NCBI GenBank assembly: GCA_965277715.1
Contig: OZ255836.1
Span: 608,001-672,000, forward strand
Length of the DNA stretch: 64,000 nucleotides
Source of the DNA: Gammaproteobacteria bacterium
GTDB lineage: Bacteria > Pseudomonadota > Gammaproteobacteria > JBCCGL01
Direction: 5' to 3'
Position numbers and translations under genes: made by a program. Below the pieces are notes generated by a model. The model did no database searches. It was not told the DNA's origin and was given only the letters and a program-made list of their open reading frames with translations. How positions within the stretch are numbered: the first letter of the stretch is position 1; each line of letters begins with the position of its first letter. Positions 1-64,000 of the stretch are shown piece after piece.

Positions 1-73
1 GTGTAGGGAATCTCAATTGCATGGGGCTTAAAGCCCCAGTGTATCGTTTTATATATTTTGGAGAGCGTATTTT

Positions 74-721
74 GTGTCTATATCCCAAGCGGTAGAACGC
101 AATCTGATAGAGGGCCGACCGGCGCTGATTGTCGTGGATATTCTGGTTTCGAGTGTTGTCGAGCAAAAAAATGAGGCGCATTCGATTCCTCATATGGCAA
201 ATTATGCAGGGCGGATGCGCAAAGCCCGGTTACTTGTCGATAAAGCGCGTGACTGCGGTATACCCGTGATTTTTATTCAGGAAGTGCACCGGCCCGATCT
301 GGTTGACTTTGGCCGTGAGCTGGATGGCAGTGAGGATATTCACTGCCTTGAAGACAATCCCGACACCGAAATAGCCAAGGAGGTGCTGGGTTTTTTGCCA
401 AATGATTATGTGATTAAAAAGCGGCGCTACTCGGCCTTTTTTGGGACTGATTTTGAAATATTGCTGCGGGGTCTGCGAGTGGACACACTGCTACTCTGTG
501 GTGGCCTGACGGATGTGTGTGTCCACTACACTTTTGTCGATGCTCATCAATCTGATTATTTCTGCCGGGTGATCGAAGACTGTGTTGCAGGGTCCAGCGA
601 TGAGGCACACGAAAGCGCTCTGCGGGCGATGCAGTACCTGCAACGGGGGGCACGCCGTTCGCTGGAGGAAGTGTTGACGGCAATGGATGGCTTTCAGGGT
701 TTACCCTCTTCGGCCACATGA
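74..721 (+). CDS. Isochorismatase-family cysteine hydrolase
   Basis: ALIVVD, IKKRRYSAFFGT and GGLTDVCV motifs (Asp-Lys-Cys triad); GTG start after GGAG. Confidence 0.9.
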   Translation: MSISQAVERNLIEGRPALIVVDILVSSVVEQKNEAHSIPHMANYAGRMRKARLLVDKARDCGIPVIFIQEVHRPDLVDFGRELDGSEDIHCLEDNPDTEIAKEVLGFLPNDYVIKKRRYSAFFGTDFEILLRGLRVDTLLLCGGLTDVCVHYTFVDAHQSDYFCRVIEDCVAGSSDEAHESALRAMQYLQRGARRSLEEVLTAMDGFQGLPSSAT

Positions 722-865
722 CAAAATGCCCTGCATTATTTTCCAGGTTTAGCCGCAGGGCTTTCTGTTTCTGCCCCTTCGCGCAGCACTGTACATTGTC
801 TGTGGATCGTATAGACTCGTCACCTAACGATAAAAGCAACCGTTTACACGGATAATAATCAGCAC

Positions 866-1648
866 GTGACTTCCCCTGAAAAAACATCGGCCCTGGTGGT
901 TGAGGATTTACATAAGCGCTTCGGCCAGGTCGATGTGCTAAAAGGCGTGAACCTCAATGCGCATGAAGGTGATGTGATTTCGATGCTCGGTGCCTCGGGT
1001 TCCGGGAAAAGTACTTTTCTGCGTTGTATTAACCTTCTTGAAACACCCAATAGTGGCCGTGTCACCGTGCAGGGTGAAACCATCCGTATGCACAAAGATA
1101 AATATGGATTACAGGTGCCTGAAGATATGGTTCAGGTTATCCGGTTGCGCGCCAAGTTGGGCATGGTCTTTCAGGGTTTTAATCTGTGGGCGCATATGAC
1201 CGTCTTGCAAAATGTTACCGAAGCGCTGTTGCACGTACTTCAATTGCCTCGTGCAGAAGCACATGAGCGGGCCGAGGCGGTGTTACATAAGGTCGGTATG
1301 TATGACCGGCGCGAATACTATCCGTCGCATATTTCCGGTGGGCAGCAGCAGAGGGCGGCCATCGCCCGGGCGTTGGCGATGCAGCCTGATGTGATGTTAT
1401 TTGATGAACCGACATCGGCCCTCGACCCCGAGTTAGTGGGTGAGGTGTTGAAAGTCATGCGCAATCTCGCTGATGAGGGCACGACGATGATTGTGGTTAC
1501 CCATGAAGTCAATTTTGCCCGTGATGTGTCGAGTAAAGTTATTTTTCTGCACGAAGGCCTGATCGAGGCAGAAGGCCCTCCGCAGCAAATGTTTGGTCAT
1601 TCGGAATCGGAGCGGTTTCGCCAGTTTCTGGCGCGAACAGCGCACTGA
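866..1648 (+). CDS. Polar amino acid ABC transporter ATP-binding protein (HisP-like)
   Basis: Walker A GASGSGKST, signature ISGGQQQR, FDEPTSALDPE. Confidence 0.95.
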   Translation: MTSPEKTSALVVEDLHKRFGQVDVLKGVNLNAHEGDVISMLGASGSGKSTFLRCINLLETPNSGRVTVQGETIRMHKDKYGLQVPEDMVQVIRLRAKLGMVFQGFNLWAHMTVLQNVTEALLHVLQLPRAEAHERAEAVLHKVGMYDRREYYPSHISGGQQQRAAIARALAMQPDVMLFDEPTSALDPELVGEVLKVMRNLADEGTTMIVVTHEVNFARDVSSKVIFLHEGLIEAEGPPQQMFGHSESERFRQFLARTAH

Positions 1649-1727
1649 TAAGCATGACTGCAAAAAAAACCGGATCGATAAGTGAGCCGGAATTGTCACA
1701 ATGAAACCTTTAGGAGGTAAATATATT

Positions 1728-2495
1728 ATGAGTATGAAAAAACTGTTGGGTCTGTTTTTTGCCATGGCTGTGGTCAGTGCTTCAGCGCAGGCAGATGCAC
1801 TGCGTGTCGGTGTCGAGGGCGCTTATCCCCCTTTTTCCTGGAAAGAGGCAGATGGCACACTGAAAGGCTTTGATATCGATATTGCTTACGAGGTCTGCAA
1901 GCGGCTCAATCGGGAGTGTGTGCTTGTCGAGCAGGAGTGGGACGGCATGATCCCGGCACTGCTGGCGAAGAAATACGACACGATCATCGCCTCGATGTCG
2001 ATCACCGAAGAACGTAAAAAGAAAGTTGATTTCACCGATAAATACTACAACACACCTCCCGCTATTGTGGCCAGATCAGACGCTGACTTTACTTCCACTA
2101 ATGCCAGTATGAAAGGTAAAAAGTTGGGCCTTCAGCGAGCTACCACTCATCAGTGCACCGCAGAAAAAATGTTCCCGGACGCAGAGCTGGTGCTGTATGC
2201 CTCTCAGGATGAAGTTTTCCAGGATTTAGCCAATGGCCGCCTCGATGCCCAGATCTCTGATTCATTACAGGCATTAGAAGGCTTCCTCAAGCAGGATATG
2301 GGTAAAGGCTTCGCTTTTCTTGGCGATATGATCGACGATGTAGAGTGCCAGGGTGTGGGTGCCGGGTTTGCCGTGCGCAAGCAGGACACCGAACTGCGTG
2401 ATGCCATGAGTACCGCGATTAAAGCCATACGTGCTGACGGTACTTACAAAACCATTAACGACAAATATTTCGAAATCGATATTTACGGCGGTTAG
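1728..2495 (+). CDS. Polar amino acid ABC transporter substrate-binding protein (HisJ/ArgT-like)
   Basis: Signal peptide, EGAYPPF, GFDIDI, WDGMIPAL, SITEER; AGGAGG at 1712-1717 favours ATG 1728. Confidence 0.93.
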   Translation: MSMKKLLGLFFAMAVVSASAQADALRVGVEGAYPPFSWKEADGTLKGFDIDIAYEVCKRLNRECVLVEQEWDGMIPALLAKKYDTIIASMSITEERKKKVDFTDKYYNTPPAIVARSDADFTSTNASMKGKKLGLQRATTHQCTAEKMFPDAELVLYASQDEVFQDLANGRLDAQISDSLQALEGFLKQDMGKGFAFLGDMIDDVECQGVGAGFAVRKQDTELRDAMSTAIKAIRADGTYKTINDKYFEIDIYGG

Positions 2496-2527
2496 TCGTT
2501 GTCTTTGCGTACTTGCTGTTTACCAGT

Positions 2528-2562
2528 AACCGACCTGATCCCCTTTGGTGATCAGGTCGGTT
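2528..2562 (+). terminator. Stem-loop after the substrate-binding gene (mRNA-stabilising hairpin or partial terminator)
   Basis: Perfect 13-bp stem AACCGACCTGATC/GATCAGGTCGGTT with 9-nt loop; no long U tract. Confidence 0.6.
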
Positions 2563-2573
2563 GACGCGTTCTT

Positions 2574-3266
2574 ATGGGTACTCTCTGGGAATACCGCAAT
2601 CTGTTGTTTGAAGGCACTGTTGTCACGGTGCAACTGGCGATTGGGTCACTGTTTTTATCAGTGTTGCTGGGTTTGATTGGGGCGCTGGCGAAGCTGTCAT
2701 CAAACCGGCTCTGGCAAAAACTGGCCGATCTTTATACAACACTGATTCGTGGCGTGCCGGATCTGGTGTTGATGATGCTGTTGTTTTACGGTGGGCAACA
2801 GGTATTGAACGATTTAGGCGAATTGACCGGGTGGTGGGACTACCTTGAGCTAAACCAGTTTACCGCCGGGGTTTTTTCAATTGGTTTTGTTTTTGGCGCC
2901 TATATGACCGAGACATTTCGCGGCGCCATCCTGGCGATTCCACGCGGGCAGATTGAGGCGGGCATCGCCTGTGGCATGACGCCGATGAAGATATTCCAAC
3001 GCATTACCTGGCCACAGATGGTGCGCTTTGCATTGCCCAGCTTTACCAATAACTGGCTGGTATTAATCAAGGCGACAGCGCTTGTGTCTGTGATCGGCCT
3101 GCACGATCTGGTCTGGAATGCATCGACTGCCGGTCGGTCAGTGCGCGAACCGTTTACCTTTATGTTTGCGGTTTTAGTTATCTACCTGATAATGACGGCG
3201 GTTTCCGATGTGGGTTTGCGTTGGCTTGACCGGCGGTATTCAGCCGGTGTGAGAAAGGTCAGCTGA
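2574..3266 (+). CDS. Amino acid ABC transporter permease (HisQ-like)
   Basis: YTTLIRGVPDLV, AYMTETFRGA, GQIEAG. Confidence 0.93.
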   Translation: MGTLWEYRNLLFEGTVVTVQLAIGSLFLSVLLGLIGALAKLSSNRLWQKLADLYTTLIRGVPDLVLMMLLFYGGQQVLNDLGELTGWWDYLELNQFTAGVFSIGFVFGAYMTETFRGAILAIPRGQIEAGIACGMTPMKIFQRITWPQMVRFALPSFTNNWLVLIKATALVSVIGLHDLVWNASTAGRSVREPFTFMFAVLVIYLIMTAVSDVGLRWLDRRYSAGVRKVS

Positions 3267-4033
3267 TGGAAACAGAAGAAGACCGCACGTTCTGGGAATA
3301 TCTGGCGTATATCAGTGAACACCATTCACCGCTCGATTTTGTTCTGGTCTGGGATCATATCGATCGGTTTTTGTGGGGCGCATTACTCACCCTCGAAATT
3401 ACTGTCCTGGCGTTGTTTCTCGGTGGCATATTGGCCGTGCCAATGGCGATTGCACGCGCTTACAAACACCGCTGGCTGAATGGGCCTATCTGGTGCTTTA
3501 CCTATGTTTTCCGGGGGTCACCCCTGCTGGTGCAAACCTACCTGATTTACTATGGGCTCGCGCAGTTTGTCTGGATACGTGAGAGCTTTTTATGGGACCC
3601 GGTTTTGTCCAGTGCCTGGTGGTGCGCGATGATTGCATTTACGCTAAATACGGCGGGGTATACCACTGAATTTCTACGCGGATCGATTGAAAACACGCCC
3701 AGTGGTGAAATTGAAGCGGCGCGTGCCTGTGGCATGTCACCGTTTGTGATGGTGCGCCGGATTGTATTGCCCAGCGCGTTTCGGCGCGCACTGCCCGCCT
3801 ATTCCAATGAAGTTATTTTTATGTTGCACGGCTCGGTGGTATTAAGCACGATAACATTACAGGATTTATTGGGTGCCGGGCGCTGGCTGAATGGGCGTTA
3901 CTACCTCGCTTACGAGGGGTTTATTACCGCCATGTTGTTTTATATGGTGCTGGTTTTTATTATCAGCCGTGGGTTTCGTTGGTGGGAAAAGCGCTGGTTG
4001 GCACACCTTCGGCCTGTAGATGACTCGGCTTGA
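3266..4033 (+). CDS. Amino acid ABC transporter permease (HisM-like)
   Basis: FRGSPLLVQ, GEIEAARACGMS, RRALPAYSNE; start overlaps upstream stop. Confidence 0.93.
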   Translation: METEEDRTFWEYLAYISEHHSPLDFVLVWDHIDRFLWGALLTLEITVLALFLGGILAVPMAIARAYKHRWLNGPIWCFTYVFRGSPLLVQTYLIYYGLAQFVWIRESFLWDPVLSSAWWCAMIAFTLNTAGYTTEFLRGSIENTPSGEIEAARACGMSPFVMVRRIVLPSAFRRALPAYSNEVIFMLHGSVVLSTITLQDLLGAGRWLNGRYYLAYEGFITAMLFYMVLVFIISRGFRWWEKRWLAHLRPVDDSA

Positions 4034-4069
4034 GCTACGGTGGTTAAACCGAAAAGGGTAGAGTTAACG

Positions 4070-4450
4070 ATGAAAAGTACACTGAAATATTTGATCTTGG
4101 CGGGATTTGTTTTAGCTGCACCCACTGCGCTCGCCGATGAAGAGGATAAGTCGTGGTGGCAACTGACCAAGGATTATGTCAGCAAGACACTCGATATTGC
4201 CAGTGATGAGTCCAAAGGGGTTGGCAATGATGTGGCCGATGGCTCCAAAGAACTGCTGGACGAGGCACAAGAAAGCAGCGGAAAACTTTGGGAAAAGAGT
4301 AAAGAAGTATCTAGCGATGCCTGGCAGGATATAAAAAAAGGTTCTAAATCAGCTGTGGATAGTGCCAGGGAGGCGGGCAGTGATCTTCTGGATAAAACCA
4401 CTGAGATATTGCAATCAGATGAAAAAACGGCAAAACAACCTTCTATTTGA
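4070..4450 (+). CDS. Hypothetical secreted, charged helical protein
   Basis: Signal peptide MKSTLKYLILAGFVLAAPTALA followed by K/E/S/D-rich helical sequence. Confidence 0.7.
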   Translation: MKSTLKYLILAGFVLAAPTALADEEDKSWWQLTKDYVSKTLDIASDESKGVGNDVADGSKELLDEAQESSGKLWEKSKEVSSDAWQDIKKGSKSAVDSAREAGSDLLDKTTEILQSDEKTAKQPSI

Positions 4451-4452
4451 TT

Positions 4453-4681
4453 TTAAGCCAAAAAGTGTAGTGCTTTAGGGCACCTTTTCATGCCTTGGTA
4501 ATTTTCATCGGTAAAGGCAATTGGGTGGCCGGTCTCCCAGTCAAAAATCGACCTATCGGTTTTCGACAACGGGCCAGTATAGACGTGCGATGTCGAATAA
4601 CCGGCGAATTGATTGGCTGGGTGTGCATGATCGTGCTGCAGTACTTGCATCCGTTACAAATTGATCGAAGGAAAACGTCAT
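4453..4681 (-). pseudogene. Internally deleted, frameshifted remnant of a cupin / cysteine-dioxygenase-like metal-dependent protein
   Basis: ATG at 4681 reads MTFSFDQFVTDASTAARSCTPSQSIRRL; another frame reads HVYTGPLSKTDRSIFDWETG; these resemble the N- and C-termini of that family as recalled, with the core missing. Confidence 0.5.
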
Positions 4682-4699
4682 TTTCTTGGTTTCACGTTG

Positions 4700-6262
4700 C
4701 TATGGTAAGGGGAAAACCACCCGAAACCCCAGGTCTTCACTGGTGTAATTCGGTGGGGCTTCACCAGATTGGTTGATCTGTCCCCCTTCTTCTGGCATAA
4801 AAAAACTCCCGCCCTTTATCACTAACGTAAACGCGCTGCCGTGTAAAACGGTGGTGTTGGTCCATTCAGCCACATTGCCGGCAAACCCTAAAATACTGTC
4901 TTTACTCGGATCATTAGAGGCATCGACGGCCAGTGCTTGCCAATGTGCTTGAGGCGTGTTGCGGTCAATCGCACGCTGTGGTTGGTATGTGTTGCCATAG
5001 GGGAAACGGGTGAGTGCTGCGCCCGCCAGTGCCTGCCATTCATTAGCTGAGGGTAAGCGCCCGCCTGCCCACTTGGCAAATGCCCAGGCGCTCCACCAGC
5101 TTATCCGGGTGACCGGGTGGTGTGGCTGATCGATGATGGTGGGCCAGTTTTCAGGCCTATGCCCGATGGTGTGCGGTTGTCTGGCGTGGTTGTAGAACCC
5201 CAGTTTTACCAAAGGGTCGCGTAGAAACTGTGCGTACAGGGCGCGGGTGACTTCGTGGCGCATAACGTGCAAGTTTAACGCTATCGGCTCGATGGCAAAG
5301 TGTTCGATAACGCGCAGTTGTTGATCGTCCAGGTGGCGCAACAGTGCGGGAATTTTCGCCTCGGCGGGCGCGCCTATTTTGAGGGCTTGCCTGTCAATGC
5401 TGACTACCTGTGCAGCGTCACCCCAGGGAATGTGAGGTATATGCATATATGCCTCCGGGCCACGGTCGTAAACACAGCGAAAGCCGGTGTAGTGCGAGCG
5501 GTAATCGGCGGGGGCAGGGCGGCGGATGCTGTTGAGCGCGTGCAGTGCCACCGGGCGGTTGTAGGCATTGCCGCCCATCAGTACAGGTTCATTTTGCAGG
5601 GTCGTCCATTCGAGCAGGCTGCTGCCCATATCGTGAATACCCTCGGGGGTATCGGTATCGGGAGAGGCGGCACAGTGTTTGGGGATATTCAGCGATGGGT
5701 CTCTGTGTTGCCAGGGGCTGTCGATAAACACATTACCCCAGGGGTAGAGCCGTTGTTGTGCACCGCTGGCGATGGCTTCAAATTCCTGACTGGTGGGCAG
5801 CCGACCACCGGCAGCGTGGCAATAGGCCCAGGCGTCGTAAAAACTCAACCCGCCCGCCGGTACGGTTAATTGCCCCAGCAGTGTGTGATCTTGGCTTTGG
5901 CTTTTGTACATCCACCCTTCAGGTTGTTTGGGGTGGGGCAGTGGGGGATTAACCTGTACGGCGTACCAGTGGCTGAAGCGGCGAAAATCCCCCTGGCTGA
6001 CCTCACAACGATCGACCCATAACTCGCCCAGCGAGAAGTTTTCTGGTTCGCGCCTGAATTGGGTCAGTAGTGCGGTGTTTGAAGTTAAGGCAGACAGGTT
6101 GTTTTGCAGTACGCTATCCAGCGGGTGTGCGGCAACCGTGTGTTGATAGTGTACCGTGACGGTATCCAAATCGCTGGGTGGCAGGTATATCCAGCGCCAC
6201 CAGAGCGCAGCCAACAGGCCGATGATGGCCGTTATCAGTGTAATAGATAACGTGCGTTTCAT
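4700..6262 (-). CDS. Membrane-anchored protein with two tandem FGE-sulfatase (SUMF1/EgtB/PvdO-like) domains
   Basis: N-terminal TM; GGRLPTSQEFE..YPWG..LLEW..TGFRCV and GGRLPSANEWQ..FPYG..GNVAEW..KGGSF..LGFRVV. Confidence 0.85.
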   Translation of the reverse strand: MKRTLSITLITAIIGLLAALWWRWIYLPPSDLDTVTVHYQHTVAAHPLDSVLQNNLSALTSNTALLTQFRREPENFSLGELWVDRCEVSQGDFRRFSHWYAVQVNPPLPHPKQPEGWMYKSQSQDHTLLGQLTVPAGGLSFYDAWAYCHAAGGRLPTSQEFEAIASGAQQRLYPWGNVFIDSPWQHRDPSLNIPKHCAASPDTDTPEGIHDMGSSLLEWTTLQNEPVLMGGNAYNRPVALHALNSIRRPAPADYRSHYTGFRCVYDRGPEAYMHIPHIPWGDAAQVVSIDRQALKIGAPAEAKIPALLRHLDDQQLRVIEHFAIEPIALNLHVMRHEVTRALYAQFLRDPLVKLGFYNHARQPHTIGHRPENWPTIIDQPHHPVTRISWWSAWAFAKWAGGRLPSANEWQALAGAALTRFPYGNTYQPQRAIDRNTPQAHWQALAVDASNDPSKDSILGFAGNVAEWTNTTVLHGSAFTLVIKGGSFFMPEEGGQINQSGEAPPNYTSEDLGFRVVFPLP

Positions 6263-8079
6263 TGGCGTTGCCGCCTAACGCGTAAGCGGTAACGAAATAG
6301 CAGTAACACAATGCCCACAAATGCCAATAACCATACCCAGGCCAACAGGCGGTGACCGTGGTCGCGTTCGCTGAGTAAGGGATTTGCCACAGGCAGTTTG
6401 TTGAGGCGCAGTTGGTTGACACCGGCGCTCAATAGTAATTGCTGACCTTCCAGGCCCGCGTGCACAAATCCCAGGCTGATGTCGTTTAGTTGTGCATCGA
6501 ATACGGCGATTGGGCGCCACTGGGTGTGGGGGTGGGTAAATTCATCCGGGTGTATCAGTAGCGTATAGCCTTTGGGTACTTCCAGTCGTTCGCCTTTGAA
6601 CAGGCTGGGGTAGAGCCGCAGCAGAAACCCCGGCTGCACTTGTTCTGCCTGGCTGAGTGGTTGTAGCCAGGGGGTGGGTTGATGCAGTTCAAGCGTTGCC
6701 GATGGCAATACTGTGTTGGTATCCAGCCGCAATTGGTTCTGGCTGGCGGTGGTTGTCAGTAAGGTGTCTTTTAGAGGGGGGTGTCTGTGCGCAATCTGTG
6801 CGCTAATTTGCTGGGCGAGCCGGTCAACCAGATTGCGGTGCGGGAAGTTTGTGACGTTATCGGTATCGAGTGCGTAGAAAGCGAGCCACTCTGGGGCGCT
6901 GGGTAGTTGCAGGGTTTTTTCAGTGCGTGCTACCTCCAGCAGTTTTAGCAGGTAGGTGATGATGGTTTGTCTGTACTGCAATGGCGTCAGTTCAATACGC
7001 TGGCTGTTTTGATCGGCAGAATTGGTTTCGAGTAATTCGGCATTGGGAACATTCAGGCGCAGGGTGCCCTGGACGTTTTCGGTACGGCGGTCGCCGCCTT
7101 TTTGCCCATTGCCACCAGACCAGGGGCCGCCAGACCTGGGGCCGCCCGACCCCGCCACCATGCCGATAAGTGCTTCAAACAAGGTGCCGGGTTTTTGCTG
7201 TCCGTTATTGGGGGCTTGTGGCTCACCGCTATTGAAAAAAGGGCTGGATGGCCTTTTGCCAAATGCTGATTGGGCCGCCTCAAAGCGGGGGGGAAGCAAT
7301 GTATCGTATTGCAGGGTGTCGAGTGTTTGTGCATCGGCCTGTTGTGTCGATGCCAGAAATTGTGCGGTAGCTGAGCTCTTGCTATCGCCTGGTGGATTGT
7401 CGTTCGTCTGTTCTGCCCCGGTCTGCCCCGATCCGGGTTGTCCTGCCTGTTGGTCGGCTGTGTCATTGTCGGTGTCAGTCGGTTGCTCCGGTGGTTGGTC
7501 ATCGTGTTGTTCGAAAGCATTATTTTTAAGCGGGGGAACACTTTCCCCCAGATAGTGCCAGTGGTGAACGTTTACATTGTTTTCCTGGAGAATGGCCATC
7601 GTTAGGTAGTACTCGCTGACGGCGTGTACATCCAGGCGGATATGGTTGCGTTGATCGGTGTCGAGTGAACGCAGGTAGGTGTCCAGGGCATTATCCTGGC
7701 GCAGTAGCGCACGGCGGTATATGCGTGTGTTGGTATTGAAAATACGGATATGGCCGTTGAGCATTTCAATGACCGGGTAGCGCATCGGGTTGCAGTCGTG
7801 CTCGATGGTGCAGGCGTGGTAGTCGTGCAATTGCGCAGGCGGGCTTGAGGGCAGGTCGTTGTAGACCAGTGTGGTCGATAACTGCCGTGAGAGCAGGGTG
7901 GTGATATTGGTGCTCTTTTCAAGCTCTTCCTGGGCGTGCTGTTCCTGTACGCTCAGGGTGACGGCGATCAGGATTAAAATAACAGCGACACTGTTGGCGA
8001 GAATATCGGCGAGTGCCACGCCACCCAATCCGAGCAGGGAGGTGGAACGCTTTCTGCGGTGTGTGGGTGACGATGCCAT
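6259..8079 (-). CDS. Hypothetical membrane protein: ExbD/TolR-like N-terminal helix and domain, long low-complexity linker, C-terminal TM
   Basis: Start re-called at ATG 8079 (TAATG overlap with upstream stop); TM GGVALADILANSVAVILILIAVTL; D/Q/P/G-rich linker; C-terminal LLAWVWLLAFVGIVLLLFRYRLRVRRQRQ. Confidence 0.75.
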   Translation of the reverse strand: MASSPTHRRKRSTSLLGLGGVALADILANSVAVILILIAVTLSVQEQHAQEELEKSTNITTLLSRQLSTTLVYNDLPSSPPAQLHDYHACTIEHDCNPMRYPVIEMLNGHIRIFNTNTRIYRRALLRQDNALDTYLRSLDTDQRNHIRLDVHAVSEYYLTMAILQENNVNVHHWHYLGESVPPLKNNAFEQHDDQPPEQPTDTDNDTADQQAGQPGSGQTGAEQTNDNPPGDSKSSATAQFLASTQQADAQTLDTLQYDTLLPPRFEAAQSAFGKRPSSPFFNSGEPQAPNNGQQKPGTLFEALIGMVAGSGGPRSGGPWSGGNGQKGGDRRTENVQGTLRLNVPNAELLETNSADQNSQRIELTPLQYRQTIITYLLKLLEVARTEKTLQLPSAPEWLAFYALDTDNVTNFPHRNLVDRLAQQISAQIAHRHPPLKDTLLTTTASQNQLRLDTNTVLPSATLELHQPTPWLQPLSQAEQVQPGFLLRLYPSLFKGERLEVPKGYTLLIHPDEFTHPHTQWRPIAVFDAQLNDISLGFVHAGLEGQQLLLSAGVNQLRLNKLPVANPLLSERDHGHRLLAWVWLLAFVGIVLLLFRYRLRVRRQRQ

Positions 8080-8606
8080 TAAGGGGGATCGATTGTGCGT
8101 TTGATACGGGCGGGCAGGGATTGCAGGTGCACTGTGGAGAGCAGGTCGCGATTGGCGATAATCCAGCCGATGCTGATGGCGTGTTGTGGCCAGCGCTGTA
8201 GCAGGCAATTGCGCGAGAGGGCCATAGTGCCAACCCCGCCTTCGGTAATTGCGAAGATCAGTTGTTGTTTTTCCGTCGTGTAAATTTTTTCGACGTAACG
8301 CATAAAGGCGCTGCCAGCCTGGCATATTTCGGCGCGGGGTATTTGCTCGTTGGTTTCGATAATGCGCAGTTTGTCGGGGAAACTGATAACCACCAGGCCC
8401 TCGCTGCCATCCTGCCAGGACACCTGGTATTTTGCGCCCTCGGTGGAGCGTTCCAGCATGGCGCGTATATCGCTGGAAACGATAAGATTAATCAGGATGA
8501 AAATAATAATCAGCAACGCCAGCGTACTGCCAAATACCTCCACCATGGGGGCGTCCAGTTCGTTGTCTGCGCGCTGCGGGCGCGAGTGTCTGAGTCGCTT
8601 TGGCAT
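8079..8606 (-). CDS. ExbD/TolR-like single-pass membrane protein
   Basis: Basic N-terminus, ELDAPMVEVFGSTLALLIIIFILINL helix, small periplasmic domain; directly downstream of the MotA/TolQ/ExbB-family gene. Confidence 0.7.
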   Translation of the reverse strand: MPKRLRHSRPQRADNELDAPMVEVFGSTLALLIIIFILINLIVSSDIRAMLERSTEGAKYQVSWQDGSEGLVVISFPDKLRIIETNEQIPRAEICQAGSAFMRYVEKIYTTEKQQLIFAITEGGVGTMALSRNCLLQRWPQHAISIGWIIANRDLLSTVHLQSLPARIKRTIDPP

Positions 8607-8631
8607 AGTCAATCGGCTGGGTACTTAATGT

Positions 8632-8659
8632 GTGTCGGTAAAGCCGTGTCGGTAAAGCC
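8632..8659. repeat. 14-bp tandem duplication GTGTCGGTAAAGCC x2
   Basis: Exact direct repeat in the spacer between the ExbB-like and ExbD-like genes. Confidence 0.85.
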
Positions 8660-9687
8660 TAGGCCAGCGTCTCTTCCAGCAATAATAGCTGGCGCTCTTC
8701 CCAGCGGTATAACAGGGTTTGCAGCAAACCCAGGACAACCGAGAGCGATAGCGCGATCAGCGTGGTGTCAAATGCGATGCCCAGTGGTGACAGCGCCGAG
8801 GCCAGTAGCTGGCTAAATTCTGCGCTGTTGTTGTTGAGGATAGCGCTCAAGCCCTCCGTTGCCAGGGAGATACCCAGCACGGTGCCAATAAAACCGAAAA
8901 TGGGAATGCTCCAGTTGATATAGCGTGGCAGCGAATAGAATGACTCGAACTGCTGCCAGATAATGGCGAATAACTCGTCGCGTTTTTTTACCGACTTACC
9001 TGCACGTTGGCGCGCCACCCGTAGTGGTGAATCCTCATCGTCGGTGTGTTTTAGCGCGTGCGCCATCAGCAGCCACTTACCGAGCAATAGCAAGGTGCCC
9101 CAAAAAAACAGAGTGAGAGTAATCGGGGGAATAACCCCGCGATCGAGCAGCTTAGGCGTGATAACGTCGAACAGCGGGTATTCACCAATTTGCAGCCACG
9201 TCATCAACAGGTCACAAAAAATCAGGCCAATGCAAAAGGCAATCGCTATGGCGGGGCCTTTGAGCGTATCTTCAACCAGTTCATTGAGGCTGGGTGATGC
9301 ACTGGGGGAAGTACTGTGCAGGTGCAGCAACTGGTTTGACGCGGCGAGAATCAACGCCAGAATCAGCACTAACAAATGTGTGGACAGATCGGTGTCCTGC
9401 CCCGTGAGCAGTGAGCGCCACAGATCGGCTGAAGCGATCAACACCAGCAGAAACAAGGCACCGATATTAGCCAGCATGGCCCATCGATAAAACAGACTGC
9501 GCCATACGCACAACAGGCTGGGCAAACCGGCCATCCCCCCGAGTAGCAACCACAGTGGAGACCACCCCCGTGCGATATACAACAGAGCAAAACACAATAC
9601 CGGGATCAGTGCACATAAAACCATTGCGGTTTTTGAGAGTAAATTTATGGAAGCGGAGGATTGTTGAGTATTTTGAGTTATCGGCAT
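8659..9687 (-). CDS. MotA/TolQ/ExbB proton channel family protein with extra N-terminal TM helices
   Basis: YINWSIPIFGFIGTVLGIS and LGIAFDTTLIALSLSVVL helices; RBS AGAGGA. Confidence 0.88.
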   Translation of the reverse strand: MPITQNTQQSSASINLLSKTAMVLCALIPVLCFALLYIARGWSPLWLLLGGMAGLPSLLCVWRSLFYRWAMLANIGALFLLVLIASADLWRSLLTGQDTDLSTHLLVLILALILAASNQLLHLHSTSPSASPSLNELVEDTLKGPAIAIAFCIGLIFCDLLMTWLQIGEYPLFDVITPKLLDRGVIPPITLTLFFWGTLLLLGKWLLMAHALKHTDDEDSPLRVARQRAGKSVKKRDELFAIIWQQFESFYSLPRYINWSIPIFGFIGTVLGISLATEGLSAILNNNSAEFSQLLASALSPLGIAFDTTLIALSLSVVLGLLQTLLYRWEERQLLLLEETLA

Positions 9688-9950
9688 GCTATTTCCTCTT
9701 TAGCCAGTATTGACGAAAGAATTATGGCGTAAGATTAACAGCATAACGTGTACTGCGGCCACCGTCAGGTGTTAAGGCTGTTAAGAGGCGTTCTCAATCC
9801 CCGCGAACAAACATTGCGCCCCTTTTGGACATCACCCGCCTACCTTCCACAGAAGCAGCCGGCGCCCACCTGTCTTGATTAGCAAGGTATTCTAATAACA
9901 TCCTACGCAACCTAGACAGAAACACCCACCAACCCAATAGAGAAGTAAAC

Positions 9951-10199
9951 TCAGACTTTATCCTGTTTGGCTGCCCACTCAGCAGCCGTATATGCCTTGA
10001 TCGTCAACGCATGAATTGCACCACTGGTAATATGTTCGTTGAGAATGGCATAAATCATCTTATGGCGTTTGATAATACTTTCACCGGCAAAGGCATCGCT
10101 GATAACCAATGCTTCAAATTTACTGCCATCACCGCTGACATCGGCCTTGGCACCAGGAATGCCTTTTTCTACCAGATCACTGAAATAATCCATTCGCAT
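9951..10199 (-). CDS. BolA/IbaG family protein
   Basis: GDGSKFEALVISDAF, KRHKMIY, IHALTIKAYT. Confidence 0.9.
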   Translation of the reverse strand: MRMDYFSDLVEKGIPGAKADVSGDGSKFEALVISDAFAGESIIKRHKMIYAILNEHITSGAIHALTIKAYTAAEWAAKQDKV

Positions 10200-10276
10200 A
10201 GGAATGTACCCGTACAATTTAAGTGTGCGGATTATATCGTGCCTGGTGAAGTGATGTTAGAGGGTGTCGGGAAACC

Positions 10277-11152
10277 TCACCCATGAACAACAAAATTATC
10301 GGCGCTTAATTCTACTTCATCGACACCGAGATAGGCCTCAATGGTCAGCATTGTACGGCTGATCTCAGCACCGACTTCCCGTGCGTGAAGCACCTCCTGG
10401 GTTATACCTTCACTCCAGCCGTAAATACTGTGAATCAACTCCTCGTCTGTGCGCACGTTATGTTGGATATCGTGCAGAATACGTGCAAATTCGCTCAATG
10501 TAGGCATAACGCCGATTTTGCTAAACAGTGCATGAAGTGCATTGATCACTGCCTGTATATCCGTTGCCAGATCGAAATCCTCGGCCCGGTAGGGTTGGCT
10601 GCTCATCGACGTTGCATTCACCCACACGCGAAAGCTGTGCTTCTGCAAGGAGTGATACAGTGGTTCTTCAGAAATCAGAAACATCAACAGCTTATCGCGA
10701 TTGGCAAAGAACTGCGTATCACTGGAATGCCACTCACCGCTGCGAATAAACTGATAAAGCTGAATATGCCTGGCAAATTGTGCTGCCTGCAATTGATCGA
10801 GGATAACAACCGTCTGCTCGCCTTCGCTAAACGCACAGGCGTCACTCATAACGTGATCGAATGCCGAAACAGGTGTTGGTGTCGTTAACGGCTCACCGTC
10901 ATCGTCGCTGACTGCTGGTGGGGTAGGTGGTATTGGTTGTTCATCACTAAAATCGTGATACAGCACATGCTGATATTCGAGCGAGGTCGCCAGGGCATTG
11001 GCGAAAGCGGTTTTACGCCGACCAGGGGCACCTTCAATATTGAGGCAGTGAATGTCGTCGCTGCGGCTGTTAAGCAGGCACTTGATGTGGTAGCTATAGT
11101 CGTCGTTGGATTCATAGCCATTGGCGGCCATTTTTTCAAGCAGGGTTGTCAT
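10277..11152 (-). CDS. Hypothetical protein with degenerate AAA+/MoxR-like P-loop
   Basis: EGAPGRRKTAFA (Walker A-like) and VVILDQLQ (Walker B-like, E to Q). Confidence 0.65.
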   Translation of the reverse strand: MTTLLEKMAANGYESNDDYSYHIKCLLNSRSDDIHCLNIEGAPGRRKTAFANALATSLEYQHVLYHDFSDEQPIPPTPPAVSDDDGEPLTTPTPVSAFDHVMSDACAFSEGEQTVVILDQLQAAQFARHIQLYQFIRSGEWHSSDTQFFANRDKLLMFLISEEPLYHSLQKHSFRVWVNATSMSSQPYRAEDFDLATDIQAVINALHALFSKIGVMPTLSEFARILHDIQHNVRTDEELIHSIYGWSEGITQEVLHAREVGAEISRTMLTIEAYLGVDEVELSADNFVVHG

Positions 11153-11287
11153 TGACAGCTCCAGAGATTTCTTGCCCTATTTTAACGGCTCTATAGAAGA
11201 AATTTGTACGGCATTGTTAGAATCCGGTGGGTGAAAAAAGTGATAGGATTTGATCTCGTTAGAAATCAATTGGATAAGGTACATTGC

Positions 11288-11881
11288 ATGTCTGTTGAAA
11301 CCATTGTATTTGTTGCTATTGCGATAGGCGTCATCTGGTTTTTTATCGCGGTTTACAATCGTTTAGTCGCGTTGCGCAATCAATTTAAAAATGCTTTTTC
11401 ACAAATCGATGTGCAGCTTACCCGTCGCTATGAGTTGATTCCCAACCTGGTCGAAACGGCCAAGGCTTATATGCAGCATGAACGTGAAACACTGGCATCG
11501 GTGATTCAAGCACGCAATAGTGCCGCGTCTGCGGCGACGGTTGCCAATGCAAATCCGGCAGATGCAGCGGCGATGCGTGCATTAGCGGGTGCTGAGGTGG
11601 TGCTAGGAGAGGCGATGGGGGGCTTTTTTGCGCTGACCGAGAGTTATCCCGATCTCAAAGCAGACGAGACTATGACACAGTTAATGGAAGCACTCAGCAC
11701 TAGCGAAAACCGTGTAGCGTTTTCCCGCCAGGCATTTAACGATGCCGTTATGTTGTACAACACCAGCCGGGAACAATTTCCCAATAATATCCTCGCCGGC
11801 TTTTTTAAATTCAAGGAAGCTGTGCACCTTGACATCGAACGGCCACAGATGCGTGAACCGATTAATGTTTCTTTCAACTGA
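11288..11881 (+). CDS. lemA: LemA family protein
   Basis: YNRLV, QIDVQLTRRYELIPNLVET, ESYPDLKA, ENRVAFSRQAFND. Confidence 0.95.
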   Translation: MSVETIVFVAIAIGVIWFFIAVYNRLVALRNQFKNAFSQIDVQLTRRYELIPNLVETAKAYMQHERETLASVIQARNSAASAATVANANPADAAAMRALAGAEVVLGEAMGGFFALTESYPDLKADETMTQLMEALSTSENRVAFSRQAFNDAVMLYNTSREQFPNNILAGFFKFKEAVHLDIERPQMREPINVSFN

Positions 11882-11908
11882 TGTATCTGGGTTCGATCAG
11901 GTGCGCGG

Positions 11909-13849
11909 ATGAATTTCTTTCAGCATCAGGAGGGTGCGCGTCGTCAAACGCATAAACTAATCGGTTATTTTATATTCGCTGTATTGCTTATCGTGCTGGT
12001 AGTGAATGGGGTTGTCGGTTTAGTCGTCTTGATGGTGACAGAACAGCCTAATAACACGCTGTATCAATGGATTGAGCAACCCTGGTGGTGTGTGGTGTCT
12101 GTTATTACGCTGTTGGTGATTGTCGGTGGCAGTATCCGGCGGGTGCATCAATTGCGTGAGGGTGGTGATGCTATTGCCGAATGGGCGGGGGCAAAGCGAT
12201 TGGATATGTATTCGCGGAGACAACAAGATAAGGTGTTTATCAATGTTGCAGAGGAAATGGCTATCGCCTCAGGTATGCCATTGCCGAGTTTGTGGGTAAT
12301 GGAGCGAGAGGGTGGCATCAATGCTTTTGTCGCGGGTATGAGGCCAAGTGAAGCGGCGTTGGTGGTTACCCGAGGCTGTCTTGAACAACTGGATCGCGAT
12401 GAACTGCAAGGTGTGATAGGCCACGAATTTAGCCATATTTTTCATGGCGATATGCGCTTAAATATTTGGTTAATGGGTGTGCTGGCAGGTATTTTGGCCA
12501 TTGGTCAAATGGGTGGTTTGATGTTGCGTTCCACAGGGGCAGGCATCAGCTATCGTCGCAATGCGAAAACCCTCGGTGTGGTGTTGGTCACGGGTATAGC
12601 GTTGTTATTGGTGGGGGCGGTGGGTTTATTTTTTGGTCGACTGATCAAAGCCTCCGTTTCCCGACAGCGTGAATACCTGGCTGATGCAGCGGCGGTGCAA
12701 TACACACGCAATACCCACGGCATTGCCGGTGCCTTAGTGAAAATTCGCGACACCCATTATGGCTCACATTTAATAGGCGCACGTGCGGAGGAAATGAGTC
12801 ATATGTGTTTTGGTGCAACTTTGAGCGCACGTTTTGGTAAGCGCTTGGCGACGCACCCGCCACTGGATAAGCGCATTCAGCGTATTGATCCCTATTTTAT
12901 GGTGAAGGCGCGCAGTAGAGCGCGTGCCCGTCAGCTACAAGAAAATAGCGAAAAAGTACCCAACGATACACTGACTACCTCAAGGGGATTTGCAGCGCTA
13001 AGCCAGGATGTGGTCAGTATTCATGCCCGTGATGTGGTTGAAAGTATTGGTAACCCAGGCACAGGGCATATAGCTTATGCCCAGGCTTTGCACGCGGCGA
13101 TTCCCGTTCAGTTTAGCCTGGCACTGCATGAAAAAATGGGGGCAAAGTGGTTAGTAATGGCCATGTTACTGGGCAGCAAACAACCACACATCGACAAGCG
13201 TAAACAGATTATTAGCCTGTCGGAGGGAGTTGCTACTGCAGATAGTGTGGTCGAGTTGCATACTCTGGCACAGGCGCAGTGGCCGCGCCTGCGTTTGGCG
13301 GTAGTTGATCTGGCGTTGCCACAACTTAAAATGCTGTGTTTCGATGAACGCAAACAGTTTATGCGTACAGTGGGCGATTTGGTTGTTGCTGATGGCAAGA
13401 CATCACTATTTGAATTTACCTTACTGGCAATTTTGCGTCGGCATTTACCTTTTTCACCTGTCGTGGAAACCAGGCCTACATTTTTTACTTATAAGCCAGT
13501 GGAACAGGAAATTGCGTTATTGCTCTCATTGATGATTCGTGTCGGTGGTGATTCTGACGATGCGAATACGCGCTATACACAGCTGTTGCGTACATTCACT
13601 CGCAATGTCATTAATCGTCAGTCATTGCCCACCTTGGGCAGTAAAACACTCAATGTTGTGCTGGGTAAACTACAAAATCTGGCGCCAATCCTGAAAGCAT
13701 CTGTTATCGAGTCGCTCATTGAGTGTGTGCTACACAATGGGCATATAAAAATTCAAGAGGCAGAGCTATTGCGTGCGGTTGCAGAAATGTTGGATTGCCC
13801 GCTACCGCCGCTAATAGACACACATCAAAATACGGGGCAGTTAATTTAA
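11909..13849 (+). CDS. M48 family Zn metallopeptidase (HtpX-like, long form)
   Basis: MNFFQHQ start, INAFVAG, GHEFSH zinc motif, SRQREYLADA, THPPL; typical lemA partner. Confidence 0.93.
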   Translation: MNFFQHQEGARRQTHKLIGYFIFAVLLIVLVVNGVVGLVVLMVTEQPNNTLYQWIEQPWWCVVSVITLLVIVGGSIRRVHQLREGGDAIAEWAGAKRLDMYSRRQQDKVFINVAEEMAIASGMPLPSLWVMEREGGINAFVAGMRPSEAALVVTRGCLEQLDRDELQGVIGHEFSHIFHGDMRLNIWLMGVLAGILAIGQMGGLMLRSTGAGISYRRNAKTLGVVLVTGIALLLVGAVGLFFGRLIKASVSRQREYLADAAAVQYTRNTHGIAGALVKIRDTHYGSHLIGARAEEMSHMCFGATLSARFGKRLATHPPLDKRIQRIDPYFMVKARSRARARQLQENSEKVPNDTLTTSRGFAALSQDVVSIHARDVVESIGNPGTGHIAYAQALHAAIPVQFSLALHEKMGAKWLVMAMLLGSKQPHIDKRKQIISLSEGVATADSVVELHTLAQAQWPRLRLAVVDLALPQLKMLCFDERKQFMRTVGDLVVADGKTSLFEFTLLAILRRHLPFSPVVETRPTFFTYKPVEQEIALLLSLMIRVGGDSDDANTRYTQLLRTFTRNVINRQSLPTLGSKTLNVVLGKLQNLAPILKASVIESLIECVLHNGHIKIQEAELLRAVAEMLDCPLPPLIDTHQNTGQLI

Positions 13850-14328
13850 TGACGATAAGCAACGCTGTAAAATACCTCACTGGTCGATGCCAATGCGGGA
13901 ATATCCGCTACCAGATAAACGGTGAGCCACTCACCTTGTATGCATGCCATTGCCTGGATTGCCAAAAGCAATCGTCGAGTGCATTTGGATTGTCGATGTG
14001 GGTGTCGGTGGGGGATTTTATAGTGCTACAGGGCGCGCTTAAATTCTGGTCGACAACGGTTGATGATGGCAGTGAAAAGCGCTGTGCATTCTGCCCCGAA
14101 TGTGGCACCCGGATTTATCATGCGCTGGATGATACGCCTGAGATTTTCAGCTTGAAGGCCGGTACATTGGACGATACCTCAACGCTTGAGCCGGTTGCAC
14201 ATATTTGGGTCAAACGAGCACATCACTGGTTGAATTTAGCGCACGGTGAGGCTTTGTGTTACGACGCTGATCCAGTGTCTTTTAAACAGATACTCTCGGC
14301 CTGGTCTGTTCGTAACCGTGTGATGTAG
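13849..14328 (+). CDS. GFA family (glutathione-dependent formaldehyde-activating-like) protein
   Basis: GRCQCG, CHCLDCQK, FCPECG; TAATG coupling at 13849. Confidence 0.9.
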   Translation: MTISNAVKYLTGRCQCGNIRYQINGEPLTLYACHCLDCQKQSSSAFGLSMWVSVGDFIVLQGALKFWSTTVDDGSEKRCAFCPECGTRIYHALDDTPEIFSLKAGTLDDTSTLEPVAHIWVKRAHHWLNLAHGEALCYDADPVSFKQILSAWSVRNRVM

Positions 14329-14410
14329 TGTGTATTTGATTTTAGATGTGCTTTGTGCAACGATCATTCGCGCTATGCTACTGTAACTTTACTTAAAAAA
14401 GGATTAAACG

Positions 14411-15070
14411 ATGACAAATGATAATACTGTCTCGATTGAGGAGATAACATCTATTCAGGCAGAGAGCGCCCGTTTGCAAAGGGAAGTGCTTTCAATGCAG
14501 AAAGAAAATGCTCTGGAAATGCAGGAAATAAGTCGAAGGTTTGTTGAGACAGATCGCAAGTTTGTTGAGACAGATCGCAAATTCGCAGAGACGAAAGTGT
14601 ATTTGGATCAGGTGCTGGCACGGGCAGATAAGGTGTTTGCTATGGCGGGTAACTTGACCAACAATATTGGTGATGTCGCCGAGGAATTTTTCTATCAGGG
14701 TTTGTCCACCAGCATGGCGCTCGGCGGGATGCACTTCGATATGATCGACCGGCGGATTAAAAACCATGTCGGTACACTGCAGGGTGAATACGATTTAGTA
14801 CTCTATAATGGCAACAGTGTCGCCCTGGTTGAAGTCAAACACAAACTACACCCCAACGATGTAGACCGCTTCGCCAATAAAGCCCTGCCGAATTTTCGCC
14901 CTTTGTTTCCCGCTTACGCAGACCATCGAATATACGGTGCTGTCGCTGCGCTGTCAGTGCCGGAGGAGGCGGTTGAAAGAGCGATGGCCAACGGTTTGGG
15001 AATACTGACGCAGGCTGGAGAGGATATGCGCTTGCTCAATCCACCGGGGTTTAGCTTGCGCTGTTACTAA
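14411..15070 (+). CDS. Coiled-coil plus PD-(D/E)XK nuclease-like protein (DUF3782-like architecture)
   Basis: Heptad repeats FVETDRK, GDVAEEFF, EYDLVLYNGNSVALVEVK. Confidence 0.75.
   Translation: MTNDNTVSIEEITSIQAESARLQREVLSMQKENALEMQEISRRFVETDRKFVETDRKFAETKVYLDQVLARADKVFAMAGNLTNNIGDVAEEFFYQGLSTSMALGGMHFDMIDRRIKNHVGTLQGEYDLVLYNGNSVALVEVKHKLHPNDVDRFANKALPNFRPLFPAYADHRIYGAVAALSVPEEAVERAMANGLGILTQAGEDMRLLNPPGFSLRCY
14540..14596 (+). repeat. 21-bp coding tandem repeat (about 2.7 copies, FVETDRK)
   Basis: tttgttgagacagatcgcaag tttgttgagacagatcgcaaa ttcgcagagacgaaa. Confidence 0.85.
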
Positions 15071-16506
15071 AGCTCAGCACCTAATCGCAATACCTCATCA
15101 ACCAATTGATCCGCCTGGACAAATTCAGTACGGGCGCCGATAAAACACGGGCGAATAACCAGTTTGCCATCAAGCAGGGTCGTGCTGGGCATGTTCTCAC
15201 CCGCACGAATCAACGCGCGGTGAATGCGCGTATTATGTGCATTTAAATCGCTGATAGCCTCATCGATATAGCGAAAGCAACAAATCGAGAGCGTTGGCTC
15301 CATCACCAGTTCCAGGTTGGGGTGTGCTTTGGCGCGCTCAGCGACATGCCGCGCCATATCGTTGTGGCGGCAGATACGGGCGCGCATACCCTCGCGACCA
15401 ATCTCGCGCAACAACCCCCACACGGTGATGCCACGGGGGGGTGCAGATAACTCCACACCATAATCACTGTATCGGTGGCCGGGGTTGTCGAGCGAGTGTT
15501 CGGCCTTGTCAAAATCGAAGGCGGTATCCAGGTAGGCCGCTGGTTCCTGGGTAAATGCCCGTTCTAAAATACTGCGGTCACGGACAAAGGTCGCGGCAAT
15601 GCCAGTGGCGGCACCCAGCCATTTATGGGGGTCGACGATGGCTGAATCGGCCAGCTCCAGACCGGCGTAGAGAGGGGCCACACGTTCATCGAGAATGCCG
15701 GGCAGGCCGTAGGCACCATCGACGTGAAACCAGATATTGTTGGCCGCCGCGATTTCACCCAGCGATTGTAAATCGTCGATTGAACCGGCGTTTGTTGTGC
15801 CCGCGTTAGCGATTACAGCGATGGGTATTTTGCCCGCCTGTAGATCGCATTCAATGGCTTTTTGCAACGCTTCTGGGCGCATACAGCCACGCGCATCGCA
15901 GTCGACGCCCAATACGGCATTCCTGCCCAAACCCAATACACCGGCGGCACGTTTGATCGTCTGGTGCGTGTGTGCCGAGGCGTAGAGTGCCACCGGCCCA
16001 TAAACACCATCGGCTGCCGGGTCGTGGCCGCGCAATTCGAAGGCGTGCTGACGCGCTGCACCAATAGCCAGCAGATTGGCGACTGAACCACCACTGCTAT
16101 AAACACCGCGCATGTGCTCAGCGAGGCCACAGAGTGTCGCCAGCCAGTGCAGCGATTGTTCCTCTAAAAAATTGCAGGGGGTCAATCCAAAACGCTGTGG
16201 GTTGGTAACGGTGGCCGCGAGTGAGGTCAAGGTGGCAATGGTTGCTGCACCGGTGGTGACAAAGCTGGTAAACCCCGGTTTGCACACTTGCGAACCATTA
16301 GGGATTAGCTGTTCACACAACTCGTTCACGGTGGCGTCGATACCCACGCCTTTTTCAGGCAGGGGGATGTTGAATACAGGGTGCCACTGTGTGTGATTTT
16401 GCATAGCGTCTGCGTGCTCAAATCGCAGATACTGCGTCAGTGCTGCGCCAACTTTGGTCAGAAGTGGCGCGATATTGCCTGTTTCGGCGTGTTCGCCTTT
16501 TTGCAT
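15067..16506 (-). CDS. Group II PLP-dependent decarboxylase
   Basis: SGGSVANL, AGTTNAGSIDDL, WFHVDGAYG, DPHKWL. Confidence 0.92.
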   Translation of the reverse strand: MQKGEHAETGNIAPLLTKVGAALTQYLRFEHADAMQNHTQWHPVFNIPLPEKGVGIDATVNELCEQLIPNGSQVCKPGFTSFVTTGAATIATLTSLAATVTNPQRFGLTPCNFLEEQSLHWLATLCGLAEHMRGVYSSGGSVANLLAIGAARQHAFELRGHDPAADGVYGPVALYASAHTHQTIKRAAGVLGLGRNAVLGVDCDARGCMRPEALQKAIECDLQAGKIPIAVIANAGTTNAGSIDDLQSLGEIAAANNIWFHVDGAYGLPGILDERVAPLYAGLELADSAIVDPHKWLGAATGIAATFVRDRSILERAFTQEPAAYLDTAFDFDKAEHSLDNPGHRYSDYGVELSAPPRGITVWGLLREIGREGMRARICRHNDMARHVAERAKAHPNLELVMEPTLSICCFRYIDEAISDLNAHNTRIHRALIRAGENMPSTTLLDGKLVIRPCFIGARTEFVQADQLVDEVLRLGAEL

Positions 16507-16943
16507 TATTGCTCTTCCCCGTGTCGCTGTTGGCTGGCTTGCCTGCTGCGTTCAGCGGGGACAAACAGTTGTTCGATCAGGTAGGTTTTAAAATCGTCGG
16601 CGTAAGGCTGTTCATCCAGTGCTTTTTGCATGCACAGCAGCCAGGCGTCGCGCTCTTCTACACCAATCCTGAATTGCGAATGAAACACAGGGATACGAAT
16701 GGAGCCGTATTTTTCCTGGTATAGCATCGGGCCGCCCATCCAGCCACAGAGGAATAAGCTGAGCTTTTCACGCGGCAGTGTGAGATCTTTTGGGTGCATA
16801 CGGCGAATTGTTGCGGCCTGTGGCAGGGTGTCCATAAAACCGTAAAAATGATCGACCAACTGGCGGATGCCCGCCTCTCCACCAGCGGCGTTAAATGATG
16901 CCGGGCCATTGCCATAGTTGCTGCCAGGTTTGGTGATTTGCAT
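16506..16943 (-). CDS. Group II truncated hemoglobin
   Basis: GGEAGIRQLVDHFY, FLCGWMGGP, ERDAWLLCM. Confidence 0.92.
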   Translation of the reverse strand: MQITKPGSNYGNGPASFNAAGGEAGIRQLVDHFYGFMDTLPQAATIRRMHPKDLTLPREKLSLFLCGWMGGPMLYQEKYGSIRIPVFHSQFRIGVEERDAWLLCMQKALDEQPYADDFKTYLIEQLFVPAERSRQASQQRHGEEQ

Positions 16944-17087
16944 AGCGGTTATTGCTCGTTGTTTCAGTATAAATTCAACTGATTATTAAGGCGGGTGAAA
17001 GTGCGCTAGGGGTGATTAAAATACAGTGGGTAAAACCATACCGTGAACACATTTTTTCGGCAATCTTAAACGCGTTAAAAACCCCCA

Positions 17088-17240
17088 TTAACTCAGCCGC
17101 TCTTCCAGTGCACGCATCTGCTGACTGATCGCCGCTTGTGTCAGGTTCAATACCTGCGCGGCGCGGGTGAAACTAAGCAGGCGTGCCGCCGCTTCATAGG
17201 TCACCAGGGGTTCCAGTGGTGGTAGTTGGCTTTTTAGTGG
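17088..17240 (-). pseudogene. Truncated GcvA-like LysR regulator (HTH fragment only)
   Basis: Reads LPPLEPLVTYEAAARLLSFTRAAQVLNLTQAAISQQMRALEERLS-stop; no clear start codon and no effector domain. Confidence 0.85.
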
Positions 17241-17301
17241 TATTAGAATTATTTATCGATTGCCACGAATGTAGCATTACAGTAGCTTATGTGAATATAA
17301 A

Positions 17302-17476
17302 CCTAAATTCCGCAGTTGGATCGTAGCGAGGGCGTCTAAGGTGCTGAAGATGAAGTGTTTTTACCAGCATTTTAGCCATCCTGTAGTGATTCTACAGGTG
17401 AAGCTGAAATGCTGGTAAAAACGCTTTAGATTCAGTGCATTAGGTGGTCGCAGTAGATTCAACTGAGGAATTTAGG
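17302..17476. mobile_element. MITE-like element with 21-bp terminal inverted repeats and a long internal hairpin
   Basis: CCTAAATTCCGCAGTTGGATC (17302-17322) vs GATTCAACTGAGGAATTTAGG (17456-17476), 19/21 complementary; internal 24-bp arms at 17353-17376 and 17403-17426; related ends at 56992 and 63698. Confidence 0.75.
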
Positions 17477-17509
17477 GTAAATAATGCACCACGATGGGGA
17501 GACAATTTA

Positions 17510-18649
17510 ATGCATAAAAGCGTCCTTACATTTCAACCGGACGACTCACCCTTTACCCAAGGCCCTAATGAATCGTTTACCCTGCCTGCCCGTTACTACT
17601 ACGACAAAACGATTTACGAGGCGGAGAAGAGCGCTATTTTTTACCGTAGCTGGTGGTATGCCGGGCATAAGAGCCAGTTGCTGGAGGCGGGCAGTTATCT
17701 AACGGTAAAAATACACCAACAGAACGTCTTTGTGGTGCGTGATAAAGCGGGTGAATTGCGCGGGTTTTACAATGTGTGCCAGCACCGTGGCCATGAGCTG
17801 CTCAACGGCACCGGGAAGGCCACTCATATCGTCTGCCCATACCATGCCTGGACGTATGGTTTTGATGGCGAGCTGATTGCTGCGCGCAATAGCCAGCAGG
17901 TGAAGGGGTTTAATAAATGTGATTTCTCACTGAAGCCGGTTCGTGTCGAGCAGTTTTGTGGGTTGGTGTTTGTGAATCTGGATGCAGATGCAGTATCACT
18001 CAAACAACAATCGGGCAATCTTGAAGACGAGATTCGCCACTATTGCCCACGTGTCGATGAAATGGTGTTCGCGCAGCGCGATACCTATGATGTGGCGTGC
18101 AACTGGAAAACCATTGTCGATAATTTTCTGGAGTGTTACCACTGTCACGTAGCGCACAAGGACTTTGTCGATTTGGTCGACATGAACAGCTACCGAACCA
18201 AAACGCACGGCATTTATTCCGGCCAGATTTCCAGTGCGGTGCGCTCGGCAGATAACGCGGCGTTTACGGTTAAAAAAGGCGATGTCGATTTTGGTTATGC
18301 GGGCTGGTATCTGTGGCCCAATCTGACGATTTGGGCCTACCCTGGTGAGGCAAATTTATCCGTGTTGCAAATGACGCCCGCAGGCACTGAGCGCACCATT
18401 GAATTTCAGGATTGGTTCTTGCCCGGCACAACACCGAGCGAGCAGCAAAAAGCGGCGATGGACTACCAAAAAGAGGTACTACAACCTGAAGATATAGGGC
18501 TGTGCGAAAGTGTACAGCGGGGGCTGAGGTCTAACGGTTATAACCAGGGGCGGTTTATGGTCGATGAGGCGATGAGCGAACTGTCTGAGCACGCGGTACA
18601 CCATTTTCAGCGTTTGGTCATGCAGGCGATGGGCGTGGCAATGACGTGA
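17510..18649 (+). CDS. Rieske oxygenase alpha subunit (choline/carnitine monooxygenase-like)
   Basis: CQHRG and CPYHAW Rieske motifs, NFLECYHCHVAH Fe site; start re-called at ATG 17510 after GGGGAG. Confidence 0.9.
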   Translation: MHKSVLTFQPDDSPFTQGPNESFTLPARYYYDKTIYEAEKSAIFYRSWWYAGHKSQLLEAGSYLTVKIHQQNVFVVRDKAGELRGFYNVCQHRGHELLNGTGKATHIVCPYHAWTYGFDGELIAARNSQQVKGFNKCDFSLKPVRVEQFCGLVFVNLDADAVSLKQQSGNLEDEIRHYCPRVDEMVFAQRDTYDVACNWKTIVDNFLECYHCHVAHKDFVDLVDMNSYRTKTHGIYSGQISSAVRSADNAAFTVKKGDVDFGYAGWYLWPNLTIWAYPGEANLSVLQMTPAGTERTIEFQDWFLPGTTPSEQQKAAMDYQKEVLQPEDIGLCESVQRGLRSNGYNQGRFMVDEAMSELSEHAVHHFQRLVMQAMGVAMT

Positions 18650-18676
18650 TGGGCGCTCTGAAACCACCTCGTAGGC

Positions 18677-19426
18677 TTACTGTTTAATCGACGTTAAACT
18701 TAACCGCGCCACCAATGCCCCTTTCTTAAACTGCTCGATCTTTACCGGCACAAACCCCAGCGCCTTTGCATACCATATATGCACTTCACGGTTGCTGTTG
18801 CCGGTTCTGCGGACCACATGCCGGGCGGCGTAACGCCCCATGGGGGTTTCCACTGTTTCTGTGGTGGCAAATTTAAACTGTGTTATAGCCACCTTACCCC
18901 GGTTGAACAGAGACAGTTCAAGTGATGCGGGGTCGCTATTGGCCAATAGCTGCATGATATGAAACAGGCTCGATAATGGATCGTACACAGGCGGCGTACT
19001 GTTGAGCACGGTCTCGCTCTTATCGTCATTAGTGAGGGTGATTTGCCCTGTCGCGGGCCTGAATTTAGCGTTTTGATTGCGCCCCGGTTTTGCCTTTTGT
19101 TGAAAAAATGTGTAGTGCAGTGTTGTGAGCTGCGCCGCCTGATCTGAACCTGGCTGGCCCACTGCAAACAAGCTGGTTTCATGGGCATTGCCCCGGCTTA
19201 GCAGGCTGTATAACCCCGTGGGTTCCGTTGTCAATGCGGCCAGCCAATAGGCTTTTTTCCTGCTTAGTGACAAGCTGGCGTTGCCAACCGACTGTTGCCC
19301 GGTCGATACGGTGTAGTGCGCTTCAAAAGGGGTCAGAGTTGTTGCGTATGCCGGGCTGAATACGCCAGATAAACAACAAATCGACAGCAGGCATGTCAGC
19401 GGTAAGGGGTTAATTTTCATCTTCAT
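18677..19426 (-). CDS. DUF3108 domain exported protein
   Basis: Signal peptide, PFEAHY, WYAKALGFVPVKIEQ; usual position after purN. Confidence 0.8.
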   Translation of the reverse strand: MKMKINPLPLTCLLSICCLSGVFSPAYATTLTPFEAHYTVSTGQQSVGNASLSLSRKKAYWLAALTTEPTGLYSLLSRGNAHETSLFAVGQPGSDQAAQLTTLHYTFFQQKAKPGRNQNAKFRPATGQITLTNDDKSETVLNSTPPVYDPLSSLFHIMQLLANSDPASLELSLFNRGKVAITQFKFATTETVETPMGRYAARHVVRRTGNSNREVHIWYAKALGFVPVKIEQFKKGALVARLSLTSIKQ

Positions 19427-20066
19427 TCAGACCGAGTGGATTGTGAATTGGTTCATCGTCGAGCCAGGCAAGCGTACCATCGCTGCGTAAACGCCCGGCG
19501 GTAAACCAACCGATAACTTTGGGGTAAATTCGGTGCTCTGCCTGCAACACACGGGTGGCCAGTGATTCAGCCGTATCGTTTGGTTCAATGTTTACGGCTG
19601 CCTGTATTATCAAAGGGCCACTATCTAATTGGGGGGTGACAAAATGAACCGTTGCGCCGTGTTGTGAAAAACCCTGATCGAGGGCACGCTGATGGGTGTC
19701 GAGCCCAGGGAGTGCAGGCAGCAGTGATGGGTGGATATTGATAATGCGCCCTGTGTAGTGTTGAACAAAACCGGCTGTCAATCGGCGCATAAATCCGGCT
19801 AACACCAACAAATCGGGGGTGTGCTGGTCGATGCATTCTCTCAGGGCGGCATCAAACGTTTCGCGGGTTTCGAAGTGGCTATTATCCAGCGTATATGTGG
19901 GAATGCCGGATCTTGCGGCGCGCTGTAAACCGTAAGCATCTGCCCGGTTGCTGATAACGGCTACAATAGTGGCATCGATTGCCGGTGTACTACAGTGATC
20001 GATGATCGACTGAAGATTGGAGCCGCCACCGGATATCAAGACAACAATGCGCGGTGGTTGGTTCAT
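19410..20066 (-). CDS. purN: Phosphoribosylglycinamide formyltransferase
   Basis: [32 protein letters not shown]. Confidence 0.97.
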
Positions 20067-21136
20067 CTGGAGATTATCGAGACACTGGGTGCGCTGTCAG
20101 CGTGTTCGGCCCGCTCGATAGTGCCGATGCGATAAGCTGTTTCGCCGCTGGCATTTAACCGCTCGATTGCCTGCCCTGCATCGCAGTCCGGGACGACGAT
20201 AACCATGCCAATACCACAATTGAGTGTGCGCAACATTTCGGTTTCGGCGATATTCCCCTGCACTTGTAGCCAGTCAAATAATTCACCACGCGGCCAGCTA
20301 CGCTGATCGATAACGGCCACACGCCCACGGGGCAGAGCGCGAGGCACATTTTCCAGAATACCACCGCCGGTAATATGCGCCAGTGCCCGTACAGTTACCG
20401 AACGCATTAGCGCCTGGAGCGGTTTGACGTAAATACGCGTCGGGGTGAGCAATGCCTCGCCGAGCGGGCGGTTATCGGTGGCGCCTGTAAAGGGCTTGTC
20501 GAGTGGGTGGTCGCCGGTGTCGAGTATTTTACGAATCAGCGAATAGCCATTGGAATGTGGGCCGCTCGATGCCAGGCCAATCAGGGTGTCGCCCACCGCA
20601 ATATCGCTACCATCGATAATCGCCTTTTTTTCGACAATGCCGACAGCAAACCCGGCCAGATCGTAATCACCCGCATTGTACATGCCCGGCATTTCAGCGG
20701 TTTCACCGCCAATCAGTGCCATCCCGGCCTGTCGGCAACCCTCGGCAATGCCCTCAATGACACCGCTGGCGGTATCGACATCCAGGGCACTGGTGGCATA
20801 GTAATCGAGGAAATACAGCGGCTCTGCGCCGGTGACGACAATATCATTGGCACACATCGCGACCAGATCAATGCCGATAGTATCGTGTTGGTCCAACATC
20901 ATCGCCAGTTTGAGCTTAGTGCCGACACCGTCGGTGCCGGATACTAACACCGGATTCTGGTAACCACTGGGGAGCTCGAACAAACCACCGAAACCACCGA
21001 TGCTGCCGAGAACCCCCGTTCGCAATGTGCTTCTAACACTGGGCTTTATACGCTCGACCAGTGCATTGCCCGCATCTATATCGACACCGGCATCGCGATA
21101 ACTAATGCCACTGGTGGGTGGGCTTGAGTCACTCAT
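20063..21136 (-). CDS. purM: Phosphoribosylformylglycinamidine cyclo-ligase
   Basis: [36 protein letters not shown]. Confidence 0.98.
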
Positions 21137-21236
21137 GGGGCTTCCTGTTTCTATGCAGCGGCCTATACGGCTGCAAGGCTACGAAAAAAGCTGTTATTGT
21201 ACACCTCCTGTGTTCTGGACTGATTTGATTTCACCC

Positions 21237-22346
21237 ATGTATTTATCATCTTTCATAATGCGCCGCTGTTTAGCGCTATCGGTATTGGTTTCAGCTACCG
21301 TATTGTGCTCGCCGGTGTTGCATTGCGCTACTGTCAACGGCCTTTACAGCGCAGATGTCGCTGTGGCCGGGCAGGGTGCTGAAGAGCGACAGCAAGGCTT
21401 TCGCCTGGCCCTGGAAGCCGTGTTGATTAAATTGACCGGCAACATGACCGTTGCGGCAGGCGATAAGCTGAATGACCTGCTAGGCAAATCGCGCACCTAT
21501 GTAGCGCAATACCGCTACCGGGTGTGGGACGCAGATGCACTGCTGTTGTCGACAACAACCGCCGAACCAACCCATATCCTTGAAGTCAGTTTTTCACCTG
21601 ACAGCCTTGACCGCGCACTAAACGGGCAAGGGTTAGCGCTATGGGGCGCTGATCGACCGGAGACATTATTGTGGCTGGCCGTGCAGGCAACGAATAACCA
21701 CTACATTCTCGGCAGTGATGGCTCACCGCAAATACTTGAGTCGTTGCTGGGATCGGCACAAAAGCGGGGTTTACCTGTGCTGTTGCCGTTGATGGACCTG
21801 CAGGATCAGAGCGCCGTCGACTTCGCCGATGTAAAGGGAGGGTTTAGCGGGCGCGTGCAGCAGGCATCGGAACGCTATGGCGTCGATGCCATCCTCACCG
21901 GCAGTGTGCGGCAAACGGCATCGGCCTGGGTTTCAGACTGGGTATTGCAACACGCCGGGCACACATATAACTGGCAGTCCACGGGTGAAAACATTGAGCG
22001 CGTGATTGACAGCAACATGGAGCACCTGGCCAGGCAACTGGTGGCAGCGTTTTCTGCCGATGCCAACCCCTCGCAGGTTTCGGTTATCCGTCTCCGTGTC
22101 GATCGTATTGATTCGCTGGACGATTACGCGCAGTTACTCAATTATCTCAATGGGCTGGCCGCCGTTGAGAAAGCCAGCCTTGACGGGGTAACGGCGACCA
22201 CCAACGATTTTCGGTTGATAGTACCCGGCGGTATCGACAGCCTGCGTAACGCGATTGCGCTCGATGTTCTGCTGCAGGCATCTGACAGCGGTCAGAGTGA
22301 CCTCGCGGGTGATGAACCGCTGCTGTATTATGAGTGGGTGCAATAG
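21237..22346 (+). CDS. DUF2066 domain periplasmic protein
   Basis: LYSADVAV, LWGADRPETLLWL, RGLPVLLPLMDL; divergent from purM; start uncertain (21237 or 21258). Confidence 0.85.
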   Translation: MYLSSFIMRRCLALSVLVSATVLCSPVLHCATVNGLYSADVAVAGQGAEERQQGFRLALEAVLIKLTGNMTVAAGDKLNDLLGKSRTYVAQYRYRVWDADALLLSTTTAEPTHILEVSFSPDSLDRALNGQGLALWGADRPETLLWLAVQATNNHYILGSDGSPQILESLLGSAQKRGLPVLLPLMDLQDQSAVDFADVKGGFSGRVQQASERYGVDAILTGSVRQTASAWVSDWVLQHAGHTYNWQSTGENIERVIDSNMEHLARQLVAAFSADANPSQVSVIRLRVDRIDSLDDYAQLLNYLNGLAAVEKASLDGVTATTNDFRLIVPGGIDSLRNAIALDVLLQASDSGQSDLAGDEPLLYYEWVQ

Positions 22347-22361
22347 CCGCTGGCTGCCAGC

Positions 22362-23069
22362 TTGCGTACCATCAACCCACAATTGCCGTTAGTCGGTATC
22401 TCGCCGCGCATCGGCGAGCGGTTTAACAGCTTCTTCATCGGTGAAAACCACTTATTGGTAAGCCTGGCACGGGATATGGCTGAGCGGGGGAGCGAACAAC
22501 AACTGGGTATTTGGGGGGCGGCAGGTGTCGGTAAATCGCATTTGCTCAACGCTGTGTGCCATGCGGCCAGTGACTGTTCGCGCACCGCCACCTACCTGCC
22601 ATTAAGCGATTTGATCGATCGGGCGCCAGCGTTGTTGCAGGGGCTGGAAGGTGTCGATGTAATCGCCATCGATGACCTGGAGCGCTTACACGCCCGGCCT
22701 GAATGGCAGCGTGAATTGTTTAACCTGATTAACCGGGTTCGCCAGCAGGGCACCAGCGTTATTACTGCCTCGCAAAGCAACCCCGCCGCACTCGACTTAT
22801 TACCTGATCTGGTCTCGCGTCTGGTATGGGGGCCGGTTATGCGTTTGCAAAGCCCCAGCGGTGACACACTTGCCGATGCCCTACTGGCCAGGGCTGAATC
22901 ATTGGGGCTGACAATGCCTGTTGAAGTGGTGAACTACCTGTTGTCCCATTATTCCCGCGAACTGGGCCGGTTATTTACAGTGCTGGATGACCTCAATCGC
23001 GCTTCACTGGTTGAACAGCGCAGGTTGACTGTGCCGTTTGTGCGGTCAGTGTTGAGGGGTAATCGGTAG
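22362..23069 (+). CDS. hda: DnaA regulatory inactivator Hda
   Basis: Clamp-binding QLPL, GAAGVGKSHLL, IDDLE, LPDLVSRLVWG. Confidence 0.93.
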   Translation: MRTINPQLPLVGISPRIGERFNSFFIGENHLLVSLARDMAERGSEQQLGIWGAAGVGKSHLLNAVCHAASDCSRTATYLPLSDLIDRAPALLQGLEGVDVIAIDDLERLHARPEWQRELFNLINRVRQQGTSVITASQSNPAALDLLPDLVSRLVWGPVMRLQSPSGDTLADALLARAESLGLTMPVEVVNYLLSHYSRELGRLFTVLDDLNRASLVEQRRLTVPFVRSVLRGNR

Positions 23070-23119
23070 CGTTGATGTGTTTTATTGTATGTCGTTACGC
23101 ACTATTTTCCGGTGAGCGA

Positions 23120-23250
23120 ATCGCATCGATCTGAACGATTCGTCAATCAGCGGCCTGTTGTCAGAATGCCGCCTGAAAAGGTCTGCGTTAATCCGGTGCG
23201 CGATGAGCCAGGTCATATTGACCACGATGCCTCTGTCAACTTCTGCAAGG
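23120..23250 (+). mobile_element. Remnant of an IS3-family transposase C-terminus
   Basis: SERFVNQRPVVRMPPEKVCVNP...SVNF resembles the PERFV..P..P..V.INP tail recalled for some IS3 transposases; no DDE core. Confidence 0.5.
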
Positions 23251-23267
23251 TTGGCAGGCTTACTCAG

Positions 23268-23459
23268 TTACTCAATTAAATTACCTTCTGCATCATAAAA
23301 AGGATAGGGGCCTTCGTATTCACCAATAAAACTAAGATGCCCTACCAGGTGCGTACCGTTCCAATGTAGAAGCTTGATGGCTCTCGGTTCAAGCCTGAAA
23401 GCGGAAGGGCCAGAGGGGTTGATATCAAGCGCTATCGAATGACAGGGGCTGGGATCAAA
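23268..23459 (-). pseudogene. C-terminal fragment of a CpdA/GpdQ-like metallophosphoesterase
   Basis: Reads PSPCHSIALDINPSGPSAFRLEPRAIKLLHWNGTHLVGHLSFIGEYEGPYPFY; 5' part absent. Confidence 0.65.
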
Positions 23460-23527
23460 TCATCAAAAAGAAAATAAGCGTACTGATTGAAACCCGAAAG
23501 CTGCGCTTTCTACTGCCAGATGCCCGA

Positions 23528-24841
23528 TTAACCAATCGTATACACAAGCCCCGCTCCCAAAACAGAAGAAGCCGCTAATACCCGTGAAATTGACCAGCGC
23601 AGTTTGAAGATCATTACCGCGCAAAGTGTCGTCAGCACTATCACCCGTAGATCGATTGAGGTCAGATCGGGCTGCCACACGGTAAGCAGCCCGTATTGTT
23701 GTATCGATACAGATTTAAACACGACGTGCAGCGCAAACCAGATTGATAGGTTGAGTATGACACCCACCACCGCCGCTGATATAGCGGTAAGTGCACCCTT
23801 TAATCTGGGCCGGCTACAGATCCACTCGATATGGGGTGCACCTGCAAAGATCCACAGGAAGCAGGGCACAAACGTTGTCCATAGAGTGATGGCAGCGGCG
23901 GTAAGACCGAGCATTAAACCACCTTCCCGGTAGGCGGCGATAAAGCCGACAAATTCTGTTACTAGAATCAACGGCCCCGGTGTGGTTTCGGCAAGCCCTA
24001 ATCCATCCATCATTTCCCCGGTGGTTAACCAGCCATGCTCGCTCACCACCGCCTGCCCCATGTAGGCGAGTACTGCGTAGGCACCACCAAAGGTGACGAC
24101 TGCCAGGCGGGAGAAAAAAGTGCTTATTTCGAACAATATAGTTTGTGCGTAAAAGTAGTCGATAGCCACGAGCGGCAGTATCCAGATAGCCAGCCAGAGG
24201 GCGACTGTACTCGCCAACTGAGACCAGGATCGATTGGCTCGGTGGGTTTCGGTTTCTATATGGCTATCTACCGCCCCAGGTTTTAGAAAAAAACCAAACA
24301 TTGCCGCAGCCAACACAATCAGTGGGTAGGGTAATGACATAAAAAAGATACCGACGAATGCCATTGCCGCGATTACCCAGTAGGCCGCGCCTTTAAGTGC
24401 GCGCCTCGAAACACGCAGCAGTGCCTCAAGCACAATAATCAATACCGTGGCTTTGACGCCGAGAAACAGGGCATTGATCAGTGGCACATCACCCAACGTT
24501 ACATAGATGATAGCCAGGGTCAGCACGACTATTGCCCCTGGGAGAACAAACAGCAATCCGGCAAGCAGGCCGCCCAGCGTGCCATGCAAACGCCAGCCAG
24601 CGTAGGTGGCAAGCTGCATCGCCTCTGGCCCTGGCAGTAACATGCAGAAACTCAGGGCATTGAGAAATTTTTGTTCACTCAGCCAACGCTTGTGTTCGAC
24701 AAGCAATCGGTGCATTAAGGCTATTTGTGCCGCTGGGCCACCAAATGACAGGAACCCAATCTTTGCCCAAAGGTGCACCGCCTCGCGGAAGGTTGGCTTA
24801 CGGGCGCGCTCAGCACCCGCTTCTACGGTGGTATTGACCAT
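23528..24841 (-). CDS. chrA: Chromate efflux transporter
   Basis: SFGGPAAQIA, LPGPEAMQLA, TFGGAYAVL, ETTPGPLI. Confidence 0.95.
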   Translation of the reverse strand: MVNTTVEAGAERARKPTFREAVHLWAKIGFLSFGGPAAQIALMHRLLVEHKRWLSEQKFLNALSFCMLLPGPEAMQLATYAGWRLHGTLGGLLAGLLFVLPGAIVVLTLAIIYVTLGDVPLINALFLGVKATVLIIVLEALLRVSRRALKGAAYWVIAAMAFVGIFFMSLPYPLIVLAAAMFGFFLKPGAVDSHIETETHRANRSWSQLASTVALWLAIWILPLVAIDYFYAQTILFEISTFFSRLAVVTFGGAYAVLAYMGQAVVSEHGWLTTGEMMDGLGLAETTPGPLILVTEFVGFIAAYREGGLMLGLTAAAITLWTTFVPCFLWIFAGAPHIEWICSRPRLKGALTAISAAVVGVILNLSIWFALHVVFKSVSIQQYGLLTVWQPDLTSIDLRVIVLTTLCAVMIFKLRWSISRVLAASSVLGAGLVYTIG

Positions 24842-24858
24842 TGTTTAGCACCTCACCA

Positions 24859-25671
24859 CTACTTAGAGGGTGCAGGCCAGTCATGCCTCTCGCCTGTTGC
24901 ATCACGGCACCACCGGTAAAAGGCGTCATACAGCATCATGCTCGCATTGAGTTGGGTTAAGTCGTCCCGGTACATACGGGATAAACCCAGGGATGCGGCA
25001 AGCAGGCCCGCCGACTGAGGTGTCAGGTTATGCCGGTCTGTGTCTGCACCGCGTACCACGGCGGCAAGGCGTTGCAGTGGTTCAGTGTCGAGTCCAAATT
25101 CTTCAATCATAGTGTCAAACGTGCATTGATCCCCCCGGTGTGTCCAGAACACGCCTTCGACATCGAAGGGGGCTGCGTTGAATTTGTCTGCGACAGCCAG
25201 GACTTCAGCGGGTGCCACAAATAAAAATTGGGCGTTGGGATCGATGAAACGGCGAATCAGCCAGGGGCAGGCAATGCGGTCAATTTTTGGCCGGTGCCGG
25301 GTGACCCATACGGTGCGGTTGTGTGCATTGACCGGTGGTAGCTTTGCCTGGGGCACTAATGGCAGGCCAGCATCCCGCCAGCCAAAATGGCCACCTACCA
25401 GACTTTCTGTTTGAATGCCGTGATCCCTCAGTAGCGCGGCTGCGCCCTGGCTGATTTTTTTGCCTTTTTGGCAATACACCACCACAGATTTACCCGTCAG
25501 CGCGGGCGCTAATGCCTCGACATCGCGAAAAGGGTGTCGAAATGCGGTGGGGAGTAATTGTGGATCGTCGTCAAAATCCCCGTCGATACGGACATCGATA
25601 AGGGTGGGGGCGGTAGGGGTGCCGATAAGACGGGCGAGTTGAGAAACAGTAATGTCAGTGGGTGATGGCAA
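24859..25671 (-). CDS. chrB: Rhodanese / chromate resistance ChrB-domain protein
   Basis: N-terminal rhodanese domain (IDVR..VVYCQKG) plus WVTRHRPKIDRIACPWLIRRFID; TTG start after GGAGG. Confidence 0.88.
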   Translation of the reverse strand: MPSPTDITVSQLARLIGTPTAPTLIDVRIDGDFDDDPQLLPTAFRHPFRDVEALAPALTGKSVVVYCQKGKKISQGAAALLRDHGIQTESLVGGHFGWRDAGLPLVPQAKLPPVNAHNRTVWVTRHRPKIDRIACPWLIRRFIDPNAQFLFVAPAEVLAVADKFNAAPFDVEGVFWTHRGDQCTFDTMIEEFGLDTEPLQRLAAVVRGADTDRHNLTPQSAGLLAASLGLSRMYRDDLTQLNASMMLYDAFYRWCRDATGERHDWPAPSK

Positions 25672-25760
25672 GATGCATCCTCCTTATTTAAGGTAAATAA
25701 AGGTTAATGTTGGATGCGAAACTTGAGCTGGCGCCTCACGGGGTGGTCGCAACCCCATGC
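25672..25760 (-). promoter_or_regulatory. Structured 5' leader of chrB (candidate chrB RNA motif)
   Basis: GGGGT-TGCGACC-ACCCC hairpin, then GTGAGGCG, then GCATCC..CCTTTATTTA/TAAATAAGG..GGATGC pairing over the RBS. Confidence 0.6.
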
Positions 25761-25791
25761 GGTGAATAGTGCATCAGTCCTGTGTTGTCTG

Positions 25792-26121
25792 TCAACCGAC
25801 CCAGCTCACTATCACTGACAAACTGACACTGCCGGCTAAAACCCCTGCAAATAACATGCGCCGAAAAACGAAATAAGCGATAAATGCAATGGCGATTGCA
25901 GTACAGCGAATCGGGAGTGAGACGTTGGCCAGTTCGCTTTCTGGCATGATCAACATGCGAAATATCAACCCCGCGACCATTGCGTAGGAGACGCAGGTAA
26001 TCCATTCAAAAACAGCACCGTCCGGGTCGATTTTTTTTACCGCAACAGCGGCCAAAAAACGCCAGAAAAAGGTCGCTGCCGAACACCCCAAAACAATCAA
26101 CCATAATGTTTCGCTGTTCAT
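25792..26121 (-). CDS. AzlD-domain membrane protein
   Basis: Start re-called at 26121 (ATGA overlap); TFFWRFL, CVSYAMVAGLI. Confidence 0.8.
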   Translation of the reverse strand: MNSETLWLIVLGCSAATFFWRFLAAVAVKKIDPDGAVFEWITCVSYAMVAGLIFRMLIMPESELANVSLPIRCTAIAIAFIAYFVFRRMLFAGVLAGSVSLSVIVSWVG

Positions 26122-26840
26122 GACAGTACGCGTTTTATTGTGGGTATTCTGCTCAGAAAGAACCCCAGGCTTCCCCCCACAACGCCGGTAAGCAGTAGGT
26201 CGATGGAGGGAAAATATTTGTGGGCCAGTGGTACTGTCAGGCAGCCAAGCAATAGTGCCGCCCGCTCTCCGGGTTTGGAGGCTGAGGATAATACCAATGC
26301 AAAAAATAGCGGGCTTAAAAAAATCAACCCCAATATCACAGATGGAGGCAGTACCGCCGAGGCGTGATAGCCGAGTAAAGTGCCGATAATAGCGGCGCTC
26401 AAAATTGTTGTAGCGAACACCACGTAGTACAAAGGGCGGTATGCCGGGGCCACTTCTGGAAATTGTCGCAGGCACATTGCCCAGGAATTAATCGACAGCA
26501 ATTGCGCGTATAAAATTAATGCGGGGAGCCTGGTTTTTTCGCGTGTCATCGCCGGTATGAACGATACCACCATGGGAAAGAAACGGGCGTTAGCGAGTGA
26601 GCAGGCAAAGATAATTGCGATGGTGTTTTGCCCTGTTGCGGTGAGCTCCAGCATGGCAAGCTGGCCGGGTAAACCCCAGATTAGAGCGGTGGCCAGTGCC
26701 GCCATTTCAGGGGCAAAACCAACGCTGCGTGCCAGTGAGCCAAACCCCATCATTGTTGCCAGTAAAATAAAGGCGGGCAGCGAGAGGGCGGCTACAATGG
26801 CTTTTAGAAAGACGTGGCCAGTGCCACTGGTTTGCATCAT
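26118..26840 (-). CDS. AzlC-family permease
   Basis: WGLPGQL, ANARFFPM, multiple TM helices, paired with the AzlD-like gene. Confidence 0.85.
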   Translation of the reverse strand: MMQTSGTGHVFLKAIVAALSLPAFILLATMMGFGSLARSVGFAPEMAALATALIWGLPGQLAMLELTATGQNTIAIIFACSLANARFFPMVVSFIPAMTREKTRLPALILYAQLLSINSWAMCLRQFPEVAPAYRPLYYVVFATTILSAAIIGTLLGYHASAVLPPSVILGLIFLSPLFFALVLSSASKPGERAALLLGCLTVPLAHKYFPSIDLLLTGVVGGSLGFFLSRIPTIKRVLS

Positions 26841-27037
26841 AAGTGTGTCTACTGTGTGTTACCGATGGAAAGAGGCGGGTGGTGTATGGAATGGCTTGAG
26901 GGGGTAAATATCCAGCAAGTATAGCCTCAGGTTGAAGGCAGTAGGTATAGTGGTTTATCTGGGTTCTGTTTTTATATAGGTAGTGTCGGGTGTTATGAGG
27001 TTTCGCTGGGGATGTTTTGGTGTATCTCTTTTCGTAT

Positions 27038-27054
27038 TTGGCATATCAATTGCT
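27038..27054 (+). promoter_or_regulatory. Sigma54 promoter upstream of the fliK-like gene
   Basis: TTGGCATATCAATTGCT, GG-N10-GC spacing. Confidence 0.75.
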
Positions 27055-27089
27055 CTTGCTAAGACCATACAAACCAGTGTCCAGTTTAC

Positions 27090-28703
27090 GTGCAGCCACA
27101 AGTATTATTTAATTTAGAGACTTTACCCACTATAACGGCGGTGCCAGTCGCGCCGCAGTCGGTGGTGCCTGGCGCGCATTTTTCAAGCCAACTCCAGGTA
27201 ATAATCGATCAGCAAACGGCTGATTTAAGTGAAGTTTCCCCAGATTCTCCCACGAATATTGATAATGTGGCCAACAGTCAGCGCCCCATTTTTCTATCTC
27301 AAGTTGCAAAGGAAATACCGCGACAATCAACATTGCCTACGGAGGGAGGTGGGCAGCACCCACCATTATCCTCTACGTTGATACAGCCTCGACATGGAAG
27401 TGATTTGCCGCCGCAAGATCAGGATTTGCCTGGTTCTGTATTTTCTGGCGTAACCGTTTCGCCACATTTGAATGCGACGCTGGCGCAAGTCAAGCTAGAG
27501 AGGGTAGGCCCAGAGCCGGTTGTTCTAGAAAGAGTGGGGGCAGGTGTAAAAGAAGGGCGGCAGAGCCCACTCGATCATCGCTTGCTCGCTGAAACCGCTT
27601 TTTATCAGCCGACAACGAATATTGCTGCGGATGGTGACGGCCTGCCCATAGCTCAAGAGGTGGCGGTAAAACCGTCGAATGTGCCGCTGGAGGGCACTCA
27701 CTCGTTGGTTCTACAACAGAGAGTACCGCAGGTTGTGCAAATGCGTAGCACAACAATTAGGCATGATAGTGTGAGTGGCAATGAGCCTGCCGTAACAACG
27801 GGCCTTCATGTGCCGGATGTACAGGTACGATTAGAGCAACTTCAACAACCGCGACAAACGACACAAGAGGCAATGCAGCCTGTTTATCAAAAACCAATTG
27901 AAACACCGCCTGTTGTGTCGCGCCAACTCGATGATATACCACAGAGAATACCGCAGGTTGTGCAAACGCGTAGCACAGCAATTAGGCGTGATAATGTGAG
28001 TGGCAATGAGCCTGCCGTAACAACGGGCTTTCGTGCGCCGGGTGTACAGGTACGATCAGAGCAACTTCAACAACCGCGACAAACGACACAAGCGGCAACA
28101 CCGCCTATTGTGTTGCGCCAACTTAATGATATGCCACGTGTGCAAAAAACCATTGATACAACTGCATCGGTAGAAATTGATACCAGTGGGTTTGAGGCGG
28201 GCAACAATACACTGTCGCCACATCGTGGCCTGGCCAGTACCTCTCAGATACCACAACTATCGTTAGGTAGCCGCCTGGAGAGTGTCGATTGGTCGAATAA
28301 TTTTGCCGACAAGGTTCAGCAGATTTTAAAGGGGGATTTTAAGCAGGCGGAAATTCGTCTGGATCCGCCACACCTTGGCAAGATTGATGTGCGGATTGAT
28401 CTTAACAGTGACCGCACAGCGATTATTTTTCATGCCGATCAAGCGGTGGTACGCGAGGCGATTGATCATTCGGCTACGCGTTTGCGCGAGCAATTGGCAA
28501 CGGCGGGCTTTGGTAATATTGAGTTGGGTATTTCTTCAGGTGATGCCCAGAAAAATCAGCGGGGTCGGCGTGATGGAAATGGCGGGGGTGCAGGGCAGTA
28601 TGCTGTTGATGATGAGGGTGTCGATGGGGATATTGTCAGTGATTCACAGGTGGCCCGGTTGGCATTAAATGAAAGGGCTGGGTCGGTTAATGTGTACGCA
28701 TAA
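27090..28703 (+). CDS. fliK: Flagellar hook-length control protein FliK-like
   Basis: C-terminal AEIRLDPPHLGKIDV..VREAID..RLRE..VNVYA; long P/Q/T-rich N-terminal region. Confidence 0.85.
   Translation: MQPQVLFNLETLPTITAVPVAPQSVVPGAHFSSQLQVIIDQQTADLSEVSPDSPTNIDNVANSQRPIFLSQVAKEIPRQSTLPTEGGGQHPPLSSTLIQPRHGSDLPPQDQDLPGSVFSGVTVSPHLNATLAQVKLERVGPEPVVLERVGAGVKEGRQSPLDHRLLAETAFYQPTTNIAADGDGLPIAQEVAVKPSNVPLEGTHSLVLQQRVPQVVQMRSTTIRHDSVSGNEPAVTTGLHVPDVQVRLEQLQQPRQTTQEAMQPVYQKPIETPPVVSRQLDDIPQRIPQVVQTRSTAIRRDNVSGNEPAVTTGFRAPGVQVRSEQLQQPRQTTQAATPPIVLRQLNDMPRVQKTIDTTASVEIDTSGFEAGNNTLSPHRGLASTSQIPQLSLGSRLESVDWSNNFADKVQQILKGDFKQAEIRLDPPHLGKIDVRIDLNSDRTAIIFHADQAVVREAIDHSATRLREQLATAGFGNIELGISSGDAQKNQRGRRDGNGGGAGQYAVDDEGVDGDIVSDSQVARLALNERAGSVNVYA
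27716..28136 (+). repeat. Intragenic tandem duplication in fliK (225-bp unit, second copy about 30 bp shorter)
   Basis: QRVPQVVQMRSTTIRHDSVSGNEPAVTTG.. at 27716 and QRIPQVVQTRSTAIRRDNVSGNEPAVTTG.. at 27941. Confidence 0.9.
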
Positions 28704-28836
28704 AAGACGCCAAAGCAAGAAGTGGTTGGCGCTGAATTTCTCCTATTGTTTTACACCGCCTACCTTGTATTGACGGGTTCAGCGTTGCGCTGTACTAGGT
28801 TTAGCCTAAATGGATGGGCCTATCTTAAAACCCTGT

Positions 28837-30678
28837 CTATTTTTCGGTATAGAGGTTATTTACCACCGCTGCGATCTGGCTGCCTTTAAATACAGGTAAT
28901 GAACAGGCCTTATCAGAGCAGGCAAAGGCGGCGGCACGGTCGAGCTGTGGGTAGGTGACGTCGGCATTGGGCAGCGGGCCTTCGCGTTTGTCCCACCAGT
29001 CGATACGCAGGTAACTGCCGGGGTAGGCGCGTGCAGCGGCGTGCAATGCGCTGGCGGCCGGGTCATCTTTGGCACCGACGATGGTGATATGTGCCGGTTC
29101 GTGGGTGAGCTCGTAGTCGGCCAATAGGATATCCGGTTGGAAAATAAACTCTTCGCTTAATTCCGGTGCGGCAAGATAACGCATGGCGTGTTCTGCGATG
29201 GCGCGCAGGCGTGGTTCCCCTGTGTAATATGAGGCGATATTGGCGGTGCGTGCCAGAGCGGCAATTTCATCAATTTGTTTAATGGGTTTGCTGAATACAC
29301 CGGTTGAGGCGGGTTCTTTGGCGGCGCTGTTGTAACCACCACGGTTGTCTTTGAAAGTACGCTCGATAAAGTCCAGTGTGGTCGTTGCCTTTTCCAGCCA
29401 ATGGCGTTCACCACTGCTTTGATAAAGGGCGATAAATGCCTGTGCCATAGCCTGGTTATCACTGAGATATGGACCGCCTGCGTCGTTGCTGCCGTGGCTG
29501 AATCCACCACCCGGCAGGCTGCGCTCGCTGAGGATAAAGTGCGCCGAGGCAAGTGCCCGCTCGCGTGCCGTTTCAAGCCCACTGGCGTTGTACAGACTGA
29601 GCAGGGCGCGAATTGCCCAGCCGTTTTCGCGTGCATAGATATTGGTATCGATACGTGGCATGCCCTTGGCACGACGCTGCTGATCGTTGAGTGGAAAGTA
29701 ATCGTGTCCGTCGACCTCAATGCTGAGGTCGGCATCCTGGCTGGTGTAAAACCCACCACTGGGCGCGAGTAGAAATGTTTCCAGGTAGTTATAAATTTGC
29801 AGCGCGGCACTGAGGTGGTCGGCCTGTTGCCAGCGCGCATAGGCGAGGGCGTAGAGGCGCAGGTTTTCAGCCTGGTAAAACATGATTTTTTCAAAGTGGG
29901 GTGATAGCCAGTCCTTTTGGTCTGAATACTGGTAAACACCCCCCCATTGCGGGTCGATTAAATTGAGGCCATTGTGCAGGGTAAGCCGTGCCATTAGTGC
30001 GTATTGCGACCTGCCGAGGCGGGATTGTTCAAGTGAGTATTCGGTGGCGGGCGCGTTGACAAATTTGTGCACATTGCCCCAACCGCCATATTCTGCATCG
30101 TAGAAGTCATTAAATGTTGCCTGTAGTTTTTTCCTCAGTGTCTCGCTGAGTGCCGCCTGATTGGCAGGGGTCGCCTCTGGCTCTGCGAATACCGAAGGGC
30201 CGGGGCTGGGATCGTCAATAATGGCTTGCAACATGGCGACCATACCGATAGTGGGGATATAGCCACGGCGTTTGACTATTTCCTCTCCCTGGGCTGAGAA
30301 GACGATAGTGGCTGGCCAACCCCATCGGCCATAGCGGCTGGCCATATCCGGGTTGGCATCGGCGTCGACCCGCACGGGGATGTAGTGTGCGTTGATTAGC
30401 GCGATCACCTTTGGGTCACTGTAGGTTTTTGCTTCCATGACATGGCACCAGTGACACCATACGGCTTCAAGATCTAAGATAACAAAACGCTGTTGCTGTT
30501 GGGCGCGGGTGAATAAATCATCCTGCCAGCTTTGCCACTGGATGCCCTTCTTGTGGCTGCTCTGATTGTCGGCAGCATGGGCATGAGATATAACGATTGC
30601 CAACAGCAACAAAACGGATGACAATAGGTGCACAATTGATAAGGTTTTTTTATGTAAGGGTATACAGAAGCTTTTCAT
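28837..30678 (-). CDS. Exported thioredoxin-domain protein (YyaL/DUF255 family)
   Basis: Signal peptide, WCHWCHVME, GWPAT, PHFEKIM. Confidence 0.88.
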   Translation of the reverse strand: MKSFCIPLHKKTLSIVHLLSSVLLLLAIVISHAHAADNQSSHKKGIQWQSWQDDLFTRAQQQQRFVILDLEAVWCHWCHVMEAKTYSDPKVIALINAHYIPVRVDADANPDMASRYGRWGWPATIVFSAQGEEIVKRRGYIPTIGMVAMLQAIIDDPSPGPSVFAEPEATPANQAALSETLRKKLQATFNDFYDAEYGGWGNVHKFVNAPATEYSLEQSRLGRSQYALMARLTLHNGLNLIDPQWGGVYQYSDQKDWLSPHFEKIMFYQAENLRLYALAYARWQQADHLSAALQIYNYLETFLLAPSGGFYTSQDADLSIEVDGHDYFPLNDQQRRAKGMPRIDTNIYARENGWAIRALLSLYNASGLETARERALASAHFILSERSLPGGGFSHGSNDAGGPYLSDNQAMAQAFIALYQSSGERHWLEKATTTLDFIERTFKDNRGGYNSAAKEPASTGVFSKPIKQIDEIAALARTANIASYYTGEPRLRAIAEHAMRYLAAPELSEEFIFQPDILLADYELTHEPAHITIVGAKDDPAASALHAAARAYPGSYLRIDWWDKREGPLPNADVTYPQLDRAAAFACSDKACSLPVFKGSQIAAVVNNLYTEK

Positions 30679-30916
30679 TGAGCAGACCTGTTTGTAACAA
30701 CAGCGGCTTGGATAACTATAACGGGTTGAAGTTCAGGAATTATGCTAAAACAACGCTGAAGAATTTCTTGTATCGTCTATATTACTACCCTAAAAAAACT
30801 TAAATTTAGAACTGCCTGTTAACATTACCTGAAAGAGATGTTTTGCCTCATAAGGGTTGTTTTGACAGGCTTAAATATTTATCGTCACTCTATAAGTAGC
30901 ACAAAATAGGGCGTGT

Positions 30917-32251
30917 GTGTTGACACCGATTAGTCAAATTATTGAAAAACTCCGATCCGGCAAGCTGAGCAGTGTTGCTTTGGTTGAGAGTTGCATCGCG
31001 GCGGCAGAGCGTAGTGATGCGGTATTTATTACTCTGAATGCCGATCAGGCCATTGCCCAGGCGACGCGGGTCGATAATGCCCGTCGCTCGCATGGCGCAT
31101 TGCCACCCTATGCCGGTATTCCCATTACATTGAAGGATTTATTTGATGTGCAGGGTGAGGTGACGACTGCCGGTTCACGTGCATTGGCTTTCGATCCGCC
31201 CGCGACTCAGGATGCCACTGTTGTGCAACGTTTGCGCGATGCGGGGTTTATCTTTCTCGGTCGCGTCAATATGAGCGAATTTGCCTTTTCCGGTATGGGA
31301 ACCAATCCACATTATGGTACACCGCTGTCGATTTGGGATCGACAGATGCAGCGCCTGCCGGGTGGTTCTTCTTCAGGCAGTGGGGTCAGTGTTGCCGAGG
31401 GTATCGTGCCCGGCTCTATCGGTTCAGATACCGCCGGTTCCACGCGTGTTCCTGCGGCGTTTAATGGTGTGGTGGGGTTTAAACCGAGCTATGGCCGGTT
31501 TCCACTCGATGGGATGTTTCCATTGTCACCGACGACTGATGCACCTGGCCCGTTAGCCAGTACAGTCGAGTGTTGTTACCTATTGGATGCCGCGATGGAT
31601 GGCGATCTGCGCCCGGCACAACTAATAACCAAACCGGCAAAGGATATAAAGCTATTACTGCCGCGTGCCAATGTGATGAGAAATCTCGATCCTGTCGTCA
31701 GCCGGACATTTGAACAGGCAATAAACAGTTTGCGCACGGCTGGATTGCGTATCGAGTCAACGCCGGTGCCCGCGTTGGATGGCTTGTTGGCGTTGTTTCA
31801 GAAGAGACCGTTAGCCACGTATGAAGCCTGGAGGGCGCACCGCAAACGGATTGCCGAATGCGGTTATGAATATGATCCATTTGTGCGTTTACGTATTAGT
31901 GGTGGTGCCGATATAAGTGATGATGATTATAAGAAAACCCATAGCCAGCGGCGTATGTTGATTAAAGAGCTGGCAAAATCAATGCAGGGATATGATGGCA
32001 TGCTCTACCCAACGGTACCCATTGTGCCCCCCAGGCTGGTGGAAGTGGATGATGTCGAGGCTGCACGACCAATCAATTTTCGCTGCCTGCGCAATACAGC
32101 AACGGTAAACTATTTTGATGGTTGTGCGATTTCGCTACCTTGCCACAGGAAGGGTGAGTCGCCGGTTGGCCTGATGTTATCAGCCGGCCACGGCCAGGAC
32201 TTTAACTTATTTCAACTGGCAATTACTGTGGAGCGTGCTCTGCGGCGCTAG
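30917..32251 (+). CDS. Amidase (amidase signature family)
   Basis: KDLFD, PGGSSSGS, GSDTAGSTRVPAA. Confidence 0.93.
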   Translation: MLTPISQIIEKLRSGKLSSVALVESCIAAAERSDAVFITLNADQAIAQATRVDNARRSHGALPPYAGIPITLKDLFDVQGEVTTAGSRALAFDPPATQDATVVQRLRDAGFIFLGRVNMSEFAFSGMGTNPHYGTPLSIWDRQMQRLPGGSSSGSGVSVAEGIVPGSIGSDTAGSTRVPAAFNGVVGFKPSYGRFPLDGMFPLSPTTDAPGPLASTVECCYLLDAAMDGDLRPAQLITKPAKDIKLLLPRANVMRNLDPVVSRTFEQAINSLRTAGLRIESTPVPALDGLLALFQKRPLATYEAWRAHRKRIAECGYEYDPFVRLRISGGADISDDDYKKTHSQRRMLIKELAKSMQGYDGMLYPTVPIVPPRLVEVDDVEAARPINFRCLRNTATVNYFDGCAISLPCHRKGESPVGLMLSAGHGQDFNLFQLAITVERALRR

Positions 32252-32332
32252 GAGTCTGTCGGGTTTAGGCGCTCGCGGTGGGTCAAATCCGCTTTTGCAC
32301 AGTAGAGTAGCCTGAATTCGACAGGCTCCCAG
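32248..32332. mobile_element. Degenerate MITE-like inverted-repeat element
   Basis: CTAGGAGTCTGTCGGGTTTAGGC ... GCCTGAATTCGACAGGCTCCCAG, 18/23 complementary termini. Confidence 0.6.
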
Positions 32333-32338
32333 GAGACA

Positions 32339-33295
32339 GTGAGTCATATGCAATACCCCCAGGCAATTCAACGTTTGCAACGCAGCGAGCTGGCTGTACC
32401 CGCTATTAACCCCCGTATGTTTGAAAAAGCACTGAACAGTGCCGCTGACTGTGTGTTTCTGGATCTGGAGGATTCGGTTGCTGTTGGCGATAAACAGCAG
32501 GCGCGTAAAAATGCCGTTGCAGCGTTGCACGATATTGATTGGCGTGCTGCCGGTAAAACGATTTCAGTACGTATTAATAGCACTGATACACACTATATGT
32601 ACCGTGATGTGGTGGATGTTGTCGAGCAGGCGGGTGATAAAATTGATACCTTGATAATCCCTAAAGTTGGGGTTGCCGCCGATGTGTACATGCTGGATAC
32701 ACTGCTGACACAAATTGAAAATGCCATGGGTTATAACCATCGAATTGGTATTGAAGGCATGATTGAAACCGCGTTGGGCATGATGAATGTGGGTGAGATT
32801 GCCACTGCCAGTACGCGTATGGAAGCGCTGCATTTTGGCATGGGTGATTACGCTGCTAGCTGCCACGCCAGGACAGTCGATATCGGCGGGCTGAACCCTG
32901 ATTACCCCGGCGATCAATGGCACCACGCCTTGTCCGGCATGTTGATTGCCTGTCGTGCCTATGGGATTCGTGCAATCGAAGGTCCCTTTGCCGACTTTAA
33001 AGATCCAGATGGTTTTATACACGCTGCGAAGCGCTCTGCGGCGCTGGGCTATGAAGGTAAGTGGGCCATCCACCCCGCGCAAATTGAGCTGGCCAATCAG
33101 GTTTTTTCTCCACCGGCGGAAGAAGTGGCGCAAGCACAATTAGTGCTGACAGCGTTACAGGAGGCCGCTGCAAAAGGTAAAGGTGCAGCGCAGCTAAATG
33201 GCCGTATGATTGATGCGGCATCGGCGCGTATGGCCGAGAATATTGTCGCTATAGATAAAGCGATTAAGGCGAAGGCACTGACGCCAAATGTTTAA
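32339..33295 (+). CDS. CoA-ester lyase, CitE/HpcH family (malyl-CoA lyase-like)
   Basis: RLQRSELAVPA, FLDLEDSV, SVRIN, GKWAIHPAQI. Confidence 0.88.
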   Translation: MSHMQYPQAIQRLQRSELAVPAINPRMFEKALNSAADCVFLDLEDSVAVGDKQQARKNAVAALHDIDWRAAGKTISVRINSTDTHYMYRDVVDVVEQAGDKIDTLIIPKVGVAADVYMLDTLLTQIENAMGYNHRIGIEGMIETALGMMNVGEIATASTRMEALHFGMGDYAASCHARTVDIGGLNPDYPGDQWHHALSGMLIACRAYGIRAIEGPFADFKDPDGFIHAAKRSAALGYEGKWAIHPAQIELANQVFSPPAEEVAQAQLVLTALQEAAAKGKGAAQLNGRMIDAASARMAENIVAIDKAIKAKALTPNV

Positions 33296-34706
33296 ACCGC
33301 GCTAAAACCCGTTGCCGTGCCTGTTGGTAGTCGATGATGGGTTCGGGATACCCCAATTTTTTGCGTATATCAGAGGGTGGATTGTGAATGGCCTTGCCGT
33401 CCAGCGGTGCCAGTTCAGGTATCATTTTGCGGATAAAGTGACCCTCTGAGTCAAACCGTTGCGACTGTTTTAAAGGGCTGAAAATACGAAACCAGGGCGA
33501 GGCATCACAGCCGGTTGAGGCACTCCACTGCCAGCCACCATTGTTCGAGGCAAAGTCTCCGTCGAGTAAATGCTGCATAAAAAATGCCTCTCCCTGCCGC
33601 CAATCGATCAGCATGAGTTTGCTAAAAAAGCTGGCAGTGAGCATTCTCAAGCGGTTGTGCATCCAACCGGTGCGCAGTAGTTGGCGCATACCGGCATCGA
33701 TAATGGGAAACCCGGTCAACCCCTGTTGCCAGGCGTTGACCGATTCTGGGTCGTGTTCCCATTGCACATGCAGGGTTTCTTTTTTAAAAGGCTGGTTTTT
33801 GCACAGCGAGGGCGAACAGACCATCAGGTAACGGTAAAACTCACGCCAACCCAATTCCCTCAGCCAGGGGTCCTGGCGCCAATCGGCACCCTGCTCAGTG
33901 GCAATTTGTTGCACGGCCTGCAGGCAGCGCCGTGGGCTGATCAAACCACTTGCCAACCAGGGTGAAAGGGTGCTGCTGCCGTTTAGGGCCGGGAAGTCCC
34001 GCTGGTTGTGGTAGTCCATTAACCTTTGTGTGGCGAATGTCTCCAGGTGTTGTCTGGCGCGCTGTTCACTCCCGGGCCATAGGTCGTTGCGGTAGTGCGT
34101 GCTACCGGGCAGTTTGATTGGGTGCGTAGGTGCTGGTAAGGCGCTGGCAACGGGGGCGGGTTCAGGAAGGGGTTGCGGTGTATTTTCAGCTAAACAGCGG
34201 TTCCAGGCGCGGTGCCAAGGCGTAAATACCTTATAGTAATTGCCTTGTTGATTGCGTATGGCGTGGTGTACTAACTGGTCGCCATCACAGCTATGGCATT
34301 GCACGTTATCGGTTTGCAGGGCATCGACAATGGCTTGGTCACGCATTTTTTCATCGTAGGGGTGATCCTGGTTAAACCACATATCCGTTATATGGTGCTT
34401 CCGGCAGTAACGGTGTATTAACGGTGGTAGGTCGATGTAGTACGCCGCGTGTAATAGCTCGAATGCGATTCCCAGTTGTGCAAGCCGCTGGTGAATGTCG
34501 GTTAATGCATCGCTGCGCAGGCCCAGTTTAGCTGGGGCTTCGTTGTGCAAATGCCATTGTTCGGGGGTTGCGCAGTAGATAACCCGCACCGGCTGTTTTT
34601 GTTGGCAGGCGTGATAAAGTGCCGGGTTGTCGTCCAGTCGCAAGTCATTTCGCAGCCATACTAGGTTAACTGGATTGGCCCGGTTCGTAGCGTTGGTTTG
34701 ATTCAC
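33264..34706 (-). CDS. phrB: Deoxyribodipyrimidine photolyase
   Basis: [32 protein letters not shown]. Confidence 0.93.
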
Positions 34707-35731
34707 AACATTGGCCAGGTATCACTGAGCTTGTAGCCTTCTGGCCAGGGATCGCTCGGATCCAGGGTGTGTTGGTGCGTGCCGGTTAACCAGGCGCGGC
34801 CACGAATCGATGGCACGATTGCCGGGGTGCCGCCCACTGTGGTGGCAGATTCAATTTTACAATCAAACCGTGAACCGATAATGGATCGGCCAATAAATGC
34901 ATCGCCAGTATTGAGCAGGCCTTTTGCATGGAGTACCGCAAGCCGTGCCGAGCAACCCGTGCCGCAGGGTGAGCGGTCAATTTTGCCCGGCTGGATAATG
35001 ACGGCACTGTGGCCTGACAGCGTGCCCTGGTCGTGGATTAGTGGCATTGCCATCTGGCAAAAGGAAATATGCTGCCAGTCGGGGTTATCTGGGTGGGCAA
35101 ACCCCAGTTGTTGGTTGGCGGCCTGGGTAATTTTAATGCCGGTTTCGGTGATATCGCGTGCTTCGTCGGGGGTAATGGCAAAGCCAAGCGCGCTGGCATC
35201 GACAATAACAAAGCTATCGCCACCGTAGGCAACGTCAACGGTCAGCGTGCCAAGCCCCGCGACTTCGATATGTGCATCCAGCGCTGTCGCAAACGAGGGC
35301 ACGTTGTGTGTTTTCACCGAGGTAACTTTGCCCGCTTTACAATAAGCGGTGATATTGATCACACCCGCCGGGGCCTCGATAGTGATCCGTGTCTCCGGTT
35401 CCTGTATTGGCAATATGCCGGTTTCCAGTAATACGGTCGTGACGCACATACTATTGGAACCAGACATAGGGGGCGTATCTTCCGGTTCCATTACGATCCA
35501 GCCCATATCCGCGCCTGGGTTTTTTGGCGGTACTAATAAATTCACATGGCGAAATACACCCCCGCGTGGTTCGTTGAGCATAAAATTGCGCAGTGTCTGG
35601 TCGTTGGCTATCCAGCGGGATTGCGCCCAAAGTGTGTCACCGGGCGGTGGGGCGACACCGCCGACGATAACATCGCCCACTTCACCTTCAGCGTGACAAC
35701 TGACGGTGTGAATAACTTTGCTTGATCTCAT
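34703..35731 (-). CDS. Proline racemase family protein (Ser/Cys variant)
   Basis: [28 protein letters not shown]. Confidence 0.9.
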
Positions 35732-35918
35732 TGGGTATGGCCTTTAGGGCTAGAGTAAGTTGTGCTGTGTTATTGAGTAACAAATTCTTGTTGGTTTTTT
35801 TGTTTGCCATTAAGCTGGGCGGTATTGTATGGGAAAAAGGAGGCGTATTGTGTGTAGTGGCTATTGCCAATAACCCCCATATAAATAACCCCAAAATAAC
35901 CCAGATATTGCACAGGCC

Positions 35919-36533
35919 ATGAGCGAAAAAGAAACCCCTCACCATACACACGATGCACCATTGTCTGATATCGAACAGCGAGTCAAAGACCTGGAGCAAT
36001 TGCTGATTGAAAAAGGCTTGATCGATCCGGCCGCATTGGATGAATTAATCGATACTTATGAACACCGCGTGGGGCCGCGCAATGGTGCCGCTGTGGTGGC
36101 AAAAGCCTGGACAGATGCCCGTTACAAGGCGCGGCTACTGGAAAATGCAACCGCAGCCATTGCTGAGCTTGGCTATACCGGTCGACAGGGTGAGCATATG
36201 GTGGTGGTCGAAAACACGCCACAAGTGCATAACCTAGTGGTTTGTACCTTGTGCTCCTGCTACCCGTGGCCTGTGCTGGGGTTGCCGCCAACCTGGTATA
36301 AGGCCTCCAGTTATCGGGCGCGTGCCGTCAGCGAGCCACGCGCTGTCATGGCAGAATTTGGCTGTTATTTGGACGATGGTATTGAGGTGCGGGTATGGGA
36401 CTCAACCGCCGAGGTACGCTATCTGGTGTTGCCTATGCGGCCACCAGGCACGGAGCACATGGATGTAGCGGCACTGGCTGAGTTGGTGACGCGTGATAGC
36501 ATGATCGGCGTCACCCAGGTTGCGATACCGTGA
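35919..36533 (+). CDS. nthA: Nitrile hydratase alpha subunit, cobalt type
   Basis: [10 protein letters not shown] metal site (Thr/Tyr pattern of Co-type enzymes). Confidence 0.97.
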
Positions 36534-37165
36534 ACGGTGCGCACGATTTAGGGGGTATGCACGGTTTTGGCCCCATTGATATCGAAAGCGGTCACGCGCC
36601 GTTCCACCATAAATGGGAGGAACGCGTCTTTGCTATGACACTGGCCTGTGGGTTTCTTGGTCAATGGAATATCGACCAATCCCGTTTTGCCCGAGAGCGG
36701 ATGGAGCCGGGTGAGTATTTGCAAACCAGCTATTATGAGCACTGGCTGTATGGCCTGGAAACCCTATTGGTAGAGCGCGGTTTGCTGCCCGTTGATAAAA
36801 CGCAAGACAGCCGGGCAGTACCCGCCGGGCGGGTGGCGGGAATTTTGGCCAGCGGCGGCCCATCGTATTGTGCCAGCCAGACACCGCCTCAATTTAACGT
36901 GGGTGATACGGTTACCATCGGCAACCAACACCCGGCAGGGCACACGCGTGCGCCACGTTTTGTGCGGGGCAGGCAGGGGACTATCACACGCTACCACGGC
37001 AGCCATGTATTGCCGGATATCAGCAGCCAGCCGCAAGGGATTAAAAAGGGAGCACATTTATACAATATACGCTTCGAGGCGGATGCACTGTGGGGTGATG
37101 CAGGGGATAGCAACAGCGCCGTATACGTCGATGTCTTTGAGCCTTATATCGAGGAGCGTCTATGA
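36530..37165 (+). CDS. nthB: Nitrile hydratase beta subunit
   Basis: [28 protein letters not shown]. Confidence 0.95.
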
Positions 37166-37446
37166 GCAATAACTCTGTGCCACTGTTACCCCGGCAACCG
37201 GCAGACGATGATGGGCCGGTGTTTAGTGCACCCTGGCAGGCCAAAGTATTTGCGATGGCTGTGCACCTGCATGCACAAGGTGTTTTTAGTTGGCGGGAGT
37301 GGGCAGATAGCCTCTCTGTGCATATCGCACAATTTGAGCGCGAGGGAGGGCGTGTAGAGGGTGATCGATACTACCGTTTGTGGCAATGCGCCCTGGAGGC
37401 ACTCCTGGTGCAGAAAAAACACATGGCAGGTAAAGCTGACAGTTAA
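37162..37446 (+). CDS. Nitrile hydratase accessory protein
   Basis: GPVFSAPWQAKVFAM, FSWREW, YYRLWQCALE. Confidence 0.92.
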   Translation: MSNNSVPLLPRQPADDDGPVFSAPWQAKVFAMAVHLHAQGVFSWREWADSLSVHIAQFEREGGRVEGDRYYRLWQCALEALLVQKKHMAGKADS

Positions 37447-37504
37447 TCTATTTCGATAGTACACTCCCCGTTTTCCGACACCCTCTTTACAGGAAACCCA
37501 CCCG

Positions 37505-38332
37505 ATGAATAGCCCCGGCCCCGCCAGCGTAGCGGTGTTATCCTCAGAATCTATTGTCAATACAGTCACTTATCCGATCGATGCCGTTGGCTCTGAAAGC
37601 TACGCTGCCTTGCTGCACCGTTGCCAACAGCATATGGTTGATGAGGGTGTTTGTTTATTACCAGAATTTATCACCCCCCATGCGCTTGATCGTATTCGCG
37701 ATGAGGCGACGACTGTATTGGATAAAGCCTATTTTTGCCACAACACACACAATGCCTACCTACAGCCAGATGATCCTCAATACCCACCCGCACACCCGCG
37801 TCGGCGCCATTTACATACAGACGTAGGGTCAATTGCCTACGACAACCTGCCGCAGGCAGGGGTGCTTTGCCAGCTATACCAATGGGATGCTCTGACAGAT
37901 TTTATTGGTGCCGTACTGGGGCATACAGCGTTTTACCGGGCTATTGATCCACTGGGTGCCCTGTCGGTCAACGTCTTTGAACCGGGGGGATCACACGCCT
38001 GGCACTTCGATGAATCTCACTTTACTGTCACACTGATGGTGCAGCCTGCCGAGGCGGGTGGTTTATTTCAGTATGTGCCGAATATACGCACGAGTGACGA
38101 TGATAATTTTGATGTGGTTGGTGGCGTGTTAGATGGTGACCACAGTGCGGTGAAAACCCTGCCATTTACAGCGGGTACACTATCAATTTTTGCCGGGCGC
38201 AATACACTGCACCGGGTTACACGCATCGAAGGTGATCGCCATCGCCTGGTGCCGGTATTGTGTTACGCCACCAGACCCGATGCACAAAACAGCGAAGCCG
38301 TGCGCACACTATTCTGGGGGCGCGCCAGCTAG
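37505..38332 (+). CDS. 2OG-Fe(II) oxygenase, BesD/HalD/ArpA-like (predicted hydroxylase)
   Basis: WHFD, GGLFQY, FAGRNTLHRVT. Confidence 0.8.
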   Translation: MNSPGPASVAVLSSESIVNTVTYPIDAVGSESYAALLHRCQQHMVDEGVCLLPEFITPHALDRIRDEATTVLDKAYFCHNTHNAYLQPDDPQYPPAHPRRRHLHTDVGSIAYDNLPQAGVLCQLYQWDALTDFIGAVLGHTAFYRAIDPLGALSVNVFEPGGSHAWHFDESHFTVTLMVQPAEAGGLFQYVPNIRTSDDDNFDVVGGVLDGDHSAVKTLPFTAGTLSIFAGRNTLHRVTRIEGDRHRLVPVLCYATRPDAQNSEAVRTLFWGRAS

Positions 38333-38427
38333 ACCCCATGTATTTACTTGTGTGCAAGCTAATATAAGGTAGACGGTGTACTTGACCGGCCCGACATTAT
38401 TTTTTACATAAACAGGTTTAATACATT

Positions 38428-39579
38428 ATGAATGCAAATTGGAATTACCCTACGGCGGTGCGTGCAGGTGCAGGCCGTGCCAGTGAGCTACCCGCTGTGT
38501 GCCGTGAGTTACACATGCACGCTCCCTTACTGGTTACCGACCCTGGCCTGGCGGGGTTGCCGATGGTGGATAATGTAGTCACCGCCTGCCAGCAGGCTGG
38601 CCTGGCGATAGCGGTGTTCAGCGATATCAAACCCAACCCGACTGGCACGAATGTCGACAACGGTATTGCCGCGTACCGCGCCGGTAACCACGATGGTGTC
38701 ATTGCCTTTGGTGGCGGCAGTGGATTAGATGCGGGAAAGGCCATTGCTGTCGCGGCGAACCAGACTTGTTCACTGTGGGATCTCGAAGACGTTGGCGACA
38801 ACTGGTTGAATGCCGACGCTGAAAAAATCCCCCCCATTATTGGCGTACCAACCACGGCGGGCACCGGCTCTGAAGTGGGCCGTGCCTCGGTGATTGTCAA
38901 TGAGGTGGAACACAAAAAGGCAATTATCTTTCACCCTAAAATGTTACCGGCCTGTGTGATACTCGACCCCGGGTTGACGGTTGGCCTACCTGCCGGGTTA
39001 ACTGCCGCGACGGGGATGGATGCCCTCTCGCACAACCTGGAGGCCTTCTGTTCGCCGGTATACCACCCGATGGCGGAAGGCATTGCTATTGAAGGCATTC
39101 GCATGATCAAAGAACACCTGCCCACTGCCGTGGCAGACGGCGCCAATATCGAAGCGCGTATGCACATGATCGTCGCCTCATCGATGGGGGCCACCGCCTT
39201 TCAACGCGGTCTCGGCGCGATGCACGCTCTCGCGCATCCACTGGGTGCCATCTACGATGCGCACCACGGCATGTTGAATGCGATTTTGATGCCCTATGTG
39301 TTAAAGGCGAATTACCCTGTTATTAAAAAACCGATTGCACGGCTTGCGCGCTATCTGGATCTGGCGCCCGATTTTGATGCATTTTTAGACTGGGTACTGT
39401 CAATGCGCGAGGATATCGGTATTCACCATGCCCTGTCGGAGATTATTCCAGAAGAGAGTCGCCTGTCGGCGATTGGTGAGATGGCCGTAGTGGACCCCTC
39501 GGCAGGCACAAACCCAATACTGCATGATGCGGCAGCGTATACGAAGATAGTGCGGAGCGCCTATAACGCTGAGTTGTAG
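38428..39579 (+). CDS. Iron-containing alcohol dehydrogenase
   Basis: GGGSGLDAGK, PTTAGTGSE, GMDALSH, HALAH, HHG. Confidence 0.93.
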   Translation: MNANWNYPTAVRAGAGRASELPAVCRELHMHAPLLVTDPGLAGLPMVDNVVTACQQAGLAIAVFSDIKPNPTGTNVDNGIAAYRAGNHDGVIAFGGGSGLDAGKAIAVAANQTCSLWDLEDVGDNWLNADAEKIPPIIGVPTTAGTGSEVGRASVIVNEVEHKKAIIFHPKMLPACVILDPGLTVGLPAGLTAATGMDALSHNLEAFCSPVYHPMAEGIAIEGIRMIKEHLPTAVADGANIEARMHMIVASSMGATAFQRGLGAMHALAHPLGAIYDAHHGMLNAILMPYVLKANYPVIKKPIARLARYLDLAPDFDAFLDWVLSMREDIGIHHALSEIIPEESRLSAIGEMAVVDPSAGTNPILHDAAAYTKIVRSAYNAEL

Positions 39580-39655
39580 CGTTGGTGTGTAGGTGTGTGA
39601 TTACCGGTTATTGAATGCGCTTGCATTCACCTATCAGAACTCACCAGAGTAAACC

Positions 39656-40498
39656 ATGAAGAAGAGACGATTTATACAATGTGATGTATTCAGCCCCACA
39701 CCAATACAGGGTAATGGCCTGGCGGTAGTGGTTGACGCGACAGGCTTGACTGATGCCCAAATGCGGTTATTTGCCGCCTGGACAAATTTGGCGGAGACCA
39801 CTTTTTTGTTACCGCCTGATGACCTTGTGGCCGACTATAAAGTGCGTATTATGACGCCAACCCGGGAGATGCCGTTTGCGGGCCACCCGACGCTTGGCAG
39901 TTGTGCGGCCTGGCTACACACGGGGGGTATACCAAAACAACCAGGTGTTGTTCGTCAGGAGTGCGGTGTTGGCATCGTTGACATCGACATCAGTGGCGAA
40001 ACGCACGCGTTTATTGCGCCACCGACGACAATAACCCCATTACCTGAACAGCAACTGCAGGCGATTATTGACGCGTTGGCGATTTCGCCAAATGCGATTC
40101 TGCACACGGCGCACCTCGACAATGGTCCGGTTTGGCAGGTACTGCAACTGGTGAGTGCAGAGCAGGTATTGGCTGTCAACGCAGCACGGGTTAGCTGGCC
40201 AACGCACAAATACATTGGGCTTATCGGTCAGCACCCAGCGGGCAGTGAGTGTGATTTTGAAGTGCGTATGCTGGCACCTTCCAGTGGCATGAGCGAAGAC
40301 CCGATTACGGGGTCACTAAATGCGGCGATAGCGCATTGGCTACACGCAGAAGGCAGGCTAACCCAAGCGGTGACTGTTGCCCAGGGCACCAATATCAACC
40401 GTCATGGCCGTGTGTCTATTCGCCCGGACTCTCAGAGTAATAACATTTTGATTGGTGGTGATACGCACATCATCATTGATGGTACGGTAATGTTGTAA
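39656..40498 (+). CDS. PhzF-family isomerase
   Basis: DVF, GNGLAVV, NLAETTF, EMPFAGHPT, EDPITGS. Confidence 0.93.
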   Translation: MKKRRFIQCDVFSPTPIQGNGLAVVVDATGLTDAQMRLFAAWTNLAETTFLLPPDDLVADYKVRIMTPTREMPFAGHPTLGSCAAWLHTGGIPKQPGVVRQECGVGIVDIDISGETHAFIAPPTTITPLPEQQLQAIIDALAISPNAILHTAHLDNGPVWQVLQLVSAEQVLAVNAARVSWPTHKYIGLIGQHPAGSECDFEVRMLAPSSGMSEDPITGSLNAAIAHWLHAEGRLTQAVTVAQGTNINRHGRVSIRPDSQSNNILIGGDTHIIIDGTVML

Positions 40499-40546
40499 AC
40501 CATTTTTCGATTCCCTTGTGTAAAAAACCCGATAGGAAACAGACTA

Positions 40547-40900
40547 ATGCCACACGATCAAAAAGTAGATTATCTCGAATTGCCCGCCAATGATTTTGAT
40601 GCGGTGCAGGCGTTTTATGAAAAGGCGTTTAATTGGTCGTTTACCGACTATGGCCCGCAATACCGTGCATTTACTGATGGGAAAATAGACGGTGGTTTTT
40701 ATAAGTCCATACAGCACTCATCAATCGCCAATGGGGCGGTATTAATTGTCCTGTACGCCGCTGATCTGCAACAAACACAGCAAATCGTCACAGCTTGTGG
40801 TGGCCACATTATCAAGGAAATTTTTGTTTTTCCAGGCGGAAGCCGATTTCATTTTGCTGACCCGCACGGTAATGAATTGGCTGTGTGGTCAGATACGTAA
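40547..40900 (+). CDS. VOC / glyoxalase family protein
   Basis: DYLELPA, FTDYGPQY, FPGGSRFHFADPHGNELAVW. Confidence 0.9.
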   Translation: MPHDQKVDYLELPANDFDAVQAFYEKAFNWSFTDYGPQYRAFTDGKIDGGFYKSIQHSSIANGAVLIVLYAADLQQTQQIVTACGGHIIKEIFVFPGGSRFHFADPHGNELAVWSDT

Positions 40901-41329
40901 GCCGGAGTAGTGCTGGTTAGGAATGTGTTTGGAAAGGCTGATTTCAATTTAATCAATGAATTATATTTCCCTTTATAAGCTGCTAGGCGGGTTAAGTATT
41001 TTCGCCTGAGCCTGACCCTCGATGGTTGTTCAGGTCTTTCCATCAATGGCAAAAAACCAGACATCGCAATAAATTAATTAATATTGTTATTTTCAATTTA
41101 TTTGCAGTAGAAATTTGTGTTGCCACATTATCGTTATAACACAGTGATGCTACTACGATCATAATGTGGTTGAAAAACACGGGTTTGTACAACAGTAGTT
41201 TGGTAAATAACACCTAGACCCATGTATTAACTTGCACATAAGTCAATACACGATAACTGGCTTTTTGAAAATCAAAAGGTAAGTTTTATATTTGCAAGAA
41301 ATAAAGGGTGGAGGATGAAGGGTAAAGTT

Positions 41330-41839
41330 TTAGGCTTTTGCCAGTTTTCGGGAAATGCTTTCTTCATCGCATTTACCCGCTACTGTGTAGGCGGGCTGGG
41401 TATTGATAGGTCGGCCTGTCAGGAGGTTTAGGGTTTGCCGGGTGTGTTGCAGACGGCCACGCACGAGGGTGCCGTTCGCGCCATTTCTGAGTTGGCAGTC
41501 GTCGATGATTTGTTTGAATGCCTGCCACAGGGCGGTTAGTTCACTATTGTCTGGTTGTGCGGTTATTGCCTCGGATACGGCGTTTGGCGGAAAACCGTTT
41601 GCCGTTAACCAGGCTTGCAGGGCGTTGTTGTGGTGTTCGAGTTGTTTGAGGATGTCGGTTTTTTCTACTAGTAGGGATTCCAGTTGGCTGTAGTCTGTTT
41701 TTGTTACCGACACGGTAGCAGTTACCGCATTTATGTTTTCCTGTAAGGTTTGCGCCAGCTGGTATTGTTGCTTGAGCAAACCAGACAGTTGATCCGTGTC
41801 GGGTTGTTGGTCAATGCTGTTTTGGATGGCCGTCTGCAT
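41330..41839 (-). CDS. flgN: Flagellar export chaperone FlgN
   Basis: CQLRNGANG motif; position after flgM. Confidence 0.85.
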   Translation of the reverse strand: MQTAIQNSIDQQPDTDQLSGLLKQQYQLAQTLQENINAVTATVSVTKTDYSQLESLLVEKTDILKQLEHHNNALQAWLTANGFPPNAVSEAITAQPDNSELTALWQAFKQIIDDCQLRNGANGTLVRGRLQHTRQTLNLLTGRPINTQPAYTVAGKCDEESISRKLAKA

Positions 41840-41851
41840 TACAGGCGGTCT

Positions 41852-42163
41852 TTACACTTTGCCCAGTGCACGCTCTACTTCCAGGAATTTTTCAGCAATC
41901 AGATCCGGGTTGATCTTGTAGTCACCTGAATTCAGCGCCTGTTTGATCGATTCAACTTTTTCTGAGCTGATAAGCGCATCAGAGGCGAGGGATTTCTCCA
42001 GTTGTTGCAAGGTCTCCGCCGCGTTGGTCAGGTTGACGACATCGGCTGCCCCTGTATTTTGGGATGACTGGGCCTTTGCACTGTTGGTTTTTGCACCATC
42101 GGAAGTCACGCCAGGGACGACGGGAATGTTGCTACGGGAAACACCATTAATCGGTTCATTCAT
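41852..42163 (-). CDS. flgM: Anti-sigma28 factor FlgM
   Basis: DVVNLT, EKVESIKQALNSGDYKINPDLIAEKF. Confidence 0.92.
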   Translation of the reverse strand: MNEPINGVSRSNIPVVPGVTSDGAKTNSAKAQSSQNTGAADVVNLTNAAETLQQLEKSLASDALISSEKVESIKQALNSGDYKINPDLIAEKFLEVERALGKV

Positions 42164-42201
42164 CTTTATGGACTCGTTGAAAAATTATTAAGCTAACCGC
42201 T

Positions 42202-42228
42202 GTATCGGACAAGCTATCGAAATATTGA
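42202..42228 (-). promoter_or_regulatory. Sigma28 promoter of flgM
   Basis: TCAA-N15-TCCGATAC on the minus strand. Confidence 0.7.
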
Positions 42229-42262
42229 GTGTATTACCAGTGTCTTTTATCCTGCATGTGAT

Positions 42263-43048
42263 TTACATGGGGATTTTAACCACTCCTTTACCTGTCACGA
42301 TGCCTTCCACAATACGCCCCGAGCTGGCATTTTTTACCCGTACCGGGCTATTGGCGGTGGCATTGGCCAGCGCTTTGCCTTTCATGCGTACCTGAATACC
42401 CGCAACTGTGGCCAGTAGGGTTACCTGTTGACCACGGTTAACGAGGTAGGGGTGTTTGAGAAGTGCCGGTGTAACCACTTGCCCGTGCCCGATGGTGCGG
42501 GTGACTTGCATGCCCTTTAGTTGTTTTACTTGAGTAAAGTAGCCGGAGCGCAAGGTTGAGAGTCTGCGGGTTTCAAAATCAATATCGTCACTGCTCAGGG
42601 TTTGGTTGCGCAGGAGTGGTTTATTGGTGATGAGTATATTGACGAACATGTCGATGCTTGCAGTGACGTAGATGTTCCAGGGTTTGGCTGTTTGGCAACT
42701 GACACTCAAAAATGTACGGCCCGGTTTGAACTGGTCGTTTACAAAGCTGATGGTCAAGGGTTGACCACAACGGCGCAGGCGCAGGCGGGTGTCTATTTTC
42801 CCCACAGTGGAGGTCACCGGGTAGGTACTACCAAAATCGTATGTGTCAATAAATTGTTGTATTTGCTGGCGAATGTTGTTGATCGATTGGTAAGGTGTGT
42901 CGGCAAATACAAAAGTAGGGAGCAGGAGTGCCGCTAATAGCCATAAGGTTTTCCGCCTTGCCTTAACTTTGTGGGCAATGTTTTCCAACGCCCGTGTTTT
43001 GGACTGCCTTGTCGCGCTGAATCGCTGCCTGTATATCGTGATCATCAT
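42263..43048 (-). CDS. flgA: Flagellar P-ring formation chaperone FlgA
   Basis: DTRLRLRRC, LVNRGQQV, MKGKAL, VRVKNASSGRIV; start uncertain. Confidence 0.92.
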   Translation of the reverse strand: MMITIYRQRFSATRQSKTRALENIAHKVKARRKTLWLLAALLLPTFVFADTPYQSINNIRQQIQQFIDTYDFGSTYPVTSTVGKIDTRLRLRRCGQPLTISFVNDQFKPGRTFLSVSCQTAKPWNIYVTASIDMFVNILITNKPLLRNQTLSSDDIDFETRRLSTLRSGYFTQVKQLKGMQVTRTIGHGQVVTPALLKHPYLVNRGQQVTLLATVAGIQVRMKGKALANATANSPVRVKNASSGRIVEGIVTGKGVVKIPM

Positions 43049-43063
43049 AATGTCCGATACCAA

Positions 43064-43080
43064 AGCAATCTATACGCCAG
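43064..43080 (-). promoter_or_regulatory. Sigma54 promoter of flgA
   Basis: CTGGCGTATAGATTGCT on the minus strand, GG-N10-GC. Confidence 0.7.
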
Positions 43081-43089
43081 TATTTAGGT

Positions 43090-43116
43090 TAAAGCATTTA
43101 ACCGGGCGTCCGCTAT
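43090..43116 (+). promoter_or_regulatory. Putative sigma28 promoter of cheV
   Basis: TAAA-N15-TCCGCTAT. Confidence 0.5.
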
Positions 43117-43154
43117 AGGCAAAGGTGTTTTTTGAATAAACCGGGAGTGGGGTT

Positions 43155-44105
43155 ATGACAGGTTTTATCGCAGCAGTGGATGCGAGAACGCAACTTGCCG
43201 GCCAGAACCGTATGGAGTTGTTGTTGTTTCGCCTGCGGGGTCATCGACGCTTTGGTATTAATGTGTTTAAGGTCCGGGAGGTTATCCAGTGCCCCCGGTT
43301 AACGGTTGTGCCGCAGGCTAATCATGTTGTCCGTGGTGTTGCCAATATTCGTGGCAAAACTATTTCGGTTATTGATCTCGGTGTTGCGATTGGTATGCCA
43401 CCTATTGAACATACAGCGGATGCTTTTCTGGTGATTACCGAATACAACCGCCATATACAGGGGTTTTTGGTGGGGTCGGTAGACAGTATTGTCAACCACA
43501 ATTGGGAGCAGATTTTGTCGCCGCCGTCTGGCACATCTACGCAAGGTTATTTGATCGCGGTTACGCATGTAGGTGAAGAGTTGGTGGGTATTCTCGATGT
43601 GGAGCGTGTGCTGGCTGAGTTAATGGGCAGTGAGGTCGAAGTATCGGAGGCATTGCGCAAAGCACATGCTATCGGTGACCAGGCGAAAAAACTGGTGTTG
43701 ATCGTCGATGATTCGGTTGTGGCACGCAATCAGGTCAAACGCACGGTTGAGCAGTTGGGTGGTGATACGGTAGTCGCCTGCGATGGCCGGGAAGCCTGGG
43801 GTATGCTCACGCGTTGGGCCGAGCAGGGCAGCGAAGAGTTTGAGCAGTTGGCGCTGATTGTGTCTGATATTGAGATGCCGCAGATGGATGGCTACACCTT
43901 GACGACAAAAATTCGTGAACACCCGGACCTCAAACATTTTGGTGTGATGCTGCATACCTCAATGAGTGGTGGGTTTAACGAATCCATGATTGAAAAAGTG
44001 GGGGCAGATGCCTTTATACCCAAATTTGACCCCGAGGAGTTAAGCCGGACTTTGTTTGAGAATATGAACAAACGGCATGTACCCACAGCTACTGTGGTCG
44101 CCTGA
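43155..44105 (+). CDS. cheV: Chemotaxis protein CheV
   Basis: NRMELLLFRL, FGINVFKVREV (CheW domain) plus REC domain SDIEMPQMDGY. Confidence 0.96.
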   Translation: MTGFIAAVDARTQLAGQNRMELLLFRLRGHRRFGINVFKVREVIQCPRLTVVPQANHVVRGVANIRGKTISVIDLGVAIGMPPIEHTADAFLVITEYNRHIQGFLVGSVDSIVNHNWEQILSPPSGTSTQGYLIAVTHVGEELVGILDVERVLAELMGSEVEVSEALRKAHAIGDQAKKLVLIVDDSVVARNQVKRTVEQLGGDTVVACDGREAWGMLTRWAEQGSEEFEQLALIVSDIEMPQMDGYTLTTKIREHPDLKHFGVMLHTSMSGGFNESMIEKVGADAFIPKFDPEELSRTLFENMNKRHVPTATVVA

Positions 44106-44314
44106 TTCGTTTAGCTTAATCTGCCGTTGGATTTTAGTCGGCAGGGCGTGCAGCGGTTTGCCGATTTACGGCAAGTATTGTCCTGAGAAAAGGGTTGTGA
44201 CGGCTCCCTTATCGTGGTGCTTTTAGCGCGGCGTTATTTTAGCGCGGCATAAGGTAATGTATTTGTAGCGGGTTTTACTGTCGGCAATGCATTTTTGCGT
44301 ATTTTAATACGGAG

Positions 44315-44330
44315 TGGCACGGCTACTGCT
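44315..44330 (+). promoter_or_regulatory. Sigma54 promoter of the flgB operon
   Basis: TGGCACGGCTACTGCT, GG-N10-GC. Confidence 0.8.
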
Positions 44331-44366
44331 TAGTGTTCACCACGACCAATCGTGGAGCGGTACACA

Positions 44367-44771
44367 GTGCAGCAAATACTCGACAAAGCAATGGGCATAC
44401 ACGATGATGCACTGCGCCTTAGAGCTTACCGCTCAAACATTATCGCCTCTAATATCGCCAATGTGGATACACCGCGCTATAAAGCTAAGGATATTGATTT
44501 TAAACGCGTTTTAAGTCGGCAGGTCACCCCCGGTGGTGTCGACCCGGTGGCTATCGGTACCACTAACGCCCGCCATATCAGTATTAAACAACCGTTATTA
44601 AGTGCTGAGCAACAGTACCGCAATCCCCTACAGGCGTCGCTGGATGGCAACACCGTCGACGCGCACGTCGAGTACAGCCAGTTCACCCAAAACACCATCC
44701 AATATCAGTCGAGCCTGCAATTTTTGAGTGGCCGTTTCAAGGGCTTACAGAAAGCGATAAAAGGCGAATAA
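44367..44771 (+). CDS. flgB: Flagellar basal body rod protein FlgB
   Basis: IASNIANVDTPRYKAKD, DGNTVD; GTG 44367 after GGAG. Confidence 0.96.
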   Translation: MQQILDKAMGIHDDALRLRAYRSNIIASNIANVDTPRYKAKDIDFKRVLSRQVTPGGVDPVAIGTTNARHISIKQPLLSAEQQYRNPLQASLDGNTVDAHVEYSQFTQNTIQYQSSLQFLSGRFKGLQKAIKGE

Positions 44772-44773
44772 GT

Positions 44774-45181
44774 ATGTCTCTGATGCACAATTTTGATGTG
44801 GCGGGCAGTGCGATGAGCGCGCAATCGCTGCGCTTGAATATCACTACCAGCAATATGGCGAATGCCGACACGATCAGTGCCGACAGGGAATCTGCCTACC
44901 GGGCGCGCAGCCCGGTATTCAGTTCTATGTTAATCAACCGGGCGCAAGAGTCGGTGGGGGTGGAGATGCTGGGTGTCATCGAAAGCCAACGACCCGTGAC
45001 GGCGCGCCATTCGCCGGGGCACCCACTCGCTGATGCCGATGGCAATGTCTATTCCTCAAACGTCAATGTGATTGAGGAGATGGTCAATATGATCTCTGCT
45101 TCACGCAGTTATCAGAGCAATATCGAAGTGCTCAATACCTCTAAACAATTGTTGATTCGAACGCTGAGTCTGGGGCAATAA
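44774..45181 (+). CDS. flgC: Flagellar basal body rod protein FlgC
   Basis: SNMANAD, PGHPLAD, EMVNMISASRSYQSN. Confidence 0.96.
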   Translation: MSLMHNFDVAGSAMSAQSLRLNITTSNMANADTISADRESAYRARSPVFSSMLINRAQESVGVEMLGVIESQRPVTARHSPGHPLADADGNVYSSNVNVIEEMVNMISASRSYQSNIEVLNTSKQLLIRTLSLGQ

Positions 45182-45254
45182 ACCAGCCTTAATCTGTCAA
45201 TTAAATACTGCTAATCAGGGGCTGACCTACTGTGGCCTGGTGTGGAAAGAAACC

Positions 45255-45935
45255 ATGAATATTAATGAAACCAATGGCACGAGTATTTTTGAGCAGCTTA
45301 ATCTGGCTCAACAGACCGCCAATGACAGTAATAGCAGCGAGCTGGGTCAAACGGACTTTCTTCAGCTAATGACCACGCAATTGCAAAATCAGGATCCGTT
45401 TTCACCGCTGGAAAACGGTGAGTTTATTGGTCAGTTAGCCCAGTTTGGCACCGTTTCCGGTATTGAGACATTGCAGCAGTCGTTTGAGAGCTTTGCCGGT
45501 GCATTGCAGTCCAACCGGGCGCTTGAGGCATCGGTCATGGTAGGGCGCTCGGTCCTGGTGCCCGGTGCCACAGCGGCGCTGGCGCAAGGCGGCACGCTCA
45601 GCGGTGGGGTCAGCCTGCCCGCAGCGTCTGATAATGTTGTGGTCAAGGTGCACAACACAAGTGGTGAACTGGTCGCGACGCGCAACCTCAATGGTCAGGC
45701 GGCGGGCATTGTCCGGTTTACATGGGATGGTCTCAATGACGGCGGCGACCCGGTGGTGGCCGGTAATTACCAGATCCAGGCCGAAGCACAGATTGGTAAT
45801 GAGGTTGAGCAGCTTGGCACGTTTGTTTCCGGCAATGTCGATAGCGTGACACTGGGGGGCAGTGCCGGTGAGTTCACCTTGCACGTGGCGGGCATTGGCG
45901 ATGTGCGTATCGATGATGTTGTACAGATTAACTAA
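45255..45935 (+). CDS. flgD: Flagellar hook capping protein FlgD
   Basis: FLQLMTTQLQNQDPFSP. Confidence 0.95.
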   Translation: MNINETNGTSIFEQLNLAQQTANDSNSSELGQTDFLQLMTTQLQNQDPFSPLENGEFIGQLAQFGTVSGIETLQQSFESFAGALQSNRALEASVMVGRSVLVPGATAALAQGGTLSGGVSLPAASDNVVVKVHNTSGELVATRNLNGQAAGIVRFTWDGLNDGGDPVVAGNYQIQAEAQIGNEVEQLGTFVSGNVDSVTLGGSAGEFTLHVAGIGDVRIDDVVQIN

Positions 45936-45965
45936 ACCTAAAACCTTAGCAGAGAGGAATTAACT

Positions 45966-47231
45966 ATGTCATTTGCAATCGCTTTGAGCGGTCTTAACGC
46001 GGCCAATGCTGAGTTGTCGGTCACCAGTAATAATATTGCCAATGTCGGCACCGTTGGGTTTAAAGGATCGCGGGCGGAGTTTGCTGATGTTTATTCAGTC
46101 AATCAGTTCAGCACATCGAGAACCTCGATTGGTTCGGGGGCGCTGTTGAGTCAGGTGCGGCAGTTGTTTACCCAGGGCAGCCTGGAGTATTCAGAGAATA
46201 GCCTGGATCTGGCGGTCAATGGGCAGGGTTTTTTTGTGACCTCGACAGACCGCAATACATTCAATCCCTCCTATACACGGGCCGGGGCATTTGGGGTCGA
46301 TGCACAAGGTTATGTCACCAATCCCCAGGGGCAGTTCTTACAGGTATTTCCAGTGGATACAACGACTGGCAATGCCACCTCCACAAGTGCCTCTGCTGCG
46401 CGGGCGTTACAGGTGCCGGATTCTTTTGGACCACCCAATCCGACGTCCAATATAGGGGTTGGGGTCAATTTGCCCGCAACGGCAACCTCACTCGACCCGG
46501 CGTTATTTAACAGTGCGAATGCCAGCACTTATACCAATACCACCTCGACGACGATTTTTGACTCTCTAGGCACATCACACACCCTGCAGACGTTCTTCAT
46601 CAAATCGAATGCGGCGGCCAATACCTGGGAGACACGCACGCTTATCGATGGCAATGCCATCACGCCGGCTGCGGGTGCAGATGAAACACTGGTATTTAAT
46701 CCCAGCGGTGTTTTCCAAACGCCAGCGGGCGGTACCGTACAGTATGCCCCCAGCCCTTTGGCCAATGGTGCCAGCCCACTCAGTATCACGGTCGATTACA
46801 CCCCCGCTGCGGGTACAGATTCAACCCAGTTCTCATCCGGTTTTCTGGTGTCATCGTTGTTGCAGGACGGTGCCGGTACGGGCCGTTTGAATGGTTTGGA
46901 AGTCGGTGATAATGGTTTGGTACGGGGCAACTACACCAACGGTGAGGCGCGATCACTAGGGCGCATTATTATCTCTGATTTTACCAATGCGCAGGGTCTG
47001 CGGCAGGTGGGTAACACTATGTGGCGTGAGACATCGGCCTCTGGTCAGGCATTGATCGGTGAGGCCTCCACAGGCCGCTTTGGTTCGGTACAGTCCGGTG
47101 CAGTGGAGACCTCTAATGTAAAGCTCACGAATGAATTGGTGAAGCTGATTACCGCGCAGCGCAATTTTCAGGCCAGTGCCAAGGCGATCGAGACTTCAAA
47201 CACTGTCACTCAAACCGTTATCAATATCTAA
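45966..47231 (+). CDS. flgE: Flagellar hook protein FlgE
   Basis: SNNIANVGTVGFKGSR, ELVKLITAQRNFQA. Confidence 0.96.
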   Translation: MSFAIALSGLNAANAELSVTSNNIANVGTVGFKGSRAEFADVYSVNQFSTSRTSIGSGALLSQVRQLFTQGSLEYSENSLDLAVNGQGFFVTSTDRNTFNPSYTRAGAFGVDAQGYVTNPQGQFLQVFPVDTTTGNATSTSASAARALQVPDSFGPPNPTSNIGVGVNLPATATSLDPALFNSANASTYTNTTSTTIFDSLGTSHTLQTFFIKSNAAANTWETRTLIDGNAITPAAGADETLVFNPSGVFQTPAGGTVQYAPSPLANGASPLSITVDYTPAAGTDSTQFSSGFLVSSLLQDGAGTGRLNGLEVGDNGLVRGNYTNGEARSLGRIIISDFTNAQGLRQVGNTMWRETSASGQALIGEASTGRFGSVQSGAVETSNVKLTNELVKLITAQRNFQASAKAIETSNTVTQTVINI

Positions 47232-47263
47232 CGTGGTTGCATTGGACGCAGTGGAGTTGACAC

Positions 47264-48004
47264 GTGGATAAGCTGCTGTACACGGCAATGACGGGTGCTA
47301 AAAACGTACTGTTTGCGCAAAGCACTAACGCCAATAACCTGGCCAATGTGAACACTTACGGGTTTAAGGCGGATCTGGACTTTTTTGTCTCGGAGCCAGT
47401 GTACGGCCCTGGACACCCGACGCGGGTGTACGCCGAGGATGCCCGCGCCGGGTTTAACACTGCCGCTGGCAGCCTGATCCAGACCGGATACCCACTGGAC
47501 ATCGGTATTACCGGTGAGGGGTGGATCGGTGTGCAGGCAGACGACGGCAGTGTGGCTTACACCCGGCGCGGTGACCTGCGCATCGATGCCTCCGGGCTAT
47601 TGCTCAATGGTGAGGGCCGCCTGGTATTAGGTGACAGTGGTCCCATCACTGTTCCCCCCAGTGAATCGTTGATTGTGGGGCGCGATGGCACTATCAGTAT
47701 TCGCCCCCTGGGGGCCGGTGCCAATGAGCTGGCAAATATCGACCGGGTGTTGCTGGTCAACCCGCCGGAGCAGGATATCGTTAAGGGTAATGATGGTTTG
47801 TACCGGCTGAAAAGCGGCGAGCAGGCAGAGCCGGATGCGTTTGTCCAGGTGACATCCGGGGCTATTGAGGCGAGCAATGTCAATTCAGTTGAAGCCCTGG
47901 TCAATATGATTGAGTACGGGCGCAATTTCGAGTCGCAGATACGCTTTTTTCAGGTGGCCGAGGACATGGACGCACAATCGGCACGCCTGATGAGCCTGAC
48001 ATAA
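47264..48004 (+). CDS. flgF: Flagellar basal body rod protein FlgF
   Basis: MDKLLYTAMTGA, ANNLANVNT. Confidence 0.95.
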   Translation: MDKLLYTAMTGAKNVLFAQSTNANNLANVNTYGFKADLDFFVSEPVYGPGHPTRVYAEDARAGFNTAAGSLIQTGYPLDIGITGEGWIGVQADDGSVAYTRRGDLRIDASGLLLNGEGRLVLGDSGPITVPPSESLIVGRDGTISIRPLGAGANELANIDRVLLVNPPEQDIVKGNDGLYRLKSGEQAEPDAFVQVTSGAIEASNVNSVEALVNMIEYGRNFESQIRFFQVAEDMDAQSARLMSLT

Positions 48005-48088
48005 ACCGTGTAACGCAGGTTAAAGCACGGGCCAATAATGACAAGCTAATAATGACAACTAGAGTGACAAAATGAACCAGGTGACAAA

Positions 48089-48874
48089 ATGAATCCGGCA
48101 CTGTGGATTGCCAAGACCGGCCTCGACGCACAGCAAACGCGGATAGGGGTTATTTCCCATAACCTGGCAAATGTCAGCACGACAGGCTACAAGCGCGAGC
48201 GCGCAGTCTTTGAAGATCTTTTTTACCAGAATATACGCCAGCCCGGTGCGCAGACATCGCAAAACACGCTACTGCCCTCGGGGTTGACGCTGGGCACCGG
48301 GGTGCGCGTTGTCGCCACTGAAAAGCTACACACGCAGGGCAATGTGTTGCAAACCCAGAACTCGCTTGATCTCGCCGTCAATGGCCGGGGCTTTTTCCAG
48401 GTTCTGCTGCCAGACGGCAATATCGCCTACACCCGCGATGGCAGTTTTAATCTCGATGCACAGGGCGGGATGGTGACATCCAACGGCTATGCGCTGCAAC
48501 CGGCTATCACGGTGCCCACTGGCACGCAAAGCCTCGAAGTCGGCGGTGATGGGGTGGTCACGGCCTTACTTGATGGGGCAACCGCACCCACGGCGGTAGG
48601 CAATTTAACCCTGGTCGATTTTATCAACCCGGTCGGTTTGCTGCCGGTTGGTGAGAACCTCTACCAGGCGTCGGTCGCCAGTGGCGCTGCCACCACCGGC
48701 ACCCCAGGGGCCGCCGGTTTTGGCGCTATCCGCCAGGGCTTTTTGGAAACCTCCAACGTCAATATTGTCGAGGAGCTGGTCAGCATGATTGAGACACAGC
48801 GGGCTTATGAAATGAATTCCAAGGTGATTTCCACTACCGACGATATGTTGCAATACCTGAACAATAACGTTTAG
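48089..48874 (+). CDS. flgG: Flagellar basal body rod protein FlgG
   Basis: [22 protein letters not shown]. Confidence 0.97.
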
Positions 48875-48887
48875 AGGCCAGATCAGT

Positions 48888-49619
48888 ATGTTTAATCTCA
48901 ATGTGTTGTGTGATTTTGCTGGTATGCCTTTGCGGTGTTTGCTGTGGCGTGCCGGGTTATTGTCCATATTATCGCTCGGCGCTGCCTGCTCGCAGATAAT
49001 CCCGGCGGTGGAGCCTGACCCTGACTACGCGGCGACTGATCCACTGCCACCCACACCGGCGCTTGAGTACCAGGGCGGGGCAATTTATCAAGCGGAGACG
49101 GCACAGGCCCTGTTTCGCGACGGGCGCACCTACCGGGTGGGGGATATTCTCACCATCAACCTGGCCGAGAGGACAGACGCCAGAACGCTCTCCTCGACCA
49201 CCACCGCCAAGGACGATACGATTGGGCTAACGGTGGGTAATCTGTTCGGGGTGATACCGACCGATGGCGATCGTGCCATCGGCAATACAACCAGCGCTGC
49301 CGAGCGAAGTTTTACCGGCAGCGGCAACAGCAGCCAGAGTAACAGGCTGACAGGTGATTTGACGGTAATGGTCTCGCAGGTATTGGCCAATGGCAATTTG
49401 ATGGTGCGCGGCGAGAAAATTGTTTCCATCAATCAGGGCACTGAATATATACGCCTCTCAGGTGTTGTGCGCCAAAGTGATATTGCGCCTGACAATACCG
49501 TGTCATCCACCCGGGTTGCCAATGCGCGGGTTTCCTACGGGGGCGGTGGGGCATTGGCCGACGCCAATGCCGCTGGCTGGTTGTCGCGGTTCTTTAGCAG
49601 CGAATTCTGGCCTTTCTGA
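48888..49619 (+). CDS. flgH: Flagellar L-ring protein FlgH
   Basis: Lipobox-like LGAAC, VGDILTI, GWLSRFF..WPF; start may be ATG 48924. Confidence 0.95.
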
Positions 49620-50755
49620 TGCCATTATATAGTGCCAAAAACCGGGTATTGCGCCGTTTATTGATGGTTGTTTGCGCCGTGCTGAGCGTGTCACTGGCCG
49701 GGCTTGCCAACGCCGAGCGTATCAAAGACCTCGCCTCTATCGCGGGGGTGCGCAGTAACCAGCTCCTGGGCTATGGCCTGGTGGTCGGCCTTAATGGCAC
49801 GGGTGATTCGGCGGCGCAGACGCGCTTCACTGTGCAGAGCCTGCGCGCTATGTTGTCAAAATACGGTATTTCGATACCGCCGAATGTGACCCCTGGGGTG
49901 GATAATATTGCCGCCGTTATGGTGCACGCCGACCTCCCGGCGTTTGCCAAGCCCGGCCAGCAGATCGATATCACGGCTTCATCGTTGGGGGATGCCGACA
50001 GCCTGCGGGGCGGCACATTGTTGATGACCCCATTAAAAGGGATCGACGGTAAGACCTATGCATTGGCGCAGGGTAACCTGGTCGTCGGTGGCTTTGGTGT
50101 GAATGCGGGTGATGGGTCGAGTATTACCGTCAATGTGCCCAGCGTTGGGCGCATTCCCAATGGCGCCACAGTAGAGCGTGCGGTCCCTAACCCCTTTGCC
50201 GAAGGCGGCTCGATTTTGCTTAATCTGCACACCCCTGATTTCACCACAGCCAAGCACCTAAGCGACCAGATCAATCACGTTATCGGCCCGAATACGGCGC
50301 GTGCCATCGATTCGGTATCGATTGAAGTGGGCGCCCCCGTGGCGACTGATCAACGGGTCGGCTTTGTCTCGTTTCTGGAGAATATGCAGGTGGAGCCGGG
50401 CGAGGCGGCGGCTAAAGTCATCATCAACTCGCGCACGGGCACCATTGTTATTGGCAGTCATGTGCGGGTGGCACCGGCGGCCGTGACCCACGGTAGCCTA
50501 ACCGTGAGTATCACCGCCAATAATACGGTGAGCCAACCGAACCCACTGGCTGAAGGCGAGACCGTCGAGGTGCAAAATAATGATATTGAAGTGGCTCAGG
50601 AGAGTAGCCGCATGTTTCTGTTTGATGCCGGTGTGACACTGAGCGAAATCGTCAGTGCGGTCAATCAGGTGGGGGCCGCTCCCGGTGATCTGGTGGCGAT
50701 TCTGGAGGCCTTAAAGCAGGTCGGTGCACTGCGTGCGCAGTTGATTGTGATTTAA
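49619..50755 (+). CDS. flgI: Flagellar P-ring protein FlgI
   Basis: [23 protein letters not shown]. Confidence 0.97.
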
Positions 50756-50777
50756 CTCCGGCAATCTGCTGAATGAT

Positions 50778-52058
50778 ATGACCGTCTCAAACGATCTGCC
50801 GCAGTACTACCACGATGTCAAATCCCTGGCACCGCTTAAACGCGCTGCCAGGGAAGACCCACAAGACAGGGAAACGCTGCGCAAAGTAGTGCAACAGTTT
50901 GAAAGTATCTTTATGGCGATGGCGCTGAAAAGTATGCGCGCCGCCTCGCGTGTCTCGGATACGGGTGAGTCGTTGTTCGACAGCAAGCAGACGCTGTTTT
51001 ACCGCGATATGTTCGATCGACAACTCTCGGTAAAGCTGGCCGGTGAAGGGGGTTTGGGTCTGGCTGATTTAATGGTGGAACAGCTCAGCACTATACCGGC
51101 GTTGTCACGCCCCGATCCCTTTGCTAGTGAGCAGGGCGCCCGCTACGGGGGCTTGCCACTGTCTGCGCAGCAGTTGCATACATTGTCACTAGCTGGCCAG
51201 CCGCAACATGCAATGCCACAGAGCCTGGCTATTGCAACAGTGCATACCCCAACAACGCGCACAATCGCGACTGAAACCCAGGGCAATACCGCAGATAATA
51301 TCGCGAAAACACACAGCGCCCGTTCGCAAGTGGCAGCGAAGGTTGAGAGACCACTGCCTGAGCGCCAGATAACCAAGGAGGTGACCAGGGAGGTAGCCAA
51401 AGAGGTTACCAGTGAGCCGCTGGGTCGGGAACAGGTAGCGGAGCAGGTAGGACAGGCATCGACAGAGCAGGTAGCACAGCAGGTGGGACAGGCATCGCCA
51501 GCAGAGCAGGTAGCAGAGCAGGTGGGACGGGCATCGCCAGAGGGCCTATGGCACTCCCCCACAGAATTTGTGCGTGCTATCTGGCCGGGCGCCCAGCAAG
51601 CGGCTAAACAACTGGGGGTTGATCCCAAAGTGCTGGTGGCACAATCGGCACTGGAGACGGGGTGGGGCAGTAAGTTGCCACAACACGCCGATGGGCGCAG
51701 CAGCTTCAATTTGTTTGGTATCAAGGCCGGGAGTGACTGGCACGGTGAGCGTGTGACGGTCAATACGCTGGAATTTGAGGGCGACCGTTTTGTCACGCAG
51801 AAAAGTGCCTTTCGCGCCTACGCGTCGGTGGCCGATGCAATGGCCGATTACACCGATTTTTTGCACAGCCGCGAGCGCTATGCCGATGCCTTGAAAAATG
51901 CCGGTAGCCCGGAAAAATATACACATGCTCTGCAAAAAGCGGGTTACGCGACTGACCCCGTATACGCGGATAAAATACTGCGCGTCATGCAAAGCCAACC
52001 CATCAGGGAAGGCGTGGCAAAATGGGGCGCGATACCTCAGAAAATGGATGGTCTGTAG
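50778..52058 (+). CDS. flgJ: Flagellar rod assembly protein / peptidoglycan hydrolase FlgJ
   Basis: QFESIF..KSMR rod-binding domain; AQSALETGWG, NLFGIKA, GYATDP. Confidence 0.96.
   Translation: MTVSNDLPQYYHDVKSLAPLKRAAREDPQDRETLRKVVQQFESIFMAMALKSMRAASRVSDTGESLFDSKQTLFYRDMFDRQLSVKLAGEGGLGLADLMVEQLSTIPALSRPDPFASEQGARYGGLPLSAQQLHTLSLAGQPQHAMPQSLAIATVHTPTTRTIATETQGNTADNIAKTHSARSQVAAKVERPLPERQITKEVTREVAKEVTSEPLGREQVAEQVGQASTEQVAQQVGQASPAEQVAEQVGRASPEGLWHSPTEFVRAIWPGAQQAAKQLGVDPKVLVAQSALETGWGSKLPQHADGRSSFNLFGIKAGSDWHGERVTVNTLEFEGDRFVTQKSAFRAYASVADAMADYTDFLHSRERYADALKNAGSPEKYTHALQKAGYATDPVYADKILRVMQSQPIREGVAKWGAIPQKMDGL
51429..51540 (+). repeat. Three 36-39 bp coding repeats in the FlgJ linker
   Basis: EQVAEQVGQAST / EQVAQQVGQASPA / EQVAEQVGRASP. 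Confidence 0.85.
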
Positions 52059-52070
52059 GGGCTGCGCGCT

Positions 52071-53966
52071 ATGTCAGATCTACTCAACACAGCGGTAAGC
52101 GGCCTGTTCGTGGCCCAACAGCAACTGGCCACTACCAGCCACAATATTTCCAATATTGGCACTGACGGTTATAGCCGCCAGCGCGTCGAGCTACAGGCCC
52201 AAACCCTCCGATTAAACAACCGCTTCAATATTGGTAACGGTGTTCTCACCAGTGATATTAACCGTATCCACGATGCGTTCACCACGACCCAGCTACGTGA
52301 TGTCACCTCCGAGCAAAGTCGGCTGAATACCTTTCACCAGCTCGCCAGTGTCGTCGATGATCTGCTTGCCGACCCACAGGGTGGCATTACCCCGATACTG
52401 CAAAACTTCTTTTCCGGCGTACAGGATTTAGCCAATGACCCGAATTCAGCGGCGGCCCGTATCGCACTGCTGGACCAGGCCGGTGCACTGACCGCACGGT
52501 TTGCCTATATGGACAGGCACCTCAATACGCTACAGAGCGATCTGAGCAGTCGCGCCACTGCCACAGTCAATGAGATTAATCGGCTGTCCGGGGCATTATT
52601 TGCCACCAATCAGGATATCCTCGCCGCTCGTGGCAATACTTCAGGCCCACCCCCGGATCTACTCGATCGGCGCGATACCCTATTGCGTGAACTGAGCGAG
52701 CGGGTTTCGATACAGGCGGTCGAAGTGGCCGGTGGTGCGGTCAATGTCTTTGTTGGCCAGGGGCAAGCCCTGTTAACCGAGGGTGTGAACAATACCCTGA
52801 GTACTTCGCTGGACCCCAGTGACCCCAGCGTGTTGCGCATTGCGGTCAATAGTGGCACTCGCCTGGTCGATGTGACCGGCAGTATTGCAGGGGGCGAGCT
52901 GGGGGGTATCTTCAATTTTCGCAATACTGTGATCGATGGTGTGCGCAATGGCCTGGGTCGCGTTGCTGTGGGGCTGGCCACGCTGTTTAATCAACAACAC
53001 CAGGCAGGTCTCGATCAAAATGGGGCGTTAGGGGGGAATTTCTTTTCGCTCGGTACGCCCTCTGTTCTCACCAATGCGGGTAATACGGGCACTGCCACTG
53101 CCAGCGCACAGATTAGTAATGTCAACCTGTTAACGACAAACAACTACACCTTGCGGTTTGATGGCAGTAACTGGACACTGGCCAGTGCAAACGCCAGCAG
53201 CAGTGTGGTGGGCGCGGGGCCAACGCTGGCACTGGATGGCCTGAGCGTCACACTGGCCGGTGGTGCTGCGGTGGCGGGGGATAGCTTTTTAATTAAACCC
53301 ACGCTCGGCGCGGCGGGTAGCCTCGGCGTGGCTATTTCACGCCCGGAGGCGATTGCCACGGGGTTGCCGATTCGCAGCGCCGCCTCATTGGCCAATACGG
53401 GCAGCGGTGATATCAGTACAGGCACCGTCGTCACTGCGGGCAATGCCAATTTACGCGACCCGGTAACCCTGCAGTTCAATACCCCCCCGACCACCTTCAA
53501 TATTCTCAATAGCACCACAGGTGCCGTTCTGGCGGCGGCACAGCCCTACACCACAGGGGCGAACATTGCCTTTAATGGTTGGCAGGTGCAGATTAGCGGC
53601 ACGCCATCGGCAAATGACCGGTTTAGCATTGAGGCGAACACCGCCGGGGTGTCAGATAATAACAATGTATTGGCCCTGGCCAATTTACAAAATACCGGCG
53701 TCTTTGATGCCGGTGGCACTAATCTTCAGGAAGCCTATAGCGAAGTGGTGGCGGATGTGGGGTCGCAAACCCGCTTTGCCGATATCAACCGCAGCGCCCA
53801 AACGGTGTTACAGCAGACCCTTAATGACCGGCGTGAATCTATTTCCGGGGTTAATCTCGACGAAGAGGCCGCCGACCTGGTGCGGTTTCAGCAGGCTTAC
53901 CAGGCGGCGGCGCGTGCTATCAGTACCGCCCAGGAAATTTTCCAAACCCTGATCGGTTCCTTCTGA
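52071..53966 (+). CDS. flgK: Flagellar hook-associated protein FlgK
   Basis: HNISNIGTDGYSRQ, SGVNLDEEAADL. Confidence 0.96.
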   Translation: MSDLLNTAVSGLFVAQQQLATTSHNISNIGTDGYSRQRVELQAQTLRLNNRFNIGNGVLTSDINRIHDAFTTTQLRDVTSEQSRLNTFHQLASVVDDLLADPQGGITPILQNFFSGVQDLANDPNSAAARIALLDQAGALTARFAYMDRHLNTLQSDLSSRATATVNEINRLSGALFATNQDILAARGNTSGPPPDLLDRRDTLLRELSERVSIQAVEVAGGAVNVFVGQGQALLTEGVNNTLSTSLDPSDPSVLRIAVNSGTRLVDVTGSIAGGELGGIFNFRNTVIDGVRNGLGRVAVGLATLFNQQHQAGLDQNGALGGNFFSLGTPSVLTNAGNTGTATASAQISNVNLLTTNNYTLRFDGSNWTLASANASSSVVGAGPTLALDGLSVTLAGGAAVAGDSFLIKPTLGAAGSLGVAISRPEAIATGLPIRSAASLANTGSGDISTGTVVTAGNANLRDPVTLQFNTPPTTFNILNSTTGAVLAAAQPYTTGANIAFNGWQVQISGTPSANDRFSIEANTAGVSDNNNVLALANLQNTGVFDAGGTNLQEAYSEVVADVGSQTRFADINRSAQTVLQQTLNDRRESISGVNLDEEAADLVRFQQAYQAAARAISTAQEIFQTLIGSF

Positions 53967-55174
53967 TGCGTGTATCCACCGCGCAGATATACGCACAAGG
54001 GCTACGCGGATTTCAAACCCAGCAGACGAATATTGCGCGGTTACAACTGCAGTTATCCTCGGGTGAAAAGCACCTGCGCCCCTCAGATGACCCGACAGAG
54101 GTGGCGCGCAGCCTGGAATTGGACCAAATCGTCTCGCGCACCACTCAGTACCTGGACAACACCAATGCCGCCGAGAGCCGTCTGCAACTGGAGGAGAGTA
54201 CCCTGGCCAGCGTCAACAATAGCCTCATCCGTGTGCGTGAGCTGGCCGTGCAGGGGGCCTCGACGATTCTCCCACAGGACGCCCGTCAGGCGCTGGTCAT
54301 TGAACTGCGCGAGCGCGTCAGCGAGTTATTTTCACTGGCTAACAGCGTCGACCCCCAGGGGGACTACCTGTTTGCCGGTAACCAGGGCAACAGCCTGCCG
54401 CTGACCCAACGCAGTGTGAGTGGCTACACATTGACCGAGTTTGTCGGTGATCAGGGGAGCCGACGCGTACAGGTGAGTGAATCCGATCAAATCGAAACCG
54501 GTGATTCCGGTAGCGATGTCTTTTTTAAAATCCCCAGCAGCTATGCCGCGCACGCCGTTGCCGAGTTGAGCAATACCGGCAGTGGGCAGGTTGCACCGGT
54601 ATTTCGCAGTGGCGCGGCGCCCGTCACGGGCAACAACTACCGTATCGACTTCACCTCGGCCACTACCTTCAACATCGTCAATGAAACCACCGCTGCCACC
54701 GTCAGCAGTGGCTTGACGTATACGAGTGGTCAATCGATCGAATTCGAGGGCTTGCGCACCACCCTCACCGGCACCCCGGCCAGTGGCGATGTATTTCGTG
54801 TGCGCAATGGGCAATACCAGGATGTCTTTACCACACTGAACAAAATGATCCTGGCGCTGGAAAATGGCGCAGCGACAGAAGCGGATCGGAATAGGCTCAC
54901 TACCTCCATGCAACAATCGATAGACGACATTGATAATGCCCTAACGCATGTGAATACCTTTCGCACACGGATTGGCGGTCGCATCAACATCATCGATGCC
55001 CACCGCGAACAAAGTGAGGCGTACCTGGTTGATGCGCGCTCGGCTATCTCATTATTACGTGATGTCGACTACGCTGAGGCGGTGACCACTTTGCAGCAAA
55101 ATACCCTGTCGCTACAGGCGGCCCAGGCGGCTTTTGCGCGGCTTGAGGGGAATAGTCTGTTTAATTTTTTGTAA
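53966..55174 (+). CDS. flgL: Flagellar hook-associated protein FlgL
   Basis: MRVST, PSDDP, YLFAG, SLFNFL. Confidence 0.96.
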   Translation: MRVSTAQIYAQGLRGFQTQQTNIARLQLQLSSGEKHLRPSDDPTEVARSLELDQIVSRTTQYLDNTNAAESRLQLEESTLASVNNSLIRVRELAVQGASTILPQDARQALVIELRERVSELFSLANSVDPQGDYLFAGNQGNSLPLTQRSVSGYTLTEFVGDQGSRRVQVSESDQIETGDSGSDVFFKIPSSYAAHAVAELSNTGSGQVAPVFRSGAAPVTGNNYRIDFTSATTFNIVNETTAATVSSGLTYTSGQSIEFEGLRTTLTGTPASGDVFRVRNGQYQDVFTTLNKMILALENGAATEADRNRLTTSMQQSIDDIDNALTHVNTFRTRIGGRINIIDAHREQSEAYLVDARSAISLLRDVDYAEAVTTLQQNTLSLQAAQAAFARLEGNSLFNFL

Positions 55175-55267
55175 GGCGCGGTTGAGTGTTTACCCTGTGA
55201 TTCGACCGCTTTTCCTCTTTCTGTAAACGCGCTGAGACACTCTCTGTGTTGCCGATTAAATTTTCAC

Positions 55268-55294
55268 TCAAGCTCCGCGTGTGTTGGCCGTTAT
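55268..55294 (+). promoter_or_regulatory. Putative sigma28 promoter of the diguanylate cyclase gene
   Basis: TCAA-N15-GCCGTTAT. Confidence 0.6.
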
Positions 55295-55336
55295 CCGGGT
55301 GTTGCCAAGAAACAAATTCTTTGCCAGGGAAACACT

Positions 55337-56899
55337 ATGACCGTTAGCCAATTTATGTCGAAAAAAGATGAGCAACCCAAAAAACAACAGCCCATCACGT
55401 CAAAAGCAAAACAGTCAATCGCCAAAAAGCCAACCGGTGAGGCATTTGCTAACAACCGGTTTCAAACGATTGCACAGCGGGCGCCTGTGCTGTTATGGAC
55501 GTGTGATAAGCAAGGGGAATTGACGTTTACCAATGATAAATGGAAGGCGTTTCTCGGGGTAAGCAGTCGCCGTAAACTGCGCGATCAATGGCTGGCGGCT
55601 ATCCACCATGAGGATCGGGAGGTTTATACCGAGGCGATAAGCTGGTGTTTGTTAGGGCAGCGCTCAATGGATGTTGAGTACCGTATTACCCGCAGTGATG
55701 GTGAGATACGCTGGCTGAGCGATTCTGCAGAAGCGCTGGCGGATGCACAGGGGCGATTTACCGGGTTGATTGGCACGATGGTGGATATTACCGATAACCG
55801 CCGACACCTTGCCACCCTGCGCCACTCGAATGAAGAGGCGAGGGCACACGAACGTGAAAATAGGCTGATCGATAAGATGAACAGCTATTTACAGGTGTCC
55901 CTCTCAATGAGAGAAACTTACCCCGTGATGGATTATTACCTGCAGCGGGTATTTACAGGGTGTTCCGGCGCGCTGTATTTATTTAACGAAAACAAAACTG
56001 TTGTGGAGCCTGTGGTTAGCTGGGGGGTGGCAGAAAGTGTCAGTTATGTGCTCGACCCCAGTGCCAGCTGGGCATTGCGCAAGGGTAAAGTGCATGAGGT
56101 GATTGAAGCCGGGCACGGTATGTTGTGTGATTTTCTCGATGAGCATCCCCCTCATGGATATATTTGTGTGCCGGTGATTGCCCAGGGGGACATGATCGGT
56201 ATGCTGCATATTCAATATGCGCAGGTGCCGACCGATTTTACGGCGGATGAAGTCGAGCATCACTATAACGCCAGGCGCAGGTTGGCGATCATTACGGCTG
56301 ATAATCTCGCTCTGGCACTGGTCAGTTTGAAATTGCGTGAGGCGTTAAAGCAGCAGTCGGTAAAAGATCCTTTAACGCAGCTTTATAATCGGCGTTATAT
56401 GTCTGATTCACTGGAGCGTGAGTTTGCCCGTTGTCGGCGGGCGAGTTGGGAGTTGAGTGTTATCCTTATCGATATCGATCATTTTAAGCGCTATAACGAT
56501 GAATTTGGGCACGATGCCGGTGATTTGGTGTTAAAGGAGCTGGCGGAGTTTATTCGCTGCCATATGCGCGCTGAGGATATTGCCTGCCGTTTTGGTGGAG
56601 AGGAGTTTTTGCTGTTGTTGCCAGGGGCGGCGCTCGATGAAGCGAAGAAGCGCGCAGAGCAGTTGCGCGAGGGTGTCAAGCAGTTGAATATTCGTTATCA
56701 GGGGGCGCGGTTGAATAATATTGCTATTTCTGCTGGCGTTGCGGCGTGTCCGGCTAATGGTGAAAATGAGACGGCTTTGTTTAAAGCGTCAGATCGTGCG
56801 CTTTATCTGGCCAAGCAGAATGGCCGGGATAAGGTGTGTGTTGCGGTGACTACTGCGCGCAGTGGTGAAGGTGATGTGGTGCATTCGGTGGTGAATTGA
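55337..56899 (+). CDS. PAS-GAF-GGDEF diguanylate cyclase
   Basis: PAS (IHHEDR, EYRI), GAF-like region, DPLT, DIDHFK, RAED I-site, RFGGEEF. Confidence 0.93.
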   Translation: MTVSQFMSKKDEQPKKQQPITSKAKQSIAKKPTGEAFANNRFQTIAQRAPVLLWTCDKQGELTFTNDKWKAFLGVSSRRKLRDQWLAAIHHEDREVYTEAISWCLLGQRSMDVEYRITRSDGEIRWLSDSAEALADAQGRFTGLIGTMVDITDNRRHLATLRHSNEEARAHERENRLIDKMNSYLQVSLSMRETYPVMDYYLQRVFTGCSGALYLFNENKTVVEPVVSWGVAESVSYVLDPSASWALRKGKVHEVIEAGHGMLCDFLDEHPPHGYICVPVIAQGDMIGMLHIQYAQVPTDFTADEVEHHYNARRRLAIITADNLALALVSLKLREALKQQSVKDPLTQLYNRRYMSDSLEREFARCRRASWELSVILIDIDHFKRYNDEFGHDAGDLVLKELAEFIRCHMRAEDIACRFGGEEFLLLLPGAALDEAKKRAEQLREGVKQLNIRYQGARLNNIAISAGVAACPANGENETALFKASDRALYLAKQNGRDKVCVAVTTARSGEGDVVHSVVN

Positions 56900-56991
56900 T
56901 CTGGTGGGATATTTGGTTTGTTGTATGTGGGTAGCGCAGGGTGTTGTTTGTTTGCGCTTCGAGGTTTATGTTTAACTGATTGTTCCGTCAA

Positions 56992-57008
56992 CCTAAATTC
57001 CGTAGTTG
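56992..57008. repeat. Copy of the MITE terminal repeat next to the slyX stop codon
   Basis: CCTAAATTCCGTAGTTG, 16/17 identical to 17302-17318. Confidence 0.6.
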
Positions 57009-57224
57009 TCAATAGTGCGGGGGCGGTTGGTTGTCGCTGTCGGTTTGTTCGCTCAGGCGCTGCATGTGGGTTTTTGCCTGGTGGAGTTGTTGCGTTAGGG
57101 TGTCTATTGCCGCTTGTTGGTTGATGATGACCTGGCTCATTTCTTCATTGGCCTGTTCCAATAAAGTTATTTTTATTTCCATTTCATCGGTACGCCGACT
57201 TAATTCAGTTATTTTTTGGGTCAT
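57009..57224 (-). CDS. slyX: SlyX family protein
   Basis: Coiled coil ending in PPPHY. Confidence 0.9.
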   Translation of the reverse strand: MTQKITELSRRTDEMEIKITLLEQANEEMSQVIINQQAAIDTLTQQLHQAKTHMQRLSEQTDSDNQPPPHY

Positions 57225-57311
57225 CTGCGCTTTTAGGTTTATGTGTGTTTTAGTGGTGCAGCCGATCTCTAACGCTGCATTACCGGGAATGATCGTGTTC
57301 CGGCACGCTCT

Positions 57312-57797
57312 TTAGTTGATACGGTAACGTCGGCGTATGCCACGCAAAATAATAAATGCCCAGGGCCACAGTAGTAAGCACATTAGTGAGGGCACGTAGT
57401 AGAGTATGAGGTTGTCAGGCAGTTGACCAATAATGCCGTAAACCCACAGTACCAGTGTTTGCTTTACCAATAATAATACGCTGATTATGACCGCTTGCTG
57501 TCCCAGTGGGGATAGGCGGATTTGTTTGTGGGTGCGGTTGGCGATGTACACGACAACGCATAACCCCACCGCGTGTTGGCCGAGCAGTGAGCCTTGTGCG
57601 ACGTCCAGGATCAACCCGATCATCCAGGCGTTGCCGAGGCCAAATGTGCGTGGCATCGCCAGACACCAGTAGAGGGCGACCATACTTACCCATTCTGGCC
57701 GCATGGGTTTGGCCCATTCTGGCAGTGGTAAAACAACCAATATAAAGGCGACCAGAAAGGTAGTAGGAATGACCCAGATATTGCGTATGTGGATCAC
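57312..57797 (-). CDS. mreD: Rod shape-determining protein MreD
   Basis: RPEW, YWCLAMP, GSLLGQHA, LLWPW. Confidence 0.95.
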   Translation of the reverse strand: MIHIRNIWVIPTTFLVAFILVVLPLPEWAKPMRPEWVSMVALYWCLAMPRTFGLGNAWMIGLILDVAQGSLLGQHAVGLCVVVYIANRTHKQIRLSPLGQQAVIISVLLLVKQTLVLWVYGIIGQLPDNLILYYVPSLMCLLLWPWAFIILRGIRRRYRIN

Positions 57798-58696
57798 GGT
57801 TTGGCGCCTCCATTGCCTGCGTCTGTTATTGCGTCTGTTGTTTCATCCGTTGCAGTGTCAGGTTTGCTCTGTGGCTGGTTGTGCCATACCAGTAACACTT
57901 CCCGGCTACGGTTAAGTTGGGCGGCGGGGCGTGCGTAGACTTGTGCGAATGATTTGCCGGGCGGTTGTTCGACTGAAATGATATGCGCCACAGGGTAATC
58001 TGCCGGGAAGCGACCACCAAGCCCGGAGGTGACGAGGGTGTCACCCGGCTGAATATCGGCGCTGGATGGGATATGGAGTAATGCCACGGCATCGGTTTTG
58101 CCCAGGCCTGCAATGACACTGCGCAAGCCGTTGCGCACCACTTCCACCGGCACGGCGTGGTCGGGGTCTGATATCAGTAAGGCGGTAGCATTATAGGCGG
58201 ATGTGTGTATAACCTGCCCCATGATGCCGTTTGCATCGATCAAAGGCTGGCCGATATAAACGTTGTCGGTGGTGCCTTTATTGATCACAATCTGTTGTCT
58301 GTAGGGGTCGAGGTCGACGGCGATTTGCTCTGCTACCAGTACATTTTCCTGTACGCGTGCCGAGGAGCCAAGCAGGGCGCGCAGGTGTGTGTTTTCGGTT
58401 GTCAGTGATTCCAGTTTTTGCTGCTTGGCCTGCATCGTTAACAGCGTGGATTTGAGGGCGGCATTTTCTGCCAGCAGTTGTTTGCGTTCGGTAAACGCCT
58501 GGTAACTCCAGCCCACTAGCTGCGCTGGCAGGTTAACCGCGTACTGGATGGGGTAAATAGCGTTGGCGATGTAGGAACGCACGACCTCAAGGTGGCTGAA
58601 GCGGTGGTCTACGGTCATCACCACGATAGAGGCGACGATAAAAATGATTAGCCGAAAGGATGCCGCCGCTTCATGTTGAAAAAGTGGCTGCTGCAT
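57794..58696 (-). CDS. mreC: Rod shape-determining protein MreC
   Basis: ENTHLRALL, INKG, LVTSGLGGRFP. Confidence 0.96.
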   Translation of the reverse strand: MQQPLFQHEAAASFRLIIFIVASIVVMTVDHRFSHLEVVRSYIANAIYPIQYAVNLPAQLVGWSYQAFTERKQLLAENAALKSTLLTMQAKQQKLESLTTENTHLRALLGSSARVQENVLVAEQIAVDLDPYRQQIVINKGTTDNVYIGQPLIDANGIMGQVIHTSAYNATALLISDPDHAVPVEVVRNGLRSVIAGLGKTDAVALLHIPSSADIQPGDTLVTSGLGGRFPADYPVAHIISVEQPPGKSFAQVYARPAAQLNRSREVLLVWHNQPQSKPDTATDETTDAITDAGNGGAKP

Positions 58697-58749
58697 TCAG
58701 GCCGGATTCATTGCGTATTTTCGCAGATAACGGTGGCGCTGCCGGTTGC

Positions 58750-59865
<1,116 letters not shown>

Positions 59866-59903
59866 TTATAGTTGTTTGTCATAGGGATGTATACCTCTTT
59901 AAT

Positions 59904-62090
59904 TTAATGCAGAAACCGATTGATAACATTATCCAATAAATCTGAAATATTATTATTAAAATTATTGTGTGGCAGGCTGCCACAAAAAGTGATCGAGCCA
60001 CTGGCAAATACCGCGCCGCCGCCAGGGTATTCGCAATAGGTCATATCCGCCCGGATGGCGTCTTCGGCTTTGCCGCCGGGCCATACAGTAATGTGCGTGA
60101 GCTGTTCCTCCGGCACTAAAATAAAGGAATCGTCATGCCCTTCTGAGCGGGCGATAACGATGGCATTTTCCGGTGTGCCGAGGCGGGTGTCGGCACGGTC
60201 CAGTTCAAAGCCTGCGGCGCCGCCGCCGCTGAGGCCAAAATCACCAAGAACGGTATCATCGATACCCGCAAGAATCCACGCCGCCGCCGGGGCATCCGCC
60301 CCCGCAGCGCGCCGATAATAACTGCCCTGAAACTGCCCCTGACCGGAAAAACCAACGGCGGCGAGCTGTTGAGGTGGCCTGCCATTGCGCCGCCACAGAC
60401 CACCGTAATGGCCATCAAACGCATTGTAGTATTCACCTGGTTCGGAGGCCCAGGCGCGAATGCCGCCCTCACCCCGGCGAATTTCAATTGTGTTTGGGTG
60501 CTCGCTGTGCAGCGCCACACGCCAGTAAAAACCGTTGCCGCCCAGGTACATCAGCTTTCCGCCGTTATCGCGGTATTGTTGCAGGGCGTCGAGGGTTTCC
60601 TGGGTGTGGTATTCCGGGTGGCTGCCCGTGGTCACGGCCTTATATCCCTCAAGGGCTGAATGACCTTCCTGGTGCAGCTCCCAGTCGGTGATGATGTCGT
60701 AGTCGTGATGCTTATTTTCCAGCCAGGCGATTAAGTGGCTATCGGCCTGAAAATGGCGCAGGCCGGAACCTTCACCGTAACCAAAGGTGAGGTAGCCAGC
60801 GCGCAGGTTGAGCAATGGCCGTTGTGATGAGGCATGGCAGATACCACTCCCGTCGTGGTGGTGGTTGTAAGTCGATAAGCCATACTCGGGGTGCTCGGCG
60901 GGGTTCCACGGGTAGGCGTTCCAGGCGTCGATGCGGGCTTTCCAGTCCGGGTGGAAATCGGGGCGTGCGTGGTTGCCGTAAACGGTGTAGGTAAATGTCG
61001 ACACCAGCACGCATAAATCGGCGCGGCGCTGATTTTTGGGTGGGCAGACAAAAAAGGGCAGGTTGTCCTGGTATTCACCGCAGCGTATACGCACTGCGTA
61101 AATGCCGCTGGGCAGGGCTTCGGGGAGGGTGAAGCTGAAGTCGGTATGCCAACCGAAATCGACAATATCATCGCTGTGGAAGTGAATCGCCGCGTAGTGT
61201 TGCGGTGCGTGCCGCCAGGCCATTTCTGTGCCGTCCCAGCGGGCGCCGGTCATCCCGCGTGCCGGAAAGTTGCGCAGTTCGCCGTGTAGCTGGTGTGGGC
61301 CGGTATCAATGATCCGGGTGCGGCTGATGTGTTGACTGAAATCCCATTGGGCGAGTGCACCACCTGTTGGCTGATGGGGGTTGTCGAATTGGCTGGTGGT
61401 GCAGGCGTGTGGGTAAATGGCAGGCGCTTCAATCTTCCCGTTAAAACAATCCAGGGGGTGTTCACTGCAGCGGCTGGCGATGCCAATTTTATTCAGTGCA
61501 AGGTGTGCTGGCGGGGTAATTTCTGCACAGTGGATATGCGGTGTACGCGGGGTATTTAAGGCCTTAAAGCCAACAGACAGTGTATTGTTAAGCGAGTCAA
61601 AACACATCCACACGCGATACCACTGGCGTGCGATCAGGGGCGTGTCACCAAGCGCGACACGCTGCACTGTGCTATCGCCAAGGCTCGCGCCAAGCTGTGC
61701 CTGATCATCGATAAATAGCGTGGCCTGGCAGGTTTCAGCCCCTGTTTCAGTGGTATGTGCGAACGATAAAATGCACTGTTGTCGGGTGCCGGGCAGTGTT
61801 GGCCAGATCAGGGCGGTCAGCGTAAAGCTTTCCAGCGTGAAGGGTTGACCGGTATCAATCAACGCACAGGAACCGGGGTGAAAGGCCTGCTCACGTGAGG
61901 GGTAGGTGCCGGTAAAGTGGGCCTCGACAGATTCTTCAATAATGCCGGGGCCGTCGGGGTTTGGGTCTGCGCAGATAAGGCGCACCAGTTTTGCGCTGTA
62001 GTCCTCCGTTAAGCGACTGCTTATCTTGCAGGCGATGGTGTCACCTGGGCGGGCGGAAAGCTTGTCGGTATAGCCAATTAGAGGGATCAT
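59904..62090 (-). CDS. N,N-dimethylformamidase large subunit family protein
   Basis: GYTDKLSARPG, AIHFHSDD, YTVYGNH, STYNHH, GSHPEY, YLGGNGFYW, GFELD; start re-called at ATG 62090. Confidence 0.9.
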   Translation of the reverse strand: MIPLIGYTDKLSARPGDTIACKISSRLTEDYSAKLVRLICADPNPDGPGIIEESVEAHFTGTYPSREQAFHPGSCALIDTGQPFTLESFTLTALIWPTLPGTRQQCILSFAHTTETGAETCQATLFIDDQAQLGASLGDSTVQRVALGDTPLIARQWYRVWMCFDSLNNTLSVGFKALNTPRTPHIHCAEITPPAHLALNKIGIASRCSEHPLDCFNGKIEAPAIYPHACTTSQFDNPHQPTGGALAQWDFSQHISRTRIIDTGPHQLHGELRNFPARGMTGARWDGTEMAWRHAPQHYAAIHFHSDDIVDFGWHTDFSFTLPEALPSGIYAVRIRCGEYQDNLPFFVCPPKNQRRADLCVLVSTFTYTVYGNHARPDFHPDWKARIDAWNAYPWNPAEHPEYGLSTYNHHHDGSGICHASSQRPLLNLRAGYLTFGYGEGSGLRHFQADSHLIAWLENKHHDYDIITDWELHQEGHSALEGYKAVTTGSHPEYHTQETLDALQQYRDNGGKLMYLGGNGFYWRVALHSEHPNTIEIRRGEGGIRAWASEPGEYYNAFDGHYGGLWRRNGRPPQQLAAVGFSGQGQFQGSYYRRAAGADAPAAAWILAGIDDTVLGDFGLSGGGAAGFELDRADTRLGTPENAIVIARSEGHDDSFILVPEEQLTHITVWPGGKAEDAIRADMTYCEYPGGGAVFASGSITFCGSLPHNNFNNNISDLLDNVINRFLH

Positions 62091-62162
62091 GTGGTGGTCG
62101 TATCTGTTTATTTTCAGGCGCTTAGTATTACGCAAAGTGCGTACAAGGGGAAACCGGACATT

Positions 62163-63659
62163 ATGAGTACCGTGACAGTTTTAGAGGGGCGCAGGTTAAC
62201 GCCGGAGATTTTATCGGCGCTGGCCTGCGGGGGCAGCGTATCGATAAGTGCCGGTGGACGGGCGCGTATGTTAGCTGCGCGGGCGCTGATTGATGCAGCG
62301 GTGCAGGAGAAGAGGCCGGTATACGGCGTTACCACCGGTCTTGGTTCCAATGTGGATAAAGTATTGTCTGCGGATGAGCTGGCCACGTTTTCGGTGCAAA
62401 CCTTACGTGGCCGGGCGCAGGCGCTCGGCGCTCCGCTGCCCTGCCGGGTGGTGCGTGCCGCGATGGTTGTGCGTTTGAATACCCTATTGAGCGGCGCGGC
62501 GGGGGCATCGCTGGCGGTTGCCGGGGTGTTGCGTGATTGCATTGGCGCGGGGATTACCCCGGTGGTTGGTGAGAGCGCATCGATTGGGGCCAGCGATTTG
62601 GTGTGGGGGGCGACGATGGGGGTGGCGCTGATGGGCGAGGGGCGTATGCACGATGCGGCTGGCCTGCCCGGTGATGCCTTTGAGGTCTTGCGTGCAGCGG
62701 GTATCGCCCCACTGCAACCCGGCCCCCGCGACGGCCTGGCACTGGCCAGTCACGCCAGCTTTTCTGCGGCGCTGGCGGCGCTGGGTGTCGCCGATGCCCA
62801 GCGGGCGCTGAGTGCGGCACAGTCTGCAGCGGCCTTGTCGATGCAGGGGTTTGTCGCCAATACCTCGCCCTTGCACCCGGATGTATTGGCGTTGTGTGAA
62901 CGACCGGGCGAGGCGCAGGCGGTGGCGGGGCTACGGGCGCTATTGGCTGGCGCTGCCATTGAACAAATGGAAAATGCACGGCGTTTGCAGGATCCGTTGT
63001 CGATTCGCAACCTGGCGCAAATTCACGGCGCTGCGTTTGCGGCCCTGGCGTATGCACGCGAGGCGGCGCAGGCGGATATTAACGGTGCCAGCGATAACCC
63101 GGTGGTGCTGCTTGAGCAGGGGGAGATCGTCTCCGGTGGTGCCTACCATACAACTCATCTGACTATTGCTGTCGATACCTTGTCGCGTGCGTTGGCGCAT
63201 CTCGTCACGGCGCAGCTTGCCCGTATTGGCAAAATGCTCGCGACCCGGTTTACCGGTCTGCCGCAATACCTGGTTGCGCCGGGTTGTGCTGGTAATGGCT
63301 TTGCGCCCCTGCTGAAACCGGCGGAGGCACTGGCGGTGGAGATTGCCCACCTCGCCACCCCTGCACCTGTATGGCCGAGTATCAGTGCCGATGGTGTTGA
63401 GGATGTGATGAGCAGTACGCCTTTAGCGGCGAAATCGTTATTGGCCATTATCGAAAAGTGGCGGCGATTGACGGCAATTGAGATGGTGGTGGCTGTGCAG
63501 GCGATTGAATTGCGTGGGCAGGTTCAGTTGGGGCCGGCACTGACGGTACTGCGGGATCGCGTGCGGGAAATAGTGCCTGTGCTACAGGGTGACCGGTCTT
63601 TAATTGCTGAGATTGAGGTTTTGGCGGGTGGTATTGGTGAGGGGCGTTTTTCGATGTAG
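62163..63659 (+). CDS. Aromatic amino acid ammonia-lyase (HAL/PAL) family homolog lacking the Ala-Ser-Gly MIO motif
   Basis: VYGVTTGLG, SIGASDL, QDPLSIR, SDNP, VED; start re-called at ATG 62163. Confidence 0.88.
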   Translation: MSTVTVLEGRRLTPEILSALACGGSVSISAGGRARMLAARALIDAAVQEKRPVYGVTTGLGSNVDKVLSADELATFSVQTLRGRAQALGAPLPCRVVRAAMVVRLNTLLSGAAGASLAVAGVLRDCIGAGITPVVGESASIGASDLVWGATMGVALMGEGRMHDAAGLPGDAFEVLRAAGIAPLQPGPRDGLALASHASFSAALAALGVADAQRALSAAQSAAALSMQGFVANTSPLHPDVLALCERPGEAQAVAGLRALLAGAAIEQMENARRLQDPLSIRNLAQIHGAAFAALAYAREAAQADINGASDNPVVLLEQGEIVSGGAYHTTHLTIAVDTLSRALAHLVTAQLARIGKMLATRFTGLPQYLVAPGCAGNGFAPLLKPAEALAVEIAHLATPAPVWPSISADGVEDVMSSTPLAAKSLLAIIEKWRRLTAIEMVVAVQAIELRGQVQLGPALTVLRDRVREIVPVLQGDRSLIAEIEVLAGGIGEGRFSM

Positions 63660-63693
63660 AGGGTGCTATGGGAATCTAAATCTGACGCCTTCA

Positions 63694-63746
63694 TTATCCT
63701 GAATTCCTCAGTTGAATCTACTGCGAACACCTTATGCACTGAATCT
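63694..63746 (-). repeat. Partial copy (right end) of the MITE-like element at 17302-17476
   Basis: Reverse complement matches 17428-17480 at 49/53 positions. Confidence 0.85.
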
Positions 63747-63788
63747 GTAGAGCAGGTATTGAAGGAGGAGAGAGGTTTATTTTTTCAA

Positions 63789-63828
63789 ATGGTACATATT
63801 TGCCAGTCGACTGGCAAATATGTACCAT
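63789..63828. repeat. Perfect 40-bp palindrome with no spacer
   Basis: ATGGTACATATTTGCCAGTC GACTGGCAAATATGTACCAT. Confidence 0.95.
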
Positions 63829-63856
63829 GAGCGCATCTCAGCACTCGCGGTTCACT

Positions 63857-64000
63857 ATGTCCCCTATACTAATTGACCGGCGGGCCCACGCGTTGTTAAA
63901 AGCCTTGTCTGCAAGTTATCCGGTGTTAGCTATTACCGGGCCAAGGCAGTCTGGAAAGACGACGCTGGCGAAGATGGCTTTTCCCGAAAAAACCTATGTC
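63857..64000 (+). CDS. ATP-binding protein, AAA_14/DUF4143-like (5' part, runs off the window)
   Basis: MSPILIDRRAHALLKALSASYPVLAITGPRQSGKTTLAK. Confidence 0.85.
   Translation, partial: MSPILIDRRAHALLKALSASYPVLAITGPRQSGKTTLAKMAFPEKTYV

Follow-up and report, generated by a model that had tools for sequence, protein, structure and literature searches.

Ion-driven 5:2 motors are thought to step by alternation of two equivalent acidic axle helices. Among the described systems, ExbB-ExbD(-TonB) and TolQ-TolR(-TolA) have the same ring fold as the locus studied here, and they also share with it a TolR/ExbD-like domain carried on a single transmembrane (TM) helix whose acid occupies the P-x-x-D/E position. 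In addition, the AglR-AglQ-AglS motor of Myxococcus xanthus has been modelled as a predicted 5:1:1 complex (AglR5QS), in which the two axle proteins are unlike and one has a longer linker (PMC11761067), and both AglQ and AglS retain the Asp (PMC9389320). Furthermore, Williams-Jones et al. predicted in 2025 that TolQ-like genes occur with heterologous tolR-like or TPH-vWA pairs (PMC12204202). Thus, an unlike axle pair on a TolQ-like ring is not unprecedented. Another related case is PorK, whose FGE fold without the catalytic Cys serves as a docking hub for the PorLM 5:2 motor (PMC12421860).

Here we describe a four-gene operon in a 64,000-nt stretch of gammaproteobacterial DNA (hereafter, the window). 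The four co-oriented genes occupy positions 4700-9687 of the minus strand and are closely packed (Table 1). The overlaps that the initial annotation reported for the last three genes can be read in the sequence, as TAATG at 8079 (genes 2 and 3) and ATGA at 6259-6262 (genes 3 and 4). For gene 3, the start at 8325 given by the ORF finder (688 aa) was rejected as an in-frame upstream ATG, because the homologues begin at the equivalent of 8079. The G+C content of the operon is similar to that of the remainder of the window. An amino-acid ABC transporter adjoins one end of the operon, and BolA, LemA and an M48 peptidase lie beyond the opposite end. Between BolA and LemA, we found a 291-aa P-loop-like protein (10277-11152) with a weak match to AAA_16 (E = 0.01) and no family at cut-off. 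The short gap between genes 1 and 2 contains a head-to-tail duplication of a 14-base unit (8632-8659, minus strand). The promoter scan remained at chance level, with 4 found and 4.7 expected. Elsewhere in the window, two ORFs (35919-37165) resemble, by eye, the alpha and beta subunits of nitrile hydratase.

Table 1. Genes and features of the operon and genes flanking its Vibrionaceae copies.
Feature	Position	Strand	Description
Gene 1	9687-8659	minus	342 aa; MotA/ExbB/TolQ-type ring subunit
Gene 1 domains			Residues 172-342, channel core; residues 1-171, 4-5 extra membrane helices
Gene 1 pore motifs	8761-8883	minus	T269 in P-x-x-G-F-I-G-T; D307-T308-T309 in AFDTT
Gene 2	8606-8079	minus	175 aa; alternative start TTG at 8612; putative short ExbD/TolR-like axle subunit
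Gene 3	8079-6259	minus	606 aa; putative long axle subunit
Gene 3 layout			TM helix with D25, ExbD/TolR-like domain, disordered linker, helical and beta domain, second TM helix, basic tail
Gene 3 ExbD/TolR-like periplasmic domain	7546-7785	minus	Residues about 99-178
Gene 3 disordered linker	7081-7503	minus	Residues 193-333; rich in Gly, Gln, Pro and acids; pLDDT under 50
Gene 3 C-terminal membrane helix	6274-6357	minus	Residues 575-602, by hydropathy; no TolA/TonB SxxxH motif
Gene 4	6262-4700	minus	520 aa; membrane-anchored double FGE-fold protein
Gene 4 layout	4700-6262	minus	N-terminal membrane anchor, short stalk, two FGE/C-type-lectin-like domains without the catalytic Cys pair
Flanking genes in Vibrionaceae (G491, G722)	L129:15997-17910; L130:6577-9738; L133:5600-5986 and 11222-13534		

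Gene 1 carries the MotA/TolQ/ExbB channel motifs PIFGFIGTVLG and LGIAFDTTLIAL together with additional N-terminal membrane helices, as first annotated. It falls below the cut-off of the Pfam MotA_ExbB family (PF01618; E = 5.6e-4, 20.1 vs 22.9 bits), which many of its relatives pass (9/14 among the relatives in genomes). The fold search placed the core nearest to ExbB/TolQ/ZorA-type folds. Neither gene 1 nor gene 3 had a Foldseek match in the PDB at E ≤ 0.001, and no informative relative of genes 1-3 was obtained when solved structures were searched by sequence. The ring features of a 5:2 motor, namely the three-helix channel core and the pore Thr residues, are present, and T269, D307, T308 and T309 are invariant in the aligned homologues (118/118). 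The polypeptide stops with the core at residue 342, and a ZorA-type cytoplasmic tail is absent. A natural fusion of genes 1 and 2 (P0183) was set aside, since it looks like a frameshifted read-through.

The three pore Thr residues presumably occupy the positions of T158, T185 and T186 of PomA, to which we matched them by motif. Among the ordinary ExbB genes that these genomes also encode, several have the triad as well. It is also present in a proton-driven MotA, so it is not diagnostic of sodium (PMC11725901). In addition, the NqrB/RnfD family, which does not separate Nqr from Rnf, was found in 14/16 carriers. Sodium is possibly the coupling ion.

Genes 2 and 3 each start with a basic stretch followed by a TM helix with an acid, E23 in gene 2 and D25 in gene 3. 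For gene 3 this part of the initial annotation stands, but the second TM helix and the disordered middle had been overlooked. D25 and N29 of gene 3 are invariant in all homologues (89/89). Meanwhile, E23 of gene 2 is kept in 110 of the 117 homologues, which also have a conserved Cys pair (C95 in 110, C134 in 115). In a quick tree, this Glu was lost once, in a single subclade of 7 loci (support 86). Judged from residue conservation, the putative axle is asymmetric, in that the gene 3 Asp is invariant and the gene 2 acid can be lost.

Both proteins had been described as ExbD-like. TolR and ExbD were indeed top-ranked in the fold searches with the N-domain of gene 3, where an ExbD/TolR-type periplasmic domain covers residues 58-178; gene 2 is given such a domain by paralogy only. 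The hhalign comparison matched gene 2 to the gene 3 N-domain (prob 82.8, E = 9.4e-6), so gene 2 is a paralogue of this domain, and its alignment with canonical ExbD/TolR is limited to the TM helix (E = 0.002). The Atlas matches of gene 2 are unnamed clusters, and the nearest named one, with ExbD in 10% of its members and a score of 0.76, is a lead only. The pair prediction for genes 2 and 3 reached 0.58 against 0.00 for the best control, with an agreement between runs of at least 33% of contacts and partner pLDDT of at least 62; in the calibration, the mark was reached by 116/157 solved pairs and 2/215 mismatched pairs, but only 18 of these 157 solved pairs did so with a score no higher than 0.60, as did both mismatches. 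This gives weak support to a pairing of the two proteins.

The linker of gene 3 is 110-187 residues long in the 89 homologues (median 140), with a conserved mid-point Pro (P263, 86/89), and it is closed by an F/M-R-x-x-x-P strand (R341 in 76/89, P345 in 71/89). The second, C-terminal TM helix is present in 88/89 homologues, and SxxxH occurs in just 2/89 of these helices. The C-terminal half gave no usable Atlas match and was scarcely probed by the fold searches.

Gene 4 had been read as a TM-anchored double FGE-fold protein, and this is confirmed by two FGE-sulfatase stretches (PF03781, E = 1.5e-38) that are 26% identical to each other. We take the two catalytic Cys of the formylglycine-generating enzyme to sit after the GGS motif and used this position for comparison. 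No Cys follows the GG(N/S) motif in either domain among 20 aligned homologues. A C148/C263 pair is invariant in domain 1 and would fit a structural disulfide. The lack of the catalytic Cys is described as a mark of the inactive FGE fold (PMC12421860), and with these residues lost gene 4 is most likely non-enzymatic. Neither a lipobox (0/20) nor SxxxH (0/20) was found in gene 4. By profile, its solved relatives include FGE, SUMF2, EgtB and PorK (E = 1.8e-10 for PorK), and the GldK HMM (TIGR03525) scored 21.7 against a cut-off of 350 bits.

The results of species distribution showed that, among 31 loci where gene 1 had a strong match, the four genes keep the same order in 22 (21/30 without the L015/L124 duplicate). 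Thus, the arrangement is more than chance. Among the remaining 9 distinct loci, 7 are severed by contig ends and 2 are true exceptions. One of these is G128, in which gene 1 is alone at its locus. The operon has come apart on contig C1 of this genome, but genes 1, 2 and 4 persist at distant sites (347 kb, 1,120 kb and 1,174 kb). The other (L003) has a different fourth gene: the place of gene 4 is occupied by a protein of 901 aa that weakly matches fibronectin type III (L003:13160-15862), which suggests that the load module may be exchangeable. The homologue collection covered the forms within set length windows. In one lineage (L004, L005, L013, L118), bactofilin genes lie upstream of gene 1, with an M23 peptidase in addition in L005.

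A strong match (E < 1e-70) was present in 13/399 sampled gammaproteobacterial genomes, all of 1.5-2.7 Mb. Ordinary ExbD/TolR genes were also found in 15/16 carriers, many of which are drafts, and therefore the operon is an additional machine. Flagellin was found in 2/16 and PilT in 4/16 of these carriers, again many of them drafts, and the small-genome carriers had 0/14 and 2/14, respectively. In the window itself, ORFs at 27090-28703 and 42263-55174 resemble, by eye, flagellar hook-length, rod, ring and hook genes, and the organism appears to be flagellated, unlike the 14 small-genome carriers.

In addition, the search with gene 2 retrieved named cultured Vibrionaceae. All four genes have consecutive accessions in MEZ9548885-888 and MFS1440727-730, and likewise in V. 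campbellii NIY89195-198 and NVK70250-253. Furthermore, there is gene-level evidence for V. thalassae, Aliivibrio finisterrensis and Photobacterium leiognathi (gene 1 in P. leiognathi). Gene 2 was present in 2/401 Vibrionaceae genomes (G491 and G722), both of which have the whole operon. These operons have 28-39% G+C against mostly 38-49% in the flanks and are thus low-GC inserts. In a quick tree of 113 core segments with midpoint root, the Vibrionaceae copies formed one branch (support 100) within the four-gene clade (97). No integrase was seen near the two Vibrionaceae operons, and the operon had no match among 72,556 plasmids or in viral contigs. The four-gene operon in cultured Vibrio, rare and inserted in this way, is new.

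Gene 1 also belongs to a larger clade, since its profile retrieved 76 representatives at E ≤ 1e-30, a number that rises to 1,815 at E ≤ 1e-10. A long branch (support 100, quick tree) separated gene 1 from canonical ExbB/TolQ. The distant loci share AFDTT or AFNST, and two paralogous partners usually come next (hhalign prob 98.3 between the partners), which show a weak relationship to gene 2 and gene 3 (E = 7e-4 and 7e-5). The sister clades with such tandem pairs, of AFDTT and AFNST types, comprise L018-L082, L085 and L098-L114. The first partner has Ser/Thr instead of the acid in 17/26 non-redundant AFDTT loci, against 0/3 scored AFNST loci, the rows being few, related and called by pattern. 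Among the partners listed, the second ones keep the D-x-x-x-N helix, as gene 3 does. Because first partners lose the acid and second partners keep this helix, the asymmetric axle looks like a trait of the clade. One idea drawn from these few counts is that the ring Asp307 might compensate for the missing axle acid. A divergent form of gene 2 (L068:566-1042, P0433, P0434) has a TM helix with PLLEIF that is intermediate between the gene 2 family and the sister-clade partners with FPFLS. Around some sister loci (L020, L029, L059, L067, L071), there are genes for Ser/Thr kinase, FHA, vWA, PrsW, GAP1-N2 and kinase-FGE fusion proteins, and the L034 group adjoins a secretin and small pilin-sized genes.

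On balance, we favour the reading that the operon encodes a 5:1:1 ion motor, in which gene 3 is at once an axle, its own tether and a membrane-anchored load, and gene 4 is a docking or ligand-binding module. Five gene 1 subunits would form the ring, with one helix each of genes 2 and 3 inside the pore and their ExbD/TolR-like domains paired above it. Asp25 of gene 3 would be the obligatory ion-binding acid, and the gene 2 Glu would be dispensable. Ion flow would rotate the axle against the ring, and the linker of about 140 residues in gene 3 would be wound or pulled. Gene 3 may thus combine the axle and a TonB/TolA-like force transducer in a single chain. The load would be its membrane-tethered C-terminal domain together with gene 4, acting as a non-enzymatic FGE-fold docking or ligand-binding module, and both are probably held on the extra helices of gene 1. 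The work would most likely be done on a periplasmic or cell-wall partner, in a surface- or host-associated life. Of this picture, the gene content and its co-conservation, the folds of the gene 1 core and the gene 3 N-domain, the conserved residues and the missing FGE Cys are observations, and we infer the stoichiometry, rotation, coupling ion, gene 4 contacts and biological output within this 5:1:1 model.

A bolder version, which we regard as speculative, is a one-cylinder and possibly sodium-driven reel. In such a reel, the Asp of gene 3 alone must carry the ions, the invariant ring Asp of AFDTT renders the second axle acid dispensable, and gene 3, as an axle joined in cis with a TonB-like tether of its own, winds its 140-residue loop and so pulls the membrane-anchored FGE/lectin module, in the service of surface or host colonisation by marine bacteria. 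If this were true, the operon would be an entry point to the large clade above as one of asymmetric-axle motors.

Four other explanations were weighed. An unlikely one is that the operon energises, in trans, a transporter of the outer membrane or a secretion channel whose genes lie at another site, with the looped linker of gene 3 spanning the periplasm like TonB/TolA. The linker is long enough, and its mid-point Pro and terminal strand are in favour, as are a TPR gene and a TonB-dependent receptor downstream of the operon at two loci (L009, L010), the T2SS pilotin-like lipoprotein that follows the operon in G722, where a GGDEF-EAL gene is a flanking gene too, and the secretin beside one sister clade. 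However, the operon neighbours vary between lineages and are mostly housekeeping genes, so such neighbours are not common to the lineages. Furthermore, gene 3 (at both ends) and gene 4 are anchored in the inner membrane, and a TonB/TolA C-terminal domain was not detected with Pfam and NCBIfam.

It is rather improbable that the operon serves in stress or anti-phage defence as an envelope sensor resembling Zorya, in which envelope damage or a ligand of gene 4 opens the motor and alters the ion flux. ZorA is among the nearest folds of gene 1 and its sole PADLOC match (E = 0.002-0.03), the operon is patchy and low in GC in Vibrionaceae, and DNA methyltransferase genes lie within about 5 kb at 3 loci (L121, L124, L126). 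Against this, the operon has no ZorA tail, OmpA-type domain, or nuclease or helicase effector. The neighbours at 18 loci (135 of 151 sent, with duplicates and two others dropped) gave PADLOC matches at E ≤ 1e-10 in 11/135, six of which are partial, ABC ATPases or methyltransferases on our reading, and in 0 of the 14 at the two Vibrionaceae loci. Most loci have housekeeping surroundings.

We give little credit to a new kind of surface motility, as driven by AglRQS in Myxococcus. The putative unlike axle pair resembles AglQS, and known motility is absent from the small-genome carriers by the flagellin and PilT counts above. In addition, a diguanylate cyclase gene adjoins both Vibrionaceae copies; in G491 it is a sensor-PAS-GGDEF gene, and a chitinase is the other flanking gene. 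However, the two cyclases are 29% identical over 180 aa and are not orthologous beyond the GGDEF domain (n = 2), most of these genomes are drafts, and the operon is not accompanied by genes for an adhesin, an outer-membrane track or a cytoplasmic platform. Of the outputs first suggested, flagellar or pilus motility and defence are supported neither by gene content nor by neighbours.

Just as implausible is a motor-derived ligand-gated ion channel or signalling scaffold, in which the doubly anchored gene 3 blocks sustained rotation: the near-universal second anchor, the absence of the second axle acid from a subclade of the operon and from most AFDTT sister loci, and the kinase, FHA and phosphatase genes around sister loci speak for it, but every pore residue expected of a working 5:2 motor is invariant, and the 140-residue slack linker would permit several turns.

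A natural family with one acid invariant and the other lost, once here and in most sister-clade loci, makes the alternating-acid model directly testable. The family also bears on whether unlike axle pairs such as AglQ/AglS act as heterodimers. The double anchor of gene 3 suggests an axle and a transducer in one chain, a layout absent from the compared systems. Furthermore, occurrence in cultured V. campbellii and other Vibrio opens the operon to knockout and purification.

The initial annotation held that the locus fits no named system, and this agrees with our searches, as genes 2-4 are covered by none in Pfam, NCBIfam or PADLOC. The four proteins also lack, at E ≤ 1 in Pfam and NCBIfam, the TonB, TonB-receptor, TolA/TolB/Pal and OmpA families, as had been stated. 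No published description of the operon was found in the literature searched, whose coverage stops short of most subscription papers and bioRxiv supplements.

Compared with ExbBD and TolQR, the operon has two unlike axle genes, 4-5 extra N-terminal ring helices and an invariant ring Asp (AFDTT). From Ton and Tol-Pal it differs in having no TonB/TolA, no SHLS-type (SxxxH) helix and no conserved receptor or TolB/Pal neighbour. From ZorAB, it differs in lacking the long cytoplasmic tail, the OmpA-type domain and effectors of the ZorC/D/E type. The PomAB/MotAB stators have an OmpA-type peptidoglycan-binding domain that is missing here, and flagellin was unseen in 14/16 carriers searched. With AglR-AglQ-AglS, the operon would share the predicted 5:1:1 plan with an unlike axle pair, whereas here the gene 2 acid can be lost and there are no Glt transducer or outer-membrane genes beside the operon.

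GldLM/PorLM with GldK/PorK also combine a 5:2 motor with a non-catalytic FGE-fold protein and are the closest functional analogy for gene 4. However, GldL/M is not the family matched, and PorK is an outer-membrane lipoprotein ring, whereas gene 4 has an uncleaved-type TM anchor without lipobox and two FGE domains. The motors of PMC12204202 likewise have a tolQ-like gene followed by two unlike trans-pore partners, and related motors with unlike axle pairs were thus already predicted in 2025; FGE, formylglycine and SUMF1 have 0 occurrences in the text and supplement of that paper. Its families probably belong to the same large clade as our sister loci. In comparison with those motors, the operon has neither a vWA domain (Pfam assigned no vWA family to genes 2-4 at E ≤ 1) nor a TPR gene, and its own additions are a long axle with two membrane anchors and a protein with tandem FGE domains. 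Taken together, the operon is most likely akin to ExbBD, TolQR and AglRQS but stands outside Ton, Tol-Pal, Zorya, the flagellar stators, the vWA motors and T9SS.
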